Virus record (IMG/VR): IMGVR_UViG_3300015607_000776
Origin: an uncultured virus (IMG/VR IMGVR_UViG_3300015607_000776)
Lineage: Duplodnaviria; Heunggongvirae; Uroviricota; Caudoviricetes
Reading direction: 5' to 3' (one strand)
DNA: 64,000 bases
A model generated the notes under the pieces. The model ran no database searches. It had not been told where the DNA came from and worked only from the letters and a program-made list of their open reading frames with translations. The position numbers were made by a program, and so were the translations under genes. Positions 1-64,000 of the stretch are shown piece by piece. How positions within the stretch are numbered: the stretch's first letter is position 1; each line of letters starts with the position of its first letter.

Positions 1-325
1 AAGGGGTAATAAGTGAAAAGCATTTATGTGTCTTCTCATATCTGAAATGATATTCACCAATCAATGCTTCCATATGATAGTATAACCAATCGTAATTATA
101 TCTTGATTCGCGAACCCATTTAGAACAGGGATGATTTTTGTGAGTAATGTTGTATAATGCCAGATCATAATTTGCATCACTCAAATTGCCTTCTTTATCA
201 CCATCAAGGACGCGATGTGCTGTTGAAAGCATTTGAGCAGACTCAAGGATCATTTTTACAACATGCTTATCACAAAGACATTGCGCTGCCACATATGGAT
301 CCGAATCAACCATAAAAATGTTCAT
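1..325 (-). CDS. Pyrimidine-dimer DNA glycosylase-like conserved phage protein (3' truncated by window)
   Basis: Manual translation MNIFMVDSDPYVAAQCLCDKHVVKMILESAQMLSTAHR matches a recalled family signature. Confidence 0.55.
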   Translation of the reverse strand, partial: MNIFMVDSDPYVAAQCLCDKHVVKMILESAQMLSTAHRVLDGDKEGNLSDANYDLALYNITHKNHPCSKWVRESRYNYDWLYYHMEALIGEYHFRYEKTHKCFSLITP

Positions 326-327
326 TG

Positions 328-672
328 CTACACCACCAATTTGATTCCATAATTTGCCCCCTTCTTAACAAACGTGAATTTACCTTTGATAACACCACCT
401 GTCATATGAGGTAGCATATCTGTGAAGTCACTTAGGAAAACACTGTACCTATTGTTTGCATCGTCAATTAGCATAAATGACACAGAGCTTCTGCCTCTGT
501 AGTAATTCTCATAACGGAGTGTTGCGTCGAATTCATAATTTGGAACTAAGTTAAGTCCACCGTCATAATATGCATATTCACTATGATAGATATAATGCAC
601 ACAGTCACACTTTCTACTAAAATCAAAATTTTTGCGCATAGGCACTTGCCATTTTGCCATAGTAATCTCCAA
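328..672 (-). CDS. Hypothetical protein
   Basis: ORF packed in - strand operon. Confidence 0.6.
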   Translation of the reverse strand: MEITMAKWQVPMRKNFDFSRKCDCVHYIYHSEYAYYDGGLNLVPNYEFDATLRYENYYRGRSSVSFMLIDDANNRYSVFLSDFTDMLPHMTGGVIKGKFTFVKKGANYGIKLVV

Positions 673-716
673 AATAAAAAATGGTCAGTTTATACCCATG
701 ACCAGGGGTTAATCAC

Positions 717-1253
717 TTACAGAAGATCGGAAATAGTCAATTCATCGACTGCATCAAAGTCTTCATCCACCGAGAATGAAGTTGCCTTTGGAGGAGTCTT
801 TACTTCCTCTTCCTTCTTTGCCTTGACTTTAGCAAGAGCAGTTTTGAGATTTTCAAGATTCTTCGCCTTGGTTGCGGCAGTCTTTGCCTTCTCAGACACC
901 TTCTTTACAGGTGCCTTCGATTCCTTCTTAGCAACCTTAGGGGACTTCTCCGCCTTGGGCGCCTTTGCAGCAACCTTAGTTGCCTTCTTTGCCTTTGCGG
1001 GAGCAGACTTGGGAAGGTCGCGATACTCTGAGGCATTCTCAGGCTCCTTCTTGAGGGTATAAGAGACGATATTTCGACCGTCCTTCTTTACGTCAAATTC
1101 AAAACCCCAACGACGCATAACTGACATATGCTTGGAGTAATAAGAACCTGTGCCACCAACATGCTTATCAATATCTTCCGGGGTTGCGGTAGCACCAACC
1201 TTTGGGAAGACTTCCAGCGCCTTGCGATGCTGACATTTACGAGTTTTTGCCAT
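717..1253 (-). CDS. Putative DNA-binding protein with Lys/Ala-rich (histone H1-like) tail
   Basis: KA/KP-rich C-terminal half; RBS AAGGA; promoter upstream. Confidence 0.6.
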   Translation of the reverse strand: MAKTRKCQHRKALEVFPKVGATATPEDIDKHVGGTGSYYSKHMSVMRRWGFEFDVKKDGRNIVSYTLKKEPENASEYRDLPKSAPAKAKKATKVAAKAPKAEKSPKVAKKESKAPVKKVSEKAKTAATKAKNLENLKTALAKVKAKKEEEVKTPPKATSFSVDEDFDAVDELTISDLL

Positions 1254-1288
1254 AATATAGTTTCCTTATTTCCAGTTTCAGATTGGAT

Positions 1289-1317
1289 ATAGTATCATAC
1301 CCAGGATCATTTGTCAA
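1289..1317 (-). promoter_or_regulatory. Sigma70-type early promoter
   Basis: TTGACA-N17-TACTAT on - strand. Confidence 0.7.
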
Positions 1318-1320
1318 TAG

Positions 1321-1683
1321 TTAATATGCATAGAAAGAAAAGCTTTCCGAATCCTTATATTTGGGTTCTTCCGGGAAAACATAATCACCTTTATTTGAGT
1401 AATATTTCCGTCGGAATAATTCCTCTGCTTGTTTCCTATTCTTTGCTACGATAGCATCCTTTACGTCCAATTCATAATAGGATGAAATAATTTTAGTCAT
1501 TCGGATATCATAAGTGAATAATTTTGATTTGCTTCCTGCTCTCAATCTCTTTTTTGTTTGCTTGACGTGTTTTGTAAATTCACCTGCGGGCATATCGCAC
1601 CACTTTTGAATTTCTTCCTTAGTTGGGTTGCCAAGAATTCCCCAAGGATTAGTTGTTTCATCTGTCATATCACATTCACCCAC
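1321..1683 (-). CDS. Hypothetical protein
   Basis: ORF in early operon; true start probably at MTDETT. Confidence 0.55.
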   Translation of the reverse strand: MGECDMTDETTNPWGILGNPTKEEIQKWCDMPAGEFTKHVKQTKKRLRAGSKSKLFTYDIRMTKIISSYYELDVKDAIVAKNRKQAEELFRRKYYSNKGDYVFPEEPKYKDSESFSFYAY

Positions 1684-1859
1684 TGCATCGCAGTTCTCAA
1701 AAGCTGATTGTAGTCTCCTGAAGTTGCTTCCTCCGTGAAAGAATCAATTTCAGACTTTGGGAGATTTGCCTTCTTCAATTCCCTAACGACCTTTGCAAGG
1801 ATGCTGAATGCATTACCATCCGTGCCGATAAGTTTAACAGTAATCTCTGGATGCTTCAT
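1665..1859 (-). CDS. Conserved small phage protein (GxDGNAFxIL motif)
   Basis: Motif recognised; coupled to neighbours. Confidence 0.65.
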   Translation of the reverse strand: MKHPEITVKLIGTDGNAFSILAKVVRELKKANLPKSEIDSFTEEATSGDYNQLLRTAMQWVNVI

Positions 1860-2056
1860 TAGTGATATATCACTTTTGCTTGTTCAACGTGATCTTGAGG
1901 ACCGAGTGCCATGATCGCGAGTGCCCTTACTTCCCCGCGAGTAATGTTCCTGTCATAGTTGCGAAGATACCTAAAAATATCTTCATCGGAGGAAGCACCA
2001 CGCTCATATGCTTCAAAAATCCAAGACTGAACCTTCTTAATTCTTTCGATCTTCAT
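1859..2056 (-). CDS. Hypothetical protein
   Basis: TAATG stop/start coupling. Confidence 0.55.
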   Translation of the reverse strand: MKIERIKKVQSWIFEAYERGASSDEDIFRYLRNYDRNITRGEVRALAIMALGPQDHVEQAKVIYH

Positions 2057-2235
2057 CTTTGATATCCTTCAATACAGTTTTGATAAAGAAAATTAGAACC
2101 GAGTATGCAACCCATCCACTGAAAGCAACCCACATCAAAATAGCAATGAAAGTTACTATCACAAATAAAATATCTGCCATTTAGTTAATCCCTTATGAAG
2201 TAAAGCGGCCAGAAGAAAATGAATAGAATTGATTG

Positions 2236-2550
2236 TCATGTTTGCAATACCGATAGTTTTGTGCCTGCACATTCAGCAGTCCATTTCAGAGAATTTTCTG
2301 TAGGTACATAAATTGCTTTCGTTGCATTTACTTCTTGGAGTTTATACAAAACCTTTTTCCTTGTTCCCTTTATCATAATATACTTAGGAAACTGACCAGG
2401 TTTAAATCCAAGTGTTGAAGCTTCAGTGATGAAAGTTTTTTCATCCTTATCATAGGAGAAAAGATCAACACCGTAATTTGATCGTTTAGGAGAGGTATTC
2501 ATAAGGTTTATCCCATTTGCCGATATTAACATCAACATACCAACCGACAT
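2236..2550 (-). CDS. Hypothetical protein (dispersed paralog family)
   Basis: PKYIMIKGTRKKVLYK resembles ORFs at 9281, 14558, 17233. Confidence 0.5.
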   Translation of the reverse strand: MSVGMLMLISANGINLMNTSPKRSNYGVDLFSYDKDEKTFITEASTLGFKPGQFPKYIMIKGTRKKVLYKLQEVNATKAIYVPTENSLKWTAECAGTKLSVLQT

Positions 2551-2902
2551 TGAAATAGTCGGTCATAATGTCAGATTTATCCCAGTTGCCTTCTTGCAGG
2601 CATTCCATAAGTTCAGTCATAAACTTAAGGGGACGTCCAGTAAAATGATCCTTGAAGTGATAAGGATTGACAGAGATATAATTTCTTTGTCGCACATAGT
2701 CCAAGTTTTCCATATTGCAACGGGGATTCTCGGACATTGTTTCAATCCAGTTACCAATTAAGTCCATTTTACTAGACTTGATATTACAAACAATCGTTGA
2801 ATGATGGCGGACTGCGAATGAACCCTTGACACCATACTTCTTGAGAACCTTCTTTGCCTTTTCAGCAATTTGCTTTTTATGCTCTTGAGACATATATGCC
2901 AT
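2486..2902 (-). CDS. Conserved phage hypothetical protein
   Basis: C-terminal NWDKSDIMTDYFNVGWYVDVNIGKWDKPY motif. Confidence 0.7.
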   Translation of the reverse strand: MAYMSQEHKKQIAEKAKKVLKKYGVKGSFAVRHHSTIVCNIKSSKMDLIGNWIETMSENPRCNMENLDYVRQRNYISVNPYHFKDHFTGRPLKFMTELMECLQEGNWDKSDIMTDYFNVGWYVDVNIGKWDKPYEYLS

Positions 2903-2903
2903 G

Positions 2904-3239
2904 TTAGTTTCGCTCCCAATAGTTGAATTTCTTTGCAGAAGTATCTACCTTCGTCTCAGGATTGTTTTCCTGATACGACCACACCCGAGCAAGTCGCAGT
3001 TCCTCAGAATTGTTCTTCTGATTGTGGATCGCCTTAAGGCGGAGTTTGCGATAGTTGAAAGAAGTGTTGATGCACAGAACAATGTTAATCAGTTCTTGTT
3101 GCGCTTCAGGTGAAAGAGTTTCAAGCGCGTTTTGCACCTGTTCATTAAGACCCTTTACCTTGCGGCCCTTTGCCTTAAGGACTGCTTGGAGCGCCTTGAG
3201 AGCAGAAACGTTAGAATAAAGTTCTTTAGAGAGATACAT
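2904..3239 (-). CDS. Hypothetical protein
   Basis: ORF in operon. Confidence 0.55.
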   Translation of the reverse strand: MYLSKELYSNVSALKALQAVLKAKGRKVKGLNEQVQNALETLSPEAQQELINIVLCINTSFNYRKLRLKAIHNQKNNSEELRLARVWSYQENNPETKVDTSAKKFNYWERN

Positions 3240-3242
3240 TTT

Positions 3243-3560
3243 TCACCTTTTGTCAGAATTAAGAGAGGGGTTGATTTTGCGGATTAGTTCACGTTCTACA
3301 TTGTGAGCATTTGTCTTACCGCGCACGATTTGGAGAATTTCAACTTGGAATTTTTCTTCACCGTGACGACGAATTGCCTTGCAGAGTTTCCAGTCTCGGT
3401 TCTCTGTCAATGCTCTTTGTACGTGCTTTTTCCAACGTCTTTGGAGAGAAGCATTCGGACGACCGCGTTGGACGTGGGTCATGCCGATATAGACTTGCGC
3501 ACCGACCTTTATCTGATAGATAATGTGGTTGCGGTCGCATCGCTTTTTTCTCTTGATCAT
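3243..3560 (-). CDS. Small GIY-YIG domain protein
   Basis: IIYQI...VYIG, RW..H, E and LN motifs. Confidence 0.7.
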   Translation of the reverse strand: MIKRKKRCDRNHIIYQIKVGAQVYIGMTHVQRGRPNASLQRRWKKHVQRALTENRDWKLCKAIRRHGEEKFQVEILQIVRGKTNAHNVERELIRKINPSLNSDKR

Positions 3561-3566
3561 GTCATA

Positions 3567-3595
3567 ATAGTAACATGACTAGGAAACAATTGCAA
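3567..3595 (-). promoter_or_regulatory. Early promoter (partial copy of repeated cassette)
   Basis: TTGCAA-N17-TACTAT. Confidence 0.6.
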
Positions 3596-3650
3596 GCGCA
3601 AAAGGGGAAATGATTTTGCTTTGTTTGGGGGAAAGGGAAATAATATTCTC

Positions 3651-3710
3651 CCCGACTATATTGTTATATTATAACATATAGTGTAACATTATTACAACAA
3701 TATAGTCGGG
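3651..3710. repeat. 15-bp inverted repeat upstream of early promoter
   Basis: cccgactatattgtt ... aacaatatagtcggg. Confidence 0.85.
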
Positions 3711-3721
3711 GTACTGACTAG

Positions 3722-3901
3722 TTACTGTGGCAGTTCAACCGAAAATTCATGGCCGCAATTAGGACATTTATAGTCTATATAATCACCACAAGGATATCCA
3801 TCCCGCTGAGAAATTTCTTCAGCATCAGGGTGCACAACTTTAATTTCACGATTGCGAATTTTATTCCACGGGGTTTCTTTCGTGCAAATAATTTCTTTCA
3901 T
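3722..3901 (-). CDS. Small protein with CPxCG knuckle (59 aa)
   Basis: Manual translation MKEIICTKETPW...YKCPNCGHEF. Confidence 0.55.
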   Translation of the reverse strand: MKEIICTKETPWNKIRNREIKVVHPDAEEISQRDGYPCGDYIDYKCPNCGHEFSVELPQ

Positions 3902-3932
3902 AGATTTTTCCCATTACAAAATAGTTTTAAAT

Positions 3933-4106
3933 TTACTTGCCATAAAAGTCGTCTAGTTCGTCATAATCCTTTTCATGCTCACTCCAGGCCTTTGTCCAGT
4001 TTCTTACTGGTCGTCTGCGAGGTGAAAACTTCTTCTTACCGTTTCCATATTCATCGTCTTCATAGTCACGGTTCTTGTCAGAATTACGACTCTTACTATT
4101 CTTCAT
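3933..4106 (-). CDS. Small charged protein (57 aa)
   Basis: Manual translation MKNSKSRN...VRNWTKAW; RBS AAGGA. Confidence 0.55.
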   Translation of the reverse strand: MKNSKSRNSDKNRDYEDDEYGNGKKKFSPRRRPVRNWTKAWSEHEKDYDELDDFYGK

Positions 4107-4125
4107 TTTTCTAGTCCTTAGTTCC

Positions 4126-4539
4126 TTATATGATATATGCCTTTGCTAGTGCAAGGCCCTTTCTGTTTAGTTTATCACGCCAACATAAAAATGATGGTCC
4201 ATGTCCAATAGGTTCATCGTGAATAATCTGGTAGTGGTGAATCAACTCATGTGCCAAAACTTCAACAAAGAATTTCTTGGATGAATACCTTTTGTTCATA
4301 CACAACTTGCTGTATCCATAATTCGAGTCATCGTCATCAAAGACATGTTTATAGTAGGCATAGGCGCCGCGTCTCCAACGAATGTCGATTTCGTCCAAAG
4401 GAATAAGTTTGTTATCAAACACCTCTCTGTTAAGTATGTTGAACCACTTTTCACAATCCTCTATGGTAGTTTCATATACATTGTCTTCCTTACTTTTCAT
4501 TAACTTCAATAGATGTGATACTTGCTTTCTTTTTGCCAT
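4126..4539 (-). CDS. SprT-like zinc metalloprotease
   Basis: LAHELIH and HGxxF motifs. Confidence 0.8.
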   Translation of the reverse strand: MAKRKQVSHLLKLMKSKEDNVYETTIEDCEKWFNILNREVFDNKLIPLDEIDIRWRRGAYAYYKHVFDDDDSNYGYSKLCMNKRYSSKKFFVEVLAHELIHHYQIIHDEPIGHGPSFLCWRDKLNRKGLALAKAYII

Positions 4540-4578
4540 GCAATCCTCTTCTTAGAATTGTATAACTAAGATCACACA

Positions 4579-5001
4579 CTAAGGTAGTATATCTGGAAAT
4601 GCTTCCTTTACTAACTTATAATTCACACCCTTTGCATCAACCTTTTTCATTAACATATTCGCTAAAACTTTTGCTTCTTTTTCTTCCAAGGACTCCAGAA
4701 TTTGAATCAGGATTTCCTTCTTGCGTTGTTCTGATAATGTAGGAGGCACCTTGGGATTATTTTTTTCAAATAGGTACATTCTACCCAACTCTTGGTGAAT
4801 AGTGCTATACCCTAACCCAGGTGGTGCATCATCAGGTTTGTATTCAGGTATTTCTGTGAAAGTAAACTCCACTCTTGGATCAAAAGCACCCTTTAGGACG
4901 CTCTTGAGAGCATATGTTGAGTTCTGCCTTAGTACATTAATCTTGTCGGATTTTGAAGAGGCCTTTTCAACCTCCTCAAGAATTTCATAAACGTTCTTCA
5001 T
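4579..5001 (-). CDS. Conserved T4-like hypothetical protein (next to rnh)
   Basis: PEYKP, QILESL..EA..L and LVKEAFP motifs. Confidence 0.75.
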   Translation of the reverse strand: MKNVYEILEEVEKASSKSDKINVLRQNSTYALKSVLKGAFDPRVEFTFTEIPEYKPDDAPPGLGYSTIHQELGRMYLFEKNNPKVPPTLSEQRKKEILIQILESLEEKEAKVLANMLMKKVDAKGVNYKLVKEAFPDILP

Positions 5002-5009
5002 ATCATTTC

Positions 5010-5861
5010 CTAAAAGTCATCAGCACTCTCCATGATATTTGATAATCTGTTCTTAATCAGATAATTCAGGAAATTCATCTTGGTATTTACCTTTGTGTTT
5101 GAAAAACTCTCGATGATATTTTCTTGAACGGTCTGAGGAATATAATCAAAATCAACTAGCGCCTGGTTTCTTGCGTATCCCCGTAGCATGGTATCACTAA
5201 TACAAAAATCTTCTGGTTTTGACTTAACCCAAAACTCCAGATTCTTCTTATTTATGCTTTTCTGACGTTCCCCCTTGTAGAAGGTATCATCTGCTGACAG
5301 GAAATTGGGGATACCATCACCCCTGTCACCTCTGATAATGTGCTCCTTAACATAGACTTTGGGATTATCAGCCTTTAGAAAACGACCCAATAGCGGACTG
5401 TACTGAGTTACGTTCTTGTACTTCTGTAACTGGAGGAAGTCCTTATCAGAGGAAATGATTACACAACTTTCTGACTTGGAATACTCCTTCGATAGGACAG
5501 CGATAATATCATCCGCTTCCGCAGATTCAACTTCAATGACCTTATGAGGGAAGTTTTCCTTGAGTTCGTCTCTAATTTTATTGAGAGTGTTAAAGATCAT
5601 GTTCCAGTCAAAATCCGACTTATCACGGTCCTTCTTTCTGTGACTCTTGTAATACTGGAAAATATCCCTTCTCCAATACTTCTTACTGTCACAGCAAATT
5701 ACCATTTTGCCGTACTTTGTCCGAAACTGTTTGTTGTAAGATCGCAATATGTTTAACACAATATGACGGATCATACCTTCATTGATTTCCTTCTTGGGGT
5801 CATGTTTGACCTGAACCATTAAGGAAGCAATGGCAGTTTGGTTATAATCAAGTAAAATAAT
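5010..5861 (-). CDS. rnh: T4-type RNase H (5'-3' exonuclease), probable AUU start
   Basis: YWRRD..YYK, EADD, SSDKDFLQL, GDRGDGIPN motifs; conserved LLDYNQ lies upstream of first ATG. Confidence 0.9.
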   Translation of the reverse strand: MILLDYNQTAIASLMVQVKHDPKKEINEGMIRHIVLNILRSYNKQFRTKYGKMVICCDSKKYWRRDIFQYYKSHRKKDRDKSDFDWNMIFNTLNKIRDELKENFPHKVIEVESAEADDIIAVLSKEYSKSESCVIISSDKDFLQLQKYKNVTQYSPLLGRFLKADNPKVYVKEHIIRGDRGDGIPNFLSADDTFYKGERQKSINKKNLEFWVKSKPEDFCISDTMLRGYARNQALVDFDYIPQTVQENIIESFSNTKVNTKMNFLNYLIKNRLSNIMESADDF

Positions 5862-5897
5862 GACACAATTCCTTTTCCATTTTGAACGATTAGTATA

Positions 5898-6272
5898 TCA
5901 CACTTCCTCGTTAATGTCAATTCTTTCGACACCAGGAATATTACACTCCGGATCACGTTCATCTGAATCAGGATCAAATTCCTTGATCTGCACCGTTGTC
6001 TCGATCATTTTCTGGAGAGGGTGTTCCATGTCCATTGATCTATAGATTGATGCAGATAGGATTCCTGATAGGAGGACAAAGTCTCGTAGGAAGTCATCCC
6101 CCTCAGTGTCAATACCATAGTTTCCCAATTCCATCAGGATAAGAGAAGAAAGGTCATGCGCAACTGCGTCTGCATACTTTTTCATTCCCTTTTTGCGTAT
6201 CTTCTCCATGCCCTCTGCATTCATAGATTCACGGACAATCTTACTCTTTGGGAATTCTATTAGGTTGTTCAT
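5898..6272 (-). CDS. Conserved T4-like hypothetical protein
   Basis: N-terminal NLIEFP, C-terminal HPLQ motif. Confidence 0.7.
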   Translation of the reverse strand: MNNLIEFPKSKIVRESMNAEGMEKIRKKGMKKYADAVAHDLSSLILMELGNYGIDTEGDDFLRDFVLLSGILSASIYRSMDMEHPLQKMIETTVQIKEFDPDSDERDPECNIPGVERIDINEEV

Positions 6273-7426
6273 TTGATTACCTTTACTAGAATGACATCCT
6301 TATTTATGCGACCATTGACCGATTTTTCTTTAGTTGAAAGCTCATCCATAAGTCTCTTTAGGACAATCTTGCCACCCTCTTTCAACTTAGTTAATGTCTC
6401 ATGTGGTTTACGGAGCATCTTAGCAGTTGAGGTCTGCGGATCGAATCCTATAAGGGTAGAGCCCTTTACTCCCAGACCAACTGGACCCAATGCATTATAA
6501 ACCACGAGCACTCTCGTCTTAGTGTTATATACCCACAATTGGTTGCAACCAATGATTTCTGTGGGATTGACGCTTACTAGGTTCAAGTCATCATTCTTTT
6601 CCTTGAACCTGAGTTTCTGAACAATGACAGTTAAAGGCTTCTCTTTCTTCTTTCTAGGTTTCCTAGATACCTTTGCCACCACTGTTGCAGTTTCTGCCGC
6701 ACTTATAATGCTCTTGATAAACTCAACATACTTCTTTAGGTCGGGTTTCTTCCAAGACTTATAAGCGCCAGCAAGATCGGCATCCTTCTTATTAAGGATT
6801 TCATGCGCCTCAGCATATAGAGGAGCATAATACTCTGAGATAATTTTTGCGATTTGAGGTTTGATAGCATAGGTTCTGAACCATGAGGATGCATCAAACT
6901 CATACTTGTGATCGAGATAGAATTTATCCAGTTCTGCCTCAAGTTCACCGATCAACTCGGATGCCTTATTCTGGATCCTTTCTTGAATGGAGATTACTAC
7001 CTTGGGTGATTCCTCAACTTCCTGTGGTTCGGGTTCTGATACAGCCTGAACAAGTTTATTAATCTTGTTTACAACTGACTGCTTGATTTCTAGAGGAAGT
7101 TTTGAACCGTTGGACAGAAGACGACAATTCCATCCAACATTATGAAGCTCCCACGCAGGAATCTGGTTCAGTTTTTTGATAAGTCCCTTATTGGACTTTT
7201 GTTGAGATTTGAAGTAGGTGATAACAAATTGCTTTGCATCGTCGTCATTGTATATACTATTGTAATAGTTGTAAGCGTGCATTATTTCAATTCTAGTGCT
7301 ATTCTCGGTAAGTGTAGGTTCCGGGCCCGAAAACTTTGCCTTCAGTTCCGAACGTATCGATTTTGTTACTCGTCTCTTTTTAAGAGTCTTTGCCATTTTC
7401 AAAATCCGAATATCTTTTGGTGTCAA
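6269..7426 (-). CDS. Conserved T4-like hypothetical protein
   Basis: LWVYNTK.R.L, VKGSTL, LRKP, NGRIN motifs; start probably at MAKTL. Confidence 0.75.
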   Translation of the reverse strand: MTPKDIRILKMAKTLKKRRVTKSIRSELKAKFSGPEPTLTENSTRIEIMHAYNYYNSIYNDDDAKQFVITYFKSQQKSNKGLIKKLNQIPAWELHNVGWNCRLLSNGSKLPLEIKQSVVNKINKLVQAVSEPEPQEVEESPKVVISIQERIQNKASELIGELEAELDKFYLDHKYEFDASSWFRTYAIKPQIAKIISEYYAPLYAEAHEILNKKDADLAGAYKSWKKPDLKKYVEFIKSIISAAETATVVAKVSRKPRKKKEKPLTVIVQKLRFKEKNDDLNLVSVNPTEIIGCNQLWVYNTKTRVLVVYNALGPVGLGVKGSTLIGFDPQTSTAKMLRKPHETLTKLKEGGKIVLKRLMDELSTKEKSVNGRINKDVILVKVIK

Positions 7427-7685
7427 AGTCTTTAATCAGATTGACACCAAATGTTGTTTCCTTTTGGTGCTCTAATGTAGTCGCAGCATCCCATGCATCT
7501 TCAAACACATTATAAACTAGAGAATCACCAAACTGTTCATGGATAAAGTCCGCATTAGGTGTCCATGTCTCAGTGTTTTCGTCCCATGTTTGATAGATAT
7601 TTTCAACTGCTTCCATTAGTGCGATTCTAAATTCAGGTCCATATGTTTGCAATACATACACACCATTCTCACCAGATTCAGACAT
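7380..7685 (-). CDS. Hypothetical protein
   Basis: ORF with RBS. Confidence 0.6.
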   Translation of the reverse strand: MSESGENGVYVLQTYGPEFRIALMEAVENIYQTWDENTETWTPNADFIHEQFGDSLVYNVFEDAWDAATTLEHQKETTFGVNLIKDFDTKRYSDFENGKDS

Positions 7686-7721
7686 GATTAGCCCCCTTGT
7701 AGTTAGGTCTGTTAATCATAT

Positions 7722-7988
7722 TTATGATCTGTAGTCTTCACCTGGAGTAAATTCGATTGACTCCACAGAATCAAGTCTGAATGACCTCCAACCATTTGCT
7801 TCAATGTCCCAGCATGAAACAACTTCATCATTTGGTTCACGAGAAGAAGTTTCGGTAGGATCGGGTAACCACAATGGGTCAAGTGTTGCGAGCATGGTTC
7901 TCTCCGAACCATCACGCTTGATAAACCTTACAGTTGCAACACTGCACTTGAGACCTGCTACAACTTCTTCCTTCACTAGTTCTTTCAT
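7722..7988 (-). CDS. WYL-like/SH3-fold phage protein
   Basis: FIKRDGSER.M.ATL and WD....WRSFRLD motifs. Confidence 0.75.
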   Translation of the reverse strand: MKELVKEEVVAGLKCSVATVRFIKRDGSERTMLATLDPLWLPDPTETSSREPNDEVVSCWDIEANGWRSFRLDSVESIEFTPGEDYRS

Positions 7989-8239
7989 GGTAAATCTCCT
8001 AGGAGTTTTTGGATATCTTTGCTCTTTAAAAGTTGAATAAGCTTCTCGTCAAATCCTGGTGTAACAACCGACATTTTAAGAATGGTCATACACAAGGCAG
8101 CAGCCACGAGCATAACACTTTCCGGATCAGGACCATGGTTCTTCATGTTTCCGATAATCAATTTCAGAAGGTCATCTGATGTATTCAGAATCATTTCCGT
8201 CTTCAATTGATCCTCGTATACCTTACCTAATTTATCCAT
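7985..8239 (-). CDS. Hypothetical protein
   Basis: ORF downstream of TTGACT-N17-TAATAT promoter. Confidence 0.6.
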   Translation of the reverse strand: MDKLGKVYEDQLKTEMILNTSDDLLKLIIGNMKNHGPDPESVMLVAAALCMTILKMSVVTPGFDEKLIQLLKSKDIQKLLGDLP

Positions 8240-8536
8240 CTTTTCCTCTTTTCAGTAACACAGTATATTATCATACTATATATGGGAAGTCAAGCCACCT
8301 GTTTCAGATGGTTAACTTCCCACTTTTGCTTCATTTCATCCCAATGAAAGTTGGAAACAATCCAATGGATCATTTCCCCTTTGGAAGAAGTATTTGGGGA
8401 GTGCCCCGAAACCCTTTCCTGCATTGTCAGACACATACCAAGCAGCATATAGTAAGAAACCCCGGACAACATGTCCAGGGCTTGAGTTTCATCCAAATGT
8501 GTTCTTTTCAATTTCTTTAATTCTCCTAAAACTGGG

Positions 8537-8776
8537 TCATGGTTTGACAGGATAAGTACCAACTGGATATGTATCATACTCAACGATCAAAAGGTCTTCA
8601 ATCTTGACTCCAGTATTTCTATAACCACAACAAATCCATTTTACATACTTTTCGGCATCTTTGAAATAGTTCCAAATTTTACCAACTGGTTCTTTCTTAC
8701 CCTTACTTAAGGGTGCATAATTGGATCCAGTTAGGAATCTACCTGTCGGTACGTGTTTCACTTTATAAATTTTCAT
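8537..8776 (-). CDS. Hypothetical protein
   Basis: ORF with RBS GAGG. Confidence 0.55.
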   Translation of the reverse strand: MKIYKVKHVPTGRFLTGSNYAPLSKGKKEPVGKIWNYFKDAEKYVKWICCGYRNTGVKIEDLLIVEYDTYPVGTYPVKP

Positions 8777-9049
8777 TTATTCCTCATCTAGCAAATTACT
8801 ATCTATAAGTTCTCTAATAGGATCACCTTCATAGACCATGTAATAAATTTCTAGCAAAACACCTTCCAACTTATCGATATAGTCTGCCGCTTCATGTTGA
8901 ATAGGAGGTGCTTGAAATTGTCTCCAACCAAACTCAGGATTGCCATTAGGCAAATGAGGTCCACAAGCATATTTACCCCTAAGTCGATCTGTAAGTTTAT
9001 TTGACACCGTTACAGTTTTATTCAAAAATGGATCATTTACTTTCATCAT
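8777..9049 (-). CDS. Hypothetical protein
   Basis: ORF in operon. Confidence 0.6.
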   Translation of the reverse strand: MMKVNDPFLNKTVTVSNKLTDRLRGKYACGPHLPNGNPEFGWRQFQAPPIQHEAADYIDKLEGVLLEIYYMVYEGDPIRELIDSNLLDEE

Positions 9050-9063
9050 ATCACCTTAAAGGA

Positions 9064-9138
9064 TGGCGCTTCTAGGAAGATTTGAACTCCCACCTCCAAG
9101 TCCGTAGCCTGGCGATCTATCCATTAAACTATAGAAGC
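9064..9138 (-). tRNA. tRNA-Arg(ACG)
   Basis: Cloverleaf; loop CTACGGA; CCA. Confidence 0.9.
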
Positions 9139-9170
9139 ATTTTTGGTCAAATGTTCAAGAAAGTGCAATG

Positions 9171-9245
9171 TCTGGATAGTAGGATTCGAACCTACGATTT
9201 TTTGCTCCCAAAGCAAACCGATTGACCAGGCTATCGTATATCCAG
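9171..9245 (-). tRNA. tRNA-Pro(UGG), no encoded CCA, extended acceptor helix
   Basis: Loop TTTGGGA; GTTCGAATC. Confidence 0.85.
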
Positions 9246-9280
9246 ACATTGCACTCTCAATGCGCTACACCCCGTTAATC

Positions 9281-9616
9281 TTATTTAGAAACTTCCAAAA
9301 TCCACATATTATATTGAGTATCATTACCATTACATGGAGAAAACCATCGTATGTTACCAGTTAGCCGCATATTTAAAGGAGATAGATTTTTGATAATACT
9401 AAGATCGTTTAGTTGTGTTTTTAATTCAGGACCGGCAGAATCCTCTCTAAAATGTCCTGATCCAGATCCATATTTATAGTCAATAGTTTTAGTTCTTCCC
9501 TTTACCCTCAGGGTCAAACTATCATCGATAATCGAGTATGGAACATGAACAGAATGTGTTACTAATATACTATTGAAAATACTAAAATGCTCGGGTATGA
9601 GAATTGTAAAAGACAT
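9281..9616 (-). CDS. Hypothetical protein (paralog family)
   Basis: TLRVKGRTKTIDYKY. Confidence 0.5.
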   Translation of the reverse strand: MSFTILIPEHFSIFNSILVTHSVHVPYSIIDDSLTLRVKGRTKTIDYKYGSGSGHFREDSAGPELKTQLNDLSIIKNLSPLNMRLTGNIRWFSPCNGNDTQYNMWILEVSK

Positions 9617-9632
9617 GATATATTCCAGTGAA

Positions 9633-9706
9633 TGGTGCCCCTGGTAGGGATTGAACCTACCTTCTCGGTATGTAAAACCGAAGCTTTCCCAGATAGCTAC
9701 AGGGGC
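9633..9706 (-). tRNA. tRNA-Val(UAC)
   Basis: Loop TTTACAT; CCA. Confidence 0.85.
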
Positions 9707-9939
9707 CTATTCTGTAAAATTGTTCCACACTTAGGACAACGTGTCCCATGTTGCTTAAAATCTTTCCAAGCAGAATGATCACACTCTGTGGATTTTAATC
9801 TCTTACCTGCTTCGAGCACCTTTATAATTCTCTCCGCCTTCTTCATTGCATTGTGAGAAGGACCTCCCATATAAACACTAGGACTATCTATAACAGATGC
9901 AATCTGCCTTTGAATCAATAATCTCTCAGTTTCATCCAT
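9697..9939 (-). CDS. Hypothetical protein with CPKCG; stop codon inside tRNA-Val
   Basis: ORF track; overlap seen directly. Confidence 0.55.
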   Translation of the reverse strand: MDETERLLIQRQIASVIDSPSVYMGGPSHNAMKKAERIIKVLEAGKRLKSTECDHSAWKDFKQHGTRCPKCGTILQNRPL

Positions 9940-9965
9940 TACATATATCCAAAATTGATCTAAAT

Positions 9966-10043
9966 TGGTAGACCCGGAGGGATTCGAACCCTCGTTGACC
10001 GAGATTAAGAGTCTCGCGCTAAAACCGACTCAGCTACGGGTCT
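9966..10043 (-). tRNA. tRNA-Lys(CUU)
   Basis: Loop CTCTTAA; CCA. Confidence 0.9.
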
Positions 10044-10051
10044 ATAAAAAG

Positions 10052-10126
10052 TGGTGCTTCTACCAGGTTACGATCCCAGGTCTTTCGATTATCGGTCGAA
10101 TGCTCTACCAATTGAGCTATAGAAGC
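10052..10126 (-). tRNA. tRNA-Ile(GAU), atypical C33 and T-loop
   Basis: Loop CCGATAA; T-loop ATCGTAA; CCA. Confidence 0.85.
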
Positions 10127-10142
10127 GTTACTGTTCATAAAA

Positions 10143-10260
10143 TGGTAAGGCGAGGGGAGTTGAACCCTCCAGCAAGTCAAGTGTTACCAGCACAATATCT
10201 CACCGCATGTAAATGCCTACGACCCACATTTCATTTAATAACTGGTAATTATTATCTTAC
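10143..10260 (-). ncRNA. tRNA-like ncRNA (T-arm and ACCA end, non-tRNA interior)
   Basis: GAGGGTTCAACTCCCCT...TTACCA; internal TTACCAG/CTGGTAA helix. Confidence 0.6.
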
Positions 10261-10276
10261 TCTGTTTCGTGCCAAA

Positions 10277-10354
10277 TGGAGAACCCGGTGGGATTTGAAC
10301 CCACGACCGACAACTTAAAAGGATGCTGCTCTAACCGGACTGAGCTACGGGTAC
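10277..10354 (-). tRNA. tRNA-Lys(UUU)
   Basis: Loop CTTTTAA; weak anticodon stem; CCA. Confidence 0.8.
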
Positions 10355-10726
10355 TTATCTGTAAACTGCTACTGTGTATAACTTGAATTCTCGATTGTCA
10401 AAAAACTCTTTCAAGAATGGATATTTCTCTGCTTTCTTAAGCGCAGTTTCCTTCAACTCGTCAAGATTGCTTATGTCAATTTCCTTAATGTCTTCACAAT
10501 CTTCCCAAGGAGTAAAACTATAAAGGACTTCACCTAAAACTGCATATTGACCACTCATATAATCTTGCACAGGATAATCATCTGTAAATGAATCATACAA
10601 CTCACACAAATGAAGATCATCACTATCATTATATTCTTCTAATAGATCACTAATCTTATTGTAGGCCTTTTCGTTTAACTTAATACCATAAACAACATAA
10701 CATGTAAGAGTAACACTCATTTTCAT
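10355..10726 (-). CDS. Hypothetical acidic protein
   Basis: ORF fills inter-tRNA space. Confidence 0.65.
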   Translation of the reverse strand: MKMSVTLTCYVVYGIKLNEKAYNKISDLLEEYNDSDDLHLCELYDSFTDDYPVQDYMSGQYAVLGEVLYSFTPWEDCEDIKEIDISNLDELKETALKKAEKYPFLKEFFDNREFKLYTVAVYR

Positions 10727-10744
10727 TTACCCATAATAAAGAGT

Positions 10745-10820
10745 TGGAGAAGCGGGTCGGATTTGAACCGACACCTCAAGGATTTGCAGTCCCGCGCATT
10801 AGCCGTCTTGCTCCCGCCTC
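10745..10820 (-). tRNA. tRNA-Cys(GCA)
   Basis: Loop CTGCAAA; U73; CCA. Confidence 0.9.
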
Positions 10821-10837
10821 ATTTATTCTAATTCTGT

Positions 10838-11074
10838 TTATTTAACGTCCCATTCAATGCCTAGTATAATATACTTTGGCGATTTCAATGTAACAGGATC
10901 CTTGCTTTCCCATGTATATTTTCTTCTGGGTTGCACTTTTATTGAATTCTCTTTAACTTCTAAAACAACTGCCGGAGTTAAACTTAAAGAACTACCTCTC
11001 CTAGTGGCATATGCTATCTTATCGCCAACCATTGGTGAATTTCCTAAAGTATCTTTGATTCTGAATTCTTCCAT
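10838..11074 (-). CDS. Small SH3/KOW-like protein (paralog of 11568-11768)
   Basis: KDTLG...VGDKI motif; start reassigned to ATG with RBS AGGA. Confidence 0.6.
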   Translation of the reverse strand: MEEFRIKDTLGNSPMVGDKIAYATRRGSSLSLTPAVVLEVKENSIKVQPRRKYTWESKDPVTLKSPKYIILGIEWDVK

Positions 11075-11089
11075 GATATATCCTATAAA

Positions 11090-11164
11090 TGGTGCCCTCA
11101 ACCGGAATCGAACCAGTTTCTGCGGACTACAAAACCGCTGCATCGCCATTTATGCTTTGAAGGC
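11090..11164 (-). tRNA. tRNA-Thr(UGU)
   Basis: Loop TTTGTAG; CCA. Confidence 0.85.
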
Positions 11165-11170
11165 TCTGAT

Positions 11171-11249
11171 TGGTGCCCCTGGTAGGACTTGAACCTACAA
11201 ACTCTTCCGCTTCTAAGGCGGACGCCTTTACCAATTTGACCACAGAGGC
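11171..11249 (-). tRNA. tRNA-Leu(UAG), short variable region
   Basis: Loop CTTAGAA; CCA. Confidence 0.85.
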
Positions 11250-11258
11250 ATTTAAATC

Positions 11259-11333
11259 TGGCGCCCGTGGACGGAATTGAACCGACCTCAATCCGTAGAC
11301 AGCGGATCAGCCTCACCAGATGCTTACACGGGC
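11259..11333 (-). tRNA. tRNA-Asp(GUC)
   Basis: Loop CTGTCTA; G73; CCA. Confidence 0.85.
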
Positions 11334-11338
11334 ATTTA

Positions 11339-11566
11339 TTATTTTCCGTCTTTAATAGACTTCTCAAAATCCAATTTTTCTTTACGTTCAATTAGCATTA
11401 GACAAACTAGGGGATCCTGGATCCCAATGTTTTTCTCACACATATCTTTTGCAAATTCATCTAATGCTAGTTTTGCAGAACCGTATTTTTCCACTGCTTC
11501 ATGGACTTGTAATGCCCATTTATCGTTTTCTTCATCTTTAGGTTTTGACTTGAACCATCCAAACAT
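11339..11566 (-). CDS. Hypothetical protein
   Basis: ORF in operon. Confidence 0.55.
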   Translation of the reverse strand: MFGWFKSKPKDEENDKWALQVHEAVEKYGSAKLALDEFAKDMCEKNIGIQDPLVCLMLIERKEKLDFEKSIKDGK

Positions 11567-11567
11567 A

Positions 11568-11768
11568 TTACACCTTCAAAACTTTTTCGGGACTAATCTT
11601 TCTAGTGTCATTCAATCCATTATATGTCGTCATTTTCGACTTAACATAGTGTTCAGTAAATCCAACAATTGTGCCTTGAACTAAACTTGCACCAGAATTC
11701 CTACCGTGCGGAACACATGCAACAATTGTGTCACCTATAATCAATTCTCTTCCTAAAAAGTCTTTCAT
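11568..11768 (-). CDS. Small SH3/KOW-like protein
   Basis: KDFLGREL.IGD motif; RBS AGGA. Confidence 0.6.
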   Translation of the reverse strand: MKDFLGRELIIGDTIVACVPHGRNSGASLVQGTIVGFTEHYVKSKMTTYNGLNDTRKISPEKVLKV

Positions 11769-11783
11769 AATATATCCTATAAT

Positions 11784-11861
11784 TGGTTGCGGAGAGGGGG
11801 AATCGAACCACCCATTATTAGTTTATGAGACTAATCAGAACACCAGTCCTAGCCTCCCGCA
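11784..11861 (-). tRNA. tRNA-Met(CAU), initiator-like 3' end
   Basis: Loop CTCATAA; ends CGCAACCA. Confidence 0.8.
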
Positions 11862-12403
11862 ATAACTTTTTTATTCCAAGGAATTCTGCCTTTCAACCAA
11901 GGTTTGGGTTTTCCTTTAGTAGCTTCACTTACCGCCAATCCAATTCTTTCCTTAGTCTCAGATGAATGTGTCTTACCCGTCATACCTATTCCTAATGTAC
12001 CATTTTTATGTCTCTGTATATTAGATTCAGATATTTTACGGCGAGTCTCGTATGTAATAACTTGTTCTTTGCGTTTCAATTTTATTTTCTGTATTGTTTC
12101 TTCTGAATGCTTACGTCCTTTAAAATGGGCCCCGCCTTCTCCACCAGGACCTTTATTATAATTAGATTCCGACAAAATTAATTCATCAGTTACTAATTCT
12201 TTTTCCTTAGCATTCATTTCTGCTTCTGTATCAAATACAAATAAAACTTCCTTTGTGAAATTTTCTTTCCCATATTTTTTAATAGCACGTTTCAAATGCA
12301 CTCCTGATCCATAATAGTTATCGTCAAGATTGTTCGTTTCGTGCTTACCGATATAAAACTTTCCATTTAATTTGTTGATAACTTTATAAATCGTATAATA
12401 CAA
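11849..12403 (-). CDS. SegB-like GIY-YIG homing endonuclease with NUMOD3 repeats
   Basis: TIYKV.N..NGKFYIGKH, YYGSG, KHSEET; stop inside tRNA-Met. Confidence 0.9.
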   Translation of the reverse strand: MYYTIYKVINKLNGKFYIGKHETNNLDDNYYGSGVHLKRAIKKYGKENFTKEVLFVFDTEAEMNAKEKELVTDELILSESNYNKGPGGEGGAHFKGRKHSEETIQKIKLKRKEQVITYETRRKISESNIQRHKNGTLGIGMTGKTHSSETKERIGLAVSEATKGKPKPWLKGRIPWNKKVIAGG

Positions 12404-12422
12404 TTTTCAACATCCTATAATT

Positions 12423-12552
12423 TGGTGGATCCAGTGGAGCATTCCAGCATCCATCAAGACCCATAATTCAGCCCGCGGTTTAATTTTGCTGAGCTGTAAG
12501 GAACCTTTATAAACCCTCAGTTCCGACCGCGGAGACAGCTCTTGAGTATTCC
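12423..12552 (-). ncRNA. Rod-shaped ncRNA ending in ACCA
   Basis: Nested helices TCAAGA/TCTTGA, CCGCGGT/ACCGCGG, CTGAG/CTCAG. Confidence 0.65.
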
Positions 12553-12566
12553 ATTTGTATGGAATT

Positions 12567-12642
12567 TGGTGGAACCGACAGGCATCGAACCCGCGACCTT
12601 CTGAATGCAAATCAGACGCTCTCCCAGCTGAGCTACGGCCCC
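12567..12642 (-). tRNA. tRNA-Ala(UGC)
   Basis: G3.U70; loop TTTGCAT; CCA. Confidence 0.95.
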
Positions 12643-12651
12643 ATTTAATTC

Positions 12652-12744
12652 TGGAGGATAGCAGAGGACTCGAACCCCAAACCGTATTTCAGGTCCCATC
12701 CGCTTTCAAGGCGGAGCCGCGCCCATTGCGCAAGTTTACTATCC
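12652..12744 (-). tRNA. tRNA-Ser(UGA), 8/4 fold
   Basis: 8-bp acceptor, 4-bp T-stem, long D-stem and variable arm. Confidence 0.85.
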
Positions 12745-12746
12745 AT

Positions 12747-13091
12747 CTAGGTACCACGATAATATTTTGCTCGTGGTCTTCCCTTTTTCTTATTTGCTCC
12801 CTTATATGTGCCAGTCAATGAATGACAATTTGGGCAAAGTATTGTTAAATTTTCTTCTAAATTATTCCGAAAATCACCATCTTTATGTTCCAATTCAAGA
12901 GGAACTAACCCAGTATATTTGTTAGTTTCCGCCCATCCACATTCGGAACATTTGTGGTTGTATTTTTCTAAGATATAATCTTTCAACCATCGTGCTGTTG
13001 CTGTTTTACCGCGAAGGCCACTTAACTTACCTTCTTTCCATAGTTTAATTTTTTCCTTACGTTGTTCGACGTAAAATGGCATAGTTGGCAT
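12747..13091 (-). CDS. HNH endonuclease
   Basis: CSECG, LELEHKDG..RNN..ENL.ILCPNCH. Confidence 0.9.
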   Translation of the reverse strand: MPTMPFYVEQRKEKIKLWKEGKLSGLRGKTATARWLKDYILEKYNHKCSECGWAETNKYTGLVPLELEHKDGDFRNNLEENLTILCPNCHSLTGTYKGANKKKGRPRAKYYRGT

Positions 13092-13141
13092 AAAACACTC
13101 CTTTTGGAGTATTTAGTATTCTTTGTTTTTAAAACAAACCT

Positions 13142-13336
13142 TTAAGATTTGCGCAATGCCAGCAACATAACTGGCCAAATTGCAACCATAGTTAAATACC
13201 ACAAAACAAAACCTAGGAAATTCTTCCAACTATGAAATTCTGTTCCTTTAATTCCATTTGCTATCGTGCATAGAACCATTGTAGCAAATACAAACCCCAA
13301 AGTCAAGTATATAGTCAACATTATCGAAAACATCAT
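13142..13336 (-). CDS. Small two-TM membrane protein
   Basis: Two hydrophobic segments, IWP motif. Confidence 0.6.
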   Translation of the reverse strand: MMFSIMLTIYLTLGFVFATMVLCTIANGIKGTEFHSWKNFLGFVLWYLTMVAIWPVMLLALRKS

Positions 13337-13355
13337 ATATCCTCTAAAAGAAAGA

Positions 13356-13485
13356 GAGCCCTTTTATTTAAAGTGGCGGGCAATCGAGCCAAGATAACTA
13401 CTGGTAAGTCATTATCTCCCCCAATATGGAAGGCCTTCCATATCGCACCACTTATGCATCAGTTTATCTTACCTTATGCTGACAC
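13356..13485 (-). ncRNA. Unclassified multi-stem RNA with two predicted pseudoknots
   Basis: GGTAAG/CTTACC loop-loop and GCCC/GGGC pairings. Confidence 0.55.
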
Positions 13486-13676
13486 TAAACCTTAAAATCA
13501 AGAATATGCAGTTTGTTGCCGTCAAGGACTAGTCGTGCTCGAATGTCAAAAATCTTTTGATCATTGACTTTAATAGCACCACTTTTAATCATCGTCCTCG
13601 CTTCGTTCTTTGATTTGACAAGACCAGAAGCAAGCACAAAATCAACAATACCCATGCCAATGTCTTCTACCTTCAT
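13485..13676 (-). CDS. Stand-alone S4 RNA-binding domain (TyrRS C-terminal type)
   Basis: GLVKSKNEARTMIKSGAIKVN. Confidence 0.8.
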   Translation of the reverse strand: MKVEDIGMGIVDFVLASGLVKSKNEARTMIKSGAIKVNDQKIFDIRARLVLDGNKLHILDFKV

Positions 13677-13693
13677 AATAAAATCTTTCTATT

Positions 13694-13855
13694 TAGAGCG
13701 CACATCAGGAATCGAACCTGATAACAATTACTCGCAACGACTAATTTCTGATTAAGATTACTCTCTAGAATTCGTCTCTTTTACAAAATTAGATTTACGT
13801 TTCACTTTCATGTTCATTCCAACCCAAGTCTGGGTGGAAGGTTCCAACATTACGC
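13694..13855 (-). ncRNA. tRNA-like ncRNA (~160 nt)
   Basis: TCAGGTTCGATTCCTGA T-arm; GCGTA/TGCGC acceptor; internal hairpins. Confidence 0.5.
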
Positions 13856-13862
13856 ATTTAAT

Positions 13863-13904
13863 TGGCTCCTGCCGCAGGATTCGAACCTGGAGTATTTAGT
13901 TAAC
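13863..13904 (-). pseudogene. 3' half of a tRNA-Asn-like gene (anticodon to CCA)
   Basis: GTTAA-CTAAA-TACT-CCAGGTTCGAATCCTGC-GGCAGGA-G-CCA; no 5' half. Confidence 0.6.
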
Positions 13905-13916
13905 CTGAGTGTTATG

Positions 13917-13999
13917 CTCTGGAGGTAGGGGTCGAACCTACAAGGGCAATGCCCGTTTGATTAACAGTCAAATGCGTTTTCCAGTTCCGCCACACCAGA
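13917..13999 (-). tRNA. tRNA-Asn(GUU) with long variable arm, no CCA
   Basis: Loop CTGTTAA; variable arm GGGC-ATT-GCCC; G73. Confidence 0.8.
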
Positions 14000-14028
14000 G
14001 CATAACACTCAGGAATAATTCAGTGTTT

Positions 14029-14036
14029 TATTTATA
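14029..14036 (-). promoter_or_regulatory. T4-type late promoter
   Basis: TATAAATA upstream of tRNA-Asn. Confidence 0.65.
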
Positions 14037-14294
14037 TACTTTCCAGGAACATTCTCAAAATAATACGTCTATTATTTCGGTCCGGAACTAAGAATGTCCC
14101 TGGAAAATATACTTTGCTCGAATGGCCCCCAACCCGCCTTCGACATGACTTCTCCGATTAACCACCCCACACTTACTTTTAAACACGGGGCACCTAAAAG
14201 AAAGCCTTACCTTGTATTATTTGGAATGGACCCCCAAACTCCCCGACCCACACCGAGTGTCACACGCAAAACTGTGACTTACCATCTTTAAGAC

Positions 14295-14423
14295 TTAGCG
14301 CATCAAAGCGCGTTTAACAAACTCAATTGAAACGTTGTGACGTTTTGCCAATTGAGCAACCGTTACCGACCATTCAGTGTCGAATTCATCACGGATAATC
14401 TGTTCCAATAATTCAGAAGACAT
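14295..14423 (-). CDS. 42-aa HTH-like peptide
   Basis: Manual translation ...TVAQLAKRHNVSIEFVKRAL; RBS GAGG; first gene after promoter. Confidence 0.6.
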   Translation of the reverse strand: MSSELLEQIIRDEFDTEWSVTVAQLAKRHNVSIEFVKRALMR

Positions 14424-14458
14424 ATTATTTTCCTCGCAATTTCGTAATTTAGAAAGAC

Positions 14459-14556
14459 ACAATAACACAACTAGGAACGTATGTCAAGCGAAAATCTATG
14501 CTATTTCCGAATATCTGCCATGTCTTCCATGCATACCTATTGTTATGTTATAACAT
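14459..14556 (-). promoter_or_regulatory. Repeated early-promoter cassette, copy A
   Basis: TTGACA-N17-TATTGT plus 76 bp similar to 22191-22266. Confidence 0.8.
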
Positions 14557-14557
14557 A

Positions 14558-14896
14558 TCATCTTTTCAAAATTACCAGCAATAAATATGGATCGCCATAT
14601 TCTTGTTTAGATTGATCTGTCAATTCAAATACAAAATGACTATCATGCATAATAAAACGGGCATATGCCGGCATAAATTTATATTTCCTATATGCAATAG
14701 GATTATTTTGGCACTTAAATACTAAGGTTTTATTAATACCTTCTATTGCAATTCGCGCTTGGTCTGCTGGTATACCATATAATGATGTTTTAGCAAGACT
14801 AATATCTGTCAAACAGAGAGATTTGCATTCCTTAAAGTAAACCAAAAGTGGATTGGTATAATGCACATACGTTCGCGGTGGATATTCTGGATCCAT
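14558..14896 (-). CDS. Hypothetical protein (paralog family)
   Basis: RIAIEGINKTLVFK. Confidence 0.5.
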   Translation of the reverse strand: MDPEYPPRTYVHYTNPLLVYFKECKSLCLTDISLAKTSLYGIPADQARIAIEGINKTLVFKCQNNPIAYRKYKFMPAYARFIMHDSHFVFELTDQSKQEYGDPYLLLVILKR

Positions 14897-14917
14897 GATT
14901 TTTCTCTAATATTAAAT

Positions 14918-14992
14918 TGGTGCGGAACCGGAGAATCGAACTCCGACCTTATGTGTGGCGCACACCTATACAGCCCACTATACTAGTTCCGC
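14918..14992 (-). tRNA. tRNA-Gly(GCC), atypical anticodon loop
   Basis: Loop GCGCCAC; A73; CCA. Confidence 0.7.
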
Positions 14993-14996
14993 AAAA

Positions 14997-15085
14997 TGGC
15001 GGATGACCCAGGTAACGCTCCTGACTCCTTAAAGGAGCGATCCGCTTAGCAGGCGGTCCTAGAGACTTCTCTAGTTGTATCATCC
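14997..15085 (-). tRNA. tRNA-Ser(GCU), Sec-like D-arm, T-loop AGCGTTA
   Basis: Loop CTGCTAA; CTAGAG/CTCTAG D-stem; G73. Confidence 0.8.
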
Positions 15086-15086
15086 A

Positions 15087-15164
15087 TGGTAGCCGGTGTC
15101 GGACTTGAACCGACAAGCCTTTGATTTTGAGTCAAAGAGGTTTACCAATTTCCTTCAACCGGCC
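15087..15164 (-). tRNA. tRNA-Leu(CAA), short variable loop
   Basis: Loop CTCAAAA; CCA. Confidence 0.85.
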
Positions 15165-15165
15165 A

Positions 15166-15375
15166 TTATACGTTTTTAGCACCAATATACCAATCCATTG
15201 GTGTGACTAAACGCAACTGTTCCAACGAATAGATGTGGAGTGCCCCAGCAACCTCGGGGACAGTACATTCCACAACTACTCTAACTTTTCCTTCAATCGT
15301 TTCAAAAACTGCTACAACAACACCTGGCCATTTATAACCAGAAACTTTTTCAACTGTATCACCGACTTTGAACAT
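15166..15375 (-). CDS. DfrB/R67 DHFR-like SH3-fold protein
   Basis: GDTVEKVSGYKWPG...LHIY resembles R67 GDRVRKKSGAAWQG...VQIY. Confidence 0.6.
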   Translation of the reverse strand: MFKVGDTVEKVSGYKWPGVVVAVFETIEGKVRVVVECTVPEVAGALHIYSLEQLRLVTPMDWYIGAKNV

Positions 15376-15390
15376 TATTTATATCCTAAA

Positions 15391-15466
15391 TGGAGCTTTT
15401 GCCCAGAATCGAACTGGATTTTCTTTCTTACCAAGAAAGTGTTTTAACCAAGTAAACTACAAAAGC
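15391..15466 (-). tRNA. tRNA-Thr(GGU)
   Basis: Loop TTGGTAA; CCA. Confidence 0.9.
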
Positions 15467-15467
15467 A

Positions 15468-16523
15468 CTAGAACCCTACTCGCTTCCTCTTCTGCTGAGT
15501 ATTTTTCCCGTTGAAGATTTCAGACAATGTATATTCCTGATCACGTTCCAATACACGTTCAATTCCTGCACGATCACAAGCAGCCACTGCTTCAGTATAA
15601 GACAACTGGCGGAAATGCACAGTATCAAAGCAGCGACCAGGACGCATAATAGCAGGATCAATCTTATGCATATTGTCCAAGTTAGTAGAAAAAATCATTT
15701 TCTTTTTTAACAACGGAACAAGACCATCTGACACATTGAGCAACTTACTCATAATCTTATTTGCATCACTTTCACGCGATGCAAGCAACACGTCTGCGTC
15801 TTCCACGACCATCAACTGATTTGTAGTTCCAGTTAGATAATCAAGAAAATATGAATCTGAATTCATAACCTTTTCATCAAAGGTGACACAAGTAGGTAAT
15901 CCTCGCGTATAGATAAAATGCCTAATAAAGGAAGTCTTTCCTGTTCCCGGAGGACCCAACAAAATCAAAATTGATGCACTACTTTCCATATAGCGATTAA
16001 GGAAGTGTTCAACACCACCATTGACAAATGGACAATATTCATCATGCATAGGTGCAGCACCAGTCAACTCTATTGATCTGGCATTAATACCGTGTTGATT
16101 TGTGTAATACCACGTCAGATAAACATGATCATCTTTTTTCACTTTCTTGAATTTATCAAACGCAAAAACAAATTCCTTGGATCCATATAAATGGATCGCT
16201 GTTTGGCCATCATCAAATGCAAAATTATCCATATCTTGTGAACAGATAACCATTATATTACCATCTTCAAAAAAGAAAATGTCCATGCTATGGTGCAGTG
16301 AATAAACAGTATATTTTTCTGACCAATTTTCTTGAACAAACTTTTCATGGTCTCTAATACCACATTTATCGTCTACAGCTACCGCTTTCATATGAGTATT
16401 GATACCAGACTCAAGCCTGGACTTCATAACCGAATGAATCAATGTACGAGCAAAATGAGTGCTATCATCCGGATCGGCAGACATATTCAGGTCACTAATT
16501 TTCAGTTGTTTTGCCATTTTCAC
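15468..16523 (-). CDS. AAA+ ATPase
   Basis: GPPGTGKT, VVEDAD, IDPAIMRPGR; C-terminal RVGF. Confidence 0.9.
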   Translation of the reverse strand: MKMAKQLKISDLNMSADPDDSTHFARTLIHSVMKSRLESGINTHMKAVAVDDKCGIRDHEKFVQENWSEKYTVYSLHHSMDIFFFEDGNIMVICSQDMDNFAFDDGQTAIHLYGSKEFVFAFDKFKKVKKDDHVYLTWYYTNQHGINARSIELTGAAPMHDEYCPFVNGGVEHFLNRYMESSASILILLGPPGTGKTSFIRHFIYTRGLPTCVTFDEKVMNSDSYFLDYLTGTTNQLMVVEDADVLLASRESDANKIMSKLLNVSDGLVPLLKKKMIFSTNLDNMHKIDPAIMRPGRCFDTVHFRQLSYTEAVAACDRAGIERVLERDQEYTLSEIFNGKNTQQKRKRVGF

Positions 16524-16544
16524 TTTTCCATGTTATATGAATTA

Positions 16545-16622
16545 TGGTGCAAGGTCCAGGAATCGAACCCGGTTCTTCCGCTCTTCAGGCGGCCGCTGAA
16601 TCACCAGACTAGCTCACCTTGC
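16545..16622 (-). tRNA. tRNA-Phe(GAA)
   Basis: Loop CTGAAGA; CCA. Confidence 0.9.
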
Positions 16623-16626
16623 ATTC

Positions 16627-17118
16627 TTATTTTCGTTTGAGACTTTCTTTAAATTTTTTCATTAAAATTTCTGCGTCGTCTCTTTTAGTCCAATGATTTT
16701 TCTTCATATTCTCTATATGAGAGTCACTAAATTTTCTACCTGTAAGTGATTTTTTCACTTTTTCCACATGCTCTTTAGATTGTAACCTACCTTTCAGTGA
16801 CTTGCTTATTTTCTGTTTAGTTTTTTCATCATGACCTTGATTGAAAAATTTTTCAGACGCATTATGCTTATTGTAAAAGTTTTCATTTAGGGCAGCATTA
16901 ACTGCTTCAAGAATTTTAGTTTCAAGACAACGAATATCGGCATATGTACCATGCGCTATGATTTGTCGTGTAAAATCTTTGGGACGGCTATTATATTGAT
17001 CAAGCATTATTTTTGATGAACAAATATACCCATCTGTCAGATCACCTTTATGCTACCCAATATAAAGTTTATTCGTTGCATGATCTGTCCAACAATACAC
17101 GAATGCTTCTGGTATCAT
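16627..17118 (-). pseudogene. GIY-YIG/NUMOD3 endonuclease with in-frame TAG at codon 22
   Basis: MIPEAFVYCWTDHATNKLYIG*HKGDLTDGYICSS continues in frame into the 126-aa ORF. Confidence 0.8.
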
Positions 17119-17141
17119 ATAGTTTCCTTATGTTGTTAAAT

Positions 17142-17231
17142 TGGTGCCCCGTGAAGGAATCGAACCATTTCGCTACCACCCATCTTTATTATAAGCAAAC
17201 GTTTTACAGACGCCCGACGGGAACACGAGGC
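17142..17231 (-). tRNA. tRNA-Tyr(GUA), D-arm-less atypical fold
   Basis: Acceptor, loop CTGTAAA, T-loop and CCA present; no D hairpin. Confidence 0.7.
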
Positions 17232-17232
17232 A

Positions 17233-17502
17233 TTATCTTATAAACAATTGTAATTCTATTTTATGGAGCCTAAGTTTTTCTCTTTCTTCTAGATCATAAA
17301 CACGATAAAAAAAAGAATCAGCCTGGGGTAAATAACCACTATATTTAAAAACAATGGACCTAAGATTACCAGCAATAGTAATATATTCCGGAGGTACAGT
17401 ATTTTGAGTATCAAGAGATACCATTTTTTTATCCAAATAGATTCTGTGCATATCCTTTTTATACACACAATCTTTGAATGAGAATGAAAAACTAAATGCC
17501 AT
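17233..17502 (-). CDS. Hypothetical protein (paralog family)
   Basis: PEYITIAGNLRSIVFKY. Confidence 0.55.
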   Translation of the reverse strand: MAFSFSFSFKDCVYKKDMHRIYLDKKMVSLDTQNTVPPEYITIAGNLRSIVFKYSGYLPQADSFFYRVYDLEEREKLRLHKIELQLFIR

Positions 17503-17513
17503 AATTTCACCTA

Positions 17514-17670
17514 AGACAATCTTCGGTTATTATCANNNNNNNNNNNNNNNNNNNNNNNNNNNNNNNNNNNNNNNNNNNNNNNNNNNNNNNNNNNNNNNNN
17601 NNNNNNNNNNNNNNNNNNNNNNNNNNNNNNNNNNNNNNNNNNNNNNNNTGATAATAACCGAAGATTGTCT
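17514..17670. repeat. 22-bp perfect inverted repeat flanking a 113-N gap
   Basis: agacaatcttcggttattatca-N113-tgataataaccgaagattgtct. Confidence 0.9.
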
Positions 17671-17675
17671 AAATT

Positions 17676-17752
17676 TGGTCCGGCTGACGGGAGTCAAACC
17701 CGCGAAGTCCGAGAGTGAAAGTCTCGTACCCTTATCACCAGGCGACAGCCGG
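17676..17752 (-). tRNA. tRNA-Glu(UUC)
   Basis: Loop CTTTCAC; CCA. Confidence 0.85.
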
Positions 17753-17764
17753 AAAATTAAATAG

Positions 17765-18648
17765 AAAAGGCTGAGATTACACCTCTTTGCATTCGGACTT
17801 TGAGCATTATAGCATCCCTTGCGAGGAGCCTTCTCTCGTTGTCCACTATCTGCCTTTCGGTCAAATAGTATCCGAACAATATCGCAGTTTAAAGTCATGC
17901 ATTAGACTTGACATTGTGTGATATTCTGCACTCTCTATCCCGTCAGTCTTGCGGACTGTTAAGCCTTGCGGGCCACGAAACTTTAAATACAAACAGATTT
18001 CACCTTGCGAGTTACGTCTGACTTGATTACCTTACGGCTCAAGTATTAGATATTTTTCACACACAACCGAGGCAGTCTTTACGTTTTTGACCTAAAAGGT
18101 TGGAATTGAACCAACAACCGTCTGCGTAAAATGCAGATGCTCTACCATTGAGCAACTTCTAACCTACTGCGATGTGCTGCCTCTGTTGCTGAATAATCTT
18201 TTGGATTACCCAATACAACACACCACGTACCTTTGGACTTGCGGTCTACTCAGTCATATTTCACGAGAAATGTCCTATTGTCCATTCCCCATTAATATTG
18301 CACTAAAGCCCTTGGATGCAACTCCTCGGACAATAATACTACCCTTTCTTGTACCAATTGACAAGTTGGTTTCATAGTGAAGTCAGCACCACCTGTTACT
18401 TTCCATCGACTTGCGTTTCCCTTTCGGGCGCTTAAATCAACGTTCTTTCCACTACACTTGCGTTATTGTTAGAACCACCCGTTTTATGAATGATCCCTAC
18501 CTCACGGTAGCAAGCAGGCTTGTATAGACGAACTATTGCTAGTGGTGGTATGTAGGCATTCCACCTTTGGGCACCTCACGATGCTTATTCTAACCCATGC
18601 ACCCGAAGGCACATGAGTAAAGGACACTATACTGCCCTTGTTTAGTAT
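17765..18648 (-). ncRNA. Probable GOLLD large ncRNA (~880 nt)
   Basis: No credible ORF; many GNRA/UUCG hairpins; embedded tRNA; 3' TAATCTCAG; own promoter; inside phage tRNA array; family call from recall. Confidence 0.75.
18091..18162 (-). tRNA. tRNA-like domain (UUU anticodon) embedded in the large RNA
   Basis: Full cloverleaf; loop ATTTTAC; no CCA. Confidence 0.7.
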
Positions 18649-18654
18649 GTATGT

Positions 18655-18683
18655 AACTTAACACAACTCCTTTAAGAAGTCAA
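18655..18683 (-). promoter_or_regulatory. Sigma70-type promoter for the large ncRNA
   Basis: TTGACT-N17-TAAGTT. Confidence 0.6.
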
Positions 18684-18874
18684 CTAATTTTTTTTCATGT
18701 CTGGTATGTCTTTTTGCATACCCCAGCAAGAAAGTCTTCCTTCTTGCGTAAATAATCCTTCCTCTCCTCTTCGGACAGGTCCGAGAGTTTCCTAATCTTG
18801 AAATGATTAGGGTAACGAATAGAAGCTTGTTTTACTTTAAACCAAAAATCTTCTATTGACATTTTAATCCTATC

Positions 18875-19225
18875 TTACCAGTAATATTTTATTGGTTTTT
18901 TGCCGTCACGGAATACCGTATCGTCTGGATCAAGTTCGCCCTTCTTAATTTTGTGAAGAAGTTCGCGGTCGCTTGCTCGTCTAGGAACGGTAGAATAATC
19001 GTGGTTCCAATGAGAAGGCGACTTACTATAATCCAACCAGAAATAATCGTTAATATCCTTTTTACGGTGAGGATTATTTTTGACCCATTCTGCCTTTTCT
19101 TTGCAGTAAAGTTTCATACGGTATCCATATCTGCAAACGTAATCTGGATTTAGATCGTCTTCCCAAATCTCAGGAAGCCAATCAACTTTCTGGCCTTTGT
19201 TAGTACGTCGATATGTTCTAGACAA
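18875..19225 (-). CDS. Conserved basic phage protein (MSRTYRR family)
   Basis: PSHWN...R.R and YYW end; RBS GGAG. Confidence 0.7.
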   Translation of the reverse strand: MSRTYRRTNKGQKVDWLPEIWEDDLNPDYVCRYGYRMKLYCKEKAEWVKNNPHRKKDINDYFWLDYSKSPSHWNHDYSTVPRRASDRELLHKIKKGELDPDDTVFRDGKKPIKYYW

Positions 19226-19278
19226 TGTTGTGTCTCCCTATATTAGGTTTTACAACATGACTACCTCCTTTAAAAAAT

Positions 19279-19352
19279 TGGTTCCGGGACTAGGATTCGA
19301 ACCCAGATAGGCGGACCCAAAAGCCGCCGTCCTACCATTAGACGATCCCGGA
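19279..19352 (-). tRNA. tRNA-Gln(UUG)
   Basis: Loop TTTTGGG; CCA. Confidence 0.9.
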
Positions 19353-19365
19353 ATATTTCAAAATT

Positions 19366-19463
19366 TGGCGTCCGGTGGGGGATTCGAACCCTGGATAAAC
19401 CATTCTCTCCTTCGCTACTACGGGCCATGGACCCCCGTCTCGCAACACCATGTCAGACCGAAC
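19366..19463 (-). ncRNA. tRNA-like ncRNA (98 nt)
   Basis: 7-bp acceptor GTTCGGT/ACCGGAC, T-loop, GCCA; non-canonical interior. Confidence 0.65.
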
Positions 19464-19473
19464 AAAACTAAAT

Positions 19474-19556
19474 TGGCGACCCAGGCAGGACTCGAACCCG
19501 CATTTTCAGCTCCGATTACGATTAATAGGGTAGAAACCTAACTCGGCTACTGGGCC
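19474..19556 (-). tRNA. tRNA-Arg(UCU), D-arm-less atypical fold
   Basis: Loop TTTCTAC directly after TAGCCGAG; long variable region; CCA. Confidence 0.7.
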
Positions 19557-19654
19557 TTATCTATTTTAACTTAACCAGTAATAATCAATGACTGCACCAA
19601 TTATGAGAAGCACAACGGCAACCAAAATAGAAATAATAGCGCCTTCTATTTCAA

Positions 19655-19957
19655 TCACCACGATTCTGCACTAACAGGAACAAACTCAATAATCAAATTC
19701 AAATCGTCCAGATAGAAATATGCTTCTGCTGAAAGACCACCAGTTGAACGTGTTGATCTTTCTTGTTTCAAGATTGCTTCATCATAAACACCTTCGAGAA
19801 GACGTTTAGCTTCCTCATAAATTTCATCACACGTAGGAATATCAAACTTTGGTGCCCAAGTCCATCCCATGTACTTCATAATTTGATGCACCTGATACAC
19901 ATTAAAACGTGAAAGAACGTTCTTGATCAATTCATCTTTATCACTTATTCTTGCCAT
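19655..19957 (-). CDS. Hypothetical protein
   Basis: MKYMGWTW...STGG motif; RBS GAGG. Confidence 0.65.
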   Translation of the reverse strand: MARISDKDELIKNVLSRFNVYQVHQIMKYMGWTWAPKFDIPTCDEIYEEAKRLLEGVYDEAILKQERSTRSTGGLSAEAYFYLDDLNLIIEFVPVSAESW

Positions 19958-20041
19958 AACAAATCCTCAATAAAGAAAGTAATAATCGATTATCATTCCA
20001 ATGACATATATGCACAGAATGATTAAAAGTGTTTCTATCAT

Positions 20042-20599
20042 TTATATTTTACCTTTAGGATGCCATTCTTTCCAGGACAAACCCTTATTCCACGGAATTT
20101 TTCCTTTAGCACTTTCACTCATTTGTTTTTTGGTTTTAATGGAATGTTTTTTATTTTTAAATCCTCTAGGATTTTTATCACCTAATTTAGCCTTTGAAAT
20201 ACTTTCAGTATATTTTTTCCTAAATTCTTCATCATTTTTAAGTAACTCAGTTTTTCTTTTATTACCTAATTTAGAATACTTTACCATATCTATGCGTGAT
20301 GGATGGTGAGTCAAACCATTTCCATTAATGTATCCAAAACCACCTTTACCACCAGGACAAAGATTATAACTCATTTCATGCAAAGTTACAAGCTCTTTTT
20401 CCTTATTATTCATTTCATGTTCGGTTTGGAACACATGGAGAATTTCTTTCTGGAAATTATCTATACCATGTTTTGCAATTGCACGTTTTAAGATTTTACC
20501 AGACCCCATATAACCATCATTTAGGTCTTTAGTCTGGTGTTTTCCAATATAGAATTTTCCGTTAAGTTTATTGGTAATTTTATAAATTGTATAAAACAT
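20042..20599 (-). CDS. SegB-like GIY-YIG homing endonuclease
   Basis: TIYKITN..NGKFYIGKHQT, YMGSG, NUMOD3. Confidence 0.9.
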   Translation of the reverse strand: MFYTIYKITNKLNGKFYIGKHQTKDLNDGYMGSGKILKRAIAKHGIDNFQKEILHVFQTEHEMNNKEKELVTLHEMSYNLCPGGKGGFGYINGNGLTHHPSRIDMVKYSKLGNKRKTELLKNDEEFRKKYTESISKAKLGDKNPRGFKNKKHSIKTKKQMSESAKGKIPWNKGLSWKEWHPKGKI

Positions 20600-20607
20600 C
20601 TAAGATA

Positions 20608-20655
20608 CCCCGGAATTACAACAAGTCTTATCATTGCTTATTTATAATTCCGGAG
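20608..20655 (-). promoter_or_regulatory. Late promoter inside RBS-sequestering hairpin
   Basis: CCGGAATTA-TAAATA...TAATTCCGGGG. Confidence 0.7.
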
Positions 20656-20664
20656 TTCTCTATG

Positions 20665-20735
20665 CACGGGAGTAAGGAGTCGAACCCTATTCTTCGGTTT
20701 TGGAGACCGAGGCACAGCCGTTATACCACACCCGT
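20665..20735 (-). tRNA. tRNA-Trp(CCA), CCA tail not encoded
   Basis: Loop CTCCAAA. Confidence 0.85.
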
Positions 20736-20929
20736 ATAAAAAATTCATTCAGGTAATTTATTTAGTTCATATTCTATAACTTCTGCTTTATCAGAAGCAT
20801 ATTTTTCATTCAATGCATTTGCACGAGCATTTGCCGCTTCTTCAGTATCCCAAACAGAATCGGATCCTTCATAACCACCTATGTCATAAAATACGATAAC
20901 AACCCATACTTTCATAATAATCTCCTATT

Positions 20930-21004
20930 TGGTACCAGTGATCGGGATCGAACCGATCTAACTTGCCTTATGAGAGCAATGCCTACCCAGTCAGCCTCAC
21001 TGGT
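20930..21004 (-). tRNA. tRNA-CAU (elongator Met or Ile2)
   Basis: Loop CTCATAA; CCA. Confidence 0.85.
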
Positions 21005-21006
21005 AT

Positions 21007-21082
21007 TGGTCCCAGGTGATGGGATCGAACCATCTTCTCAGGATCCACAATCCTGGGTCTTAACCCGTTAAACGAACCTGGA
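21007..21082 (-). tRNA. tRNA-His(GUG) lacking G-1, with A73
   Basis: Loop TTGTGGA; A at -1 and 73. Confidence 0.9.
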
Positions 21083-21351
21083 TTATTCTGATTCTAGCAA
21101 ACCACTTTCATATAATTCATACCCAAACCATATCCATAGGAGATTATTTAGGGCATTTGTAATGAAAATTGGGATATAATATACAGTTTCCAAATAAATT
21201 CCCGCCGCATACATTGCGATTGAAACAAATTGGACGAAAATATATAGTATCGCAATCAAAGAAGTGTAGTATAACACCTTCCAAAACATTTGTCAAGCCT
21301 CTTTTTTAAACTGTATTTGTGTACTTACGCTTTTGACCGAAATTGACATGA

Positions 21352-21624
21352 TTATTCACCCGAGCACATAATTTCCCAAGAGGAAGGTTCTTCCTCATAC
21401 CAATCTTCCTCGTCCTCGAAAGGACAAACCGATTCCCAGCATTGAGTTTCCTCATTCCAGGAATAGTGCGACACCCACCAGGAAACAAGTTCCGGGACCG
21501 TATGTCGCAGCAAATGACGACCCTTGAAACCATATTGGTCCTCGTGGGCCGCACAACACATTTCCGCAAGTTCCTCCTGGGGAATATGCATCAAACGATC
21601 AACCATAGAATCAGTAGTAATCAT
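21352..21624 (-). CDS. Hypothetical acidic protein
   Basis: HEDQYGFKGR motif. Confidence 0.6.
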   Translation of the reverse strand: MITTDSMVDRLMHIPQEELAEMCCAAHEDQYGFKGRHLLRHTVPELVSWWVSHYSWNEETQCWESVCPFEDEEDWYEEEPSSWEIMCSGE

Positions 21625-22168
21625 GTCAAATAGTTCCCATTTTATTCACCATTACTTCGACTGATACAGTTAAACGTCAGAGGTCTAACTGTATCAATGG
21701 AAATAACTGGTTCATCTCCAGTTACTTTACCGACGAATTTCAAATTGCGGGGGAGTCGAACCACCCATATCTCGTTTCCATACGAGAATATCCGCCGCGG
21801 CTGTCCAATTTAAAACTCTTACGAGTTAAGAATTCAACTTACCTCCAAGTCGGTAATCAACACATACTCACCGAAGCATTTTATCGGGTAATATGCATTT
21901 GACGCTTGGTATGTTTTTTAAAGGCCTCGTCATTTTCAAATTTTAACACATATTCTATCATATAATTGAGCACAATAAAAGGTAACTGCAATTTCTCTTA
22001 CTCAAGGAGAAGTCCGAATTATCTGCAATTTAGCAGAATTGCAGATAACCCGTCAATTACCGTTTCGGAATATATCTGCTACTAATTCCGAATTCCATAT
22101 ATATATCGTTTATTCCTATTTACATAGCACGACCCTTTCCCGGTTCGAGGTTTCTACAATAGACTGAC

Positions 22169-22266
22169 ACATTAACATGAGGGGGGGCCCATGTCAAGCG
22201 GGAATCCATGTTATTTCCGAATAGCTGCTATGCGTGGAAGACATACCTATTGTTATGTTATAACAT
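22169..22266 (-). promoter_or_regulatory. Repeated early-promoter cassette, copy B (head of tRNA array)
   Basis: TTGACA-N17-TAATGT plus 76 bp similar to 14481-14556. Confidence 0.8.
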
Positions 22267-22366
22267 TACAGTTTTAAATGTGATCTGTGGAAAGACATTC
22301 TGTTTACTAAATATTTATCCAATAAATATTCAAAAATAATTTCAGGAAAGGAAAGAAGTTTTTAAA

Positions 22367-23254
22367 ATGACAGAATGGTTATATAATGGGGTAATATTTA
22401 CACCCCCCGATCCAAATCCCTATGAAGGATTTATATATTTAATTGAGAATAATCTAACTAGAAAAAAATATATAGGCAAAAAACATTTTTGGACAAGGAG
22501 AAAGAACAAATCTCACGGAAAAAAAATAACTAAAGAATCTGATTGGAAAGAATACTATTCTTCATCGGAAGAATTAATGGAAGAAGTTATAAAGCAAGGA
22601 AAAGAAAACTTTACTCGGACAATTTTGCACTTATGCATCTATAAAAAACAAATGACCTTTCTGGAACAGAAAGAACAATGGGATAGGAATGTATTACTAT
22701 CCGATGATTATTATAACACAAATATAGGTGGTAAATTTTTTGTTAGAGAAAGAAAAATTTATGAGGCTAAAGAAAAAGAAATAACTAGAAAAAATGATAA
22801 ATGGAGAAAAATTAAAAGCGAAAAAATGAAAGGTGAAAATAATATTGCTAAACGGGAAGATGTTAGAGCAAAAATAAGTGAAAAGAAAAAAGGTAAAAAT
22901 AATCACCAATTTGGAAAATCTATTTCCAAAGATCATAAAAATGCATTACGCAATTCCGTGTGCAAAAAAGTGACTGATGGAACTAAAATTTGGAATAGTC
23001 AAACAGAATACAGAATAGAGCATAGCACCAAAACAAACCGTGGTAAAAACGGGAAAAATCGCATTGAAATAGATAAAAAAATTTACAATTCACTAAAGGA
23101 AGCTTCCAATATATTATCATGTTCATCTTCAAACATTGTAAAAATGCTGAAAAGGGGAGAAGCTAAATATTTAGATTTTGAGGAAAGAATAGTGCCAATG
23201 TCATCATATGAATATAATAAAAGACTAACAAAAGGCAAAATACGAGAGATATAG
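22367..23254 (+). CDS. GIY-YIG endonuclease with NUMOD3-type extension
   Basis: GFIYLI.N..T.KKYIGKK, ESDW..YYSS; late promoter TACTAAATA near 22306. Confidence 0.9.
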   Translation: MTEWLYNGVIFTPPDPNPYEGFIYLIENNLTRKKYIGKKHFWTRRKNKSHGKKITKESDWKEYYSSSEELMEEVIKQGKENFTRTILHLCIYKKQMTFLEQKEQWDRNVLLSDDYYNTNIGGKFFVRERKIYEAKEKEITRKNDKWRKIKSEKMKGENNIAKREDVRAKISEKKKGKNNHQFGKSISKDHKNALRNSVCKKVTDGTKIWNSQTEYRIEHSTKTNRGKNGKNRIEIDKKIYNSLKEASNILSCSSSNIVKMLKRGEAKYLDFEERIVPMSSYEYNKRLTKGKIREI

Positions 23255-23259
23255 TTATA

Positions 23260-23418
23260 TCATTCTTCTTCGTCAGTATATTTGTTCACGTCATAAATTT
23301 CACATGAACAAAATGGACAAAACTTGGGGTACCCAGAGGTGAGGTCCAAGTCATAAAGTAACTTATAAGTGGATTCACACTCTGGGCATGTCTTCTTTTC
23401 TACTTCTTTATGTGACAC
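23260..23418 (-). CDS. Zn-ribbon protein (52 aa, GTG start inside upstream endonuclease gene)
   Basis: [16 protein letters not shown]...FCPFCS; RBS GGAGG. Confidence 0.75.
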
Positions 23419-24050
23419 ATCTTCCTCCCCAATTTCCAACCAAAAGGAATATGTTCATATTTAAAAATCATTTTAGTAATATACCCATTAGTTATCCATT
23501 TCTTACCAACATTAGCAATTTTAAGTTTATTTATATGATCAATTGATCTTGTCGGTTTTTTTCTTCCTTTTAAAGAGTCACTTATCCTTTTTTTTCTATC
23601 ATCAGACATAGATAATTTAGTTGATAAAGATATTTTTTCTTTTGTAAAATCAGATAAAGTCTTACCTAAGTTAATATTTTTTAATTTTTCTTTTGTATGC
23701 TGATTATGTTTTTTACCTAATCTTCCCATTCTTAATTTATTTTTTGTATGTTCACTAATGAATTTCCCTGAAGTTCCATCTCCTCCATCTGTCTTATTTC
23801 GTAAAATACCAGTTCCATCATCTTTTCTTCCATACCAGCGAATAAGGCGGCGCTCAATAGCTAATGCTCCAATATCTGTTAAATTGGATTCACAAATAAC
23901 AATTCTAGATTTATCTTTCGGTTTGTTAATGTCACCTTTATTTCTTTTTAAACATCTTTTATTTTTACCTTTTCCTATGTAATAGGGTGTTCCATCTTTC
24001 CGAAGATAGGCATAAACATAAAAACATAATTTTTCTACTTCTTTAGACAT
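23400..24050 (-). CDS. GIY-YIG homing endonuclease with NUMOD3 repeats
   Basis: [28 protein letters not shown]; flanked by 15-bp direct repeat. Confidence 0.9.
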
Positions 24051-24080
24051 AGTTTTCCTTTGTGTTAAAAGCTAACATGT

Positions 24081-24308
24081 CTATATAGTATCCTTCTGAT
24101 TTACAATTTCCGAAAATGACACATTCGTATTGACAGCAATGAAATTCAGATTTATGAACTCAATTACCTTTGTTGGTTTGAAGGATAAATCTGCATATAA
24201 TTTTTCTTCATCATGGTCCCAAATTATCTTAAGATCGGAAATTTTTCCTCTTTTCTTTGCCTCTATCAGATACTGGATATATTCCATTGCTTCATAAAAG
24301 TTGTTCAT
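24081..24308 (-). CDS. Small protein resembling tail-sheath (gp18) C-terminus
   Basis: KPTKVIEFINLNFIAVNTNVSFSEIV. Confidence 0.55.
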   Translation of the reverse strand: MNNFYEAMEYIQYLIEAKKRGKISDLKIIWDHDEEKLYADLSFKPTKVIEFINLNFIAVNTNVSFSEIVNQKDTI

Positions 24309-27300
24309 CTTACCTCACATGCACCAGCATAACATGCCTGAGCACCCATTGTATCAATATCTGTTTCTTTCATTTCATGCAAATGTTCTGATAGGTTAAT
24401 ATCCACAAAGTTGGTTTGAATCTTCATCCACTTGTGTAGAATATAAACGTCCTTCAGGCAATATTCTGTCTTCTTCAGGTCCGAACCAAAGTAATTCAAA
24501 GCAAACTTCTTGAAGCGTCTAATCCACTCAGCACGAATGTCCTTTAGTTCCTGACTTGAGTCATCATCATTAGACTGAGCAATTGCTGTTGCTTCCCAAA
24601 GATTTTTGAATCCCTTTGTTGACTCAACGATCAAACCAGATGCAAAGAAGGCAGCAGGACCCCATTTCTTAGAGATTTCATCTGCACTTAGGACTTCAAT
24701 ATTTGGTGCCTGATAATAATCCTTGTCACCTGTTTCACTGATCATTGACACACCAGTAAAACTGTTCCTGTTGTCAAATAGGTACTTTGATACTGCATCC
24801 CATTCGTTTTCTTTAACTGTAACCGTATTAGATACGTTATGTCTAACTGTTTTGTCAACACACAATTCTTCGTTTGTTCCATGTTCAATCCAATTTTCCT
24901 GAACCAACTTTACTCTTTCAAGGAAGTCAACACCAGTCAATTGAGACTTGACAATAGAGCCTTTTGGTGGAATGATGGGGAATGAAATGATATAGTCTGC
25001 ATTACCTTCCGACCAAACAGATTCTTCCACCATGTATGGGTTCATGGTTCTAATGATAGATGCAACTTCCTGTTGCTTATTGACCTGGATGTTTCTGATA
25101 TATTTTCTGGCATGTTCGGGATGAATACCACTGGCAGTACCAAGTAATACACTGGCATTACCAGCAGGTTTAACACAGGTGGTTCTTGCAGCAGGATTAA
25201 TACCCAGGAGTTTAGCAACCTTCTCATTTGTTTCTCTGACAATCATTGCACCTTTCTTAAGGACTTCTTTGTCGAATAGAATATCAGGACTATTCATCCA
25301 TCCTGTAAGTGATACACCAATCAATGCTTCTCTGTCAAAGATTTCCTTGGTTTCAGGTCCAACAAATTTGAAGTCTGTATATGCTGCCTGTAATGTTGCA
25401 AGTGCAGAAGCACATCGGCAAGCATGGTAGAATTCTTCCGGTGTTGTGCATAGTGCACCATTCATTTCAACAAGATTGCACTGCTTTGTTAAGACATTAT
25501 TAAATACTCCACAATGTTCTTCCTTTTCTTCAAAACAATAAGAAGTTTCTTTACCAGAAAGAGGTATGATAGATTTTATCGTCTGATATTTACCCTTTTT
25601 AGTGAGAACACCAGAAACAATTTCCTTTTTATAAGAATACAAATCTTTAGTTTCTGTAATTTGCAAATACCAAACGTCTCTGTTTCTAACACCAAAATTT
25701 GTTTTTATACCTCTTTTTGATTGTAGATTAACAGAGCTATTAATGCCCATCATAGATAATAATAATTGTGCAGACCTAATATGACCTTCGGTGCCATAAA
25801 TTCTACATCCTGTTTTACCTACACTTCCATCTGTATCAATCCATCCTGCAAAAAAGTTTAGTAGTGATTTTCTACTCCATTGAGAAAACATTTCAGAAGG
25901 TAATTCAGAACCGTACTTTAAATCATAAGCAAATTCCAGGTCCAGATCACCTTTGTTCCAGTAATATGTTTTGACCTTATTACCCTTATATTTGCATACT
26001 CTCTCAGATTGTAATTTACCTGTTACCGGAAAATTCCTATTGAAATAGTGCTCATATACTATTGCTGTAGCAGAGCTCTTGTTCTGACGTACTGTACCAT
26101 CACCAAGAATAAATCCATAATCATAATCATGATCAACATCTTTTCTGTTTTCATCAGACATAATGATATTTGATCTAGGAACATGCATTGTATATTTACC
26201 AACATCATGCAACAAATCGAGAGTAGTCATTTCCTTATACTCTTTATCGAATCTATTTTTCACTAAGAATTTATGATTTTCAGTACAATCAAGATAAGAA
26301 CCATCACCGAAGCTTACTCTATAAAAGTTTCTGTCATACCCAGTAATAAATGGTTTTACTTTTGACCACTTTTTACCATTCCATATTTCAACTTCCTTAT
26401 CAATAACATCTCCGATATTTACTATGCCTGTTTTTGTTAAAAGTTTTGTATCTCCTTTAACACATCCTTGCCATCCAGATACACCCTTCTTTGTCTTAGG
26501 AAGCATACCAATTTCTACACAATTATGCACAATCATTCCATTTGCAGAAAAACAATGGATATTTTCTACTGTGCAGTCATATACAGTTTCGACACCAATA
26601 GATTTAATATTGATTATTTCAGAGATAAACTTATCGCGATAAGCTACCCTTCTACGTGAATTTAACATTTCATTCATTTTTTTATGTTTATTAGGATCAC
26701 AAAACCCCACAATTTCGGCAAATCTATCCATACAATTTCGTGAAATGTGTAATTCATGGATAGGTTTACTGTCATAATTTTCCCACGATTTGTTTGGATG
26801 TCGATCTTTATAAATCGAAGATGCAATACCAATTTTAGATAATAGGATTTGAATCATTTCCAATCTATTTAAATTATTTTGTGTTAATCTAATTGATCGA
26901 CTGTTAGATGATTTGGACCAATTAATTGTACCATCAGAATCAAACAAACCTGAAATAAACCCGGCAATAAATGAATTGGACATTGTGCCAATCATTTCCG
27001 TTTTGATATTTTTTGTACCTGGTTCTAAATATAATGAGCAAAAATCTGTAAATGGTTTGTTTGATATTGTATATGTGTCATTCAATTTATTGAACACTGG
27101 TTTTGCATTTCTGCTAGAATATAATGACGGGAATTTCTCTGCAAATATACTCTCAGCTTTTTTAGACAAAGTTTTTGCTGTATTCCCCCAAAATCTAACC
27201 AATGAATTATATTTCTCAGGATTGTGACAACCATCACCCACAACTTCACCCAATAACCATCCAAGGTCTTTTTCGTCTCTATTAATTTCAATATCCAGAT

Positions 27301-28585
27301 TCAAATTTTCGTTTATGACCATCTTATCACCAATTTTTAGGTCTTTAACTTCTAACCAAACTCTTTCTTTATTTCTTTCAATGAGAATTTTATGATTATC
27401 AGTAGCTTTCACTTTATAACCACGGAAAGTTTCAATTTCAAAAACTTCTTTTTTACCAGTTTTCCAAAAACCTTTCTTAGATTCATACTCCTGACCATCA
27501 ACGATAGCATAGAAAGGAACACCAATCAATTCTTTTACTTGCTTCAACCCCAAATTAGTATCAATCCAACTATCTTCTGTAATACATGGATTGAAGCAAT
27601 GCTCGTATGAACTAACAAAGACAAACCCAGGTTCACCAAATTCTCTTACAACTGCAACAAGTTTCTGGAATTCTTCATAGGTGATTTCATCGCGCTTAAT
27701 AACTGCACTGTTATTTGATCTTGCTCTTTGTGGATTGATCATATTCCAATTGCCAGTCTTGGCCTTGATCATTTCTTCATCGTCTTTGGAGAATAGACAA
27801 ATTGTTGCAGCACGACGGACACCACCAGAAAGGACAGCATCCGCAGTATGGCAACAAATATCATAAGCATCAATGGGTCGAAGAATACCATCCTCGGCAA
27901 TGCTATTCAATAGAGTTTCAATTCTATCCAATGCACGCTTAAGTGGTTCAGCACCTGGTGCCTTGAACCCACCAGATATTGCAGAACCTTTTGGTCTGAT
28001 CTTATGGAATTCAAAGTGAACACGTCTACCTTCATACTCAGGATGAACACCACCTCCAATAAAATAAGAAGACAATAGAACGTTAAGTGCTGTTGCCCAT
28101 CCTTCAATAGTATCATCGATTGTATGAATCTTTGCCTGCTTGGTGCGAGGACGAATCATAGGTAGTTTTGCAATGTGGTGTTTTTGAACTGAATACCCCG
28201 CACCAGCACCACAAAGGAGAATATAGAAATACTCTCCAAAGAAAGCAGGACGATCAAGATGTGAAGAAGTACAATTGTAAATTCTCATATGGTGCTGGAG
28301 TAATTGGTCACCACCAAATTGCAATGATCTTTGTGCACCTAAAATTCTTTTGTTCTTGTATGCATCCTCAATATACTGGAAATATTGATTCAGTTCAGGA
28401 ACCTTTTCCAACTTGTCCTTGAAAAAGGTCTTGTGCATATCCATTACTCTTGCTACTGATTCATCCCACACTTCATATTTGCTGTTGTCTTTATTGTATC
28501 TGCTATAACTCTCAAAGAACTTTGTATTGGATAATAGTGTTCTTGTATCTTGTTCCTCAAGATAGTAATTTTGTGTGGTCGCCAT
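24305..28585 (-). CDS. nrdJ: Class II (AdoCbl) ribonucleotide reductase with two inteins; 743 aa after splicing
   Basis: YNC, GGVRR, NP|CVE, G|CNL, TCVKPAG, C-terminal CxxxxC. Confidence 0.85.
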   Translation of the reverse strand: MATTQNYYLEEQDTRTLLSNTKFFESYSRYNKDNSKYEVWDESVARVMDMHKTFFKDKLEKVPELNQYFQYIEDAYKNKRILGAQRSLQFGGDQLLQHHMRIYNCTSSHLDRPAFFGEYFYILLCGAGAGYSVQKHHIAKLPMIRPRTKQAKIHTIDDTIEGWATALNVLLSSYFIGGGVHPEYEGRRVHFEFHKIRPKGSAISGGFKAPGAEPLKRALDRIETLLNSIAEDGILRPIDAYDICCHTADAVLSGGVRRAATICLFSKDDEEMIKAKTGNWNMINPQRARSNNSAVIKRDEITYEEFQKLVAVVREFGEPGFVFVSSYEHCFNPCITEDSWIDTNLGLKQVKELIGVPFYAIVDGQEYESKKGFWKTGKKEVFEIETFRGYKVKATDNHKILIERNKERVWLEVKDLKIGDKMVINENLNLDIEINRDEKDLGWLLGEVVGDGCHNPEKYNSLVRFWGNTAKTLSKKAESIFAEKFPSLYSSRNAKPVFNKLNDTYTISNKPFTDFCSLYLEPGTKNIKTEMIGTMSNSFIAGFISGLFDSDGTINWSKSSNSRSIRLTQNNLNRLEMIQILLSKIGIASSIYKDRHPNKSWENYDSKPIHELHISRNCMDRFAEIVGFCDPNKHKKMNEMLNSRRRVAYRDKFISEIINIKSIGVETVYDCTVENIHCFSANGMIVHNCVEIGMLPKTKKGVSGWQGCVKGDTKLLTKTGIVNIGDVIDKEVEIWNGKKWSKVKPFITGYDRNFYRVSFGDGSYLDCTENHKFLVKNRFDKEYKEMTTLDLLHDVGKYTMHVPRSNIIMSDENRKDVDHDYDYGFILGDGTVRQNKSSATAIVYEHYFNRNFPVTGKLQSERVCKYKGNKVKTYYWNKGDLDLEFAYDLKYGSELPSEMFSQWSRKSLLNFFAGWIDTDGSVGKTGCRIYGTEGHIRSAQLLLSMMGINSSVNLQSKRGIKTNFGVRNRDVWYLQITETKDLYSYKKEIVSGVLTKKGKYQTIKSIIPLSGKETSYCFEEKEEHCGVFNNVLTKQCNLVEMNGALCTTPEEFYHACRCASALATLQAAYTDFKFVGPETKEIFDREALIGVSLTGWMNSPDILFDKEVLKKGAMIVRETNEKVAKLLGINPAARTTCVKPAGNASVLLGTASGIHPEHARKYIRNIQVNKQQEVASIIRTMNPYMVEESVWSEGNADYIISFPIIPPKGSIVKSQLTGVDFLERVKLVQENWIEHGTNEELCVDKTVRHNVSNTVTVKENEWDAVSKYLFDNRNSFTGVSMISETGDKDYYQAPNIEVLSADEISKKWGPAAFFASGLIVESTKGFKNLWEATAIAQSNDDDSSQELKDIRAEWIRRFKKFALNYFGSDLKKTEYCLKDVYILHKWMKIQTNFVDINLSEHLHEMKETDIDTMGAQACYAGACEVR
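25481..26464 (-). mobile_element. Intein 2 (328 aa, LAGLIDADG, C-terminal Gln)
   Basis: CVKGDT...CTENHKF...GFILGDG...FFAGWIDTDG...TKQ|C. Confidence 0.9.
26522..27586 (-). mobile_element. Intein 1 (355 aa, LAGLIDADG)
   Basis: CITEDS...ATDNHK...LLGEVVGDG...FISGLFDSDG...VHN|C. Confidence 0.9.
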
Positions 28586-28594
28586 TTACTTCTC

Positions 28595-29020
28595 CTACCT
28601 ATTTTTTTCTTGTTCTTTCTCATACCAATCCCTCAAAGCACGAGCATCTGATATTGCATTATGTGGAATCTTGGGGTATAATTTACCCGAATTGATAAGT
28701 TGCAATTTCGGAAATACCTTAAAACAAAATCCATTTGGTCCAACCAAACATTGCAACAAATGCGAAAGGTCTTCGGCCCAATCTGCAACAATTACCTCGT
28801 CTGCATGTTTCATCAAATACTGGACTAGTTTATGCTGAAAATCTCCATATGAAATATAATCAACAAGTATAAGTGGCATAACATGCTCTTTTACCCATGG
28901 ATGAATTTCCTTTGGTGGGTAAATGGCAGCATAAAATTCATGGTCATGCTGGTCTGAACATATGCCCATAGAAAGCAATTGTCCACCAAACCCATTAAAT
29001 TCCGTATCAACAAATAACAT
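28595..29020 (-). CDS. DEDDh 3'-5' exonuclease (Rv2179c-like)
   Basis: FVDTEF, WVKEHVMP, HNAISDA. Confidence 0.8.
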   Translation of the reverse strand: MLFVDTEFNGFGGQLLSMGICSDQHDHEFYAAIYPPKEIHPWVKEHVMPLILVDYISYGDFQHKLVQYLMKHADEVIVADWAEDLSHLLQCLVGPNGFCFKVFPKLQLINSGKLYPKIPHNAISDARALRDWYEKEQEKNR

Positions 29021-29808
29021 TATTTCTTCCTTATCATACTCAAGAATTTATCAACCAGATTATACCGTCTAGTAAATGTATCAGTTACCGGTGTAATCTC
29101 TGTTTGTCTTGCTTCGATTTCCAATTCGGTTGCGATATGACTTGCAAGCAATTCATTTAGAGTTACTTTTTCAATGCTTGCCAAGAATGGGAATTCCACT
29201 ACAAGTATTTCCCAAATTTCCTTTGCAACCTCGATATGTTCTTTCTGTGTACCGTTTGCAGTTCTTAATTGACAATAGTGGATCCATGATCTGAGTGTTC
29301 CAGACATATACAATCTGCTATTGGTACATCCTTCTGGAAGAACGGAACGTGCCTGTTCCTTTGCAACACCATTTTCAAGGGCCCATTTATATGCAAGTTT
29401 GCATTCATGGATAATTTGCTCTTGCTTTGCATTCCATGTTTTCTTTAATTCTTCATCGGATGTTTCGATAGAATTCTGTCTGTTTTTTGTGTCTTGTAAT
29501 CGTGCTTCTCTCACAGTGAAACCTAATTGACTTGGGTCTGCGTATCTCTGAGAGAATTCTTGGAAACTAAAACTTCTATGTCTTAGAATTTGACGTGCAA
29601 TGTCTCTTGTGGTATTAATCTCAAATGTGACGGAGACCATTTCAAACGGACTCCAGTGTTTGTTCCTAATGCAATATGTCAGTAGTTTCTCTGCCGTATC
29701 ATAGTTTTCTTGATTAGCAGGATTACTCACTCTTGCGCAGTAAGCAATTAGGTCTTGTGGTGATTCTCCTGATACAGGATGTGATACTGCAATTAAATAA
29801 GCACTCAT
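29020..29808 (-). CDS. thyX: Flavin-dependent thymidylate synthase
   Basis: HWSPFE, RHRSFSFQEFSQRY, EQAR. Confidence 0.95.
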   Translation of the reverse strand: MSAYLIAVSHPVSGESPQDLIAYCARVSNPANQENYDTAEKLLTYCIRNKHWSPFEMVSVTFEINTTRDIARQILRHRSFSFQEFSQRYADPSQLGFTVREARLQDTKNRQNSIETSDEELKKTWNAKQEQIIHECKLAYKWALENGVAKEQARSVLPEGCTNSRLYMSGTLRSWIHYCQLRTANGTQKEHIEVAKEIWEILVVEFPFLASIEKVTLNELLASHIATELEIEARQTEITPVTDTFTRRYNLVDKFLSMIRKK

Positions 29809-29821
29809 AACAACTTTCCTT

Positions 29822-30394
29822 TCAAATTACAAACAAAACGCAAATCAATGCCAATCCCTGAATAAACCCGTATAGTATTTCCCCGTATCCCCAAAAATTC
29901 ACACTGTCAATATTATATGTGATATAGTAACACAATGGGAATGTCAGTGACAAAAGACAGGCAACAACTGTACCAATTATGGTTGCATGTCCAAATGCTG
30001 CGATTGCAATATATATGGGAGCCCACCACCATAATCCTCTTAATGCCAGTGCAATCTGTGCATATCTGTTAAAATTCTTTGTCTGTGAACAAAGTTTATT
30101 AGCAAGCCAGTGGATACCATTGTTTTTGCCGTCTGTTCTAACAAGTAGAATTTGTGATGGTGTCCAATTGGGATCACCCCAATGCGGTACGCTAATGATC
30201 CACTTACCCCAACCCCAGGACTCACCAGCAATGTATAGACCAACTGTCAATGCTGCAAGGATATAATTCTGTGTGAAGAATGCAATAACAAGACCTGTAA
30301 CGATGCCACCAACGACACCACCAAATCCCAATGATCCTCTTACTCTATTTGTTATTGCATAAATGAGAGGAAGGATGAAAAGTAAGTAGTTCAT
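29822..30394 (-). CDS. Multi-pass membrane protein
   Basis: Several hydrophobic helices. Confidence 0.7.
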   Translation of the reverse strand: MNYLLFILPLIYAITNRVRGSLGFGGVVGGIVTGLVIAFFTQNYILAALTVGLYIAGESWGWGKWIISVPHWGDPNWTPSQILLVRTDGKNNGIHWLANKLCSQTKNFNRYAQIALALRGLWWWAPIYIAIAAFGHATIIGTVVACLLSLTFPLCYYITYNIDSVNFWGYGEILYGFIQGLALICVLFVI

Positions 30395-30395
30395 T

Positions 30396-31409
30396 TTATG
30401 TTTTACTCCATTGTTGAAATTTTAACTCTGCTGCTAGTCCTTCAACTGTATTTTCCTCGATGATATTAGTGATCTGCTTTTCTGTTAGACCAGACTTGAT
30501 CATATCATTAATATCCTTTTCCTTTACACTCTCAGGCCAAATGCAAACTTTATTACCTGCTTTGACGATCTTCTTAATTTCCCTAATGATTTCTGGATTG
30601 CGAGGTTCATTGTCGGGAACAAACAAGTAATCTCTTTCTCCCAATGACTTTTTTACACCAATGAGAGAGGAATCCATAGTTGCTATACAATTAGGTAGAA
30701 ATAAACTATCGATGGGACCTTCTACAACAAGAATTTGTTTTGTCAAGTCCACTCGATCAAGTCCGAAAAGTTTGCTTGCATCATCACAAACCTTCATTGT
30801 TATATATCTAACCTTGGACTCCACCAAGACACGACCCTGGATACCTTGCAAAATTCCCTCTTGATTATAAAAGGGAATTACGAGTCGTGGTTCATCGAGA
30901 ATTTTTTTATCGTGACCCACAAAAAATTTATCCGCAAAATCTCTGAAATTTTCTGCATAATAAAGATCGTGCCAGAATTTCTTTGGGATTTTCCTGGACA
31001 TAACATATTGTCTCGCGATATTATCATCGTCGAGCTCAGAGATTGATTCCAGTGGAAGACTTTTTACCACTGGTGTCTTAATGGTTGGTTTTGGAATCAT
31101 GGGAGGGTCTGGTCTAGGAACATTTGCGTGATTTTGTTCCTTGTACGTGTCCAATCTATATTGTTTGTATAATGAATTATCCATGTGTTTTAGGAAATTA
31201 CCCAAAGACATGGATGCAGAGCAATTGTGACACATGTAATATATTCCGAATTTCTTTCTCAGAAAATATCCACGTGCCTTGCTCTTATTTTTTCTTGAGT
31301 CTCCGCAGATTGGACACCTAAAGTTCCAAACATATTGTTCCCGGTGTGTAAACCTTTCCAATCGCGGAGACACAAGATTAACGTATTTAATATCCACAAA
31401 AAGTGCCAT
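30396..31409 (-). CDS. 61: T4 gp61-type DNA primase
   Basis: NFRCPICGDS, CHNC, VEGPIDSLF, DNEPRN, KDINDM. Confidence 0.95.
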   Translation of the reverse strand: MALFVDIKYVNLVSPRLERFTHREQYVWNFRCPICGDSRKNKSKARGYFLRKKFGIYYMCHNCSASMSLGNFLKHMDNSLYKQYRLDTYKEQNHANVPRPDPPMIPKPTIKTPVVKSLPLESISELDDDNIARQYVMSRKIPKKFWHDLYYAENFRDFADKFFVGHDKKILDEPRLVIPFYNQEGILQGIQGRVLVESKVRYITMKVCDDASKLFGLDRVDLTKQILVVEGPIDSLFLPNCIATMDSSLIGVKKSLGERDYLFVPDNEPRNPEIIREIKKIVKAGNKVCIWPESVKEKDINDMIKSGLTEKQITNIIEENTVEGLAAELKFQQWSKT

Positions 31410-31470
31410 GACAATATATCCAGTTTCATCAATCAGTCATAATACATCAAAATCATCTAGAGGTCAAGTC

Positions 31471-31893
31471 TTATTTGTTTCCCATATTCTCTTTAGGTGT
31501 AGTAAAAAAACCTGAATGATTTTGTTGTTCATATGTTCCTAAAAGACCTTGTTGCTTTAGGAAGTTATAATCAGGGCAGACGAATCCCTGATTCTTCTTT
31601 TGTATCTCATAGCACCAAATTAACTGATCTTTCTTTGTCCAGAAATTTTCCAATAGTCTTTCATTCTGATCCTTAATCATCTTAAGGTCAGAGTCAAATT
31701 TCTGAGTAGTTTCTTTTAACTCTTTTCTGAAATCATCAGTAATCTTATCTTTTTCATCAAAAGCACCTATAATCAACCAGCAGAAAAAAGTTATCACAGA
31801 AATGTTAGTTAATAGTGGAACACTGATATTTCTAATGTCGATGCCACCATAACTCTGGTTTGATTGGTCATTACCAACGTTTCTGTTTGACAT
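31471..31893 (-). CDS. Single-TM membrane protein
   Basis: One TM, coiled coil, Cys pair. Confidence 0.6.
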   Translation of the reverse strand: MSNRNVGNDQSNQSYGGIDIRNISVPLLTNISVITFFCWLIIGAFDEKDKITDDFRKELKETTQKFDSDLKMIKDQNERLLENFWTKKDQLIWCYEIQKKNQGFVCPDYNFLKQQGLLGTYEQQNHSGFFTTPKENMGNK

Positions 31894-31969
31894 GTTATTT
31901 CCCTATGTTACCATGATATATCACAATAACATTGTATCGTCAATCAGTTTTAACTGATGTGGAGGGTAT

Positions 31970-33001
31970 TTATTTCTTCCCGTACCTACAGAAGACCATT
32001 GTCCCAGTTCTTTCGTCTTCTAGGATAATAGCTTCGTCAGGATGTGAATTTGCGAATTCTCTTATAGCGACACCTATTGCATCTTCCCCAAGGTATTTAG
32101 TCCAATGCTTATGTTTAATCTTGTGGTATTTACAATTTTCTACCACATGGGAAGGAACAATAAAGGTTTTCATTCCAGCAAAAGTTCCCTCTCTTAAAGG
32201 AAGACTTTCAATCTTGCGTCTTAGGATACCTTGGCCTTTTGCATTGGCAGCTTTCCATGATGCTCTTGCCTTTGGTGGTACAACTGAACCATCTGTTAGA
32301 CTAGGAACTCCACCACCTGCAACACTATTGGTTGGTGCTTCTTCCTCAAGAGTTGATTTTGCTACAAATCTGCGCCTAGCTTTAGCATATTCTTTCTTAC
32401 GTATTTTACTTTTTTCATTCCGATCAGTTATATTTTTACCTATTTCTCTTTCTTTGGCGCCACTAGTATAATGTTTTTGATCAAATTTTTCAATACTGTC
32501 TTTTGGGTTAACTTTTCTACCATCAGTAGTTGTCATACTGACATGAGGTTTTTGTGACAGTCTATGCCACACTTTCTTTGCACCTGGAGATTGAGTATTA
32601 TCTGATACTAGTTTTTTTACGTGACCAGCAAGTAATAGGTGATGGTAGAAGTCATGCGCCTTTAATGTATTATTTGGATGGCCAGCAAGATGATTAACTG
32701 TTAATTTCTTTTTCTTAGTATCATACTTTCCAGAAACAGAAACATGAGGTTCACCAGTCTCTTTATGCATTGCCAAAAAACTAGCTGAGTGTGTACCACG
32801 ATTATGTTTTATTATTTTCCTATAAATCTTATGGGTGGGAGTTGATCCAATTTCCTTGAACTCACCAAAATTTTTACTTTCAAGTCTCTTAGAAGTCTTA
32901 CCTTTTCGGTAATCTTCCTTGCTACTATGAAGTGAGTTTTCGTCCTTATGATAAAAAGCCATTTCAAATGGGGTTTCTTTAAGTACAAACTTTTTTCTCA
33001 T
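31970..33001 (-). CDS. Probable virion-internal protein with GNAT-like domain
   Basis: LVSDNTQSPGAKKVW motif; LxE sites; EEAPTNS motif. Confidence 0.55.
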   Translation of the reverse strand: MRKKFVLKETPFEMAFYHKDENSLHSSKEDYRKGKTSKRLESKNFGEFKEIGSTPTHKIYRKIIKHNRGTHSASFLAMHKETGEPHVSVSGKYDTKKKKLTVNHLAGHPNNTLKAHDFYHHLLLAGHVKKLVSDNTQSPGAKKVWHRLSQKPHVSMTTTDGRKVNPKDSIEKFDQKHYTSGAKEREIGKNITDRNEKSKIRKKEYAKARRRFVAKSTLEEEAPTNSVAGGGVPSLTDGSVVPPKARASWKAANAKGQGILRRKIESLPLREGTFAGMKTFIVPSHVVENCKYHKIKHKHWTKYLGEDAIGVAIREFANSHPDEAIILEDERTGTMVFCRYGKK

Positions 33002-33086
33002 TTTCTTCTCTTTTCGCTTGACAAAGGGCTTGACAAGTGTTATATAAGCTATGTCCCAGTAAATAATGATACCTTAGCTGGAAGCT

Positions 33087-33473
33087 TTAGATAGCTCTAA
33101 GACGCTTAGCTACAAAGAAATCCATTGTAAGAGAAGAATTCAAGTAATCCTTACCTCGTATTCCTCTAATCAGCTTAGGCATTAAGTTAAGATAGGTTAG
33201 GAATGATTTGAGTAATGGATAGTCTTCCTCATCTATCTTATAAAAAAGTATCCTAGATACTGCTTCTGGACCAAAAACATTACCTAGGACTATGATGTGA
33301 TTCAGTATTAATCTTTCCTTCAAGTCTCCAGTATCTTTATATTTCCTGAATAATCTCTTGATATACTTTATCCTATTGAAGTCTTCATTGAACTCTGAGA
33401 TTATGCAATTTGGAGTTGAGTAGCATTTCAGGGCATATATCATAAAGTTATCATCTGTCAAATCATCAAACAT
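33087..33473 (-). CDS. Conserved T4-like hypothetical protein
   Basis: EF.ED..RIKYIKRL, LKERLILNHII.L.NVFG. Confidence 0.8.
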   Translation of the reverse strand: MFDDLTDDNFMIYALKCYSTPNCIISEFNEDFNRIKYIKRLFRKYKDTGDLKERLILNHIIVLGNVFGPEAVSRILFYKIDEEDYPLLKSFLTYLNLMPKLIRGIRGKDYLNSSLTMDFFVAKRLRAI

Positions 33474-33480
33474 TCATTAA

Positions 33481-34632
33481 CTATTCCCTAAAGAGTTTCT
33501 TGATTCTTCCGAGGAGACTTGGATTTGATTGTCTAATTGTTCCCAAAACATGCATTCTATCATTAAGTTTCTTCTGAGCTTCTTCTGGATATTCTGGATA
33601 ATTGGAAGCATAGTGAGCCTGAGCTGCTCGCTCTGCAGCTGCTAGGTAGGCCTTCTTACCAGTCTTATTATAGGAATCAATATGTTTATCAAATTCACTC
33701 TTAACATCTGGTTCAGGCATATATCTTTTGGTGGGTGTTGGTTTGACTAGTTTGTATTCATGCTTTCCAAGATCAATAGGTCTTGGTGCAACTGTCATCA
33801 CGGGTCTGTGATTGATAGTGGTTTCTTTCTTTGCTTCTTTTGGAAGTCTTCTGATATTGCTTGCCATATTGAAATGAGTTTTCTTTGCATCCTGTAATAC
33901 CTTTTCTGCGTCTTTCTTACTCATTGGTTTTGGTCTTGGCATTTTCACTTTGCGACCCTGCATGGATGCTTCCATACGTCTTGCATCTAGGATTGTTCTG
34001 CGTTCAGCTGGTGTTAGACGTGCTTCAACCAAATCTGGTTTCTTTGCTCGTGCTCTTTGTATAATCTTTCTCAATGCATATGCTCCTGCTATTCCTGCAC
34101 CAACTATTGGATGAGCTGGCCATACTGCTGCTCCTGCACCAGCGGTTGCTGCGATAGTTGCAGCGGATGCAATAGCTCCACCCCACTTGGTCTTTGCACC
34201 AGTAGCATGTTTCAAACCAGATAATATACCTTCACTCAATTCTTCTGGTGATACAATTCTGCACTTTGCAATACACCAACCAGAAACTGTATTCCAGGTA
34301 AATACGATTGTATAAGGACTAGGATCCTTTGTTACAACCTCACCTTGATCATTCATTCCAGATATTTCACCAAACTGTTTCAATACCCAAGAACGTTCAC
34401 CACTGCTACCTTCCATGAAAGGTGTGGCACCAACGTTGATATGATAGTTTGCCAAGACTTTTCTTGCCTTAGTTAATGCGTTGTATGGTGTCAATGATGC
34501 ACTTAATTCATTGGCAAGAGTTTGGTTGATATGATCCCTAACTGCTGGATTATCAATATCAACCAAAAATCTCTTTACTGTAGCTGCCAATACAACTTCT
34601 TCATCTAGAAAAGTCTTGAACGATTTAACCAT
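33481..34632 (-). CDS. Probable internal head protein
   Basis: CTS-like N-terminus MVKSFKTFLDE. Confidence 0.6.
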   Translation of the reverse strand: MVKSFKTFLDEEVVLAATVKRFLVDIDNPAVRDHINQTLANELSASLTPYNALTKARKVLANYHINVGATPFMEGSSGERSWVLKQFGEISGMNDQGEVVTKDPSPYTIVFTWNTVSGWCIAKCRIVSPEELSEGILSGLKHATGAKTKWGGAIASAATIAATAGAGAAVWPAHPIVGAGIAGAYALRKIIQRARAKKPDLVEARLTPAERRTILDARRMEASMQGRKVKMPRPKPMSKKDAEKVLQDAKKTHFNMASNIRRLPKEAKKETTINHRPVMTVAPRPIDLGKHEYKLVKPTPTKRYMPEPDVKSEFDKHIDSYNKTGKKAYLAAAERAAQAHYASNYPEYPEEAQKKLNDRMHVLGTIRQSNPSLLGRIKKLFRE

Positions 34633-34634
34633 TA

Positions 34635-35234
34635 TTATGTTCCTGGAAAGAATACGTTGTCATTATCGTCGTCACCAACCATTGAACCCATTGCTACCAA
34701 TGTTTCATAGTTTGTGCGATCACCTCTACCACCAAGAACAACTGTAAATGTTGCATTGGTAATAGCTTTCGGACCTTCAACTAGAATAGATGTTGAATTT
34801 GAGAATAGTGAACCACCATCATTAACGGTGATGCTATTAATTACGTTCCATGAAGCATTTGTTGAGTATGATTGCATTGTGTTTAATGTATTAGCAATGG
34901 TGAATGAAGCATTTGCTCCAGTTCCATTACCCAATACACTTCCATCTGTGAATCTCAAGTAACCTGCTGCGTTATACCCTGTACCACCAGACCAACCAAT
35001 TGACTTGATAGGTCCTGTTCCAATCTTCTGGCTTACCCAACCAGCATGGACAACTTTCTTTCCATGTCCAGTATTGTTTGCTGCTTCTGTAGCAGAAACA
35101 CCATATACCTGACCGTAGTAGGTATTTCTATTAGCAGCTTCGCCATGAATTGTTGAACTCGATGTGACATTTGTGGTATTAGCAAATACAGGCTTCTGGT
35201 TACCAGATGCAGTATCTATATTTCCCCAAAGCAT
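34635..35234 (-). CDS. Probable virion structural protein
   Basis: LWG.D, HAGWV, GR...ETLVAM motifs. Confidence 0.7.
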   Translation of the reverse strand: MLWGNIDTASGNQKPVFANTTNVTSSSTIHGEAANRNTYYGQVYGVSATEAANNTGHGKKVVHAGWVSQKIGTGPIKSIGWSGGTGYNAAGYLRFTDGSVLGNGTGANASFTIANTLNTMQSYSTNASWNVINSITVNDGGSLFSNSTSILVEGPKAITNATFTVVLGGRGDRTNYETLVAMGSMVGDDDNDNVFFPGT

Positions 35235-35431
35235 ATTTGATTCTCCTTTAAGATTTTGTTTGAATATTTATCTATTTGCCGAAAAGCTGTCAATAACTGG
35301 GTTGAGTATAATATCACTCTGGTCATTTTTTCTGACTAACTTTTTCTTTTTCTTGGTAACCTTATAGTTTTCGTTTAGTCTATTAAGACTCACCTTCTTG
35401 ATAGTTTGTATTAGTTTTGAGTGTTCCATAT

Positions 35432-36328
35432 CTAACCCTTAAGAAAGTTGTTTCTCAGGAAACTTTCAAATGATTCCTTCACCCACATTCTGTTCATAAT
35501 GTCACCTGTTGTTTCTTTTGCTGGTGCCGCAGGTCTTGCTTGTGGTCTAGGACGCGGTTTCACTGCGGCAGGTGTTGGTGCCTTAGAAATTTTATCATTT
35601 CCAGAGCTGCCTGCTGCTGTATCATTACCAGTTGATCTTTCTGGTGTTTGACCTGAAGGACCACCTGGTAGACCTTGTTGTGAAGCTCTATAACCAATTC
35701 CTGTTTTCTTGTTTACGAATGCACTTTCTGGTGTTCCACCACCTGTCGTTGAACCAGGAAGATTAGCACCACTACCTAACACTGGTGCTGGTCTGGCTTT
35801 TGGTGCAGGTGCATTATTTGTAGCAGTTGGTTGTGTAGAAGTCTGCACTGGTTCCTGCTGAGCAGGTTTTCTTGTAATCATTGGTGTGACAGTACTAGTA
35901 GAAGGTGTTACCTTTTTGTTTGTATCCAAAGGTTTTACACCTTTCACTAACATACTTTGATTACGACCTTGAACAGGTAAATTTTGGGTACGTGCATTCA
36001 CATCATAACCTTTACCTAGAGAGGCCTTTGCATTTGGTCCTGGATCAGAAACTTTTGCATTTGGTCCCAAAGGTTTAATAGGAATCTTAGCATCTTGTCT
36101 TACATAATTATCCATTGACTGAGTAGGTCTTGGTGCTACATTTCTATATGGTGCATTCTGAGGATTGTTACCTGAACCCTGAAGTACCTTCGCTGCTGCT
36201 TCTCTTGCTGTTCTTTGTGCAGTAGGTGCAGTTCCTGGACCAATTGCCACAGGACTTTGAGCAGCTTGTTTTGGCACTGGTCTTCCCATTGTCGAACCAC
36301 CAGTTGGTCTAACTCCCATTTCATTCAA
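35432..36328 (-). CDS. Pro/Gly/Thr-rich extension, probably reached by -1 frameshift from upstream ORF
   Basis: TTG start without RBS; frame open back to slippery site. Confidence 0.7.
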   Translation of the reverse strand: MNEMGVRPTGGSTMGRPVPKQAAQSPVAIGPGTAPTAQRTAREAAAKVLQGSGNNPQNAPYRNVAPRPTQSMDNYVRQDAKIPIKPLGPNAKVSDPGPNAKASLGKGYDVNARTQNLPVQGRNQSMLVKGVKPLDTNKKVTPSTSTVTPMITRKPAQQEPVQTSTQPTATNNAPAPKARPAPVLGSGANLPGSTTGGGTPESAFVNKKTGIGYRASQQGLPGGPSGQTPERSTGNDTAAGSSGNDKISKAPTPAAVKPRPRPQARPAAPAKETTGDIMNRMWVKESFESFLRNNFLKG

Positions 36329-36335
36329 TTGGTCG

Positions 36336-36373
36336 GGGGACTCAGGACTTACTGAATCCCCTCCGTAAAACCC
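36336..36373 (-). other. -1 ribosomal frameshift signal
   Basis: G GGT TTT, 5-nt spacer, 10-bp hairpin. Confidence 0.8.
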
Positions 36374-37632
36374 AAGATTTGCAATTGTTCCTCAGTAAGA
36401 GAATCAACCATGTCATTGAAAGCATCTTCACTAGACTGATATGCTTCAATTAGATTTGCTAGGAGATTATCATAGATTTCCTCATTGATTGCTTCAATTG
36501 AGGTATCTTCCTTTATTGCTTTTTTCTTGTAAACCTTTGGTAGAGGTGTTCTTACAGATTCATCCAATTCGTCTTTAATAGCATCTCTTTGATCCCTAGC
36601 GCCTTTCATTACAGATTTAATTGCACGTCTGGCTGGTGTAGAAACTCTCTTAACGTCTTTTTCAGAGCTGTGATAATCATTACCATCAGATTCGGTATGA
36701 CCAAAGTTAGAATCTGCTACCCAACTACCATCTTTATGTTTTCTAATATCAATTCTTCTGTCACCACGATCAAGTCTATATGCTTTTTCTACATCACCTT
36801 TTTTTGCTACCTTGACATGCTTAAATTCTTCATCCAACTGTTCCTCGTTCACAGCTGCATTGACACGCTTCTGTGCATTTGCCCAACCTTTGACTGTAGG
36901 TTTCTGCATAGCACGACGGTTTAGGTCTTCAATTTTTTTCTTTCTTGAAGGTAATTCATTTGCAATCTTCTTAACAATAGCTTTGATTGTCACTTCATCC
37001 AACTGTTCGGATTCGGGAAGATTTACCTTTTTCTTGGCATCTTTCATAACACTGTCATGGGTTACTTTCATATATCTCTTATGTTCACCAGCTTGCTTCA
37101 AATGACCTTTCTTTGGTCCTTTTGAAAATACTCCCCAACGACCACTCTTTTTTTCTTTATCAAGAACGTCTTTGCGCGCTGAAATTGTATCATTACTATA
37201 GCTACTATATTTCTTACCTTCTATATCCTGTTTCGCACCTTTTTCAGCATCACCAACTGCTTTATCACCACCCTTTTTATGGATGTATGACTTAAACTTA
37301 TTCTTCTGCTTGCGATATGCGTTTGCTGCTTTATCATTTCCTTCATAATCATTTCTATTCCAATGCTCTCCTTCGGAAGAACTTCTGTAAGCAGCAATTG
37401 CTTTCTTTAGAGAAACTTCATCCAACTGGACCCTATCAATACCTTCCTTCAAAGCAACTGATTGTGCTTCTGCCAGGATAGTATCGTATTCTGCAAAAAG
37501 TTCTCTTGGTAGAACCTTTTTGTCTTCTATTCCCAAGGATTCATTAACCAAAAGTACCACTTGTCTTCTGGTTTCGTTTTCCTGCATTATTTTCTTTGAT
37601 ACTTCTACAAGTGGATCATTCTTTTTGAACAT
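36349..37632 (-). CDS. Probable internal head protein with repeated (Q/E)LDE sites
   Basis: VQLDE, EQLDE x2, DELDE. Confidence 0.7.
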   Translation of the reverse strand: MFKKNDPLVEVSKKIMQENETRRQVVLLVNESLGIEDKKVLPRELFAEYDTILAEAQSVALKEGIDRVQLDEVSLKKAIAAYRSSSEGEHWNRNDYEGNDKAANAYRKQKNKFKSYIHKKGGDKAVGDAEKGAKQDIEGKKYSSYSNDTISARKDVLDKEKKSGRWGVFSKGPKKGHLKQAGEHKRYMKVTHDSVMKDAKKKVNLPESEQLDEVTIKAIVKKIANELPSRKKKIEDLNRRAMQKPTVKGWANAQKRVNAAVNEEQLDEEFKHVKVAKKGDVEKAYRLDRGDRRIDIRKHKDGSWVADSNFGHTESDGNDYHSSEKDVKRVSTPARRAIKSVMKGARDQRDAIKDELDESVRTPLPKVYKKKAIKEDTSIEAINEEIYDNLLANLIEAYQSSEDAFNDMVDSLTEEQLQILGFTEGIQ

Positions 37633-37667
37633 TTGGTTATATCCTTCGAGATTACATGGTTGTTTAT

Positions 37668-39932
37668 TTATTGTTTTTTTGCTTTTGGTTTATACCATTT
37701 GGATTTCTTGGGAGGTCTGTCTTCACCAATACTATCACTATTTCCTGGTCCTTGATCTGGTACAGTACCCCTGCGATCTAGCAATCCCTTATCAAATGAC
37801 TCCCTAATGCTAGAAAAAGACTTGGGTTTGCTGATCTTGGTTGTTGCTTCTGATAGTTGAGCAACCACCTCATCCAATTTCTGCTGTGCATTGTTGCCAT
37901 AGCGCTTCTCAAACTTCGCAATGGTCTCTGGGTTGGATGCCCATTCAGCAAGACCACTGAATCCTACTGATTTCTGACCATAGGTTGGACCAATACCACT
38001 ACCCACGTCACCAGGATTGGTATCTGTATAGTTTAAGGTTTCGCGCTTTGCAATCATCTTTTTCAGACTTGCTTGGGTTGATCCAGGTGTCTCTTTAGAA
38101 TATATCTTGGTAAGCGATTTGGTTCCCCATTCTCTGTCTTTTGGTTTTGAGTTGTTTTCCTGCAATAGTTTCTCAAAATCCTTATTGATTTCTTTTGAGT
38201 TGTTGATCTTTGTCATATTTTCTCCGAATAATGTCTTGAATTTCTCTATGTTATTTTGAGCAGACATAAATTTGGAAAAGCGGATACTTTCGTTCATCAC
38301 TCTCTGACCACGTTTTTCTCTTTCCTCGTTTCTCAACTTGGAAATTTCATTGGTGGTATTGACGTAAATCATTGAGGTATGATAATTGTTTTCTTTGAGT
38401 ATGTCATTGATTCTGACAATATCTTCCAAATTCTCAGCTGATCCATTTACTATGATCTGCTCAGAAAGAATAGGTTTACCACTCAAGATGTATTGAGCAT
38501 CGAGTTCCTTAAGACCATATTCTTCATTTAATTGTTTGATTAGTTTGTCTTTACCTGAGCATGGACCACCAACCACAAAGATTGCGGTGTGTTCTACAAG
38601 GGAAGACATTTTGAAATGATGTGGGTTTTCTTTGGCCCACCAACGCATTAATTTTCCTGCTTCTGCGTTAGCTTCGTTTTCAATATCTGAACCAGTGGCA
38701 CCAGATGTTGCAACGTCACCGATTCTACCATCTTCGTTTTGTTTGTGGTGGACCAGTTCATGTGCCAGGGTTCTGAAAATATCCATAGGGTGTCTGTTCT
38801 TTGACACCAATACAATGCTATTATCCGATGGAACATATCCACCAAAACTACGATCACCGTCTGGTTGGAACTTGAGTTTTGGTGTGTTCTGGATGCCTAG
38901 TTTACTACAAGCAAACTCAAGGAAAGACTTGACCAATGGCACAAACTCTTTCCTAGTTGTGTCCTCGCTAAGTGTGGAAACATATTGTTTTGACAAACTC
39001 AAAAGATCCAGAATAGGAAGGTCTACAACATGAGCGTTGCTAGTTGTGCGTCCTCTGGAACGGTTATGGTCTGCCAGCCACCTATGATGGCCGTCCAATA
39101 CATGATCATCATTAGATACCAATATAGCATCGTTATCCTCTTTCTTTTGCATTAGGGAGTTGATCTTCTCAGCATCAAATTCAGACTGAGTTGACTTGAG
39201 TTTGCTGGTATCAATATTCTTTTGCTTGTGAGCAATACCTTGATTGTCCAGGTATTTTAGGAAGTCCTTGACGTGTTTCTTAGGAAACTGTGGCATGAGT
39301 TTTCTGGATAGGGTCTGGCCAATAGCAGGTACTTCCAGAGACTCCCTGATAGAATTTGACGTTCTGATCTGGTTGTATAATTTCTTTACATGTCTTTCAT
39401 GTATACCAGGATAGTATGCCTTGAAACGATCATATGATCCCGACTTTGCCAATGCTTCAACTTTGGTTGCTGAAACTGAACTGACAAGTTCCTTTGGTGA
39501 CATTCTTTGTGGGTCACGATTTGACGCAACTGCATCCTGTCTTGGGATGCTATGGACTCTCCACTTTTTGAAATGGAATGGTACATTGCCCTGGGAATCT
39601 TTCTTTCCATTCCACTTCTTGAGCATTGCCTTATATTCTTCGGCACGATCCTGACCTGCCACTAGGGTAAAGTCATCATGATTTTTGCTCATGTTGGAAA
39701 GGAAATGGACTACGCTCTTGTGGTGTGTTTCCACAGGATGGTCAAATAACGCCTGAGCGTGTTCTTTTTTGAGTGCTTTGGGGAGAGGATGATCGGCACC
39801 GGATAATGCCACGTGCAATTTAGCACCTGATTTTGCTGCAATATCCTTTGCAGTATTGACTACCGCAGCATGTCCGATTGTTGGTATTCTTACTTTGCCG
39901 TAGAAACCTACGCCTTTTGTTCTTGTTATCAT
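37668..39932 (-). CDS. Multidomain protein: nucleotidyltransferase-like + ParB/Srx-like + zincin + P-loop kinase
   Basis: PTIGH/AGQDR; VLDGHHRW; TLAHELVH; GGPCSGKD. Confidence 0.75.
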   Translation of the reverse strand: MITRTKGVGFYGKVRIPTIGHAAVVNTAKDIAAKSGAKLHVALSGADHPLPKALKKEHAQALFDHPVETHHKSVVHFLSNMSKNHDDFTLVAGQDRAEEYKAMLKKWNGKKDSQGNVPFHFKKWRVHSIPRQDAVASNRDPQRMSPKELVSSVSATKVEALAKSGSYDRFKAYYPGIHERHVKKLYNQIRTSNSIRESLEVPAIGQTLSRKLMPQFPKKHVKDFLKYLDNQGIAHKQKNIDTSKLKSTQSEFDAEKINSLMQKKEDNDAILVSNDDHVLDGHHRWLADHNRSRGRTTSNAHVVDLPILDLLSLSKQYVSTLSEDTTRKEFVPLVKSFLEFACSKLGIQNTPKLKFQPDGDRSFGGYVPSDNSIVLVSKNRHPMDIFRTLAHELVHHKQNEDGRIGDVATSGATGSDIENEANAEAGKLMRWWAKENPHHFKMSSLVEHTAIFVVGGPCSGKDKLIKQLNEEYGLKELDAQYILSGKPILSEQIIVNGSAENLEDIVRINDILKENNYHTSMIYVNTTNEISKLRNEEREKRGQRVMNESIRFSKFMSAQNNIEKFKTLFGENMTKINNSKEINKDFEKLLQENNSKPKDREWGTKSLTKIYSKETPGSTQASLKKMIAKRETLNYTDTNPGDVGSGIGPTYGQKSVGFSGLAEWASNPETIAKFEKRYGNNAQQKLDEVVAQLSEATTKISKPKSFSSIRESFDKGLLDRRGTVPDQGPGNSDSIGEDRPPKKSKWYKPKAKKQ

Positions 39933-39978
39933 TAAATCTCTGCTCTCTACAAGCTATATTACCTTTATATTTAGTAAT

Positions 39979-40566
39979 TTACAGCTGCCAAGAGACCAGA
40001 GATTCACCTTTTACCAACCACATATCCATGTGGATTTTGGGATAGAAATGTCTTAGTTTTGAGATTGTGACCAGGTTTTTGATGCAATCATCGAAGACTT
40101 CTACTCTTTCAAACTTATGAGTGTCCACATACCTCTTGATTATAGCAAGTTTTGATATGTTTCCACCTGTTCTATATCTGCTTGATAGGTTTCCAGCACG
40201 TTCCACATGGGCCATATGGATCGGGAAATTATGATCATAGAATGTCTGTAGAAAGACTTCCCGATCATCAAAATCCTGTCGAGCAGTAAGCAATATGGTC
40301 TTACTGCATTCTGTATTGTTTTTGATCTTATCTTTTGCTAACTGGAAGATGGGATGAATAGGTTTAGCGGTATAACGGAAAATCTTAGCATCCCGAAATT
40401 CGGAGAAGTCAAATTCTTCCAAGTGATCCAATTTGTAGTGATTGAATTCTGTATTGGAAAGTATCTTCTGGACTTCTCCGTTTTTTCTTACTCTTATCTT
40501 TGCTTCCGTTGTGAATAGGGTATCGTCAATATCAAAAACTGTTAGTGTTTTCTTTATCATGTCCAA
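39979..40566 (-). CDS. HAD-family phosphatase
   Basis: VFDIDDTL, LTAR, VFDD. Confidence 0.85.
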   Translation of the reverse strand: MDMIKKTLTVFDIDDTLFTTEAKIRVRKNGEVQKILSNTEFNHYKLDHLEEFDFSEFRDAKIFRYTAKPIHPIFQLAKDKIKNNTECSKTILLTARQDFDDREVFLQTFYDHNFPIHMAHVERAGNLSSRYRTGGNISKLAIIKRYVDTHKFERVEVFDDCIKNLVTISKLRHFYPKIHMDMWLVKGESLVSWQL

Positions 40567-41086
40567 TTTTTCTGCCTACATTATAATGTTCTAATGCATT
40601 TTGGGGGTGGATGAAATAAGATTTAGTGCCATCATTGTACCACTTCCTACCTTTTCGTTGCTCTGAGTATAATTTTCTTTGTTCATCACTACATGTTTGA
40701 ACACCAATTTTACCTTTATTCCATGGTTCATTGGTTCTATTTTTTGCTGTTTGTTTGCAAGCTTCACTCACGTTTTTATACCACTCTTTATTATTAGATC
40801 GTTTCTTTATTGACAATTTATGTTTTTCACTATTTTTCATAGATTGTCTCATCTTATCTCTAATCTCTGGAGTTTGTAATTTTTGTATAGCAACTTTGGC
40901 AGCTTTATCTTGGGCCATTATCCAATTATTTAAGTATCCATGTTTTTGTGCATGTTCATCTGGTGTAAGCATTTCTAAATTTAAAGGATCATTGTTTTGT
41001 CTATTGAAGTCTTTATGGTGTATATGATATCCTTTTGGAATTTTTACATTATAATGTTCTTCATAAATTTTCCTATAATTCTTCAT
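40532..41086 (-). CDS. HNH homing endonuclease
   Basis: YRKIYE.H, IHHKD.NR.NN...NL, EH...H. Confidence 0.9.
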   Translation of the reverse strand: MKNYRKIYEEHYNVKIPKGYHIHHKDFNRQNNDPLNLEMLTPDEHAQKHGYLNNWIMAQDKAAKVAIQKLQTPEIRDKMRQSMKNSEKHKLSIKKRSNNKEWYKNVSEACKQTAKNRTNEPWNKGKIGVQTCSDEQRKLYSEQRKGRKWYNDGTKSYFIHPQNALEHYNVGRKIGHDKENTNSF

Positions 41087-42342
41087 TTTCCCACCCAGTT
41101 CTTTGATACATTGAAATTGTTGTGGGAAAAAGTTAGTCGATCCACTAACTTCACTACATTACCAAAATGATCGGTACAAACGAAACCTTCGGGATGTGTT
41201 ACCTTTAGACCATCTGCGTCTCTGATAAAGGTTCTGGTTACTCCCTGGACCTGTTCTAGTTTTCTGATTAACATATTCTTTGCGTCAATCATTTTGTTCT
41301 GTAGGTCAAACATGAGTTTAAGTTGCCCCATATTTGAATGGAAGAATGTCAGGACCTTTGTTTTTTCTGCTATCTTGATTTTCTTTGTGTCGTCTCTCTT
41401 TGCTGTACTGATAGCAAGATTCATCTTCTGTTCCACACTTCTGATCAATCCAGCAATGTGCTCAGATGTATTGGTGATCTTCTCACCTTCTCTGACTTTG
41501 GAATTGTTCCAGATTTCAATGTAGGAACTATATGTAGTGCTGGAACTAATCAACTGAAGGAATCTTGGTGATAGACTGCGGAACATATATCCCAATTCGG
41601 AAAGTATTGCATCCAGTCTCTTTGATTCTTCCAGAGTTAGTGTTGCAGTACCACTAACGTCCACGAAACTTGCGTCTCTATACCATACGTTTCTGCTGGA
41701 TTTGAATTGAGACACAGATACATTATAAGCTGCCTTTAGAGAATCCATGGTTGATCCATAGTATTCTGTATGCCAGACAACACCAATCTTTGCATTTCGG
41801 ATACTATTAGCAAGGTTTGATTTTGCTGGTACTGCATAGACGATTGTATTTGGTTGGAAAACAATACAGTCTTCCCCATCAATCTGTTCTGTGGATAGGT
41901 CATCGTGCGTGAACATAATATCCCCTTGCACGATTCCTCTAATTCCTAATTCAGGCAGATAGCGAAGTGCCACCTTCAACTTATCATTCAGACCACCACT
42001 TGGATGGTTTCTGTCAACATCAGCACTGGTGTAATTCAGTTTTGGTGTTGCATTAAACAAACTCTTAGTTGCAACGAAAAATCTTCCGTTCTCTGGGTTT
42101 GTTCCTGCAAAGATACTTGGTGCACCATCCCATTTAACAGTCAGATTAACTATCGAATGTGATGTATGCCCGGAAAGCATTTTCTTTAGGTTCTGAAGGA
42201 AGGTTATAGATGATCTGATTCCATTAACACCAGACTTGAAAATTTGATCTTCAAGGTGTGTCAGATGGAGATTTGCATCCTTTTTGCCTTCTTGTAAAAA
42301 TTCTGAGTATGTCAACATTACTTTTTCTTCCAATGGTCGCAT
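41083..42342 (-). CDS. ATP-dependent ligase-like nucleotidyltransferase (possible RNA ligase)
   Basis: TVKWDG, VQGD, EGFV, VKLVDR; CTS-like MLTYSEFLQE. Confidence 0.6.
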   Translation of the reverse strand: MRPLEEKVMLTYSEFLQEGKKDANLHLTHLEDQIFKSGVNGIRSSITFLQNLKKMLSGHTSHSIVNLTVKWDGAPSIFAGTNPENGRFFVATKSLFNATPKLNYTSADVDRNHPSGGLNDKLKVALRYLPELGIRGIVQGDIMFTHDDLSTEQIDGEDCIVFQPNTIVYAVPAKSNLANSIRNAKIGVVWHTEYYGSTMDSLKAAYNVSVSQFKSSRNVWYRDASFVDVSGTATLTLEESKRLDAILSELGYMFRSLSPRFLQLISSSTTYSSYIEIWNNSKVREGEKITNTSEHIAGLIRSVEQKMNLAISTAKRDDTKKIKIAEKTKVLTFFHSNMGQLKLMFDLQNKMIDAKNMLIRKLEQVQGVTRTFIRDADGLKVTHPEGFVCTDHFGNVVKLVDRLTFSHNNFNVSKNWVGK

Positions 42343-42530
42343 GTATCGTATTCTTTTATGTTCTTGGGATAAAAACGTCTCTCGTCTTCTCTTGTGAATT
42401 TGCAGTAACCGTTTCCATTATCCTCATTTATGTATGAATACTGACAATTCATGCAGTATTGTGCTTTGTTTGCAGATTCCAGTATTTCTTTTATTGCTTG
42501 CTTTCCAGTCTTGGTCTTTTTGGTCATCAA
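42318..42530 (-). CDS. Small Cys-rich protein
   Basis: CxxC...C...C. Confidence 0.5.
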   Translation of the reverse strand: MMTKKTKTGKQAIKEILESANKAQYCMNCQYSYINEDNGNGYCKFTREDERRFYPKNIKEYDTCDHWKKK

Positions 42531-43600
42531 CTATACTTTACGAATATGCTGCTATCGTCTGTAGCAGATGAACCATATCCAAATAACCAATTTGTTACCT
42601 TATTTTCCTTCTTATATTTTTGTAGTGTGAAGCAATAATGGACACCCAGAAACTTTGTCAACCACCACGTCTTGTCTTCCTTTTGTCCTTGTTTTGCCTG
42701 TTTTGTTAAACTGTCAATAGTTTCGCGAGAACCAGTAAGTGATTTATACATGGCGGCAAATTCTTTGAACTTGTGATCTGAAGGTTTTTCAATGTGGGTT
42801 TTAAATGCCGATGGATATAGCAATGCAGAAGAAGGAATTCCACATTCCACACATGCTCGCATTAGAACACCACCACCTATCTTTCCTCCTGCGGCAGTCT
42901 TGCCTTTAATTTCACCTTGCCATGCTCCTGGTTCAGCTCTGCTGCTGAATGTTCTTAACTGAATTTCACCTGGTTTTCTTCCACTCTGGAATTGAATATA
43001 AACGTCCTTGGAGTTTCTCATGTTATCTCCAATTCTGAATTGAGTGAAGTTTGCCTTTACCGGATCACCGTTGTTAAAAACATGAGAATGAGCAGCACCA
43101 CCTTTTTCCAATTTCTTAAGGGATACACCTATGAGTGTTCCTTTATTGAATTGTTCAAACAGGAATTCATTTAGATCACTTAGAGTATCCCAGTCACCAT
43201 TAATGCGAAGGCCTTTCTTGATAATCCATATATCTGCTGGATTCCATTTGTTTGCATTGGCAATATCAGTATGAGCCTTCAGTTTGTTAAATGCACTATA
43301 AATTTTGTTTACGTCTGGTCCACCTCTGGCAAAGATATAACCACCTTTCCTAAGCATGGGAAAATCAGAAAACAATTGGTTGGCAATGGTGATTGCACTG
43401 TATGCATAACCTTCATCAAGCTCCTTGACTGCTTTGTTTAGAGGTCTATCGCAGTCTGCGGCAGTTGTGTTTGATTGCTTGACTTGACTTATATCACTTA
43501 GGTTGGACCCCAGTGATTGTCTAGCTGCACAGGCATATGCATGAAGACTCTCGTTTAATGCTGTTATTTCTGCTCCTGCTCCAGAACCTGCACCGGCCAT
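42527..43600 (-). CDS. Putative PD-(D/E)xK-like nuclease
   Basis: NE, KWNPADIW, GVSLKK. Confidence 0.55.
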   Translation of the reverse strand: MAGAGSGAGAEITALNESLHAYACAARQSLGSNLSDISQVKQSNTTAADCDRPLNKAVKELDEGYAYSAITIANQLFSDFPMLRKGGYIFARGGPDVNKIYSAFNKLKAHTDIANANKWNPADIWIIKKGLRINGDWDTLSDLNEFLFEQFNKGTLIGVSLKKLEKGGAAHSHVFNNGDPVKANFTQFRIGDNMRNSKDVYIQFQSGRKPGEIQLRTFSSRAEPGAWQGEIKGKTAAGGKIGGGVLMRACVECGIPSSALLYPSAFKTHIEKPSDHKFKEFAAMYKSLTGSRETIDSLTKQAKQGQKEDKTWWLTKFLGVHYCFTLQKYKKENKVTNWLFGYGSSATDDSSIFVKYS

Positions 43601-43609
43601 GTTTTCTCC

Positions 43610-44899
43610 TTACATGAATTGTGACAATCCAAGACCTTTCTTGCTCAATTCATTACGGTTCTTACCGAAGCACCACATAGGTTCAATGTATATCTTATCA
43701 AAATGAGCCAACAACTTTTTCTTGTCGATATTCTTAGGTCTCTGCATGATTCTCATTCCAAGATTACCTAGGAATTTACAATCACTATATTTAGTTGTCA
43801 AGTCATTTATCAAATCATCCGAAGCATAATAGCGGGTGTTTTTGACCTTTGGATCCTGTATATTAACGATCTGGATACCACCATCGTTAAGTATTTCATA
43901 AGTTTTTCTATTGACAGGAAGATAGAAGTTATCTCTCCACTTTTCATAGGTATTGTATCGCTTCCATGACTGATCATCTTCATGGACACCACCAGAATTG
44001 TATAGTTCTGTTGAAAAGTATGGTGGTGAGGTAAAAGCACAATCTACCTTAGGCATGAAGTTATAGTTTAAGTCCTCCGCTGGAAGTCTGAAAAGATATA
44101 CAACCTTTTCTCCAATGCACGAAAAGAAGTCTTTGCTTTCTCTGATAACAGGTGTTCCACCAAGGATGGTTTCATACATTATGCATTGCTGTTTATACAT
44201 TTCAAAAGTCTGATCATTTGGATCACATCCATAGTATTCCTTTGCATTTGAGCAATAGAATCCTGCCAGACGATCACCCCAACCACATGAACTATCAAAA
44301 ATTACTTTTGAATTGGTTGCATTATATACATACTTTGCAACGTGTGGTTTAAACTGGGTAGCAATATATGTGCTTAGACGAAAAGCTCCAACGATTGATT
44401 GTTCATCCAGTTTGTCATTTCCAAGTCTCCACAATGCTAGAAAGACTGTTCTCAGGTCTTCCACGTTATTCCAGCGATAATGGGCACTCTTGAATCCGTA
44501 GGTATCACAGTTCAATCTAAGTTCCTGATTGAAATAGTTTGACACATCCAGATAACCATTACCCATTTGAACAACACCAAGACCGCAGTCATCGTAAGTA
44601 TGACCATAATCATCATACTTCTCAATTACTCTACCTTTGGTTTCCTCAAATGTCAGGATAAATTTGCTGATTGGCGCCTGCTTGAGATTGAAGAAATTGG
44701 TGATCATTTCCTCTTTGGTAATATGCAGGGTTGGTGCTTGTGGTTTGTGTTCCTTGATATATGCGATCAATTCACTTATGATTGTTTCCTTATCATAAGC
44801 GGAATTCAATTCTTCCCATTGCTTTGGGTTTAGGGAAGGAATTCCTTTTGCATCTTTGTTTTTAAGGAAGATATTTTGAATGTTTTCCATGATTTCCAC
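43610..44899 (-). CDS. Amino-type DNA methyltransferase
   Basis: FDSSCGWGDR, FTSPPYF; early promoter TTGACA-N17-TATAAT near 44919-44947. Confidence 0.85.
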   Translation of the reverse strand: MEIMENIQNIFLKNKDAKGIPSLNPKQWEELNSAYDKETIISELIAYIKEHKPQAPTLHITKEEMITNFFNLKQAPISKFILTFEETKGRVIEKYDDYGHTYDDCGLGVVQMGNGYLDVSNYFNQELRLNCDTYGFKSAHYRWNNVEDLRTVFLALWRLGNDKLDEQSIVGAFRLSTYIATQFKPHVAKYVYNATNSKVIFDSSCGWGDRLAGFYCSNAKEYYGCDPNDQTFEMYKQQCIMYETILGGTPVIRESKDFFSCIGEKVVYLFRLPAEDLNYNFMPKVDCAFTSPPYFSTELYNSGGVHEDDQSWKRYNTYEKWRDNFYLPVNRKTYEILNDGGIQIVNIQDPKVKNTRYYASDDLINDLTTKYSDCKFLGNLGMRIMQRPKNIDKKKLLAHFDKIYIEPMWCFGKNRNELSKKGLGLSQFM

Positions 44900-44954
44900 A
44901 TAATTTATCTAGTGTTGTATTATACATTAAACTGGTTGAAATGTCAATCAGGAA

Positions 44955-45980
44955 TTAATGCTTATGGGAACTAACATCTCCTACTCTACCACCTATTCCG
45001 GCATATGGAGAGGAACTTTTGTTCTTAATTCCTACTGACGTAATCTTTTTCTTGTCTCCATTGTGGTGGTGAGCATAAACGTTAAATGATGAACCGACGT
45101 GTTCCGCCTCATACTTCTTGACGGTCTTATGTTGTTCATCAAAATCCTTTGTAGGATTTGTTATGTGTGTAGTCCCTCTGTGTGCATCATAAGATGCTCT
45201 ATAAGGTTTGATAGTCGGACTCTTTTCTGCATCGATCATCTTTCTAATAAAGTCCGCTTTTTCGTGGTGCTTTAGTTTGTTGAATGAATCGGAATAATGT
45301 CCCGCGAGTTTTCTGTGCAACTCTTTCGAGTTTACCAATGAGGAAATTTTACCTTTATGTTTTTCAGGTAATGCTTTAAATGCAGCATGTTTGGATTTAT
45401 CTGATCCATTGCCTACCAAGTGACCAACTTGTTGCTCAACGTGATCTTTATGTTCTCCCATAGAACGGTATACAAATCCATGACTAGCTTTCAATGATTT
45501 GTTCAAGTCATTAATTCCAGGTGATCTTAGTGATGGTTTTGAACCAGATGTGGAATATTTGAGACTGAACCCGTGGTGCTTACCCTTATGGGAAACTGTT
45601 ATATCTGCGGTACCTTTGATACCTTCTTTACCAGTCAGTCTTTCCAGGTCCTTTGGTTTAGAGGTCCAATGGACTCTGGCAGTATGATCTAGTTCGTGTC
45701 CCGAATTCTTTAGGTGACCTACGATATGGTGAGCCATACGTCTTGCATGATGGTCGATATGGTCATGCAATTCTTTTCCTAATTTACCATGAAGTTTCTT
45801 GATTGCATGTTTTGGACTATCTCCCGATTCATCCGAGAAATGTTCCGGATAATGATCTTCGGGATGCCCGCCCTTTAGAATGTGTCCGATGTGTTTAGCA
45901 ACATGAATTTCAAAGGCCTTACCTGCTGAATCTCCACCTGATCCAGTCTTGACTTTCATTACCTTCCTACGCAGTTTCAT
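44955..45980 (-). CDS. Putative restriction-like PD-(D/E)xK nuclease, His/Lys-rich
   Basis: GKAFE, TADI, GFSLK; late promoter upstream. Confidence 0.55.
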   Translation of the reverse strand: MKLRRKVMKVKTGSGGDSAGKAFEIHVAKHIGHILKGGHPEDHYPEHFSDESGDSPKHAIKKLHGKLGKELHDHIDHHARRMAHHIVGHLKNSGHELDHTARVHWTSKPKDLERLTGKEGIKGTADITVSHKGKHHGFSLKYSTSGSKPSLRSPGINDLNKSLKASHGFVYRSMGEHKDHVEQQVGHLVGNGSDKSKHAAFKALPEKHKGKISSLVNSKELHRKLAGHYSDSFNKLKHHEKADFIRKMIDAEKSPTIKPYRASYDAHRGTTHITNPTKDFDEQHKTVKKYEAEHVGSSFNVYAHHHNGDKKKITSVGIKNKSSSPYAGIGGRVGDVSSHKH

Positions 45981-46074
45981 TCAAGTAACCTATTTGTTAT
46001 TTTTATGTTATTTGCATTTTACTAGTGTTTATGATATATATTTAGTATCAGATAAACTGATGGAGGAATATAAC

Positions 46075-46164
46075 ATGAAGACATGGACACAACCACAGGT
46101 TACAGAAACTTCAGTAGGTCTGGAAGTTACTAGTTATCTACCTGCTGATATTGACCTTATCTAA
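46075..46164 (+). CDS. pqqA: PQQ precursor peptide PqqA (29 aa)
   Basis: MKTWTQPQVTETSVGLEVTSYLPADIDLI: W-x-x-P and E-x3-Y; RBS GGAGG. Confidence 0.9.
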   Translation: MKTWTQPQVTETSVGLEVTSYLPADIDLI

Positions 46165-46167
46165 AAG

Positions 46168-46194
46168 AAAAGGGGGAAGAAATTCCCCCTTTTT
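46168..46194. terminator. Bidirectional intrinsic terminator
   Basis: aaaaggggga-agaaat-tccccctttt. Confidence 0.85.
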
Positions 46195-46636
46195 ATTCCT
46201 CGTCAAATTCAACTATGTGCATATTTAGTAATGTTCCGGTTATGTTGATATCCATCGGAAGAGTGGTGCCTTTCTTGAGAGTTATCCTATACTCGTTTCC
46301 TCTCCACATAAAATAGACACATAGGTCATTGTCTTTCAATGATCCAACTGGAATGTTAATATTCTGTTTTTGTTTGGAATCCAGCATCCTGAAGATTGAT
46401 GGTCCTGTTGGTGGCGCCTTGGGTGCTGGTTTGATTATCTCCAGATTTGTTTCTAGAAATTTGTATGCTGAATTTAGGTTCTTGAATAGTTCTGCTGCAT
46501 TGGGATTTTTGTTTGTGTCGGGGTGAAGTTCGATTGCTTTTCTTCGATAGATGGACTTCAATTCATCCTTTGTAACTCTATGATGTATTCCCATCACCTG
46601 CATAGCAAATTGCAAATTCATTCTTCCTTTCCCCAC
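46193..46636 (-). CDS. J-domain protein
   Basis: YRRKAIELHPD. Confidence 0.85.
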   Translation of the reverse strand: MGKGRMNLQFAMQVMGIHHRVTKDELKSIYRRKAIELHPDTNKNPNAAELFKNLNSAYKFLETNLEIIKPAPKAPPTGPSIFRMLDSKQKQNINIPVGSLKDNDLCVYFMWRGNEYRITLKKGTTLPMDINITGTLLNMHIVEFDEE

Positions 46637-46851
46637 TTACCTACTGGACATTCTGCATCTAGAAAGAACGTCTTATAGTCCATGAAGCAACCGCATCTTT
46701 CACACTTTGCTCGTTTTGGGATAAAGTGTTCACATTTCTTGCATATCTTAAGACGCTTCTCGGAAACCTTAGACCTTTTCTTGGATAGGTTCTCCAGTAT
46801 AGGTTTTATTTTCAATTCTGTGCCTTGAGTTTCTTGGTCATTACTCTGCAA
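46618..46851 (-). CDS. Small Zn-binding protein
   Basis: RLKICKKC...CERCGCFM...CPVGKW. Confidence 0.7.
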   Translation of the reverse strand: MQSNDQETQGTELKIKPILENLSKKRSKVSEKRLKICKKCEHFIPKRAKCERCGCFMDYKTFFLDAECPVGKWGKEE

Positions 46852-47081
46852 GCCTGTCTCAGCTTGCTGTAATCGGTAATCATTGCAGTTACCTGGGCAT
46901 CACTTGGCATTATTTTGATTTCTGCAGCTGCTCTTTCCAACTGAGATTTTGTGTAATTCTGAAGGACAGGGCACTTCGTAAGAACTAGATTAACCTGCTT
47001 TTGAGAAGGTGGTTTGATTGAAGCAGTAGCACAACCACCTAGTAGTAATGCCGCAAGTGTAACTGTCATAATTCTATACAT
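46812..47081 (-). CDS. Lipoprotein, probable o-spanin
   Basis: Lipobox LLGG|C; Cys pair. Confidence 0.65.
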   Translation of the reverse strand: MYRIMTVTLAALLLGGCATASIKPPSQKQVNLVLTKCPVLQNYTKSQLERAAAEIKIMPSDAQVTAMITDYSKLRQACRVMTKKLKAQN

Positions 47082-47093
47082 TCCATCCCCCTA

Positions 47094-47564
47094 TTATGAT
47101 GTTGGAAACTTTGGTAGTTTGTGTTTACCTGAGAGCAATTGACCTCTGAATCTCTGTAGGTTCTCTTTTTCTTGAGGTGTCTTATCTGTATTATGTATCA
47201 TACCTGTGACACCAGTTGCTGCCATTGCACTTCTAACTGGATTTGGTAATGAATGTCCTACTGCTCTTTTGACATTCCTACCAACTGTTTTCACTCTTGA
47301 TACGATACTTTCATTCATTTCCACTTTCTTCAATCTTGTGTAATAGTCTGGTAACTCCCACAAATGATGCAGTGCAATGTGTGTCGCTGTTTCATTATCT
47401 GTTGTGTGTTCGTGCTCAACCTTGATACCTTTTTCAAGTTGTTTGTGTATTTGTTCCAGTGAGACACCATGCTTTTTAGCAATTTCTTCCGGTGTCTTCA
47501 CTGGCTTCAAAATCGACTTTTGGCACGCTTCACTTAGGTTATTGAATGACTTGTAGGATAGCAT
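47094..47564 (-). CDS. Probable internal protein
   Basis: CTS-like start; GIKVEHEHT...HL.E.PDYYTRL. Confidence 0.65.
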   Translation of the reverse strand: MLSYKSFNNLSEACQKSILKPVKTPEEIAKKHGVSLEQIHKQLEKGIKVEHEHTTDNETATHIALHHLWELPDYYTRLKKVEMNESIVSRVKTVGRNVKRAVGHSLPNPVRSAMAATGVTGMIHNTDKTPQEKENLQRFRGQLLSGKHKLPKFPTS

Positions 47565-47791
47565 TAAAAAGTTCCGTCTTCAAGTTTCTTTATTGTTTCT
47601 TCTTTAGACTGGTTTTGTGCTAGAATTTCAGTTTGTTGTCTGTTAATTTCTATTTCATCTTTAGCACGATCTGCTTGCTCAAGTGTTCTACCTTGGTTAA
47701 TTAGCTCCTGAGTTTTAATAGCATCAAAGACTTTAAGGAGTCCTTGAACTACTCCACTCAGAAGACCTAGTATTACAGATAACCAAGACAT
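47564..47791 (-). CDS. Membrane protein, possible i-spanin
   Basis: N-terminal hydrophobic helix plus coiled coil. Confidence 0.5.
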   Translation of the reverse strand: MSWLSVILGLLSGVVQGLLKVFDAIKTQELINQGRTLEQADRAKDEIEINRQQTEILAQNQSKEETIKKLEDGTF

Positions 47792-47795
47792 TCAA

Positions 47796-48092
47796 TTAAA
47801 CCTTTGGTGTAGTTGTATCAGTTGGCTTAGCAACTGGTCCAGCTGTTCCTGGAGGTGTAGTTGTGATTGTGCGTAGTAGTGCCATAACAATAGCAGAACC
47901 TAGAGCAACTAGACCAGCCTGTGGATTATCGAATAATGCATTCCAATCTGTCATTTCAAGAATACCGAATGTAGCGACCATAAAGGAAATGATATATGTT
48001 CTCCAACCAACTAGCATATGTTTTACTCCTAATTTATTAATGTGATCCCATATTGGATCATCTATATTTATATCTTTAAGTAGTCTAGTCAT
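47796..48092 (-). CDS. Holin-like membrane protein
   Basis: GWRT, two TMs, LR.ITT.P; start probably at MLVGW. Confidence 0.55.
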   Translation of the reverse strand: MTRLLKDINIDDPIWDHINKLGVKHMLVGWRTYIISFMVATFGILEMTDWNALFDNPQAGLVALGSAIVMALLRTITTTPPGTAGPVAKPTDTTTPKV

Positions 48093-48117
48093 AAAAAATG
48101 GGGGATTTCTCCCCCAT
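48093..48117 (-). terminator. Intrinsic terminator
   Basis: atggggga-gaaa-tcccccat then T-tract. Confidence 0.85.
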
Positions 48118-48140
48118 TAGTATTAAGAACTTCTGATTTA

Positions 48141-49292
48141 TTATTCAGAAGGTGGTGTTTCTGCAACTGGTGCTGCTTCTTCTGCTGGTGCTTCTGGTTC
48201 AGCGGTTACTTCTGGTGCTGATTCAAAAGCTGATGAAACTGAGTCGAGAACTGTTGCTGCGTCTGTACCTGCAGCTTCTGCTGCTACTGGATCTGTCACA
48301 ACTGTTACGTCGGTCTGACCTTCATCGGTAGGAATTACTGTGGTTGCAACTTCACCTTCAGAAGTAGGAATGTTTACTGCTGGGTCTGCTACAACTTCTG
48401 CTGGTGTTGCTTCAACTGCATCAACAACTGCTGGTGCTGCTTCTTCAACTGTCACAGAAAGCTGTGGTTCAGGTGATGCTGGGTCAACTGTTTCCACCTT
48501 TGGTTCAACTGTTGCTTCAACAACTGGTGGTAGAACTGCTGGCATTGTAACTTCAACGGTTGGTACTGTTGGGTTATCTGCGTTTAGAACTACTGTGTGT
48601 GTATCAGGTGTTTCGGCTACTGCTGCTGCAAGTGAATCGGTTGACGACTTAAGGTCTGACACAAGTGCATCTAGTGCAGATGTATCAATTGGTGGCTCGC
48701 TAACTTTTGATGCTAGCTCGGCAGAGATAGATTCAAGTTCAGCTGTTACCTTGTGAATAAGTGCAACTGCTGATTCGTGAACTGTCTTTACACGACTGAC
48801 TTCAGCGGTTAGTGCTTCTAGGTTAAGTGCCATGTCGATTGTCCTCTCTTGTAAGTATTGAATTTGGTCTACTAGTGTGTTTAACTTTTCCATTGTTGCT
48901 ACATGCAAACTTGCCATTAGTGTAGCATCTCCGGAAGGTGGAGTATGAGATATTTCCATTCTGATAACTGCATCAGATTCATAGTCATCTTCAAAATCAT
49001 CTTCCTGATGGAATTCACTTGTATTTATGATTACAGGTGGAGTTTCAGGTTGTGGTGGTTCTTCTATGTTGAAAGGAATCTGATCTGCTACTTGGTCATG
49101 TCCATGACCTCTTCTTTTATTCTTAGGTTTTGCTACGATGTAAAGTGTTTTCTTCATGGTGTTTACGACCTTGGAAAAGAATGCTGCGATTATAGAAAAT
49201 AAATCTGTGAAGAAACGCATGAATAGTTTCCTTTGCCACACAAAGAAAGATAACCAAAATGTGACAACCTGCTTTGTTCTCTTTTCGTCCAT
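48141..49292 (-). CDS. Acidic Ala/Pro/Glu-rich late protein
   Basis: Coiled coil then low-complexity tail; start uncertain. Confidence 0.65.
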   Translation of the reverse strand: MDEKRTKQVVTFWLSFFVWQRKLFMRFFTDLFSIIAAFFSKVVNTMKKTLYIVAKPKNKRRGHGHDQVADQIPFNIEEPPQPETPPVIINTSEFHQEDDFEDDYESDAVIRMEISHTPPSGDATLMASLHVATMEKLNTLVDQIQYLQERTIDMALNLEALTAEVSRVKTVHESAVALIHKVTAELESISAELASKVSEPPIDTSALDALVSDLKSSTDSLAAAVAETPDTHTVVLNADNPTVPTVEVTMPAVLPPVVEATVEPKVETVDPASPEPQLSVTVEEAAPAVVDAVEATPAEVVADPAVNIPTSEGEVATTVIPTDEGQTDVTVVTDPVAAEAAGTDAATVLDSVSSAFESAPEVTAEPEAPAEEAAPVAETPPSE

Positions 49293-49354
49293 TTCGGCCT
49301 CTGTGAGGTTAACTAACCTCGCGAAAGTATTTATAACACCAGAGTATTGGGCCT

Positions 49355-49386
49355 AAAAAAAAGGTGGAGAAAATCTCCACCTTTTA
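49355..49386. terminator. Intrinsic terminator
   Basis: aaaaggtggaga-aaa-tctccacctttt. Confidence 0.85.
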
Positions 49387-49564
49387 GCTAAAATTTCAGT
49401 CTTTTTTCTAGTTCACGTTTGGCATATCTCAAGTCATTTATCTGTGTATGCCTATACTGTAACTTCTGTTTTAGTGTTAGGTTTTCCTCTCTAAGTTGTT
49501 GTACTTCATCATGTAGATTCCTAACAAGTTTAACCACCGTCTTTAGCATATAGTTCCCTTTTAG

Positions 49565-50038
49565 TTATTTCTTGGGGTCGGGAAGTCTTGATATTTTTGT
49601 TCCCTCAAGAGAAAGTGAATACATGAGTCCTTTGTTATCGAATACGAATGCAATAACGGAATCTTTGATGTTTTCCGTATCTAGTTTTGCACCTGCACCT
49701 AATGTGATAACCGCAACCGATGCATCAACTCCTATCTTCCAACCTTCAGAATATTTAAACTCTTTCAAAGCATTCTCAGTTAGGAATACAATAATGGTTG
49801 AATATGATTGTATACCCAATTGAAAACCAAATGAAGCGGAGATTAACTCGTAATAACTATCAATCTCCTTATTCACTACAAGTGCACCAGCACCATATTG
49901 TCCACCAAAACCGAAAAGACCTGCCTTGATGATTTCTGGAAATACTAGTACACCTGCTGCATCAACAATGAGTTTTTCGCCACCACCCGTAAAGCCATAA
50001 AACTTATTGAGTGTTTCTGTTACACTAGTCGATGCCAT
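49565..50038 (-). CDS. SYLF/Ysc84 lipid-binding domain protein
   Basis: GVLVFP.I.KAG..FGGQYG.G, S.GFQLG, KGLM..LSLEG.KI. Confidence 0.85.
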   Translation of the reverse strand: MASTSVTETLNKFYGFTGGGEKLIVDAAGVLVFPEIIKAGLFGFGGQYGAGALVVNKEIDSYYELISASFGFQLGIQSYSTIIVFLTENALKEFKYSEGWKIGVDASVAVITLGAGAKLDTENIKDSVIAFVFDNKGLMYSLSLEGTKISRLPDPKK

Positions 50039-50049
50039 TTTGGCCCCCG

Positions 50050-50418
50050 TTATTTATTTTTGCCTTTACCCTTTTCATCAATTACTGCACTCAAGTTATC
50101 AGTAGTTTCCTTGAGTTTTGAAGTCAAATTATCCACTTCTGCCGTAGCTGCTGCCACGTCAGTTTCACTTGATACAATACCTGCTGCTAATTGACCTTTT
50201 ACTTCCGAGAGACCATTACTTAATTCTTCGATGCGCTGTTTGAGTGAATCAAGTTCCTCAGAAAATTTCTGTTTGTATCCCTTGAGCTCTGCAACGTCTT
50301 CTCTTGTTTGAGTAGTTGGTTTCTTGTCCTTATCAAGTTTGATAGATTCACCGCCAACAATAAACCTCAAGTCTTGCATTTCTGCTCTAAGAGCAATGAT
50401 TTCGTCATAGTCAGACAT
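50050..50418 (-). CDS. Coiled-coil protein
   Basis: RBS GAGGAGG; late promoter-like CTAAATA. Confidence 0.65.
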   Translation of the reverse strand: MSDYDEIIALRAEMQDLRFIVGGESIKLDKDKKPTTQTREDVAELKGYKQKFSEELDSLKQRIEELSNGLSEVKGQLAAGIVSSETDVAAATAEVDNLTSKLKETTDNLSAVIDEKGKGKNK

Positions 50419-50456
50419 TTCTAAACACCTCCTCGTTTAACGATAGAAGTATTTAG

Positions 50457-51254
50457 TTATCTCACCTTTACGATTGCTCCAATATGTACCATAGATGCAA
50501 GATGCAATGCGTGTTCATTATACATGCGAATACACCCGGAACTTACTGCCTTGCCGATACTTCTGGGATCATTTGTTCCGTGAATACGGTATTCTGTGTT
50601 TCCCAAATAGATTGCAACTGCACCAAGAGGATTGCGGGGCCCACCAGGTACTGATACAGGAAGGTCTGGTTGTCTTGCTCTCATTGCTGCTGGTGGTGTC
50701 CATGTTGGCCAGTCAACAACCTTTGTGATTGGTTGTTCACCGTGCCAAGCAAACCCTTCTCTACCTACTGCAATAGGATATTCAAATGCCATATCCTGAT
50801 CTAGAATGTAATAGAGTTTCTTCCTATTGGTCATAATGATAACAGTACCTTCTGTTTCATCGTTTTCAAAAGGAACTAACTCTGGTTCCATTCTTTGAGG
50901 TTCATAACTTTCAAAATGCTTCTTGAAGTTTCTGCTACCAGGAGCATATAGGTATAACTGACCTTCTGGAATCTCACGATGATACCTTGGTTCAATATAA
51001 ATTCTTGGTTGCCAAGGTCGTGCTGAGTATCCAAAAATTCGAGGGTTCCAGTAGAAACCACTAGAACCCCCATGATCATCCCAACGATCATCCCATCCTC
51101 GATAATGCATTCCTTGAGCATAGGATGCAATCGTTGAAATTAAGAGAGCAAGCAATGCAATTAAAACAACTGCAAAGATCGTCCCAAAATATTTGTTTTC
51201 AATTTTCATTTCCGTTCCTTTCGATTTCCCATGCCCAGGATTTTTGAATTGCAT
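50457..51254 (-). CDS. L,D-transpeptidase (YkuD/ErfK family)
   Basis: YPIAVG, NPLG, RIHGT, SSGCIRM; signal peptide. Confidence 0.9.
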   Translation of the reverse strand: MQFKNPGHGKSKGTEMKIENKYFGTIFAVVLIALLALLISTIASYAQGMHYRGWDDRWDDHGGSSGFYWNPRIFGYSARPWQPRIYIEPRYHREIPEGQLYLYAPGSRNFKKHFESYEPQRMEPELVPFENDETEGTVIIMTNRKKLYYILDQDMAFEYPIAVGREGFAWHGEQPITKVVDWPTWTPPAAMRARQPDLPVSVPGGPRNPLGAVAIYLGNTEYRIHGTNDPRSIGKAVSSGCIRMYNEHALHLASMVHIGAIVKVR

Positions 51255-51498
51255 CTGTTACAAACTGTTTAAACTCTTCCGGATCCATAAGTCCTTCAAG
51301 AATATCTTGAACACTCTGCATTAGATCATTACCTACTTTATAGGAAAATAAAGCATCCTTAGATATGTCACCACCGAAATTCTTCCTCTTGAATTTAATA
51401 TCTTCATCAAGGAGTCTCTTATGAAGTTCCTTCAGGTAAGAAACAACAATTGTTTCCACCTTTGCTGAATCGACTTCAACCTCTAACTTAAATTCCAT
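51199..51498 (-). CDS. Hypothetical protein
   Basis: RBS GGAG. Confidence 0.55.
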   Translation of the reverse strand: MEFKLEVEVDSAKVETIVVSYLKELHKRLLDEDIKFKRKNFGGDISKDALFSYKVGNDLMQSVQDILEGLMDPEEFKQFVTDAIQKSWAWEIERNGNEN

Positions 51499-51506
51499 TA
51501 TGTCTC

Positions 51507-51980
51507 CTATGCATAGATGCTCTTTACTCTTAGCAACCTGTCAGCTGCGTAAGATGCTGCAAATGCTTCAGGCTTCACAAATGGAACGACGTTGCAAGTA
51601 CCCTTGATGTAACCAATTGCCTGGTCAATAACCAGGTTTGAAGCGTGCTTCTTATCTGGATTCAAGTCAAGATGTACTTCGATTTCCTTGTCTGTCAACT
51701 GAGCAAGAGTTAGGTACAATTCAGATACCTTATAAACTTCATTCATCAAACGTAAGTTTGGTTTCTTCTTGTTTGGAGTAAAGTCCACTTCAGTTTCGAT
51801 CTGACCAAAAATTTTGCAGCCATGAGCGCAATCTTTGTGGACAACGATCACACTATAAAAGTCTGCCATCCACTTGCCATGTCTCTTGTATGCAGTTGAG
51901 TCGCAACCAATGTAAATCTTACTTGTGTCGCTTGTTTCTGCAAGGAATTTTTCTATTTCTACAAAGTTAAATTTTCTCAT
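51507..51980 (-). CDS. RNase H-like YkuK family protein
   Basis: IYIGCDS, RLMNEV, EVHLD.N, KP.AFAAS..AD. Confidence 0.8.
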   Translation of the reverse strand: MRKFNFVEIEKFLAETSDTSKIYIGCDSTAYKRHGKWMADFYSVIVVHKDCAHGCKIFGQIETEVDFTPNKKKPNLRLMNEVYKVSELYLTLAQLTDKEIEVHLDLNPDKKHASNLVIDQAIGYIKGTCNVVPFVKPEAFAASYAADRLLRVKSIYA

Positions 51981-52104
51981 TTGTGAATTTCCTTCACTTA
52001 TATTTCCGTACTATTAACCCTGGCACAACCATCTATTATTCCTAAGATAGCAAAGAAAGTAAAAAATGCCAGGACTAATTTACCCATTTTTTACTTTCTT
52101 GAAT

Positions 52105-52197
52105 TGGTAGGCGTTAAGGGTGCTGCCCCCTTCCGTGAACGGTAATCTGCCGCCTAAGGGATTATAAGTTCCTCCCGCACAGCTGGTGCTAACGCCT
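52105..52197 (-). tRNA. tRNA with UAU anticodon (Ile), long variable arm, atypical T-loop
   Basis: Loop CTTATAA; T-loop GGCAGCA; CCA. Confidence 0.7.
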
Positions 52198-52207
52198 ATT
52201 ATTTCAT

Positions 52208-52789
52208 CTATTTAGTTCTTTGTTTGATAAATTGTGCCAACTCTTCCCAAGAAAGCGGTTGCATGTTAGTTTTCTCAACACAAACGTTTAAATACCAAGG
52301 ATCATTAATTTCCTTTTCATGTATATGACCATGGACATTAAACAATCTAGCTGCATTACCATTATTACCAGGATGCAATGGAAAATGCGAAAAGATTGTT
52401 GGTGCCGCAAAATCACTCTTAAACCTTCTTGATACCAAAATCTTGTCAAATGAATCAACCATTTCTTGTTTATCCATTTGGTCATCGTGGTTTCCCAAAA
52501 TTAACCTGATTTTTCCATGGAGTCTTTTTGCATAACTAATATCTCCAAAGTCACCAAGATGATACACCTTATCTCCTGGTTTGATAACAGAATTCCACAT
52601 TTCAACAATGTGTTCATCGTGGTGTTTAATGTCTCTGAAGTTTACTTCCTCAAAACCACCATCTTCTTTTCTTCTAATAAAACTACCTCTAAATGCTCTA
52701 CCGGTGGCACTAGTAAATTTGATGATATTAGAATGTCCGAAGTGAGTATCTGAAATTACCCATTTATTTACCACTTTTATCTCCGTCAA
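52208..52789 (-). CDS. Calcineurin-like phosphoesterase
   Basis: SDTHFGH, HLGD, GNHD, HGHIH. Confidence 0.9.
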   Translation of the reverse strand: MTEIKVVNKWVISDTHFGHSNIIKFTSATGRAFRGSFIRRKEDGGFEEVNFRDIKHHDEHIVEMWNSVIKPGDKVYHLGDFGDISYAKRLHGKIRLILGNHDDQMDKQEMVDSFDKILVSRRFKSDFAAPTIFSHFPLHPGNNGNAARLFNVHGHIHEKEINDPWYLNVCVEKTNMQPLSWEELAQFIKQRTK

Positions 52790-53024
52790 CTGTAATTTGG
52801 AACAAAAGTTTTGGCGTTCTCATAAAGAAAGTGTGTCTATAACACTCAATATTGTAAGTACCATCTGCTTTTGTTACGTGATCCCTGCCACCCATTGAAT
52901 GACAACGACCGATCTGATCATATACTTTCATGGGAGTATGAGTACCCAACATTGCTGTTAGGCCTAACATAAACACCGATATGAGAATGCCCAAAGCAAA
53001 AAGTGCTGAAACTACGTCTTTCAT
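52764..53024 (-). CDS. Single-TM protein
   Basis: N-terminal TM, C...GG...C. Confidence 0.55.
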   Translation of the reverse strand: MKDVVSALFALGILISVFMLGLTAMLGTHTPMKVYDQIGRCHSMGGRDHVTKADGTYNIECYRHTFFMRTPKLLFQITVDGDKSGK

Positions 53025-53830
53025 ACTTCAAAAAACCTTTCTGGATCCTTTCCAAATGCTTTAGCAGATTCCTCATAACCATCATATCCACGGGCATTGC
53101 TCACCACTTTTGTAGAACCAAATTCCAGTTCAGTTCTAATGTGAGTATGACCAAATACCCAATACTTGATCTGAGGATGGTCAATAATGTACTGCTCAAG
53201 ATTGGAATAATAACCATGATCAATAGAGTTGCCTGAATGAATTGGGTTGACACCTTTACCTGTTGGTGAATGGTGTGTTGCAACAATCACATTCTTGTCT
53301 TTGTATTTCTCAAGGTTTTCAGTGATAAATTTCATTGTCTTATTGTGGTATATAATGGCATCTTCTGGAGTCCAAATACCATCTTCACCTTTATAGATGA
53401 TACGAAAATCGTTCATTCCATGACCAACATTTAGTATAGTCAATGGATCACTTCTATTCATATCAGTCCATAGAGTACCACCCATCAGGACAGTGTCTTC
53501 ATCAATTTCATGGACAGAATCATCAACATGAATAACACCAGGAAGGTACTTATCGATATATTCCTTTTCAAGATCGATCCTGAAATTATATGACTCATGG
53601 TTTCCTGTTAGGTAGAACACCTTTTTGAAATTCTCTTGAACCATATTAAAGAATGTGAGAGTCCTATCCCTAATTTTTCGGTTACCCGAGTCTGTCATAT
53701 ATGGGTTTAGTGCTCTAAGGACTGTAATATCTCCAGCAAGAATTAGATTGTCACCTGTCATACCCATGAAAGTGGGGTGGACCATTCCGAATTCAAGATG
53801 CAAGTCAGATACATAATGAAACTTGTTCAT
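53021..53830 (-). CDS. Metallophosphoesterase
   Basis: SDLHLE, LAGD, GNHE, THHSP, GHTH. Confidence 0.9.
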   Translation of the reverse strand: MNKFHYVSDLHLEFGMVHPTFMGMTGDNLILAGDITVLRALNPYMTDSGNRKIRDRTLTFFNMVQENFKKVFYLTGNHESYNFRIDLEKEYIDKYLPGVIHVDDSVHEIDEDTVLMGGTLWTDMNRSDPLTILNVGHGMNDFRIIYKGEDGIWTPEDAIIYHNKTMKFITENLEKYKDKNVIVATHHSPTGKGVNPIHSGNSIDHGYYSNLEQYIIDHPQIKYWVFGHTHIRTELEFGSTKVVSNARGYDGYEESAKAFGKDPERFFEV

Positions 53831-53831
53831 A

Positions 53832-54110
53832 TTATTTTCCTGTTAGTAAATTGTGATTCCATTTCTCCAAAACAAATTCCGGAGATTCTAATTTATCTTT
53901 TGCTAGGCAGACTGCGACCAATTCACCAATTTCACCATTGGGTAAAACCAATGCATATGATCCACGCTTCTCAGCACAAATTCTCATTGTTTCATTTATT
54001 CTTGCTTTCGTCGCTTCGTCACCATCATTATTTCGCAACCAAATAGTTCCTGAAACAATAACAACTGCACCAACTAAAGCAGTAATTACAACGTCACCTA
54101 ATGTTCTCAT
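53832..54110 (-). CDS. Single-TM protein
   Basis: N-terminal TM, Cys pair. Confidence 0.55.
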   Translation of the reverse strand: MRTLGDVVITALVGAVVIVSGTIWLRNNDGDEATKARINETMRICAEKRGSYALVLPNGEIGELVAVCLAKDKLESPEFVLEKWNHNLLTGK

Positions 54111-54143
54111 TTCTTTTTCCTCTAAGCATCTTTATTTAACATT

Positions 54144-54182
54144 TGGAGCGGGTAGCCGGAATCGAACCGGTCCTCTACAGCT
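54144..54182 (-). pseudogene. 3' half of disrupted tRNA-Gly
   Basis: AGCTGT-AGAGG-ACCGGTTCGATTCCGGC-TACCCGC-T-CCA. Confidence 0.9.
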
Positions 54183-54189
54183 AAATTTT

Positions 54190-54265
54190 TGGAGCGGACG
54201 GCCGGTAACGCTCCGGTCCTCTCTTGATTGGAAGTCAAGGGCGCATCTGTCTACACCACATCCGC
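54190..54265 (-). tRNA. tRNA-Gly(UCC), divergent replacement copy
   Basis: Loop CTTCCAA; U73; T-loop AGCGTTA; CCA. Confidence 0.85.
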
Positions 54266-54766
54266 GTGTTTCTTTTTTAAGGTTTCTGATATCTTTCGTT
54301 TGGTATCTTCATTTAACTTCCTACCAAGTAACTTGGTTCTGGAATTTTCTCCTATCTTACGTTTTGTCTCTTCGGAGTGTTTACGTCCCAAAAAGGTTGT
54401 ATTTCCGGGATGACCCATACGCTTTTTAGCTTCATTGGTGTGTTTCCTGCCCTTGAACTTTGGCATTCCCGATCTGTTTATATAACTAAACCCACCATTG
54501 CCACCGTCACATAAATTGTAGCTTTTTTCGTTAATAACAACAAGTTCTTTCTCTTTTGTATTCATTTCTTCTTCGGTTTCAAATATGAAAAGAATTTCTT
54601 TTGTAAAGTTTTCTTTTCCATATTTGCTGATAGCTTGCAATAACAGCTTACCAGACCCCATATAACCATCATTTAGGTCTGTGGTTTGGTGTTTTCCGAT
54701 ATAAAACTTTCCGTTTATGTTGTTTGTAATCTTGTAAACTGTAAAATACATATGAATCTCCTTCAT
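54251..54766 (-). CDS. SegB-like GIY-YIG homing endonuclease
   Basis: TVYKITN..NGKFYIGKHQT, YMGSG, three NUMOD3; stop inside tRNA-Gly. Confidence 0.9.
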   Translation of the reverse strand: MKEIHMYFTVYKITNNINGKFYIGKHQTTDLNDGYMGSGKLLLQAISKYGKENFTKEILFIFETEEEMNTKEKELVVINEKSYNLCDGGNGGFSYINRSGMPKFKGRKHTNEAKKRMGHPGNTTFLGRKHSEETKRKIGENSRTKLLGRKLNEDTKRKISETLKKKHADVV

Positions 54767-54790
54767 ATGTATTTATGCCTTAGACTACAT

Positions 54791-54824
54791 GAAGGCTGAC
54801 ACTCTACCTCTGAGTTATACCCGC
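54791..54824 (-). pseudogene. 5' half of disrupted tRNA-Gly
   Basis: GCGGGTA-TA-ACTCAGAGGTAGAGT-G-TCAGC-CTTC; pairs with 54144-54182. Confidence 0.9.
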
Positions 54825-54924
54825 ATTTTTTCTAAAATATCATTCATTTTAGTATAATACTACAAAATAAAGTAAAAGTCAAGTTTTTTGTTACTTGACT
54901 ATACTATAGTATTTAAAGTAATAA

Positions 54925-54999
54925 TGGTGAACCATGAAGGAATTGAACCTTCTATCTTTGCCATGTCAAGGCAACGTCTTACCATCCGACCCATGGTCC
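54925..54999 (-). tRNA. tRNA-Val(GAC)
   Basis: Loop TTGACAT; CCA. Confidence 0.9.
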
Positions 55000-55313
55000 T
55001 TAGTCGCCCACAATTGAGCGAATTTCAACACTTTAGGAATATCGGTGTTTTCATATGGGCATACGACCGCACAAGCTTTCTTACCGTCTAAAGTTTTGTT
55101 TTCATGCGCCAAATATACGTTTGGCAATTGTTTGATCTTCTCGAATTCCTTTTCAGAAACTCTAACAACACATTTCCTGAATGACTTGTTTAACCAATAT
55201 TCATAGTTTTCATTCCCCGAAAATTGTAAATGAGCTCCCAAAACTGCATGTGCCACTAATGTCGGTGTCATAAAATCAGGAAATTCATCCAGGACAGCAA
55301 TATATAATTTCAT
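54966..55313 (-). CDS. Pth2-like peptidyl-tRNA hydrolase; stop inside tRNA-Val
   Basis: KLYIAV...VAHAVL...W....FRKCVVRV. Confidence 0.6.
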   Translation of the reverse strand: MKLYIAVLDEFPDFMTPTLVAHAVLGAHLQFSGNENYEYWLNKSFRKCVVRVSEKEFEKIKQLPNVYLAHENKTLDGKKACAVVCPYENTDIPKVLKFAQLWATKDHGSDGKTLP

Positions 55314-55326
55314 TTTTAACCTCCAA

Positions 55327-55400
55327 TGGATCCGGGACTAGGACTCGAACCTAGATTAAGGGAGTCAGAGTCCCTTGTTCTGCCATTAAACTATCCCGGA
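55327..55400 (-). tRNA. tRNA-Gln(CUG)
   Basis: Loop CTCTGAC; CCA. Confidence 0.9.
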
Positions 55401-55407
55401 ATAATCC

Positions 55408-55890
55408 TCAGTATCTCAAATAATTTCCACGTCTCTCTGGAATATGTATCCAGCCACTATTACTCTTTTTTGGTCTTGCAGGTTCTTCTGCCTTGGGTGT
55501 TTCCACTTTAGGAGGAACTTTCTGCATGTCTTTTATTGTGTTTTCCAGAATGATAACTCTTGCTTCCAAATCTTTGACAGTATCCTGCATACCATTCAAT
55601 CTCTTGGTATTTGTAAACATTACTTCACTTTGAGCTTTATCAATCTCCGAGATTGATGCATAAATCTTCTGGTAATTATCTGATCTATCAGCTGCACCAT
55701 GATAAAGGTCATAAATCAAAAACAAAGAAAATGCACTAGCAATCATTGCCACATAACCAATAGCGCTTGGATATGTATGTAAGATACCTGTGGGTTTTTT
55801 CTGTGCCACTTGTTTCCTAACCTTTCTTGGCAGCCTGATTTTTCTTTTGCTCTTTCTTATCTTGAGAATTGCTTTTTCTAGTAATGTCAT
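55408..55890 (-). CDS. Single-TM coiled-coil protein
   Basis: Basic N-terminus, TM, coiled coil. Confidence 0.6.
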   Translation of the reverse strand: MTLLEKAILKIRKSKRKIRLPRKVRKQVAQKKPTGILHTYPSAIGYVAMIASAFSLFLIYDLYHGAADRSDNYQKIYASISEIDKAQSEVMFTNTKRLNGMQDTVKDLEARVIILENTIKDMQKVPPKVETPKAEEPARPKKSNSGWIHIPERRGNYLRY

Positions 55891-56130
55891 TTAAAATATG
55901 ATTTTTCCGTCCTGACTAACACAAAATGTAACAGAGCTATATGTGGTAGCTACTCCAGTTTGACCACCATAGAATGTTGGACCGAAACCTACTGTTCCTT
56001 TTGAAATAATATGACCAACTGCTTCAGCGCATCTTTGTTGTTCTTCTTTGTCTAACTGATATGCATAAAATAACAATGCAAAGCATCCCAAAACAATTGA
56101 TATAATCACTGTCAACACAGTATTGTCCAT
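55891..56130 (-). CDS. Single-TM protein
   Basis: N-terminal TM, C...C..DG. Confidence 0.55.
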   Translation of the reverse strand: MDNTVLTVIISIVLGCFALLFYAYQLDKEEQQRCAEAVGHIISKGTVGFGPTFYGGQTGVATTYSSVTFCVSQDGKIIF

Positions 56131-56150
56131 AATAATATCCCAATAAAATC

Positions 56151-56225
56151 TGGTGCTGGTAAAAGGACTTGAACCCTCAACCTATTCCTTACGAGAGAAT
56201 TGCTCTACCATTGAGCTATACCAGC
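56151..56225 (-). tRNA. tRNA-Thr(CGU)
   Basis: Loop CTCGTAA; CCA. Confidence 0.9.
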
Positions 56226-56288
56226 AAGGATAATCAGGGCACATCCTTTCCGGACATGCTCTGATTATTTATACACTATATCACATAT

Positions 56289-56648
56289 TTATCCAGAAGT
56301 CAAGTGTTCCTTTTGACTGTTTCCATAGTAATATCCTAAAATGTTATCAACGTATTCTTTATCCAATATAACATCCTGGAAAGAAACCTGATCCTTCATA
56401 TCCAAATCTGCTTTCTTTTCCTGTAATGTCTTCTCTTTCAATGTTTTCCTAGGATTCTGACAACACCACCTGTCACAAAATGCAAGATTATCTGCCAACT
56501 TAACGTCTTTGTCAGTATTATCCCAACGTCCTCTGCTCCAGACATACTTGGATAACCATCTTGCTTTCTTCTTCATTCTCTGTTTCAGGAAACGTCTTTT
56601 TGCTCTGCGACGATCTTTCTTAGGAAAATCTGCCATATTATACCTCAC
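56289..56648 (-). CDS. Basic conserved phage protein
   Basis: C...CC.NPR...TLQE motif. Confidence 0.6.
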   Translation of the reverse strand: MRYNMADFPKKDRRRAKRRFLKQRMKKKARWLSKYVWSRGRWDNTDKDVKLADNLAFCDRWCCQNPRKTLKEKTLQEKKADLDMKDQVSFQDVILDKEYVDNILGYYYGNSQKEHLTSG

Positions 56649-58039
56649 ATGTTACTGCGTTCTCTAATAGTATCAAGAGAAACCTCTTTTGTCAATACTC
56701 CATCCCTATATACAATGTTTAGACGAGGCTCATCCTTAAGGTATTTAGAAGTCAAATAACGATCCTCAGCACGAATTGTCTTAAAATCGTCACCTACAAC
56801 TTCCAATAGGCCACGCTTGGACATTTTACCAGGATCGGTAACAGGGTCTTTATACACATCCTGCCACTTGCCATTGATCATAATTGCCGATGCCTTCATT
56901 GCAAACTTAAGACTATCACGATTTACCTGCTGCAATAGTGCACCACCCATACCGAAAACAATGTTTGAAGTTGCCCAACCATTGAGTCTCATTGACTTGA
57001 GAATTTCCTTAATGGAGTTTGCGTTTACGCCATCACCCTGGATAAGTCTAACAGAAGGATGCAATACTCTGAAACCTCTTTCGTTTGTAGTGTATCCAAA
57101 TTTGTCTGCTAGAATGTGCAGAAGTCTTCCGATAACATCCACAGGATTACCTGAGTCGGGACGAATAACAAGTCTTCCGCCCTTCTCAATAACCTTATCC
57201 TTCAATACAGTACCCCAAAGATTATCTGCTGCATTGTAAATATCATATGAGTCGGATACAACTGCATATAGTTTATCACCAAACTGATCTACCATATTCT
57301 CATATGCTTTCACTTCACCATCACGACCCCAGGCAGTAATAGTTGAGTGTTCCGCTGCAGGAATCGAATATGCAGGCATGGATGCCTTGTAGTATTTACG
57401 TGCATAGACCAATGCTTCCACTGTATCAGTACCCTGGAAGTTCACAAGATGTGCAACACCACCAATACCTGCTGATTCCTTGGATGATACACCACGAGCA
57501 CCAAAGTCATGGAGCATAAAATCAATACCTTCGGTGTTACCCTGAGTAAGGATCAATTCCTCTGCAATGATGTCTTTGATATGTCTGGACAGTGTTGCAA
57601 CGGTGGTTGGATACCAAACAGCGCGAAGCAAAGCAGTTTCAACATAACTAGTTAACCATGGTACTCGGTCATCTGTATTCTGAACCTGAACCAATGCTGT
57701 ATGCAATGGAACCTTGTATCCTTCAGGCAATGCTTGAATCATTACAGGAAGGTAACCATCATGGGCATTTAGAATGTAATCCCAACCCTGACGGTTGAAG
57801 GGCACTCCATGCATTTTGAAAATGTCTTCTGCTTCCTCAATGTTTGACTTTGTGATTGGTTTTGACATGTATTCCTCAAGGAACATCTGCAAACCAAAGA
57901 AGACTGTCTTTTCTACAGGAACAAAATCCCTGGAGACTCCTCGTGCTTCAATATATGAGCTGATCTTTTCAGTTTCAGGTGGATACTGAAGAAAGTGGGA
58001 CGTCTTGTATGAGTCTGTGTTTAGAATTAAGTTTGTCAT
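56645..58039 (-). CDS. nadV: Nicotinamide phosphoribosyltransferase
   Basis: TDSYK.SH, LHDFGARG, PAAEHS, VSDSYD, IRPDSG. Confidence 0.95.
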   Translation of the reverse strand: MTNLILNTDSYKTSHFLQYPPETEKISSYIEARGVSRDFVPVEKTVFFGLQMFLEEYMSKPITKSNIEEAEDIFKMHGVPFNRQGWDYILNAHDGYLPVMIQALPEGYKVPLHTALVQVQNTDDRVPWLTSYVETALLRAVWYPTTVATLSRHIKDIIAEELILTQGNTEGIDFMLHDFGARGVSSKESAGIGGVAHLVNFQGTDTVEALVYARKYYKASMPAYSIPAAEHSTITAWGRDGEVKAYENMVDQFGDKLYAVVSDSYDIYNAADNLWGTVLKDKVIEKGGRLVIRPDSGNPVDVIGRLLHILADKFGYTTNERGFRVLHPSVRLIQGDGVNANSIKEILKSMRLNGWATSNIVFGMGGALLQQVNRDSLKFAMKASAIMINGKWQDVYKDPVTDPGKMSKRGLLEVVGDDFKTIRAEDRYLTSKYLKDEPRLNIVYRDGVLTKEVSLDTIRERSNM

Positions 58040-58085
58040 CGAAAACTCCTTTCGAGTATGTTAAACAACAAGTCTATCTTGTTGT
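58040..58085 (-). promoter_or_regulatory. Two-hairpin leader (AUAGA loop; SD in loop) before nadV
   Basis: ACAACAAG-ATAGA-CTTGTTGT ... CGAAA-GGAGT-TTTCG-ATG. Confidence 0.7.
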
Positions 58086-58097
58086 GCCTTTACAAGT

Positions 58098-58313
58098 TTA
58101 TTCTTTTTCTTCTTCGTGAAGTTCTTCCATTATCCATTCATTTTCTAGTTTTTGTCTTCCTTCAGGTGTCAACATATCTAGAATCTGCATTTGGCAAGAA
58201 CACCATATGTCACCAATTTCAGGACCACGGCAAGCACAAGCACCAAGAGAAAAACCAGCATCAACTGCTTTATGGAATTCATCATATGACAATTTTTGTG
58301 TTTTAACGATCAT
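58098..58313 (-). CDS. Small Cys-rich protein
   Basis: CAC.GP.....CSCQM. Confidence 0.55.
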   Translation of the reverse strand: MIVKTQKLSYDEFHKAVDAGFSLGACACRGPEIGDIWCSCQMQILDMLTPEGRQKLENEWIMEELHEEEKE

Positions 58314-58789
58314 AGTTCATAGACCTTTATATTGACGTTGGATGCTGTACCAAATGAATATTTTGAGGTACCCAGGAAGTTTTGTTTGATTATTGATTCG
58401 ATAATCTCCCAGTTACCTCCACCGAGACCGGCACCTATTCTAGGGATTGCAATTTCCATTATGTCGTTTACTTCACAATAGAGCGCAATATCCTCAAAAC
58501 ATTCATCAATGGCATCATAACTAACATATCGCCTACCATCTTTTCCAAAGTTTAATTGAGTGATGGCATTGGCAATAACTGTTCCATCATCCTGTTCGGA
58601 GAAATTAACCGAACCAAGGAGACTTTCTTCAGGCATTTCACGACACATTTCAACATAATCTTCATATGCCTTTGGATACTTCTCCTTGATCTGTTTTGCA
58701 AGACCACTGCCCATAACACCTTGTGCATTGCATCCATGGACAATAAGTTTACAACCCGATTTTAGAATATCACCTTTAATATACTGCAT
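58310..58789 (-). CDS. Macrodomain (ADP-ribose hydrolase, DarG/Poa1-like)
   Basis: GDI, HGCNAQGVMGSG.A, PRIGAGLGGG.W. Confidence 0.9.
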   Translation of the reverse strand: MQYIKGDILKSGCKLIVHGCNAQGVMGSGLAKQIKEKYPKAYEDYVEMCREMPEESLLGSVNFSEQDDGTVIANAITQLNFGKDGRRYVSYDAIDECFEDIALYCEVNDIMEIAIPRIGAGLGGGNWEIIESIIKQNFLGTSKYSFGTASNVNIKVYEL

Positions 58790-59345
58790 ATTGCCTCTTG
58801 TTCAAATACATTTCAAAATAATGGTCTTGTTCACGTTTGATTTCTTCTGGTGTTACACCCGCGATTGTTACTTGAGAAATTAGATCATCACGGACCTGCA
58901 TGATTGCTTCACCCAGCCAGTTAGTCCCTTTCCATTTTGATTCATCCAAAATGTCGGGATCATTTTCATGTAGACCAATACCCCATACAGTATCTTCTGG
59001 ACTAGCTTCGACAATCTTTAGTTTCTTTGTTCCCAAAAGGAAATTGAATAACTCTTTATGTTGACTAAACTTTGCCCAGTTTGCACGATAAACAACTAAA
59101 CGAGCAACTTTTTCCCATTCTACTTGATCAAACCCCTTGACCTTACGACCCCAGGCCTTTTGTTCGCGAGGATTACTGATCTTCAGAATTGCATCCAATG
59201 CATCTTGGTCATTGAATAATCTTGCCTTCTCTGCCATCATATATTGCTCATTGCAATTGTATGTATGACCATCAATTTTAATAGGTGCCTTATACCACTG
59301 GGAACATTCACCACCCCAAAAGAAATAATATTTTCCACTAATCAT
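58776..59345 (-). CDS. NADAR (YbiA-like) protein
   Basis: SQW, EQYMMAEKA.LF.D, VEASP.D.VWGIG, G.NWLG. Confidence 0.9.
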   Translation of the reverse strand: MISGKYYFFWGGECSQWYKAPIKIDGHTYNCNEQYMMAEKARLFNDQDALDAILKISNPREQKAWGRKVKGFDQVEWEKVARLVVYRANWAKFSQHKELFNFLLGTKKLKIVEASPEDTVWGIGLHENDPDILDESKWKGTNWLGEAIMQVRDDLISQVTIAGVTPEEIKREQDHYFEMYLNKRQYAVY

Positions 59346-60379
59346 TAGATACCTACCATGTGTTCCACTATATTAAAATGATCCTCAAACATCTTGTTTC
59401 TGGATTGTGCAAATTTACTGAAAGGTACCCAGAATGCCTTAGCAGCGTCATCACTTCCCTTGATCTTTGGAAGACCAGATTCAGTGTCAGTTAATTTAAA
59501 ATGATATGCCTGGGAGATTGTTCTACCTCTTGCGCTTCTGTGAGGATCGTCATAGGTATGCACATCTGCGATTGAACCAACCAATACTGGTTTAGGAACC
59601 TTCAGTTTAGTTTCCTCATATAGTTCACGAATGACTGCTGCCTGCAATGTTTCATCTTGGCCAACGAAACCACCAGGCAATGCCCAAAGACCTTTACCAG
59701 GCAATGCACCACGTTCTACCAGTAGAATATGTCCTGCCTGAGTAACAACAGCGTCAACTGTCATAAACGTAGGAGGATAAGGTGCACGATTCCAGGATGC
59801 CTTATAGATTTCCAGGTGTTCCTTTTCATTGAAAATCTGATTCCAAATGTCACGAGAGAAACCTAGAACAGTCTCAAAGTGATCTTTGTCAACGAATTCC
59901 TTGTCGTCATACTCAGACCAATTGGTAGAGAACAATTCATTCCTGATGGTTGTTGCATCAATGGGATGCTTGATATCCACATTGATCAAATCCCACTGAG
60001 GAAACTTTCTTAGATAGTAAGATGAATGATCCTTGTCATATCCAATAATGCAGATGTTAGTTGGACCAGGTCTGAATTTACTGAAAACGATTGTATTTAC
60101 CGATGCCTGAATGGAAGCAATCCAACGTTCATCATTATATGTATGATCAACCTGAGGTGCAAAGTGAATATTTGGACCATCCAAACCAGTTGATTTGATG
60201 ATTTCCATTCTTTCTGCGGTTGTGAAAGGATTACGAGTATCGCGAGGGCGATCATGTGATCCAATGACAAAGATTATATTTTCGGAGATTTTTAACGCTT
60301 CTTCTGCGATGTGATAATGCCCAATATGGAAGGGCTGGAAGCGGCCGATGATTACGGCATAATCGTAAGGTTTTTTCAT
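59345..60379 (-). CDS. nadM: Bifunctional NMN adenylyltransferase / Nudix ADP-ribose pyrophosphatase
   Basis: GRFQPFHIGH; Nudix box GG...ET...A..REL.EET. Confidence 0.95.
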   Translation of the reverse strand: MKKPYDYAVIIGRFQPFHIGHYHIAEEALKISENIIFVIGSHDRPRDTRNPFTTAERMEIIKSTGLDGPNIHFAPQVDHTYNDERWIASIQASVNTIVFSKFRPGPTNICIIGYDKDHSSYYLRKFPQWDLINVDIKHPIDATTIRNELFSTNWSEYDDKEFVDKDHFETVLGFSRDIWNQIFNEKEHLEIYKASWNRAPYPPTFMTVDAVVTQAGHILLVERGALPGKGLWALPGGFVGQDETLQAAVIRELYEETKLKVPKPVLVGSIADVHTYDDPHRSARGRTISQAYHFKLTDTESGLPKIKGSDDAAKAFWVPFSKFAQSRNKMFEDHFNIVEHMVGI

Positions 60380-60380
60380 G

Positions 60381-60426
60381 TGCTAAAACTCCTTTAGCAA
60401 AAGTAGGAAAGGATCTATTCCTTCCC
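60381..60426 (-). promoter_or_regulatory. Two-hairpin leader (AUAGA loop; SD in loop) before nadM
   Basis: GGGAAGGA-ATAGA-TCCTTTCC ... TGCTAAA-GGAGT-TTTAGCA-C-ATG. Confidence 0.7.
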
Positions 60427-60456
60427 ATTGTCTAGTAGTATATAGTATTTTTTACT

Positions 60457-60873
60457 TCAAGTCAAGCTATTTGTTGCTTTATCTTTACTTATTTTATTCA
60501 CGACGTACTTGAATTCTTCATCAGATAAACCATATATATACTTGATTCTACTTAGAAATTCTAGTAATAGTTCTTTGGAATCATAGATTTCGGGGTCAAA
60601 ACCTGCTTCTTCTAAACCATAGCATGAGCAATGACTTCCTAATAGGTAGTAATATTTTCCCTGGTCTCGCCATATAACAACCGCGGATCCTTCATAACCA
60701 TCTATGTCATATTTTGCAATATAGACTTTTTCGGGTTTGGGATGGTTTTTTAACTCAGACTTTGATCTAACATCATCATATGTCGAACCAGTGAATTGGT
60801 TAACAACATCTTTCCAACTGTCAAAATTACCTAAATACGTTTTCATAGTTTTATTCCTACATAGTTTTCTCAA
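60457..60873 (-). CDS. Conserved phage protein (YEG...GSHCSCYGLE)
   Basis: Motif recognised. Confidence 0.7.
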   Translation of the reverse strand: MRKLCRNKTMKTYLGNFDSWKDVVNQFTGSTYDDVRSKSELKNHPKPEKVYIAKYDIDGYEGSAVVIWRDQGKYYYLLGSHCSCYGLEEAGFDPEIYDSKELLLEFLSRIKYIYGLSDEEFKYVVNKISKDKATNSLT

Positions 60874-61366
60874 GACTATCGTATAGTTTTAACAGTTCTT
60901 GAGCATGATTTACTTCTTCAATTGCAAGTTTTACTGCTTCATCCAGTGTTTTCACTTGAGGAATTCCATACTTAGCACAGACAATATCGATATTTCCTTT
61001 TCTCCAGAACCCCTCTGGGCAGACAACCACTGAATCTGTAAAACTTCCTGTTGCCAATCCAAACTCAAACATTGTTACAGGACTCTTGGTTCCAGGAAGG
61101 AAATTGAAGATGCGAAACTGTGCCATTTCCAATCCCAATAGTTCCCACTCAACCTGCTCACGGAATTGTTTATTGTTGATAGATTGGACCCAAGAATCAT
61201 CCCAATCTAGTCTGCGAGGATCGAGAACATCCAAACCAGCATCATTCAATTGGTGTGCTGCTGTAATCTGCCAATGCTCTGCTTCACCCATTTCAATGGA
61301 ACCTGCAAGAAATACTGCTTTGTTCCAATCACATCCCATAATTGGAGCTGGTGCACGAAAAATCAT
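60857..61366 (-). CDS. Nucleoside 2-deoxyribosyltransferase-like protein
   Basis: VFLAGSIE, DPRR, QVEWE, SP.T.FE.G, FWRKGN. Confidence 0.85.
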   Translation of the reverse strand: MIFRAPAPIMGCDWNKAVFLAGSIEMGEAEHWQITAAHQLNDAGLDVLDPRRLDWDDSWVQSINNKQFREQVEWELLGLEMAQFRIFNFLPGTKSPVTMFEFGLATGSFTDSVVVCPEGFWRKGNIDIVCAKYGIPQVKTLDEAVKLAIEEVNHAQELLKLYDSLEKTM

Positions 61367-61800
61367 TATATAGTCTCCTTAAGTTTTCTAGTCTCTGTTT
61401 CACACATTTTAATGAAGATTGAAATATCGGTTGTCCTCTTTTTCTCTTCCAGAGGTTTGAATCTCTCATATCTATAACCATAAGCATTTACCGTATCAGG
61501 ATTTTTTGCCATTCTATCAATTTCTCTCACATCAACTATAATGTAATTAAATATAGGATGAGGATAGATTTTATCTATCGTATAGATTTCACCCTTTGTC
61601 AATCCATCTAAGCTTCCAATATAAGTATATCCAGGAAGGTTATATCTTGATACATCATCATTAATGCATACAACTTTCTGACCAACATAAAAATTGCATT
61701 CCATATCACTTCTTCCTACTAAAAAATATCTCTTTCTCTCTTGCGTGGACAATAAGGCCTCTTTCTTGGAGACATTGTATAAACTGTGCCCATTGGGCAT
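61366..61800 (-). CDS. Hypothetical protein
   Basis: VGQKVVCIND...L..GEIYTI...RFKP. Confidence 0.6.
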   Translation of the reverse strand: MPNGHSLYNVSKKEALLSTQERKRYFLVGRSDMECNFYVGQKVVCINDDVSRYNLPGYTYIGSLDGLTKGEIYTIDKIYPHPIFNYIIVDVREIDRMAKNPDTVNAYGYRYERFKPLEEKKRTTDISIFIKMCETETRKLKETI

Positions 61801-61827
61801 CTGTATTAAGCGCTGTTGGTATTGGTG

Positions 61828-62298
61828 TCATTTCCAAAATCTCCATGCCCATCCACACCAATTAAACTTCTTACCTTTACCATAGTAAGGTTTTGCATAT
61901 CCGTTCTTGATCAATTCTTTACTGAGTGGTTTCCCATCGATAATAACATCACCAAGAATTCTACCACCGTACTTGTCCCAACTCTTAACTAGTATTTGGA
62001 CCTTCTTTGCATGGGAGATTTCCTGAGTAGTGAATAACTTTGCTCTCAATGAGAGACTTTCTTCCAAATGACATTTTGCTCGTGGTCCTTTTTCGGGAGT
62101 ATCCACACCTAGGATTCTGACGCTGAGAACAGGTTTCAATGGTTGAGGTAGAAAGTCAACTAAGACTTCTACTGTGTCACCATCGATTACTCTTTTGACT
62201 GGCCAGTCATATGGATTACCATATGCTGGTGTAGTGATAGATAATATCAGTGCAAAAATAGTTGCTCTCATTCTTTCCCCTATGAAATGCTGGGACAC
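61828..62298 (-). CDS. Thermonuclease (SNase-like), secreted
   Basis: RVIDGDT, R..GVDTPE, DKYGGR.L; signal peptide. Confidence 0.9.
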   Translation of the reverse strand: MSQHFIGERMRATIFALILSITTPAYGNPYDWPVKRVIDGDTVEVLVDFLPQPLKPVLSVRILGVDTPEKGPRAKCHLEESLSLRAKLFTTQEISHAKKVQILVKSWDKYGGRILGDVIIDGKPLSKELIKNGYAKPYYGKGKKFNWCGWAWRFWK

Positions 62299-62930
62299 AC
62301 TAACATTATATTCAATGCATCCTTGAGTCCTTGATATGTGGTTGTGTCAACGAATACCCCACCAGTTTCGTCTGCAATGCATGAAGCATTTTTCAATTCA
62401 TCAAAACCACCTTCCAACCCAATAACGTGGATTGTCAGATCGGAAGACTTAGCCTTTAGGTCCTTTGCTGTCTTGCATGTATCTCTTCCACAAGTATCAT
62501 CACCATCAGTGAGCACAACAATTGTTGCTTTCTTATGCTCATAGTCTAATGCTTCTGCTGCCTTTTCAAGGGCAGTTGATAGTGGTGTTCCACCATCAGT
62601 CTTGATATTATCGATCACCGAAAGAATAGATTTCGATGCATTTAGTTGAACAGGAACGACCATATCAACATTTGAACATTGTTCTTTTCTTCCTGGACCT
62701 AAAGTAAGTAGTCCCAATCTTCGGTGTTGTGAAGAAATTGGGACTACTTCATGTGCTGCTAGTCTTGCTGCTTCGATCTTTGAATTGCCACCCTTGAACA
62801 ATTGAGACATTGATCCAGATGCATCCATTACGATCATTGCATCATTTGTGCAAGTATCTTGCGGTTGGAGGGCAATTGCACTGTGATTCGCAAGCAGAAT
62901 TGCCACAACATATACTAGGAAATTTCGCAT
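62280..62930 (-). CDS. Secreted vWA-domain protein
   Basis: DASGSM, TPL, LTDG; signal peptide. Confidence 0.9.
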   Translation of the reverse strand: MRNFLVYVVAILLANHSAIALQPQDTCTNDAMIVMDASGSMSQLFKGGNSKIEAARLAAHEVVPISSQHRRLGLLTLGPGRKEQCSNVDMVVPVQLNASKSILSVIDNIKTDGGTPLSTALEKAAEALDYEHKKATIVVLTDGDDTCGRDTCKTAKDLKAKSSDLTIHVIGLEGGFDELKNASCIADETGGVFVDTTTYQGLKDALNIMLVCPSIS

Positions 62931-63117
62931 TACCCCTCCAGGAGAAGCTTCTTTGAAGACTTAAAACAGTTTACAAAGTTCTTTGGGTTCTCCTCCTTGA
63001 GAGATTCATAGATTTCCATTGCTTCGTCGCGAGAATTGAATTCTCTTGAGTATAGTTTATTACCTGTCTTGTGGTCAACTTCTTCTACTATCCATTGCTC
63101 AGACATTTTGTTCTCCT

Positions 63118-63633
63118 TTACAATTCACCATAATCATTACTATCGATAGAATAAATTACTTTCCTAATTTGAAACGTATTTATGCAACGAAAGCATCCTT
63201 CACATGGTTTTGAGTTACCAAACTCCAGACCAGTTCTCTTTGCATCAACATACTTGATCCTAGTAATATATAGGGTTGATTTCGACAATTCATCCAAAGT
63301 AAGGACTTTCAATGCAGTCTTGATTGCATTCGTTTCAGCGTGCAACCAAATAGAATGGTCATTGCTCTTATACTTTGCCTGAAATGGATGGGTCTTTTTC
63401 TCATTCATGCAGCAAGAAACAAGGTTATTCTTATAGACAATAGATGCTGCAACCCGTGCTTTACCACTGGTTGGCGATAGATGCTTTGTTGCGATTTCTG
63501 CTAGAATATTAAGATAGGTTTCCTGTATAGTTTTTCCGGAATATTGAGGTGCCGGCACCGTCGGTATAGTATTCACTGTATTTCCTTTAGACAAACATCC
63601 CCAAACTATCAGTGCCTTCCTCGATGAAAACAC
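63118..63633 (-). CDS. Zn-dependent cytidine/dCMP deaminase-like protein
   Basis: HAE, SKPCEGC. Confidence 0.8.
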   Translation of the reverse strand: MFSSRKALIVWGCLSKGNTVNTIPTVPAPQYSGKTIQETYLNILAEIATKHLSPTSGKARVAASIVYKNNLVSCCMNEKKTHPFQAKYKSNDHSIWLHAETNAIKTALKVLTLDELSKSTLYITRIKYVDAKRTGLEFGNSKPCEGCFRCINTFQIRKVIYSIDSNDYGEL

Positions 63634-63877
63634 CGGAATACGATAATATGTCTTTTATCAGTTCATCGTCTGCTTTTGCCAATGCTTCCAGTAGAACACC
63701 AAAATAAACCACGTCATGTTCTGCCGCAGCAATCAGACTATAACCTTTTTCAAGGAAAGGATTTAAAGCAGTCAATAGTTCAAGATCGGAAGCAATCTTA
63801 GATTTATATTTCTCTTTATTGCTCCAATCACTATTATTTTTATACCACTCAACCATTTCTTCCACTGTCATTGCCAT
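63587..63877 (-). CDS. Conserved phage protein (AAEHD motif)
   Basis: ORF after TTGACT...TATAAT promoter near 63915-63943. Confidence 0.65.
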   Translation of the reverse strand: MAMTVEEMVEWYKNNSDWSNKEKYKSKIASDLELLTALNPFLEKGYSLIAAAEHDVVYFGVLLEALAKADDELIKDILSYSGVFIEEGTDSLGMFV

Positions 63878-64000
63878 GATAATGTCTTCCTATTGTATGA
63901 TTTCCTAATTTTAGTATTATATCACATCTGGAACGAAAGTCAAGTAGGAATTTATTCCGAAAATACCTCTTTGAATGCTTCATCCACACTCTTTTTCTCT

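Follow-up and report, generated by a model that had tools for sequence, protein, structure and literature searches.

The window, by which the whole 64-kb stretch of phage DNA that was analysed is meant, contains a cluster of tRNA genes, all of them on the minus strand. Within this cluster lies a tRNA-like gene of 90 nt (17231 to 17142, minus strand) with the anticodon GUA and an encoded CCA end, in which the D hairpin is absent. From 5' to 3' its parts are GCCUCGUG, UU, CCCGUC, G, GGCGU, CUGUAAA, ACGUU, UGCU, UAUAAUAAA, GAUGGG, UGGU, AGCG and AA, followed in the 3' part by AUGG, UUCGAUU, CCUU, CACGGGGC, A and CCA. The features of the gene and its downstream neighbour are the following, where "members" refers to the family of related genes described below and H1 and H2 are the two helices of the core:

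17142..17231, minus strand: noncanonical tRNA-Tyr(GUA), whole gene; 90 nt, CCA encoded
17224..17231, minus strand: 5' strand of the acceptor stem, GCCUCGUG, 8 nt; partner 17146-17153
17222..17223, minus strand: UU connector, in place of positions 8-9; U in 81/95 and 79/95 members
17216..17221, minus strand: 5' strand of H1, CCCGUC (the "D strand"); partner 17179-17184
17198..17214, minus strand: anticodon arm, stem GGCGU/ACGUU, anticodon GUA, loop CUGUAAA at 17203-17209; read directly
17194..17197, minus strand: 5' strand of H2, UGCU, start of the variable arm; partner 17171-17174
17185..17193, minus strand: A/U-rich linker UAUAAUAAA; conserved AA in 85/95 and 84/95 members
17179..17184, minus strand: 3' strand of H1, GAUGGG, inside the H2 loop; H1 covaries in the family
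17175..17178, minus strand: UGGU; its GG is the likely equivalent of G18-G19
17171..17174, minus strand: 3' strand of H2, AGCG; H2 covaries in the family
17154..17168, minus strand: T arm, stem of 4 bp (AUGG/CCUU, including a U.U mismatch) and loop UUCGAUU; read directly
17142..17153, minus strand: 3' strand of the acceptor stem, CACGGGGC, discriminator A and CCA (17144-17142)
16627..17007, minus strand: truncated ORF of a homing endonuclease, just downstream of the tRNA; PHROG 314, profile positions 223-341 of 574 only

The original prediction had placed a D-arm-less tRNA at this site, with only the ten letters GUUCCCGUCG before the anticodon stem GGCGU/ACGUU, and the minus strand shows this layout. 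In the spacer, the first G pairs with C79, which gives an acceptor stem of 8 bp and a T stem of 4 bp; the 9 letters left between the acceptor stem and the anticodon stem are unpaired in cis and form no D-arm hairpin. CCCGUC (17221-17216) is complementary to GAUGGG (17184-17179), as proposed, with one G.U pair, and UGCU (17197-17194) and AGCG (17174-17171) close the variable region. The anticodon loop CUGUAAA (17209-17203), the T-loop UUCGAUU, A73 and CCA (17144-17142) are intact in the window, again in line with what had been described; the anticodon arm (5 bp, a 7-nt loop and U33), the T arm with its T-loop and the acceptor stem with its discriminator and CCA are all formed as in a tRNA. The 8/4 arrangement of acceptor and T stem, as well as the membership in a widespread family, go beyond that prediction.

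The gene had further been taken for the only Tyr tRNA in a set covering 20 amino acids. The first part of this claim stands, since ARAGORN, Rfam and pattern searches find no second Tyr tRNA gene within the 64-kb window. The set itself is smaller as called by ARAGORN, which reports 26 tRNAs for 17 amino acids, Tyr being absent; Ser(UGA) (12656-12744) and Gly(UCC) (54193-54265) are both atypical and seen by Rfam only, one below and one at threshold. The former is itself an 8/4 tRNA-Ser. The heptamer CUGUAAA occurs 10 times in the window, with 11.7 occurrences expected.

Besides ribonucleotide reductase and primase, this large, uncultivated phage encodes NAD-salvage enzymes and many homing endonucleases; DNA of the window occurs in sequencing runs of wastewater and activated sludge. 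An ATPase gene lies next to the tRNA-Tyr gene, and its product has at most 35.5% identity to the best-matching proteins of known phages, these being jumbo phages. The truncated endonuclease ORF lies 135 nt downstream of the tRNA-Tyr gene. Contigs from the RNA libraries of two studies (X16, 17136-17261; X17, 17132-17283) span the whole gene; this coverage weighs little, because such contigs may derive from DNA in the libraries. X15 has no contig on the stretch, parts of which lie outside the cover of the RNA runs; neither fact carries any implication. The X16 contigs diverge from the window at 16625 and 17136 and represent another strain, which has different DNA where the window has the truncated endonuclease ORF and has kept the tRNA with a single changed letter. 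In one contig from a further sample (L003), the tRNA-Glu flank is joined straight to the 3' end of the ATPase gene; this contig, which has no tRNA-Tyr segment, is either a deletion variant or an assembly artefact.

Taken alone, the copy in the window says little about its fold. Its minimum free energy is -26.3 kcal/mol (z = -0.82), and 47 of 200 shuffled sequences fold equally well. ARAGORN in its standard setting makes no call at the gene, and RF00005 has no match at 17142-17231 either at E values up to 1 or at the gathering score. The only Rfam match at the gene is tRNA-Sec, with 23.3 bits (E 0.86) and a gathering score of 47. A relaxed ARAGORN run proposes a tRNA-Ile(aat) at 17142-17223, which has a poor anticodon stem and is inconsistent with the family. 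Searches of IMG/VR with an exact 25-mer, with a pattern for the D region and with two flanking proteins returned identical copies only and are therefore uninformative on covariation; blastn of the window and of one family locus (L035) against the phage collection gave no match, and the nearest records (G001 and G002) are without the tRNA-Tyr region. The structure of the lone window copy is thus no more than chance would give, and it is the covariation across the family that makes the fold real.

Relatives were sought in IMG/VR, first with a pattern that prescribed nothing beyond the anticodon loop, CCA and a longer than usual distance to the T-loop. This first scan yielded at least 121 loci and at least 58 distinct sequences with the exact layout of the window gene, including its 22-nt 5' part. 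Among the records of bacterial and archaeal genomes, 31 of the 82 loci returned have the layout; these are mostly small MAG contigs, plus two isolates. A second viral scan, for which 8-kb flanks were fetched, found it in 96 of the 120 loci returned. Altogether, at least 118 distinct sequences share the identical 22-nt 5' part, a filter that is blind to H1. Cultured phages carry the gene as well, at sites left unannotated: the Pseudomonas phages Lyrsu01-03 and Rembedalsseter and the Rhizobium phage RHph_N3_2.

A family model (R1) assigns 82.5-91.7 bits to three cultured phages, none of which was in its training set. It matches the window gene end to end with 83.3 bits and every helix in register, whereas the other tRNAs of the window reach at most 30.8 bits. 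Across 79 loci searched with their context, R1 gives 67 hits at 70.5-104 bits, and the next best match scores 34.8; given this gap, the family is sharply separate from ordinary tRNAs. Its members are 86-95 nt long and have a variable loop of 17-25 nt. Standard tools pass over them: ARAGORN called none of 95 members Tyr and miscalled one as Gly, and in eight loci with family members the best RF00005 match is 26.3 bits, below the gathering score of 29. The tRNA-Sec model RF01852 gives members 23-30 bits (25.8-29.5 for those other than the window copy), below its 47, and no Rfam 15 family reaches threshold on the members tested, namely the window copy and those in the eight loci. These genes constitute a large, previously unannotated family of tRNA-Tyr in phages.

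Conservation of the anticodon loop, the T-loop and CCA is circular, because the search patterns fixed all three, and the anticodon GUA was likewise fixed by the pattern. One non-Tyr member is a second copy beside the Tyr gene in a Henriciella record; it has the anticodon GCA and discriminator U and is tRNA-Cys-like. When GUA was excluded from the scan, 2 of 118 matches had the fold; their anticodons are UAU and UCU. Hence the fold is not strictly confined to Tyr.

The pairing was evaluated on two alignments. In A1, a structure-blind MAFFT alignment of 59 sequences, the 8 bp of the acceptor stem are 100% paired, H1 99.2% and the anticodon stem 99.7%; none of 500 shuffles reaches the observed pairing, and sliding the 3' partner by 1-3 columns leaves 38-58%. 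H1, which joins positions 11-16 to a hexamer of the variable region, has two-sided changes in five of its six pairs in A1. It is 98.2% paired in the second alignment, in which 95 sequences were fitted to a model without H1; pair 14-56, for instance, appears there as CG (34), UA (29), GU (13), GC (11), AU (6) and UG (1). Counted over the distinct sequences, the two strands of H1 are complementary at all six positions in 110 of 118 and at five in the remaining 8, with 43 different hexamers in use; a hexamer swapped in from another member gives six of six in just 23 of 118. The acceptor stem comprises eight pairs in the family, each 99-100% paired and all covarying, and the anticodon stem is 99% paired.

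H2 is shorter (3-5 bp). The exact Watson-Crick complement of its 3-nt core, which exists in 11 types, is in place in 84 of 95 sequences, as against 389 of 6344 (6.1%) when sequences are paired with the wrong partner; the 11 misses come mostly from one subfamily, whose helix is shifted by a single base. Counted by column, H2 is paired to 67.8% on A1 and to 78.5% on the fitted alignment, values that are lower because the helix is short and its 3' strand shifts by 1-2 bases between subfamilies. The division of the acceptor/T limb can also be read from the sequences. Pair 8-87 is formed in 95 of 95, in six types (GC 49, UG 22, UA 14, AU 5, CG 4, GU 1), whereas the rival fifth pair of the T stem, 71-87, is formed in 11 of 94; the limb is therefore split 8/4, not 7/5. 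The T-stem position that is mismatched in the window copy is unpaired in 8 of 95 members. With its one G.U in H1 and one U.U in the T stem, this copy ranks 64th of 95 by score.

Several positions that the search left unconstrained are conserved in the 59-sequence set. Neither A73 nor G1-C72 varies. At its far end, H1 has an invariant C-G pair. The UGG that comes next varies little or not at all: within UGGU, the second G is the same throughout, and the U and the first G are present in at least 90%. The junction between H1 and the anticodon stem is a single letter, usually a purine.

Every helix covaries across 59-95 sequences, and the D hairpin is replaced by a pseudoknot with the variable region. 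The core qualifies as a pseudoknot because H1 and H2 cross; that such an element takes the place of the D-arm had been predicted from the single copy and is borne out by about 100 relatives, across which both helices covary. Covariation across homologs had also been named as the appropriate check, and its presence in all helices makes a decayed pseudogene very unlikely.

Most loci have the family gene embedded in a tRNA array, with neighbours on the same strand and a few bases away. ARAGORN calls a tRNA-Tyr in only 4 of 96 family loci; since two of these share one contig, they amount to three phage contigs that carry both a canonical and a noncanonical tRNA-Tyr. Where 17 or more other isotypes occur within 8 kb (24 loci), canonical Tyr is missing from 20, and any other isotype from at most 2. 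In the complete genomes of the cultured phages Rembedalsseter and RHph_N3_2 (43-45 kb), the gene is the only tRNA-like gene; in Lyrsu02 it lies 4 nt before the single annotated tRNA-Pro. In both Lyrsu02 and Rembedalsseter, its place is immediately upstream of the small terminase gene, close to where the genome record ends.

One of the bacterial isolates, Tateyamaria omphalii KCTC 12333 (locus L165), seemed at one point to depend on such a gene. RF00005 and ARAGORN gave 41 tRNAs for 19 amino acids in its genome, Tyr alone missing, and two Tyr patterns found the noncanonical gene alone. The idea that this is the sole tRNA-Tyr of a cultured bacterium was dropped: the patterns and the search pipeline had missed a canonical tRNA-Tyr with the loop CUGUAAC, which occurs in genomes of the same genus and of which an identical copy is present in T. 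omphalii KCTC 12333. A group I intron hiding the tRNA-Tyr was likewise discarded, the intron hit of this genome being located in tRNA-Leu(UAA). The noncanonical gene is a lone insertion between ordinary metabolic genes and is absent from 20 sampled genomes of the genus. Among its relatives, R1 finds it in 1 of 141 genomes of the family and blastn in 1 of 21 genomes of the genus, in each case the genome of T. omphalii KCTC 12333 itself. In all five bacterial genomes checked, a canonical tRNA-Tyr coexists with the noncanonical gene, and hence no organism is shown to depend on the latter. Because both forms coexist and the gene has been found in so few of the related genomes, the noncanonical tRNA-Tyr is, in bacteria, an accessory and recently acquired gene.

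Compared with canonical class II tRNA-Tyr (RF00005), the family has in common the GUA anticodon, A73, G1-C72, the type of T-loop, a variable arm, CCA and the position in tRNA arrays. The canonical form has a D hairpin and a 7/5 limb; the family has neither, its limb being 8/4 and its loop of 17-25 nt donating one strand of a D-like helix. The best Rfam match, tRNA-Sec (RF01852), is explained by the 8-bp acceptor stem and the long variable region; tRNA-Sec has the anticodon UCA and a 6-bp D stem with a 4-nt loop, whereas the family has GUA and no such D stem or loop.

Unusual limbs have been described before: the available portion of Mukai et al. 2017 (PMC5389517) reports (8/4) and (9/3) allo-tRNAs as well as 8/4 tRNA-Ser and tRNA-His of bacteria and alpha-proteobacterial phages. 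These share with the family the 12-bp limb split 8/4, a long variable arm, an occurrence in phage tRNA clusters and the fact that standard finders miss them. They are, as far as that portion describes them, cloverleaves with a D-arm, whereas the noncanonical tRNA-Tyr has no D hairpin and rebuilds the stem from the variable loop in a pseudoknot; the 8/4 isotypes named there do not include Tyr. Mitochondrial tRNAs lacking the D-arm, such as mammalian mt-tRNA-Ser(AGY) and nematode tRNAs, likewise have no D hairpin and work as adaptors according to the part of PMC7609411 at hand. The same part depicts them as shrunken, with a short unpaired replacement loop and without the contact between G18-G19 and the T-loop, and as needing adapted partner proteins (PMC7609411). 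Members of the family, which are found in phages and bacteria, are instead longer than a normal tRNA, keep the T-loop and the GG and have a covarying helix for the D stem; the short replacement loop and reduced size of the mitochondrial type are absent from them, and the D/T contact is probably not lost.

Full-text searches outside the subscription journals turned up neither a D-arm-less nor a pseudoknotted phage tRNA-Tyr, nor any account of such a fold for bacteria or their viruses. Among viral RNA candidates, DNAVirus_1423, which sometimes overlaps a tRNA-Tyr call, represents another family (66 nt, five soil sequences), judging from the part of PMC10690425 that was covered. One of the 10,006 unnamed candidates of the same source, of which a portion was checked, might overlap the family described here.

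These results are best explained by a working tRNA-Tyr with a rewired core, belonging to a widespread, horizontally mobile and mainly phage-borne family; we consider this reading probable. The normal 12 bp of the acceptor/T limb are kept and split 8/4. The six letters after the UU connector pair with six letters inside the 17-25 nt variable loop to form H1, which should stack on the anticodon stem and so restore the normal length of the D/anticodon limb: the limb built with H1 would be about as long as a normal D stem, position 26 and the anticodon stem together. In canonical tRNAs, G18-G19 lock the elbow to the T-loop. The UGG following H1 probably replaces them at the elbow, presumably by contacting the T-loop, and H2 closes the long loop in the manner of the stem of a class II variable arm. 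The A/U-rich linker (17185..17193) presumably has a role, too.

The identity marks of bacterial TyrRS are A73, G1-C72, GUA and the variable arm. The sequence carries the full bacterial tRNA-Tyr identity set (GUA, A73, G1-C72 and a long variable arm), and because these marks are retained, the host TyrRS probably charges the noncanonical tRNA. Indirect indications come from the tRNA sets whose Tyr gap it fills and from the RNA-library contigs that span it. The molecule likely functions as a charged tRNA-Tyr; we infer that it is processed, charged and used in decoding.

The alternative that fares best is a tRNA-shaped decoy, which would soak up or inhibit a tRNA-Tyr-directed nuclease or another host factor and would not be used by the ribosome. 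Its core is far from canonical, and the small phages in which the gene is the only tRNA-like gene fit defence better than codon supply; moreover, over-expressed tRNA-Tyr neutralises PtuA-PtuB toxicity, and PMC13096335 discusses phage tRNA-Tyr as "a decoy or supplement". A decoy would have little need of what the family has retained for charging and translation, that is, the 12-bp limb, A73, G1-C72, CCA, the 5-bp anticodon stem with its 7-nt loop and the normal length of the D/anticodon limb. It would also leave unexplained that the genes fill the Tyr gap in near-complete tRNA sets and that the rare member with another anticodon changes its discriminator as a real tRNA does (GCA with U73), and on balance we regard it as unlikely.

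It is highly improbable that the gene encodes a structured RNA which only resembles a tRNA and serves another purpose, whether as target or attP mimic in integration, as a signal for replication or packaging, or as a regulatory RNA. The position upstream of the small terminase gene near the record end in Lyrsu02 and Rembedalsseter would suit it, as would the lone insertion between metabolic genes in one bacterial isolate, absent in 20 genomes of the same genus. Most loci, however, lie in the middle of a tRNA array, on the same strand and with tRNA-like spacing, and an attP fragment needs neither a covarying 5' acceptor strand nor an anticodon arm.

That the window copy is a decayed tRNA-Tyr pseudogene, produced by endonuclease-linked recombination damage and held together by chance complementarity, is scarcely credible: a fold no better than shuffles, the truncated endonuclease ORF 135 nt downstream, the lack of an ARAGORN or Rfam call and the competing poor "tRNA-Ile" fold of relaxed ARAGORN would fit it, but the gene matches R1 end to end (83.3 bits, all helices in register), has its architecture repeated with compensatory changes in at least 118 distinct sequences and persists, with a single altered letter, in a strain that has other DNA next to it.

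Why a working tRNA-Tyr should have acquired this core may be seen from the defence systems that attack tRNA-Tyr. In the available portions of the respective reports, Retron-Eco7 cuts between U47 and C48 of tRNA-Tyr, and the tRNA-Tyr of a T5-like phage escapes by way of its own variable loop (PMC12673091); Septu cuts the variable arm of tRNA-Tyr at positions 48-49, and phage T6 answers it with an amplified unit consisting of tRNA-Tyr and a truncated segB endonuclease gene (PMC13096335). The systems by which phages counter PtuA-PtuB (T5-like SP15, T6; PMC12673091, PMC13096335, PMC11555353) thus share with the family a phage-borne tRNA-Tyr and a contested variable loop, and the gene of a SegB-kind homing endonuclease adjoining the tRNA is common to the phage system and the window. 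As described in the accessible parts of these sources, the tRNAs of SP15 and T6 are cloverleaves, either altered in the variable loop or raised in dosage, whereas in the family the whole core is rewired.

By analogy with these cases, the letters of the variable region would be locked in helices at the very site that PtuA-PtuB-type nucleases cut, so that the phage may keep a supply of tRNA-Tyr once that of the host is destroyed. Counter-defence appears to be the most likely reason for the fold, because the variable letters are tied up in two helices and a truncated endonuclease ORF lies alongside. Resistance of the noncanonical tRNA-Tyr to nucleases is plausible in so far as the variable loop or arm of tRNA-Tyr is where two published defence nucleases cut; these nucleases are from E. 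coli, and the hosts of the family may differ. A more far-reaching proposal, namely that this is a second natural tRNA architecture, fully active in translation, which arose in phages as a nuclease-proof tRNA-Tyr, is spreading to bacterial chromosomes and is being reused for other anticodons, is put forward tentatively and with more doubt than conviction.

The shape of tRNA is among the most conserved features of biology. The family would reveal what the ribosome, EF-Tu, RNase P and TyrRS truly require of the tRNA core. It explains the apparently "missing" tyrosine in many phage tRNA sets, in which standard finders were right for 0 of 95 members, and would add a structural solution to the tRNA arms race between phages and nucleases, beside point changes and gene dosage. 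It may also offer an orthogonal or nuclease-resistant scaffold for genetic-code engineering. With three phages and one marine bacterium that carry the gene in culture, these ideas are directly testable.

The tRNA cluster of the window is exactly where the strain variants diverge, either retaining only 80-90% identity or carrying replaced cassettes. Four homing-endonuclease ORFs, full or truncated, are dispersed across this cluster, which also contains a run of N and a GOLLD RNA located upstream of the tRNA-Tyr gene, at a distance of ~540 nt:

11849-12403, homing-endonuclease ORF (PHROG 314)
16627-17007, homing-endonuclease ORF (PHROG 314)
20042-20599, homing-endonuclease ORF (PHROG 314)
22367-23254, homing-endonuclease ORF (PHROG 314)
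17515-17670, run of N between tRNA-Glu and an 89-aa ORF
17768-18226 (-), GOLLD RNA (Rfam RF02032, 229.8 bits)
18091-18162 (-), tRNA inside the GOLLD RNA

The run of N is bordered on both sides by a perfect 21-nt inverted repeat, and N is also found at the same place in the matching IMG/VR contig. In L003, a related-strain contig from another sample, the left flank of the run continues immediately into the ATPase gene at its 3' end (15578); the segment skipped includes tRNA-Phe, the endonuclease fragment and tRNA-Tyr. Such a junction would reflect either a deletion in this variant or an error of assembly.

The tRNA embedded in the GOLLD RNA differs between strains by a single letter, located at anticodon position 34: the anticodon is UUU (Lys) in the window and L003, versus GUU (Asn) in G001:C204, a contig of a near relative. 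Apart from this letter, the GOLLD stretch is ~99% identical between the strains compared.

Several further tRNA genes of the window are atypical:

12656-12744 (-), tRNA-Ser(UGA), detected by Rfam only as tRNA-Sec (38.5 bits)
13900-14010 (-), tRNA-Asn(GUU) of 84 nt with a flanking helix
19366-19556 (-), two odd tRNA-like genes
54144-54265 (-), tRNA-Gly(UCC) with a repeated 3' part (30.1 bits, aberrant T-loop)

ARAGORN made no call for the tRNA-Ser(UGA) at 12656-12744. Read by eye, it has an acceptor stem of 8 bp, a T stem of 4 bp, U as discriminator and a D-loop that is very short, and is thus of the 8/4 type, which Mukai et al. 2017 (PMC5389517) described among the tRNA-Ser of phages. The tRNA-Asn(GUU) possesses a long variable arm, unusual for Asn, and its flanking sequences form a helix of ~18 bp that extends the acceptor stem. 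The first of the two tRNA-like genes (31.4 bits) has an anticodon loop of 8 nt; at its site, L003 and L021, another related-strain contig, carry a normal tRNA-Arg(UCU). The second is 98 nt long, combines a CAU loop with a variable region of ~27 nt and is called at relaxed settings only. Directly after the tRNA-Gly(UCC), its T arm, here with a normal T-loop, and its 3' acceptor strand occur a second time, an arrangement that resembles a duplication of the 3' half.

The bacterial isolate genome holding locus L165 (record title Tateyamaria omphalii KCTC 12333) contains an interrupted tRNA gene:

L554:1478-1800, tRNA-Leu(UAA) interrupted by a group I intron

The intron scores 48 bits, just below the gathering score of 50, and one genome of the same genus has an intron-less tRNA-Leu(UAA). 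In both genomes searched with RF00005, the prefilter overlooked a canonical tRNA-Tyr (loop CUGUAAC) that is callable by ARAGORN; apparently 'missing' isotypes in such searches need checking by other means.

The rewired fold also occurs with other anticodon loops. A Henriciella record (L193:1382-1472 (-)) holds a GCA member with discriminator U that adjoins a Tyr copy, two viral contigs (L354 and L384) combine the fold with the anticodons UAU and UCU, and a phage contig carries a second Tyr copy with a loop ending in C (L249:2165-2253).

Follow-up and report, generated by a model that had tools for sequence, protein, structure and literature searches.

The locus analysed here raises the question of why a phage should carry, alone and against the direction of its genome, the gene for the precursor peptide of the cofactor pyrroloquinoline quinone (PQQ). 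Synthesis of PQQ uses up one PqqA peptide for each molecule of the cofactor, while PqqB-E act repeatedly. A first-pass annotation of a 64,000-nucleotide stretch of an uncultured virus (IMG/VR record IMGVR_UViG_3300015607_000776; the whole stretch is referred to as the window) proposed such a stand-alone pqqA as its own transcription unit. Our reading, which we hold with reasonable though not strong confidence, is that this is a predicted working pqqA in a self-contained antisense cassette of a T4-like phage, that it feeds the PQQ line of the host, and that this host is likely a Hyphomicrobium-like methylotroph of sludge.

The product of the ORF, MKTWTQPQVTETSVGLEVTSYLPADIDLI (29 aa), matches the Pfam family PqqA (PF08042) with 33 bits against a cut-off of 21.1, covering positions 1-19 of the 19 profile positions, as well as the NCBIfam equivalog TIGR02107 with 29.4 bits against a cut-off of 20. 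The 29-aa ORF and its peptide are thus as first described, and the proposed comparison with PqqA HMMs gave a match. The peptide contains the stretch E17-V-T-S-Y21 with the two residues that become PQQ, as is characteristic of the PqqA family, its leader carries the W-x2-P element (W4, P7), and its length lies within the range of about 20-40 aa of PqqA peptides. Among the matches listed, 127 full-length bacterial peptides have this E-x3-Y core too. A protein search with the phage peptide returned 22 candidates at E<=0.01, all of them PqqA-like and 21 carrying PF08042; apart from the peptide's own cluster these are 69-83% identical to it. This cluster, the public protein cluster P0001 (4 member sequences, 32 contigs, PF08042 precomputed), holds a 34-aa form beginning at ATG 46060, so that the gene is not always short enough to be missed by gene callers, as had been supposed. 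The 29-aa start is preferable to the 34-aa one in view of the ribosome site and of the bacterial homologues. An ORF this short, contained moreover in a longer 71-aa frame from TTG 45949, might be suspected of having arisen by chance or of being a mis-framed stretch, but two curated models score above cut-off along its whole length, 22 of 22 protein-search candidates are PqqA-like (21 with PF08042), and the placement of the ribosome site suits the 29-aa start. We give this suspicion practically no weight and consider it refuted by PF08042, TIGR02107 and the protein-search matches; judged by its sequence, the ORF is a genuine PqqA. The features of the locus are collected in Table 1.

Table 1. 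Features at and around the phage pqqA gene (positions in the window).
Feature	Position	Strand	Description
pqqA	46075..46164	+	29 aa; ATG 46075, TAA 46162-46164; Glu17 and Tyr21 form the E-x3-Y pair
Sigma-70-like promoter candidate	46012..46040	+	TTGCAT 46012-17, 17-nt spacer, TG 46032-33, TATATA 46035-40
Ribosome-binding site GGAGG	46062..46066	+	8 nt 5' of ATG
Two-way intrinsic terminator hairpin	46167..46194	both strands	12 pairs, 4-nt loop, A-run before, T-run after
DnaJ (J-domain) protein, convergent neighbour	46193..46636	-	147 aa; Pfam DnaJ 51.5 bits
His-rich protein, divergent neighbour	44955..45980	-	341 aa; no Pfam or PHROG match
Methylase-like ORF	43610..44899		beside the 341-aa ORF; N6_N4_Mtase 24.5 bits, under the cut-off of 26.7
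SegE-like homing endonuclease	22367..23251	+	sole + ORF besides pqqA with family support among those scanned
1376-bp block	45233..46608		absent from contig C128 of genome bin G001 (blastn and junction alignment)

The window is phage DNA of 31-41% GC (38% overall). A scan with PHROG and Pfam covered 85 chosen ORFs, 83 on the minus and 2 on the plus strand. The long ORFs tile the minus strand and all 26 tRNA genes lie on it, which bears out the earlier statement that pqqA, antisense on the plus strand, runs counter to the genome-wide direction. The scanned ORFs include T4 RNase H, primase, ThyX and dCMP deaminase; the window further encodes a ribonucleotide reductase of 1426 aa with a LAGLIDADG intein, an NAD-salvage set (NAMPT, NMNAT-Nudix, Macro, NADAR) and several homing endonucleases of the SegE-type GIY-YIG and HNH classes. 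Phage families flank pqqA on both sides for tens of kb, the location expected of a viral auxiliary metabolic gene (AMG). T4-type genes are represented by T4 RNase H, primase and Seg, and the 64 kb contain no structural genes; Gp23 turned up solely on other contigs of the bin G001, introduced below. The cassette lies in the early/replication region of a probable T4-like phage. A comparison of the DUF6267 protein puts Phage C48C1 and Methylophilales phage Melnitz nearest among cultured phages (43-44% aa), followed by a Stenotrophomonas phage, cyanomyophages and Pelagibacter phage HTVC008M. For the 341-aa neighbour, structure-atlas rows give TM values of 0.65-0.74 to clusters partly annotated with RE_HaeIII, and its fold may resemble that of HaeIII-type restriction endonucleases, which we treat as a lead only.

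The same phage was met repeatedly. IMG/VR record G002 (26.7 kb) is 100% identical across 45500-46700, IMG/VR contig L127 is 99.9% identical to the window along 15.3 kb, and L131 (IMG/VR) and L349 (a metagenome contig) represent the same phage again. The genome bin G001 has 58% of the window's words in common. It was rejected as a host: its RpoB is 86-88% identical to that of MAGs titled Paceibacteria/Paceibacterota (Patescibacteria), it contains three different Gp23 capsid genes, and searches of the bin for pqqA, pqqC, pqqE and PQQ alcohol dehydrogenase gave no match. Given the Patescibacteria RpoB and the three Gp23 genes we read G001 as a bin that collected phage contigs. One of these, C128, is otherwise 95-99% identical to the phage of the window and lacks a 1376-bp block in which lie pqqA, the greater part of the DnaJ ORF and, of the 341-aa ORF, the 5' three quarters. 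Ahead of the gap C128 has an intact 77-aa ORF; what follows the gap is the remaining tail of the 341-aa ORF, with no ORF of at least 60 aa. To judge from the junction, pqqA appears to have been lost by deletion together with the DnaJ gene and the larger part of the 341-aa gene, although an assembly artefact could leave the same picture; a natural variant without pqqA would mean that, in some settings at least, the phage can do without it.

No other pqq gene and no PQQ-dependent dehydrogenase was found among the 85 ORFs scanned in the window, as had been stated for the pqq genes, and where the search was extended to further sequence, pqqC, pqqE and a PQQ dehydrogenase were absent from G002 and the G001 bin as well. 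The phage gene accordingly lacks the linkage to pqqBCDE within this sequence. Such linkage is not obligatory for a PqqA, because H. denitrificans has three unlinked copies.

The pattern of the 29-aa type occurs in IMG/VR on six contigs only (L126-L131). L130 (35.7% GC) belongs to a relative of the phage of the window, with a nucleotide identity of 68-72% in the stretches that match. Its gene order is the same, with DUF6267, a Seg-like gene, a 378-aa ORF and a methylase-like gene, all on the minus strand, followed by pqqA on the plus strand, and it is without the restriction-enzyme-like gene that adjoins pqqA in the window. A metagenome contig obtained by a scan with the phage leader, L350 (2.8 kb, 38% GC), has only the pqqA cassette in common (76% nucleotide identity) and carries a QueC gene upstream of pqqA. 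L126 and L128 (56-63% GC) encode a third peptide type of 29 aa ending in SAEIDTFN, beside ORFs without Pfam matches. The PqqA match on L129 (60% GC) lies beside PPK2 and a histidine kinase, neighbours that make this contig probably bacterial DNA.

A comparison of pqqA in the window with that of L130 allowed us to assess how the gene has evolved. The coding part aligns and the flanks do not; synonymous differences number about 12 and non-synonymous ones about 10 (dS 1.04, dN 0.17, dN/dS 0.16), and over residues 13-29 dN/dS drops to 0.10, with 8 synonymous and 4 non-synonymous differences. In both phage genes GC3 is 0.24, whereas 131 bacterial genes of this type average 0.76 (range 0.35-0.97), and the best nucleotide identity of the phage gene to any of these 131 copies is 74%. 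Phage pqqA is thus under purifying selection on the peptide and has been recoded to the base composition of the phage. Going by the divergence from L130, GC3 and the best identity of 74%, pqqA has long been resident in low-GC phages, selected on the peptide.

The signals around the gene were then as follows. A GGAGG ribosome-binding site is present where it had been described, and a Shine-Dalgarno sequence, AGGAG or AGGAGG, occurs at the equivalent place in L130 and L350. The terminator that had been proposed is supported by folding: the hairpin has a free energy of -18.7 kcal/mol (z -3.31), with 1 of 200 shuffles folding equally well, and among the 7 terminator-like rows between 45500 and 46700, where 0.9 are expected, 6 are this hairpin on either strand. 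It borders directly on the stop codon of the convergent DnaJ-domain ORF, is common to pqqA and that ORF, and can therefore end transcription from either side. L350 pqqA has a hairpin terminator of its own. Of the promoter claim, the motif TTGCAT-N17-TATATA holds and its strength does not: it is absent from the list of a consensus promoter/terminator scan of 45500-46700, and the best promoter score within 100 nt upstream of pqqA is 9, equalled by 2465 of 5000 shuffles and attained in 26% of 100-nt windows of the same phage. By consensus the candidate is weak and not above chance. Being antisense to all its neighbours, pqqA would require a transcript start of its own. Just 5' of pqqA, the two relatives carry sigma-70-type promoters with a 17-nt spacer and a TGn extended -10 element, namely ATGACA-N17-TGgTATGAT in L130 (score 12, 4 of 5000 shuffles) and TTGATC-N17-TGtTATAAT in L350 (score 12, 6 of 5000 shuffles), and their strength at the equivalent place lends indirect support to a pqqA promoter in the phage of the window. 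The design of the cassette, with promoter region, Shine-Dalgarno sequence, 29 codons and terminator, thus appears conserved even though the promoter of this phage is weak.

Contigs from four RNA-library runs touch the locus. Only one of them reaches pqqA, a 194-nt contig of run X18 (depth 2.7) that covers 45943-46127 and with it the first 53 nt of the gene; run X15 gave contigs at 45400-45982 and 46705-46800, and runs X17 and X20 cover parts of 46373-46708; these contigs carry neither strand nor level, and DNA is possible in such libraries.

To place the peptide among its bacterial counterparts, species-representative genomes were scanned with the pattern GLEVTSYLPA[DE]ID, which occurs in at least 123 stretches. 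Among the 80 titled rows, 56 belong to Hyphomicrobium, Hyphomicrobiaceae or Filomicrobium; the others are titled Hyphomicrobiales (1), 'uncultured Alphaproteobacteria' (15), 'Proteobacteria' (4) or belong to four other taxa (Terriglobales, Deltaproteobacteria, a beta proteobacterium and Rubripirellula). The 127 full-length bacterial peptides among the matches listed have 20-24 of 29 residues in common with phage PqqA and come from loci of 44-65% GC, and the exact C-terminus GLEVTSYLPADIDLI was found in 3 stretches (only 2 Hyphomicrobium MAGs). Multiple copies are present in Hyphomicrobiaceae, with 8, 6 and 3 PqqA matches over cut-off in three genomes, in keeping with a demand for the precursor. 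For H. denitrificans, a report describes five copies of pqqA, of which three stand alone, and an expression that tracks PQQ synthesis (PMC9851590). By its residues, the phage peptide is of the Hyphomicrobium/Hyphomicrobiaceae type. The leaders differ, reading VREQE or VREQN in bacteria and VTETS, VTEIS or VAEAS in the phage clade, and processing of the phage peptide by host enzymes is for this reason an assumption.

Viral pqqA genes are otherwise of another type. A scan of IMG/VR with a generic PqqA-core pattern yielded at least 120 stretches, and the peptide could be recovered from 119 of 120 listed loci, all of 23-25 aa and from loci of 28-47% GC. All of the 15 peptides submitted to Pfam, 8 of them from IMG/VR loci of the 23-aa type, pass the PqqA cut-off. 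Among GenBank phages, tblastn with the 29-aa peptide gave only matches of E>=5 and megablast with 43600-48100 gave none, while tblastn with the 23-aa type retrieved 12 records, 10 of which are cultured Methylophilales/Methylophilaceae phages; P19250A, MEP301, Venkman, MEP401, MEP402 and four Melnitz records are the named carriers. The 23-aa PqqA is present in all 10 records. Six of them have no annotated feature beneath the match; in Melnitz the sole annotated CDS at pqqA lies on the opposite strand, and in P19250A the gene falls within an unannotated gap. With pqqA missing or mis-stranded in GenBank records of methylotroph phages, surveys of viral auxiliary genes undercount it. In bacteria, the 23-aa type belongs to Methylophilaceae (Methylotenera, Methylophilus, Methylopumilus, Methylobacillus, OM43), with at least 123 stretches and few titled otherwise. 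Since the cultured phages and the Methylophilaceae both have the 23-aa type, the phage peptide type matches the host family in cultured systems.

Which host the phage of the window infects was approached from its habitat, its tRNAs and its peptide. Eight studies, all on wastewater, activated sludge or sludge, supplied the DNA runs with 96-100% of the sampled words; 6 of these studies are possible sources of the 64-kb DNA itself, and the other two are both activated sludge. Matches to the phage tRNA-Gln(CTG) at 55327-55400 occur in 153 of 201 Hyphomicrobium-family genomes, with up to 91% identity, and in 157 of 401 genomes of the same class, with up to 89%, the latter tally including two unpublished genomes, G446 and G246, with no claim resting on either individually. 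As the two values lie at 91% and 89%, Hyphomicrobiaceae are not singled out, and the tRNA favours an alphaproteobacterial link to no particular family. The matches listed for positions 40001-60000 against the 201 Hyphomicrobium-family genomes consist of the tRNA, pqqA and one weak gene match, with no CRISPR-spacer-like or prophage link among them. At 38% GC the phage is far below the 44-65% of the bacterial loci with the same peptide type, a large gap for a phage/host pair. A GC content well below that of the host is known from T4-like phages of high-GC Alphaproteobacteria, and 26 tRNAs would suit a phage whose codon use is unlike that of its host. The earlier guess of an alphaproteobacterial methylotroph is backed by the peptide type, which is Hyphomicrobium-like (56 of 80 titled rows), while the host itself we only infer; from these sequences an alphaproteobacterial methylotroph is plausible, and for Hyphomicrobiaceae in particular we put the chances at slightly better than even.

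The proposed function could nevertheless be right and the host wrong. The phage may infect another PQQ-making bacterium of sludge, for example one of the Methylophilaceae, with the peptide as the trace of an old transfer. The nearest cultured relatives by DUF6267 (C48C1 and Methylophilales phage Melnitz, 43-44% aa), a GC content of 38% that is nearer to low-GC methylotrophs than to Hyphomicrobium loci, and the lack of a spacer or prophage link to Hyphomicrobiaceae among the matches listed for 40001-60000 in 201 genomes all lean this way. On the other hand, the matching records of cultured Methylophilales/Methylophilaceae phages have the 23-aa and not the 29-aa type in 10 of 10 cases, and a PqqA must be recognised by the PqqD and PqqE of the host. 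The tRNA-Gln matches alphaproteobacterial genomes, with nothing longer than 16 nt in the 3 Methylophilaceae genomes compared, and the 26 tRNAs would fit a mismatch in codon use with the host. We therefore regard a different host as the less likely solution, at roughly one chance in a few, and a Hyphomicrobium-like alphaproteobacterial methylotroph of activated sludge as the probable one. During infection of such a host, shutdown of host transcription by a lytic phage would make the PqqA precursor the first part of the pathway to run out. By producing PqqA from a host-type promoter, the phage could keep the host line of PqqD, PqqE, PqqB and PqqC supplied, and with PQQ available the periplasmic PQQ-dependent methanol and alcohol dehydrogenases would stay loaded and provide energy through the infection.

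Two further explanations deny the gene this role. The peptide could act as a decoy that occupies PqqD/PqqE without yielding PQQ, or have a role unrelated to the cofactor; the leader of the phage clade, with TETS, TEIS or AEAS in place of REQE/REQN, and the absence of any other pqq gene or PQQ-dependent enzyme from the window, G002 and G001 would be in keeping with this. An inhibitor, however, has no need of an intact E-x3-Y, and here neither cross-linking residue has changed and the GLEVTSY core is complete, residues 13-29 showing 8 synonymous and 4 non-synonymous differences; bacteria, moreover, keep stand-alone pqqA expressed along with PQQ synthesis (PMC9851590). Alternatively, pqqA could be a passenger without a role, recently captured host DNA on its way out, as might be read from the natural variant that lost it in a 1376-bp deletion and from its variable spot adjoining a restriction-enzyme-like gene that L130 lacks. 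Against recent capture stand a composition that is fully phage-like (GC3 0.24 against 0.76), a dN/dS of 0.16 at a dS of about 1, the same position and strand in L130, where matching stretches are 68-72% identical, and a third low-GC contig, L350, that shares the cassette only. To both the decoy and the passenger we assign a very small probability, and a supply of PqqA to the host line remains our preferred function.

Phage-borne pqqA as such is not new, and the novelty implied by the first-pass annotation was overstated: the gene was published in 2020 for T4-like phages of Lake Baikal with predicted Methylophilaceae hosts, where VP_266 carries PqqA and a viral methanol dehydrogenase (Coutinho et al., 2020, PMC7678222), and virus-encoded pqqA, pqqD and pqqE are listed in a 2026 study of reservoir sediment (PMC13188868). 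Among openly accessible articles, a literature search found phage pqqA in these two sources only, and earlier mentions may exist, for example in the papers on P19250A, Venkman or the MEP phages; in the accessible text of the Melnitz paper PQQ is mentioned only as a medium supplement (PMC9004378). What the present analysis adds is a second phage peptide type, a probable alphaproteobacterial host, an antisense cassette, evidence for selection and recoding, and a natural deletion variant. Three phage peptide types can now be told apart, the 23-aa Methylophilaceae type, the 29-aa Hyphomicrobium type and the third 29-aa type on L126 and L128 (56-63% GC). A broader reading, which we offer tentatively and would not yet back at even chances, is that pqqA alone, and not the PQQ enzymes, is the signature AMG of phages of PQQ-dependent methylotrophs, acquired independently at least three times with a type that matched the host each time, so that the peptide reads out host range, and that the 64-kb DNA is the first genome piece of a T4-like Hyphomicrobium phage from activated sludge. 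For uncultured phages, the type of the peptide could also give an inexpensive indication of the host. Provided that host enzymes process the phage peptide, methylotroph phages would tune methanol oxidation via the one component that the synthesis of the cofactor consumes. In methanol-fed denitrifying sludge, Hyphomicrobium is of importance to the removal of nitrogen.

Compared with known systems, the phage of the window resembles Baikal VP_266 in carrying PqqA on a low-GC (35% in VP_266) T4-like methylotroph phage, where it was read as an AMG for methanol oxidation (PMC7678222). The Baikal phages differ in that they are reported to have a methanol dehydrogenase, and radical SAM proteins with them (PMC7678222), whereas neither a PQQ dehydrogenase nor pqqC or pqqE was found in the window, G002 or the G001 bin; the peptide here is of the 29-aa Hyphomicrobium type and comes from wastewater sludge, a comparison that leaves the Baikal peptide sequence aside. 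The cultured Methylophilales/Methylophilaceae phages likewise have a stand-alone pqqA of the host's own type, and in P19250A and Melnitz it scores above the Pfam cut-off, but theirs is the 23-aa type and in Melnitz and P19250A it is co-directional with the upstream genes and not antisense. On the bacterial side, the stand-alone pqqA of H. denitrificans is of the same peptide type and a single small gene away from pqqBCDE (PMC9851590). The pqqA genes of Hyphomicrobiaceae differ from the phage gene in a GC3 of about 0.76 against 0.24 and in the leader VREQE against VTETS, an exchange that, on the tentative broader reading, could be an adaptation for competing with host PqqA for PqqD. A parallel in working logic is psbA of cyanophages, by which the phage carries the fastest-consumed component of a host energy pathway; protein and pathway are unrelated to PqqA and PQQ, and the likeness is one of analogy only.

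The nearest genome to the window among those compared is G001, a Patescibacteria bin whose contig C128 represents the same phage. Alignment of this contig to the window revealed that it lacks a block of 1376 bp (window 45233-46608), while the remainder of the phage contig is 95-99% identical. The absent block contains pqqA, the ORF with a DnaJ domain and most of an ORF for a 341-aa protein, and its absence from C128 is due either to a deletion in a natural variant or to an artefact of assembly. The bin holds three different T4-like major capsid genes (contigs noted: C232, C90, C108 and C161). It contains several phages and is unfit for host inference.

The ORF for the 341-aa protein lies next to a methylase-like ORF, which matches the N6_N4_Mtase profile at 24.5 bits, under the cut-off. 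The 341-aa protein is rich in histidine, and its Atlas model is similar to restriction endonucleases of the HaeIII type (TM 0.65-0.74), a resemblance to be read as a lead only. The two ORFs may form a phage restriction-modification pair. In L130, a contig of a related phage with pqqA in the same gene order, the gap matching this region of the window contains no ORF of at least 70 aa.

Location of selected features in the window
Feature	Coordinates	Strand	Content or basis
Seg-type GIY-YIG	3243-3560; 11849-12403; 16627-17007; 20042-20599; 54251-54766		
Seg-type GIY-YIG	22367-23254	+	
HNH endonucleases	12747-13091; 40532-41086		
Ribonucleotide reductase ORF, 1426 aa	24305-28585	-	intein inside, with LAGLIDADG homing endonuclease domain
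tRNA cluster, 23 genes	within 9064-21082	-	homing endonuclease genes interspersed
3 further tRNA genes, around 55 kb	within 54925-56225	-	
Methylase-like ORF and 341-aa protein ORF	43610-45980	-	profile score; Atlas model
Envelope-type phage genes	49565-51254	-	Ysc84-domain protein; YkuD L,D-transpeptidase domain protein
NAD-salvage and ADP-ribose block	56645-60379	-	NAMPT; Macro domain protein; NADAR domain protein; NMNAT-Nudix fusion

The load of selfish elements in the window is unusually high, with genes or fragments of Seg-type GIY-YIG homing endonucleases alone numbering at least six. All 26 tRNA genes are encoded on the minus strand. Comparison with genomes of the Hyphomicrobium family gave at most 91% identity for tRNA-Gln(CTG) (55327-55400) and a nucleotide match of 69-72% for a segment within the envelope-type gene region (50494-50636). 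Inside the ORF at 17533..17898, positions 17536-17648 read as 113 consecutive Ns, which are either masked or unresolved bases.

Stand-alone pqqA genes are also found in other viral and metagenomic records. The pqqA cassette of the metagenome contig L350 (2791 bp, 38% GC) includes both a strong promoter and a dedicated terminator and directly follows a QueC gene, and the contig has nothing in common with the window beyond this cassette. In the cultured methylotroph phages Melnitz (MZ577097.1, 76137-76205) and P19250A (KX815270.1, 28085-28153), pqqA scores above the Pfam cut-off and is unannotated, a hypothetical CDS being annotated over the Melnitz gene on the opposite strand. A third stand-alone type of PqqA, with 29 aa and the C-terminal sequence SAEIDTFN, is encoded on two IMG/VR contigs, L126 (265,895 bp, 56% GC) and L128 (63% GC), amid ORFs without Pfam matches. 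This type probably resembles that of Methylobacterium, and its source may be large phages that infect a different alphaproteobacterial methylotroph.

What the first reader, a model, noticed from the sequence alone, without database searches (positions are those of the whole stretch)
54144..54824. Homing-endonuclease cassette that splits a tRNA-Gly gene at the anticodon and carries a replacement tRNA-Gly
Seen: a 5' tRNA half (54791-54824, ends TCAGC-CTTC) and a 3' half (54144-54182, starts A-GCTGT) have complementary acceptor strands (GCGGGTA/TACCCGC) and anticodon stems, so they rebuild a tRNA-Gly(UCC). The ~600 bp between them hold only a late-promoter/RBS hairpin, a SegB-like GIY-YIG ORF and a complete but very divergent tRNA-Gly(UCC) (no G18G19, T-loop AGCGTTA). 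The ORF stop codon lies inside the new tRNA. Known: T4 SegB homes within tRNA clusters. Inference: a non-splicing 'destroy and replace' element that targets a conserved tRNA gene and avoids the cost by carrying a cleavage-immune isoacceptor. This would also spread divergent tRNA bodies among phages.
Basis: partly seen in the sequence, partly recalled or inferred. Interest (0 to 1): 0.92.

Follow-up and report, generated by a model that had tools for sequence, protein, structure and literature searches.

The report
Nuclease cassette splits phage glycine tRNA
A selfish DNA-cutting-enzyme gene, travelling with an oddly shaped spare glycine tRNA gene, sits in the anticodon loop of this sludge phage's ordinary glycine tRNA gene and has broken it, so the spare probably does the job of the broken gene.

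Summary
On the minus strand a canonical tRNA-Gly(UCC) gene is cut between positions 35 and 38. Two bases, CA, are missing, and a 608-nt insert (54790-54183) takes their place.

The insert holds:
- a hairpin that covers the ribosome-binding site;
- a 166-aa SegB-like GIY-YIG/NUMOD3 homing endonuclease ORF;
- a complete variant tRNA-Gly(UCC), which I call tRNA'.

Each half is also found inside intact genes elsewhere: the 5' half matches 34 of 34 bases in 4 other viral contigs, and the 3' half 38 of 39 in a metagenome contig. No sampled gene has both halves, and no syntenic relative without the insert was found.

tRNA' is not a one-off. I found 11 distinct members of a family seen only in phage-type contigs, with T-loop AGCGUUA and a remodelled D-loop.
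- 10 of 21 cloverleaf pairs show compensatory changes.
- It is the only tRNA-Gly found in a complete 169-kb phage.
- In two other phages a nuclease ORF (one GIY-YIG, one HNH) reads into tRNA' in the same frame. The nuclease-tRNA' link is therefore old.

No group I intron is present, and the lost CA argues against rejoining.

What the nuclease cuts, and whether tRNA' is immune or charged, remain untested. Earlier notes of this scan report the same layout on other DNA; I did not check them. I found no description in print.

Verdict: a new variant of intronless homing. Interest 0.68.

The parts
54854..54882 (-). sigma-70-like promoter TTGACT-17-TATTAT, about 30 nt upstream of the 5' half. It was probably the promoter of the original tRNA-Gly gene and would now drive the whole cassette.
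   Evidence: 10 of 12 matches, the best in the region. The number of such sites in the region is not above what shuffles give, so function is inferred.
54791..54824 (-). 5' half of a canonical tRNA-Gly(UCC) gene, positions 1-35, ending CTTC. A dead remnant.
   Evidence: 34 of 34 identical to the 5' part of intact tRNA-Gly(UCC) genes in L006, L007, L009 and L010.
54183..54790 (-). 608-nt insert that replaces CA (positions 36-37) of the anticodon loop.
   Evidence: by comparison with the intact genes, which read ...CTTC-CA-AGCTGT....
54745..54796 (-). Leader with two hairpins. GCCUU/AAGGC uses the last bases of the 5' half. A 12-bp hairpin AUACAUAUGAAG/UUCAUAUGUAU holds the SD (GGAG) and the start codon. 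A CATAAATA box overlaps the start of the 12-bp hairpin's 5' arm.
   Evidence: z -3.74. Comparable hairpins with TATAAATA in the 5' arm precede the L098 nuclease gene and the window paralog at 20599. The promoter reading is recalled from T4 biology.
54251..54751 (-). Free-standing GIY-YIG/NUMOD3 homing endonuclease gene (166 aa). Its last five codons and stop are encoded by tRNA' positions 1-15.
   Evidence: Pfam NUMOD3 1.3e-8, SegE_GIY-YIG 29.1 bits (cut-off 25), GIY-YIG 22.5 (cut-off 22.6); phrog_314, 7e-44; 45% identity to T4 SegB over 146 aa, E 1e-30, with Y17 and G19 kept.
54190..54265 (-). tRNA': a complete variant tRNA-Gly(UCC) with CCA encoded. D arm GUGU-AGACAGAU-GCGC, T arm ACCGG-AGCGUUA-CCGGC, U73.
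   Evidence: Rfam tRNA 30.1 bits against 29; 11-member family with 10 of 21 pairs compensated; sole tRNA-Gly found in the complete phage G004.
54183..54189 (-). 7-nt spacer AAAATTT between tRNA' and the 3' half (the right junction of the insert).
54144..54182 (-). 3' half of a canonical tRNA-Gly(UCC) gene, positions 38-76. It keeps the canonical T arm GGTTCGATTCC and CCA. A dead remnant.
   Evidence: 38 of 39 identical to L111 and 37 of 39 to L113, both intact tRNA-Gly(UCC) genes; it matches the SegB core motif.

Best explanation
The phage once had an ordinary tRNA-Gly(UCC) gene behind its own promoter. A free-standing SegB-like GIY-YIG homing endonuclease gene was copied into the anticodon loop of that gene, together with the variant tRNA-Gly(UCC) gene (tRNA') that it is physically welded to. 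The ORF reads into the tRNA. Two bases were lost in the process.

Shown:
- the anatomy of the locus;
- the intact forms of each half elsewhere;
- the absence of an intron;
- that tRNA' is a conserved, structurally constrained tRNA family found only in phage-type contigs;
- that nuclease-tRNA' pairs with the same ORF/tRNA overlap exist in two other phages.

Inferred:
- The insertion followed a double-strand break made by the nuclease during mixed infection. It was repaired by copying nuclease plus tRNA' from a donor with little or no flanking homology. The only possible junction microhomology is CCTTC on the left and A on the right.
- The two halves are dead.
- The old promoter now transcribes 5' half, nuclease mRNA, tRNA' and 3' half as one RNA. 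RNase P and 3' processing would release tRNA', which supplies Gly(UCC) decoding.
- Because the cassette now sits between tRNA-Gly sequences, it could home into intact tRNA-Gly genes of co-infecting phages.
For: Anatomy and chance:
- The halves are identical or nearly so to intact genes.
- The arrangement is the same in four or more independent assemblies.

No splicing route:
- An Rfam scan of 53800-55400 at E up to 10 gave 10 matches, none an intron.
- Only 39 nt precede the ORF, and tRNA' plus 7 nt follow it.

tRNA' is a real tRNA:
- 95.2% of 231 cells pair. 10 of 21 pairs change on both sides. 0 of 500 shuffles reach these values, and slid controls give 26-41% paired.
- G1-C72, C2-G71, U73, C35, C36 and the encoded CCA are invariant, and position 3-70 is paired in all 11 (G-C in 10, U-A in L093).
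- In the complete phage G004 (direct terminal repeats), ARAGORN finds 23 tRNAs for 18 amino acids and none for Gly. tRNA' is the only Gly tRNA found.
- The 64-kb window also has no other tRNA-Gly.

The linkage is old:
- The L098 GIY-YIG ORF (212 aa) is 50% identical to the window's enzyme and 42% identical to T4 SegB over its full length, E 1e-43.
- The L100 ORF is HNH-type (phrog_655 1.9e-19; Pfam HNH only 17.3 bits, below its 21.4 cut-off).
- Both end ...A-x-x-V-stop inside tRNA' positions 1-15.
- They share an 80-aa C-terminal module (51% identity, E 3e-22).
- Alleles without a nuclease gene exist: tRNA-Thr, then 4-5 nt, then tRNA', in L092 and L095.

Precedent:
- SegB spreads itself and neighbouring tRNA genes (PMC2330249: abstract and passages read).
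- SegB breaks are repaired through microhomology between segB and a tRNA 5' end (PMC13096335, section 7).
Against: - No relative with conserved gene order and an unbroken gene at this locus was found. The searches with the two flanking proteins returned only copies at 95% identity or more, or contigs with different neighbours.
- No sampled intact gene combines this 5' half with this 3' half. The pre-insertion gene is therefore inferred, or the flanks are a mosaic.
- The cut site and specificity of the nuclease are unknown.
- The window's enzyme lacks the C-terminal module of SegB that L098 keeps.
- My scan of all held DNA for split tRNAs found only this case plus one implausible hit.
- Expression is barely documented. 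One 260-nt contig from an RNA library lies inside the ORF and could be DNA carry-over.
- The elbow of tRNA' departs from every rule that ordinary tRNAs follow, so its function in translation is not certain.
Confidence: 0.68

Rival explanations
1. Dedicated 'destroy and replace' module. The nuclease specifically cuts intact canonical tRNA-Gly(UCC) genes near the anticodon. tRNA' is protected because its D-loop and T-loop DNA are remodelled. The unit homes repeatedly, replacing ordinary tRNA-Gly genes by the variant.
For: - T4 SegB reads the DNA of the T arm (GGTTCRANTCC) as the core of its 27-bp site (PMC2330249). The motif RAWTSGAAC was confirmed in PMC13096335, section 9.
- tRNA' lacks that motif, while the 3' half and 25 of the 27 other called tRNAs of the window keep GTTCRA.
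- The break lies about 16 bp upstream of the T-arm motif. That is a similar reach to SegB's cut downstream of it (my arithmetic).
- The flanks are a mosaic: the 5' half is of the L007 type and the 3' half of the L111/L113 type. Homing with one-sided co-conversion would produce this.
- A GIY-YIG and an HNH-type enzyme share one DNA-binding module at the same site next to tRNA'.
- Earlier notes of this scan report the same layout for other tRNAs and nuclease families. I did not verify them.
Against: - 8 of 10 other tRNAs that abut nuclease genes of this family have ordinary T arms.
- The phage keeps the motif in nearly all its tRNAs next to three Seg-like genes.
- The window's enzyme lacks the SegB C-terminal module, so a SegB-like specificity cannot be assumed.
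- The same T-loop occurs in a putative tRNA-Ser with no nuclease gene beside it.
- Only one split case was found in the DNA held here.
Confidence: 0.3
2. Rearrangement without targeted insertion. Two tRNA-Gly genes (one canonical, one variant) and a nuclease gene already lay close together. A break-induced duplication or collapse, as in SegB-driven segmental amplification, shuffled them into the present order.
For: - SegB-dependent tandem amplification creates truncated-segB/tRNA junctions by microhomology (PMC13096335, sections 7 and 9).
- The 3' half and tRNA' share the variable loop and T stem, AGAGGACCGG...CCGGC.
Against: - The two 5' parts are very unlike, so this is not a recent duplication.
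- The halves fit one gene exactly apart from CA.
- No tandem repeat of the unit is seen, and contigs from several studies agree on a single copy.
Confidence: 0.1
3. The split gene is still used. The halves are rejoined at the RNA level, as an intron or a gene in pieces.
For: The acceptor and anticodon stems of the two halves could pair, and both halves are undecayed.
Against: - C36 and A37 are absent from both sides. The insert begins with A and ends with TTT.
- No ribozyme core was found, and there is too little non-coding sequence to hold one.
- ARAGORN with introns of up to 1500 nt allowed does not call it.
Confidence: 0.02
4. tRNA' is not a decoding tRNA. It is a tRNA-like processing or stability signal at the 3' end of the nuclease mRNA, or a decoy, and the phage simply lost its tRNA-Gly.
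For: - The canonical G18-U55 and T54-A58 contacts are replaced, and position pair 49-65 never pairs in any of the 11 members.
- Rfam scores lie at the cut-off, and ARAGORN misses most members.
Against: - 8 of 11 family members have no nuclease gene upstream.
- The anticodon loop, U73, the first two acceptor pairs and CCA are invariant, and pair 3-70 is kept in all 11.
- tRNA' fills the only Gly slot in otherwise broad phage tRNA sets.
Confidence: 0.1

Closest known systems
Phage T4/T6 SegB, a free-standing GIY-YIG homing endonuclease in the tRNA gene cluster (PMC2330249; PMC13096335)
   Same: - The catalytic domain is homologous: 45% identity over 146 aa, with the YIG tyrosine and glycine kept.
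- Both lie in a tRNA cluster.
- In both, the ORF ends at the 5' end of the next tRNA gene. T4 segB stops 5 nt before tRNA-Arg.
- SegB spreads together with neighbouring tRNA genes.
   Different: - SegB lies between tRNA genes and breaks none. Here the cassette lies inside a tRNA gene and brings a tRNA with the same anticodon.
- The window's enzyme lacks SegB's C-terminal module.
Homing endonuclease genes inside group I introns of bacterial tRNA anticodon loops (PMC3984707, search listing and abstract only)
   Same: A nuclease gene occupies the anticodon loop of a tRNA gene.
   Different: There the intron splices and restores the tRNA. Here no ribozyme is present, two bases are lost, and function is supplied by a second gene inside the insert.
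Genes split by free-standing nuclease genes, such as mobE in the Aeromonas phage Aeh1 nrdA gene (recalled from memory, not read here)
   Same: A free-standing nuclease gene is inserted into a conserved gene without an intron or intein.
   Different: There the two gene pieces still make a working enzyme. Here the pieces look dead and a spare copy is carried in.
Integrating elements that insert into tRNA genes and carry a copy of the displaced 3' end (textbook knowledge, recalled)
   Same: A mobile element targets a tRNA gene and pays for the damage by bringing replacement sequence.
   Different: Those use an integrase and restore only the 3' part. Here there is no integrase, and a whole, divergent tRNA gene is carried.
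Staphylococcal cell-wall tRNA-Gly(UCC) species that lack the usual D-loop GG and T-loop sequence (recalled from memory, not read here)
   Same: A tRNA-Gly(UCC) with an unusual elbow.
   Different: Those exist beside normal tRNA-Gly and serve peptidoglycan synthesis. tRNA' is the only tRNA-Gly of its phages, and the same T-loop appears in putative tRNAs of other amino acids.

Membership tests
Free-standing GIY-YIG (Seg/SegB-like) homing endonuclease | GIY-YIG catalytic domain with the conserved Tyr and Gly of the YIG motif | tested here: met
   PF19835 scores 29.1 bits against a cut-off of 25; PF01541 scores 22.5 against 22.6; phrog_314, 7e-44; the alignment to T4 SegB keeps Y17 and G19. These are the residues mutated in the dead SegB of PMC13096335.
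Free-standing GIY-YIG (Seg/SegB-like) homing endonuclease | DNA-binding region after the nuclease domain (NUMOD3; in SegB also the C-terminal NSQFG..WI..GWFKGR module) | tested here: inconclusive
   NUMOD3 is present (1.3e-8). The SegB C-terminal module is absent from the window's enzyme but present in L098. Short NUMOD3-only relatives exist, for example L016.
Free-standing GIY-YIG (Seg/SegB-like) homing endonuclease | Not inside an intron or intein; lies in an intergenic or inserted position | tested here: met
   No intron model matched. The ORF has its own SD and hairpin.
Free-standing GIY-YIG (Seg/SegB-like) homing endonuclease | Presence/absence polymorphism between related genomes at the same site | tested here: inconclusive
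   At the tRNA' 5' boundary this is met: L098 and L100 have a nuclease gene, L092 and L095 do not. At the window's own locus no relative without the insert was found.
Free-standing GIY-YIG (Seg/SegB-like) homing endonuclease | Site-specific cleavage of the allele that lacks the nuclease gene, with preferential inheritance | not testable with these tools
   This needs a purified enzyme or phage crosses.
tRNA (Rfam RF00005), glycine acceptor | Cloverleaf supported by covariation; score at or above the Rfam cut-off | tested here: met
   30.1 bits against 29; 10 of 21 pairs compensated, 0 of 500 shuffles as high.
tRNA (Rfam RF00005), glycine acceptor | Canonical elbow: G18 G19 in the D-loop, T54-Psi55-C56 and A58 in the T-loop | tested here: not met
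   A18 G19 and A54 G55 C56 G57 U58 are invariant in all 11 members. Only G19 and C56 are kept.
tRNA (Rfam RF00005), glycine acceptor | Bacterial GlyRS identity set (G1-C72, C2-G71, G3-C70, U73, C35, C36; recalled from E. coli work) | tested here: met
   G1, C2, C35, C36, G71, C72 and U73 are invariant. G3-C70 is present in 10 of 11 (U-A in L093). Charging itself was not tested.
Group I intron in a tRNA anticodon loop | Ribozyme core (P3-P9) flanking or enclosing the ORF; insertion that leaves the exons complete | tested here: not met
   no Intron_gpI match at E up to 10; 39 nt of non-coding sequence lie 5' of the ORF and a tRNA plus 7 nt lie 3' of it. CA is missing.

The most novel reading that the evidence does not exclude
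The cassette may be one example of an undescribed way for homing endonucleases to colonise conserved RNA genes without an intron: cut the resident tRNA gene and bring a spare whose D-loop and T-loop DNA no longer match what tRNA-reading nucleases recognise.

On this reading, nucleases of the SegB kind, which read the T-arm DNA, drive the evolution and spread of phage tRNAs with a rebuilt elbow (A54-U58 and A18/G55 in place of T54-A58 and G18/Psi55). Standard tRNA finders miss these tRNAs.

The mosaic flanks here (5' half of one allele type, 3' half of another) would then be the trace of a past homing event.
Probability: 0.3. Interest if true: 0.88.

Novelty: new variant of a known kind. Interest (0 to 1): 0.68.

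Why it matters
- **Cost of insertion.** Homing endonucleases normally avoid harming their host gene by hiding in a self-splicing intron or intein, or by sitting between genes. A cassette that breaks a tRNA gene and pays with a spare copy would be a third solution.
- **Spread of odd tRNAs.** It would explain how odd tRNA bodies spread among phages.
- **Blind spot in annotation.** The variant tRNA family shows that phage tRNA sets are under-called. ARAGORN missed tRNA' in the window and in most other members. A complete phage looked as if it had no tRNA-Gly.
- **tRNA architecture.** The family offers a natural test of how much of the tRNA elbow translation really needs.
- **Enzymes.** Two nuclease types (GIY-YIG and HNH-type) that share one DNA-binding module at one site are a clean case of domain swapping, and a possible source of new site-specific enzymes.

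Tried and rejected
- **Group I intron or rejoining.** Rejected (CA missing).
- **Assembly artefact.** Rejected: the layout is the same in G001, G002, L112 and in Logan contigs of two more studies.
- **Close relatives in named phage records.** Megablast found none. Protein and distant DNA searches gave only remote Seg-like genes.
- **Synteny through the PTH2-like ORF and the metallophosphoesterase.** Only near-identical copies or different gene neighbourhoods came back.
- **Intact allele in sequencing runs.** Only contigs were available. No joint linking the 5' half to the 3' half was seen, which proves nothing because contigs drop rare variants. RNA-library contigs cover 54452-54711, 53905-54099 and 55210-55300 only, which is too little to claim transcription.
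- **Left-junction pairing CCTTCAT/ATGAAGG as the regulatory hairpin.** The best fold prefers another hairpin, so I do not rely on it.
- **Scan of all held loci for further split tRNAs.** Only this case and one implausible hit, L065. The scan needs a TTCRA-type T-loop in the 3' half, so it would miss variant remnants.
- **L051 and L027.** These are nuclease genes that abut tRNAs with odd T-loops. No half-gene remnants were seen.
- **5' partners for two orphan T arms in the window.** None found.
- **Rfam on the putative AGCGUUA-loop tRNAs of other isotypes.** No match, so those remain tentative.
- **Papers.** Seven searches found no description of a nuclease cassette that splits a tRNA gene and carries a spare, nor of this T-loop.
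- **Scan notes by place and by sequence.** Nothing.
Full report
**What is there**

All features lie on the minus strand.
- A sigma-70-like promoter, TTGACT-17-TATTAT, lies at 54882-54854.
- It is followed by the first 34 nt of a canonical tRNA-Gly(UCC) gene (54824-54791): acceptor, a normal D arm with GG, the anticodon stem, and CTTC.
- Then comes a 608-nt insert (54790-54183).
- Then come the last 39 nt of a tRNA-Gly(UCC) gene (54182-54144): A38, the anticodon stem, the variable loop, a normal T arm, the acceptor, U73 and CCA.
- The acceptor strands pair 7 of 7.
- Intact genes read CTTC-CA-AGCTGT at this point, so CA (positions 36-37) was lost.

**Is it more than chance?**

Yes.
- The exact 34-mer occurs in 4 other IMG/VR contigs, in three different gene neighbourhoods. 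Each time it is the front of an intact tRNA-Gly(UCC) that ARAGORN calls.
- A metagenome scan for the 22-nt canonical T arm gave 7 loci. Six hold intact tRNA-Gly(UCC) genes (four distinct sequences). One is this same phage with the same split.
- L111 matches the 3' half at 38 of 39 bases, and L113 at 37 of 39.
- The exact 38-nt 3' half occurs in IMG/VR only in this phage.

One caution. The intact genes that share the 5' half have a different 3' half, and the reverse also holds. Either the exact pre-insertion gene is unsampled, or the flanks are a mosaic.

**The insert**

- *Leader.* Thirty-nine nucleotides precede the likely start codon. They form a 12-bp hairpin over the SD and start (z -3.74), preceded by CATAAATA. 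The L098 nuclease gene and the window paralog at 20599 have stronger hairpins with TATAAATA in the 5' arm. Reading that box as a T4-type late promoter is recall, not a result.
- *Nuclease ORF (54751-54251, 166 aa).* It is a GIY-YIG/NUMOD3 homing endonuclease. It is 45% identical to T4 SegB over the nuclease domain, E 1e-30, with the YIG tyrosine and glycine kept. It lacks SegB's C-terminal module. Short NUMOD3-only relatives exist, so I do not call it truncated.
- *Overlap with tRNA'.* The last five codons and the stop are tRNA' positions 1-15.

**The inner tRNA is a family**

Two pattern scans of IMG/VR found 10 further distinct genes. The family shares:
- T-loop AGCGTTA and variable loop AGAGG (both were part of one or both search patterns, so their constancy is partly by construction);
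- D arm GTAT-AGATAGAT-GTGC;
- U73 and an encoded CCA.

On the 11-member alignment A1:
- 95.2% of 231 cells pair;
- 10 of 21 pairs change on both sides;
- no shuffle out of 500 reaches these values;
- slid controls fall to 26-41% paired.

Position pair 49-65 never pairs. All 11 have A18 G19 in the D-loop and A54 G55 C56 G57 U58 in the T-loop. All the canonical relatives have GG and TTCGA(A/T)T. The D-loop and the T-loop therefore change together on an otherwise shared chassis: L113 and L114 have the same acceptor, variable loop and T stem. I infer, from textbook tRNA tertiary contacts, that T54-A58 is swapped to A54-U58, that G18/Psi55 is swapped to A18/G55, and that G19-C56 is kept.

The same pattern scanned over one genome for each of 185,579 prokaryote species hit only a MAG contig that carries this phage.

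**Is tRNA' used?**

- In the complete 169-kb phage G004, all Rfam tRNA matches lie in one region.
- ARAGORN finds 23 tRNAs there for 18 amino acids and none for Gly. tRNA' is the only Gly tRNA found.
- The tRNA regions of G003 and G005 (83-85% complete) show the same.
- The window has no other tRNA-Gly.
- Charging and decoding are untested.

**The nuclease-tRNA' link**

- In L098, a full-length SegB homolog reads into tRNA' and stops at the same TAG. It is 212 aa, 42% identical to T4 SegB (E 1e-43) and 50% identical to the window's enzyme.
- In L100 (phage G004), an HNH-type enzyme does the same. Its PHROG match is strong (phrog_655, 1.9e-19), but its Pfam HNH score is below the cut-off.
- The two share an 80-aa C-terminal module (51% identity, E 3e-22). 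This is one DNA-binding module with two kinds of nuclease at one site.
- L092 and L095 show the empty site: tRNA-Thr, then 4-5 nt, then tRNA'.
- L098 and L100 show no half-gene remnants.

Reading into the next tRNA is not special to tRNA'. Of 54 distinct relatives of the nuclease gene:
- 20 have a tRNA within 1 kb;
- 10 have a same-strand tRNA that starts within 30 nt of the stop, and in 7 of these the ORF overlaps the tRNA;
- 8 of those 10 tRNAs have ordinary T arms.

The window's paralog at 11849-12403 reads 11 nt into tRNA-Met.

**How it most likely arose and works**

The pair [nuclease gene + tRNA'] is an old linkage at a homing site in tRNA clusters. In this lineage it was copied into the anticodon loop of a resident canonical tRNA-Gly gene. 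The probable cause is a break made during mixed infection and repaired with almost no homology.

The precedents are SegB's co-transfer of neighbouring tRNA genes (PMC2330249, abstract and passages) and microhomology junctions between segB and a tRNA 5' end (PMC13096335, sections 7, 9 and 10 read).

The halves look dead. tRNA' would be cut out of the transcript by RNase P and 3' processing. RNase P cleavage would also remove the nuclease mRNA's stop codon, which might keep the enzyme scarce; this is speculation.

The layout is stable. It is nearly identical in assemblies from wastewater and sludge studies dated 2018 to 2023.

**The immunity idea**

SegB's core recognition element is the T-arm DNA, GGTTCRANTCC. 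tRNA' lacks it, while the 3' half matches it exactly and 25 of the 27 other called tRNAs in the window keep GTTCRA (17 of 27 match the strict form). That makes 'a tRNA gene that tRNA-reading nucleases cannot see' attractive.

Against it:
- most tRNAs that abut these nuclease genes are canonical;
- the window's enzyme lacks the SegB C-terminal module;
- the same loop occurs in a putative tRNA-Ser(GCU) at 14997-15086 with no nuclease gene beside it. That sequence gives a clean class-II cloverleaf by minimum free energy (z -3.2) but is missed by ARAGORN and Rfam.

**Comparison and novelty**

The parts are known kinds: a Seg-like free-standing homing endonuclease and phage tRNA clusters. The arrangement is not one I could find in print: a tRNA gene broken without an intron, with a same-anticodon spare inside the insert. 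I could not find the AGCGUUA-loop tRNA family in print either.

Earlier notes of this scan describe the same layout on other DNA, for other tRNAs and other nuclease families, and mention 'oddly shaped' spares. They are unverified AI notes. They raised my odds for the bold reading but are not evidence here.

I file this as a new variant of intronless homing.

Noticed in passing
window 17768-18226 (-): GOLLD RNA (Rfam 229.8 bits against a cut-off of 150) with tRNA-Lys(UUU) 18091-18162 inside it, in the middle of the phage's large tRNA cluster. A masked run of N lies just beside it, at about 17540-17700.
   Followed up: no
window 14997-15086 (-): Putative tRNA-Ser(GCU) with the same T-loop AGCGUUA, a 6-bp D hairpin with a 4-nt loop, and a variable arm. 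It folds as a clean class-II cloverleaf (MFE -34.7 kcal/mol, z -3.2). Neither ARAGORN nor Rfam calls it.
   Followed up: partly
window 10052-10126 (-); L051 about 425-499: Further T-loops with A at position 54 and U at 58. tRNA-Ile(GAU) of the window has AUCGUAA. In L051, a tRNA-Met(CAU) with ATCGTTA is overlapped by 30 nt by a Seg-like nuclease ORF.
   Followed up: partly
window 13860-14012 (-): An 84-nt tRNA-Asn (13999-13916) is bracketed by a perfect 12-bp inverted repeat (14012-14001 and 13911-13900). It is followed by an orphan T arm, acceptor strand and CCA (about 13890-13860). No 5' partner was found. This may be another nested or replaced tRNA.
   Followed up: partly
window 12650-12752 (-) and 13705-13721 (-): A probable uncalled tRNA-Ser(UGA)-like gene right after an HNH ORF, and a further orphan T arm (TCAGG-TTCGATT-CCTGA).
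   Followed up: no
window 11849-12403, 20042-20599, 12747-13091, 16627-17007 (all -): Two paralogs of the Seg-like nuclease gene (49-50% identity), one of which reads 11 nt into tRNA-Met. Also an HNH ORF and a NUMOD3-only ORF. The tRNA cluster is crowded with nuclease genes.
   Followed up: partly
L098 546-1184 and L100 645-1184: A GIY-YIG and an HNH-type homing endonuclease share an 80-aa C-terminal module (51% identity). They occupy the same site, reading into the variant tRNA-Gly. This is a natural swap of nuclease domains.
   Followed up: yes
window 54966-55313 (-): A 115-aa ORF between tRNA-Gln and tRNA-Val has a weak match to peptidyl-tRNA hydrolase PTH2 (E 0.005, below the cut-off). Relatives at 56-68% identity occur in other large viral contigs, in different gene neighbourhoods.
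   Followed up: partly
L098 1250-1325 (+): A tRNA-like sequence directly after tRNA' (acceptor GTCGCTG/CAGCGAC, T arm with TTCGAAT) that ARAGORN does not call.
   Followed up: no
window 54192-54271, run X8: A 665-nt sludge contig matches only the tRNA' stretch, with 5 differences and unrelated sequence on both sides. This suggests a second phage in that sample with a tRNA' gene in another context.
   Followed up: no
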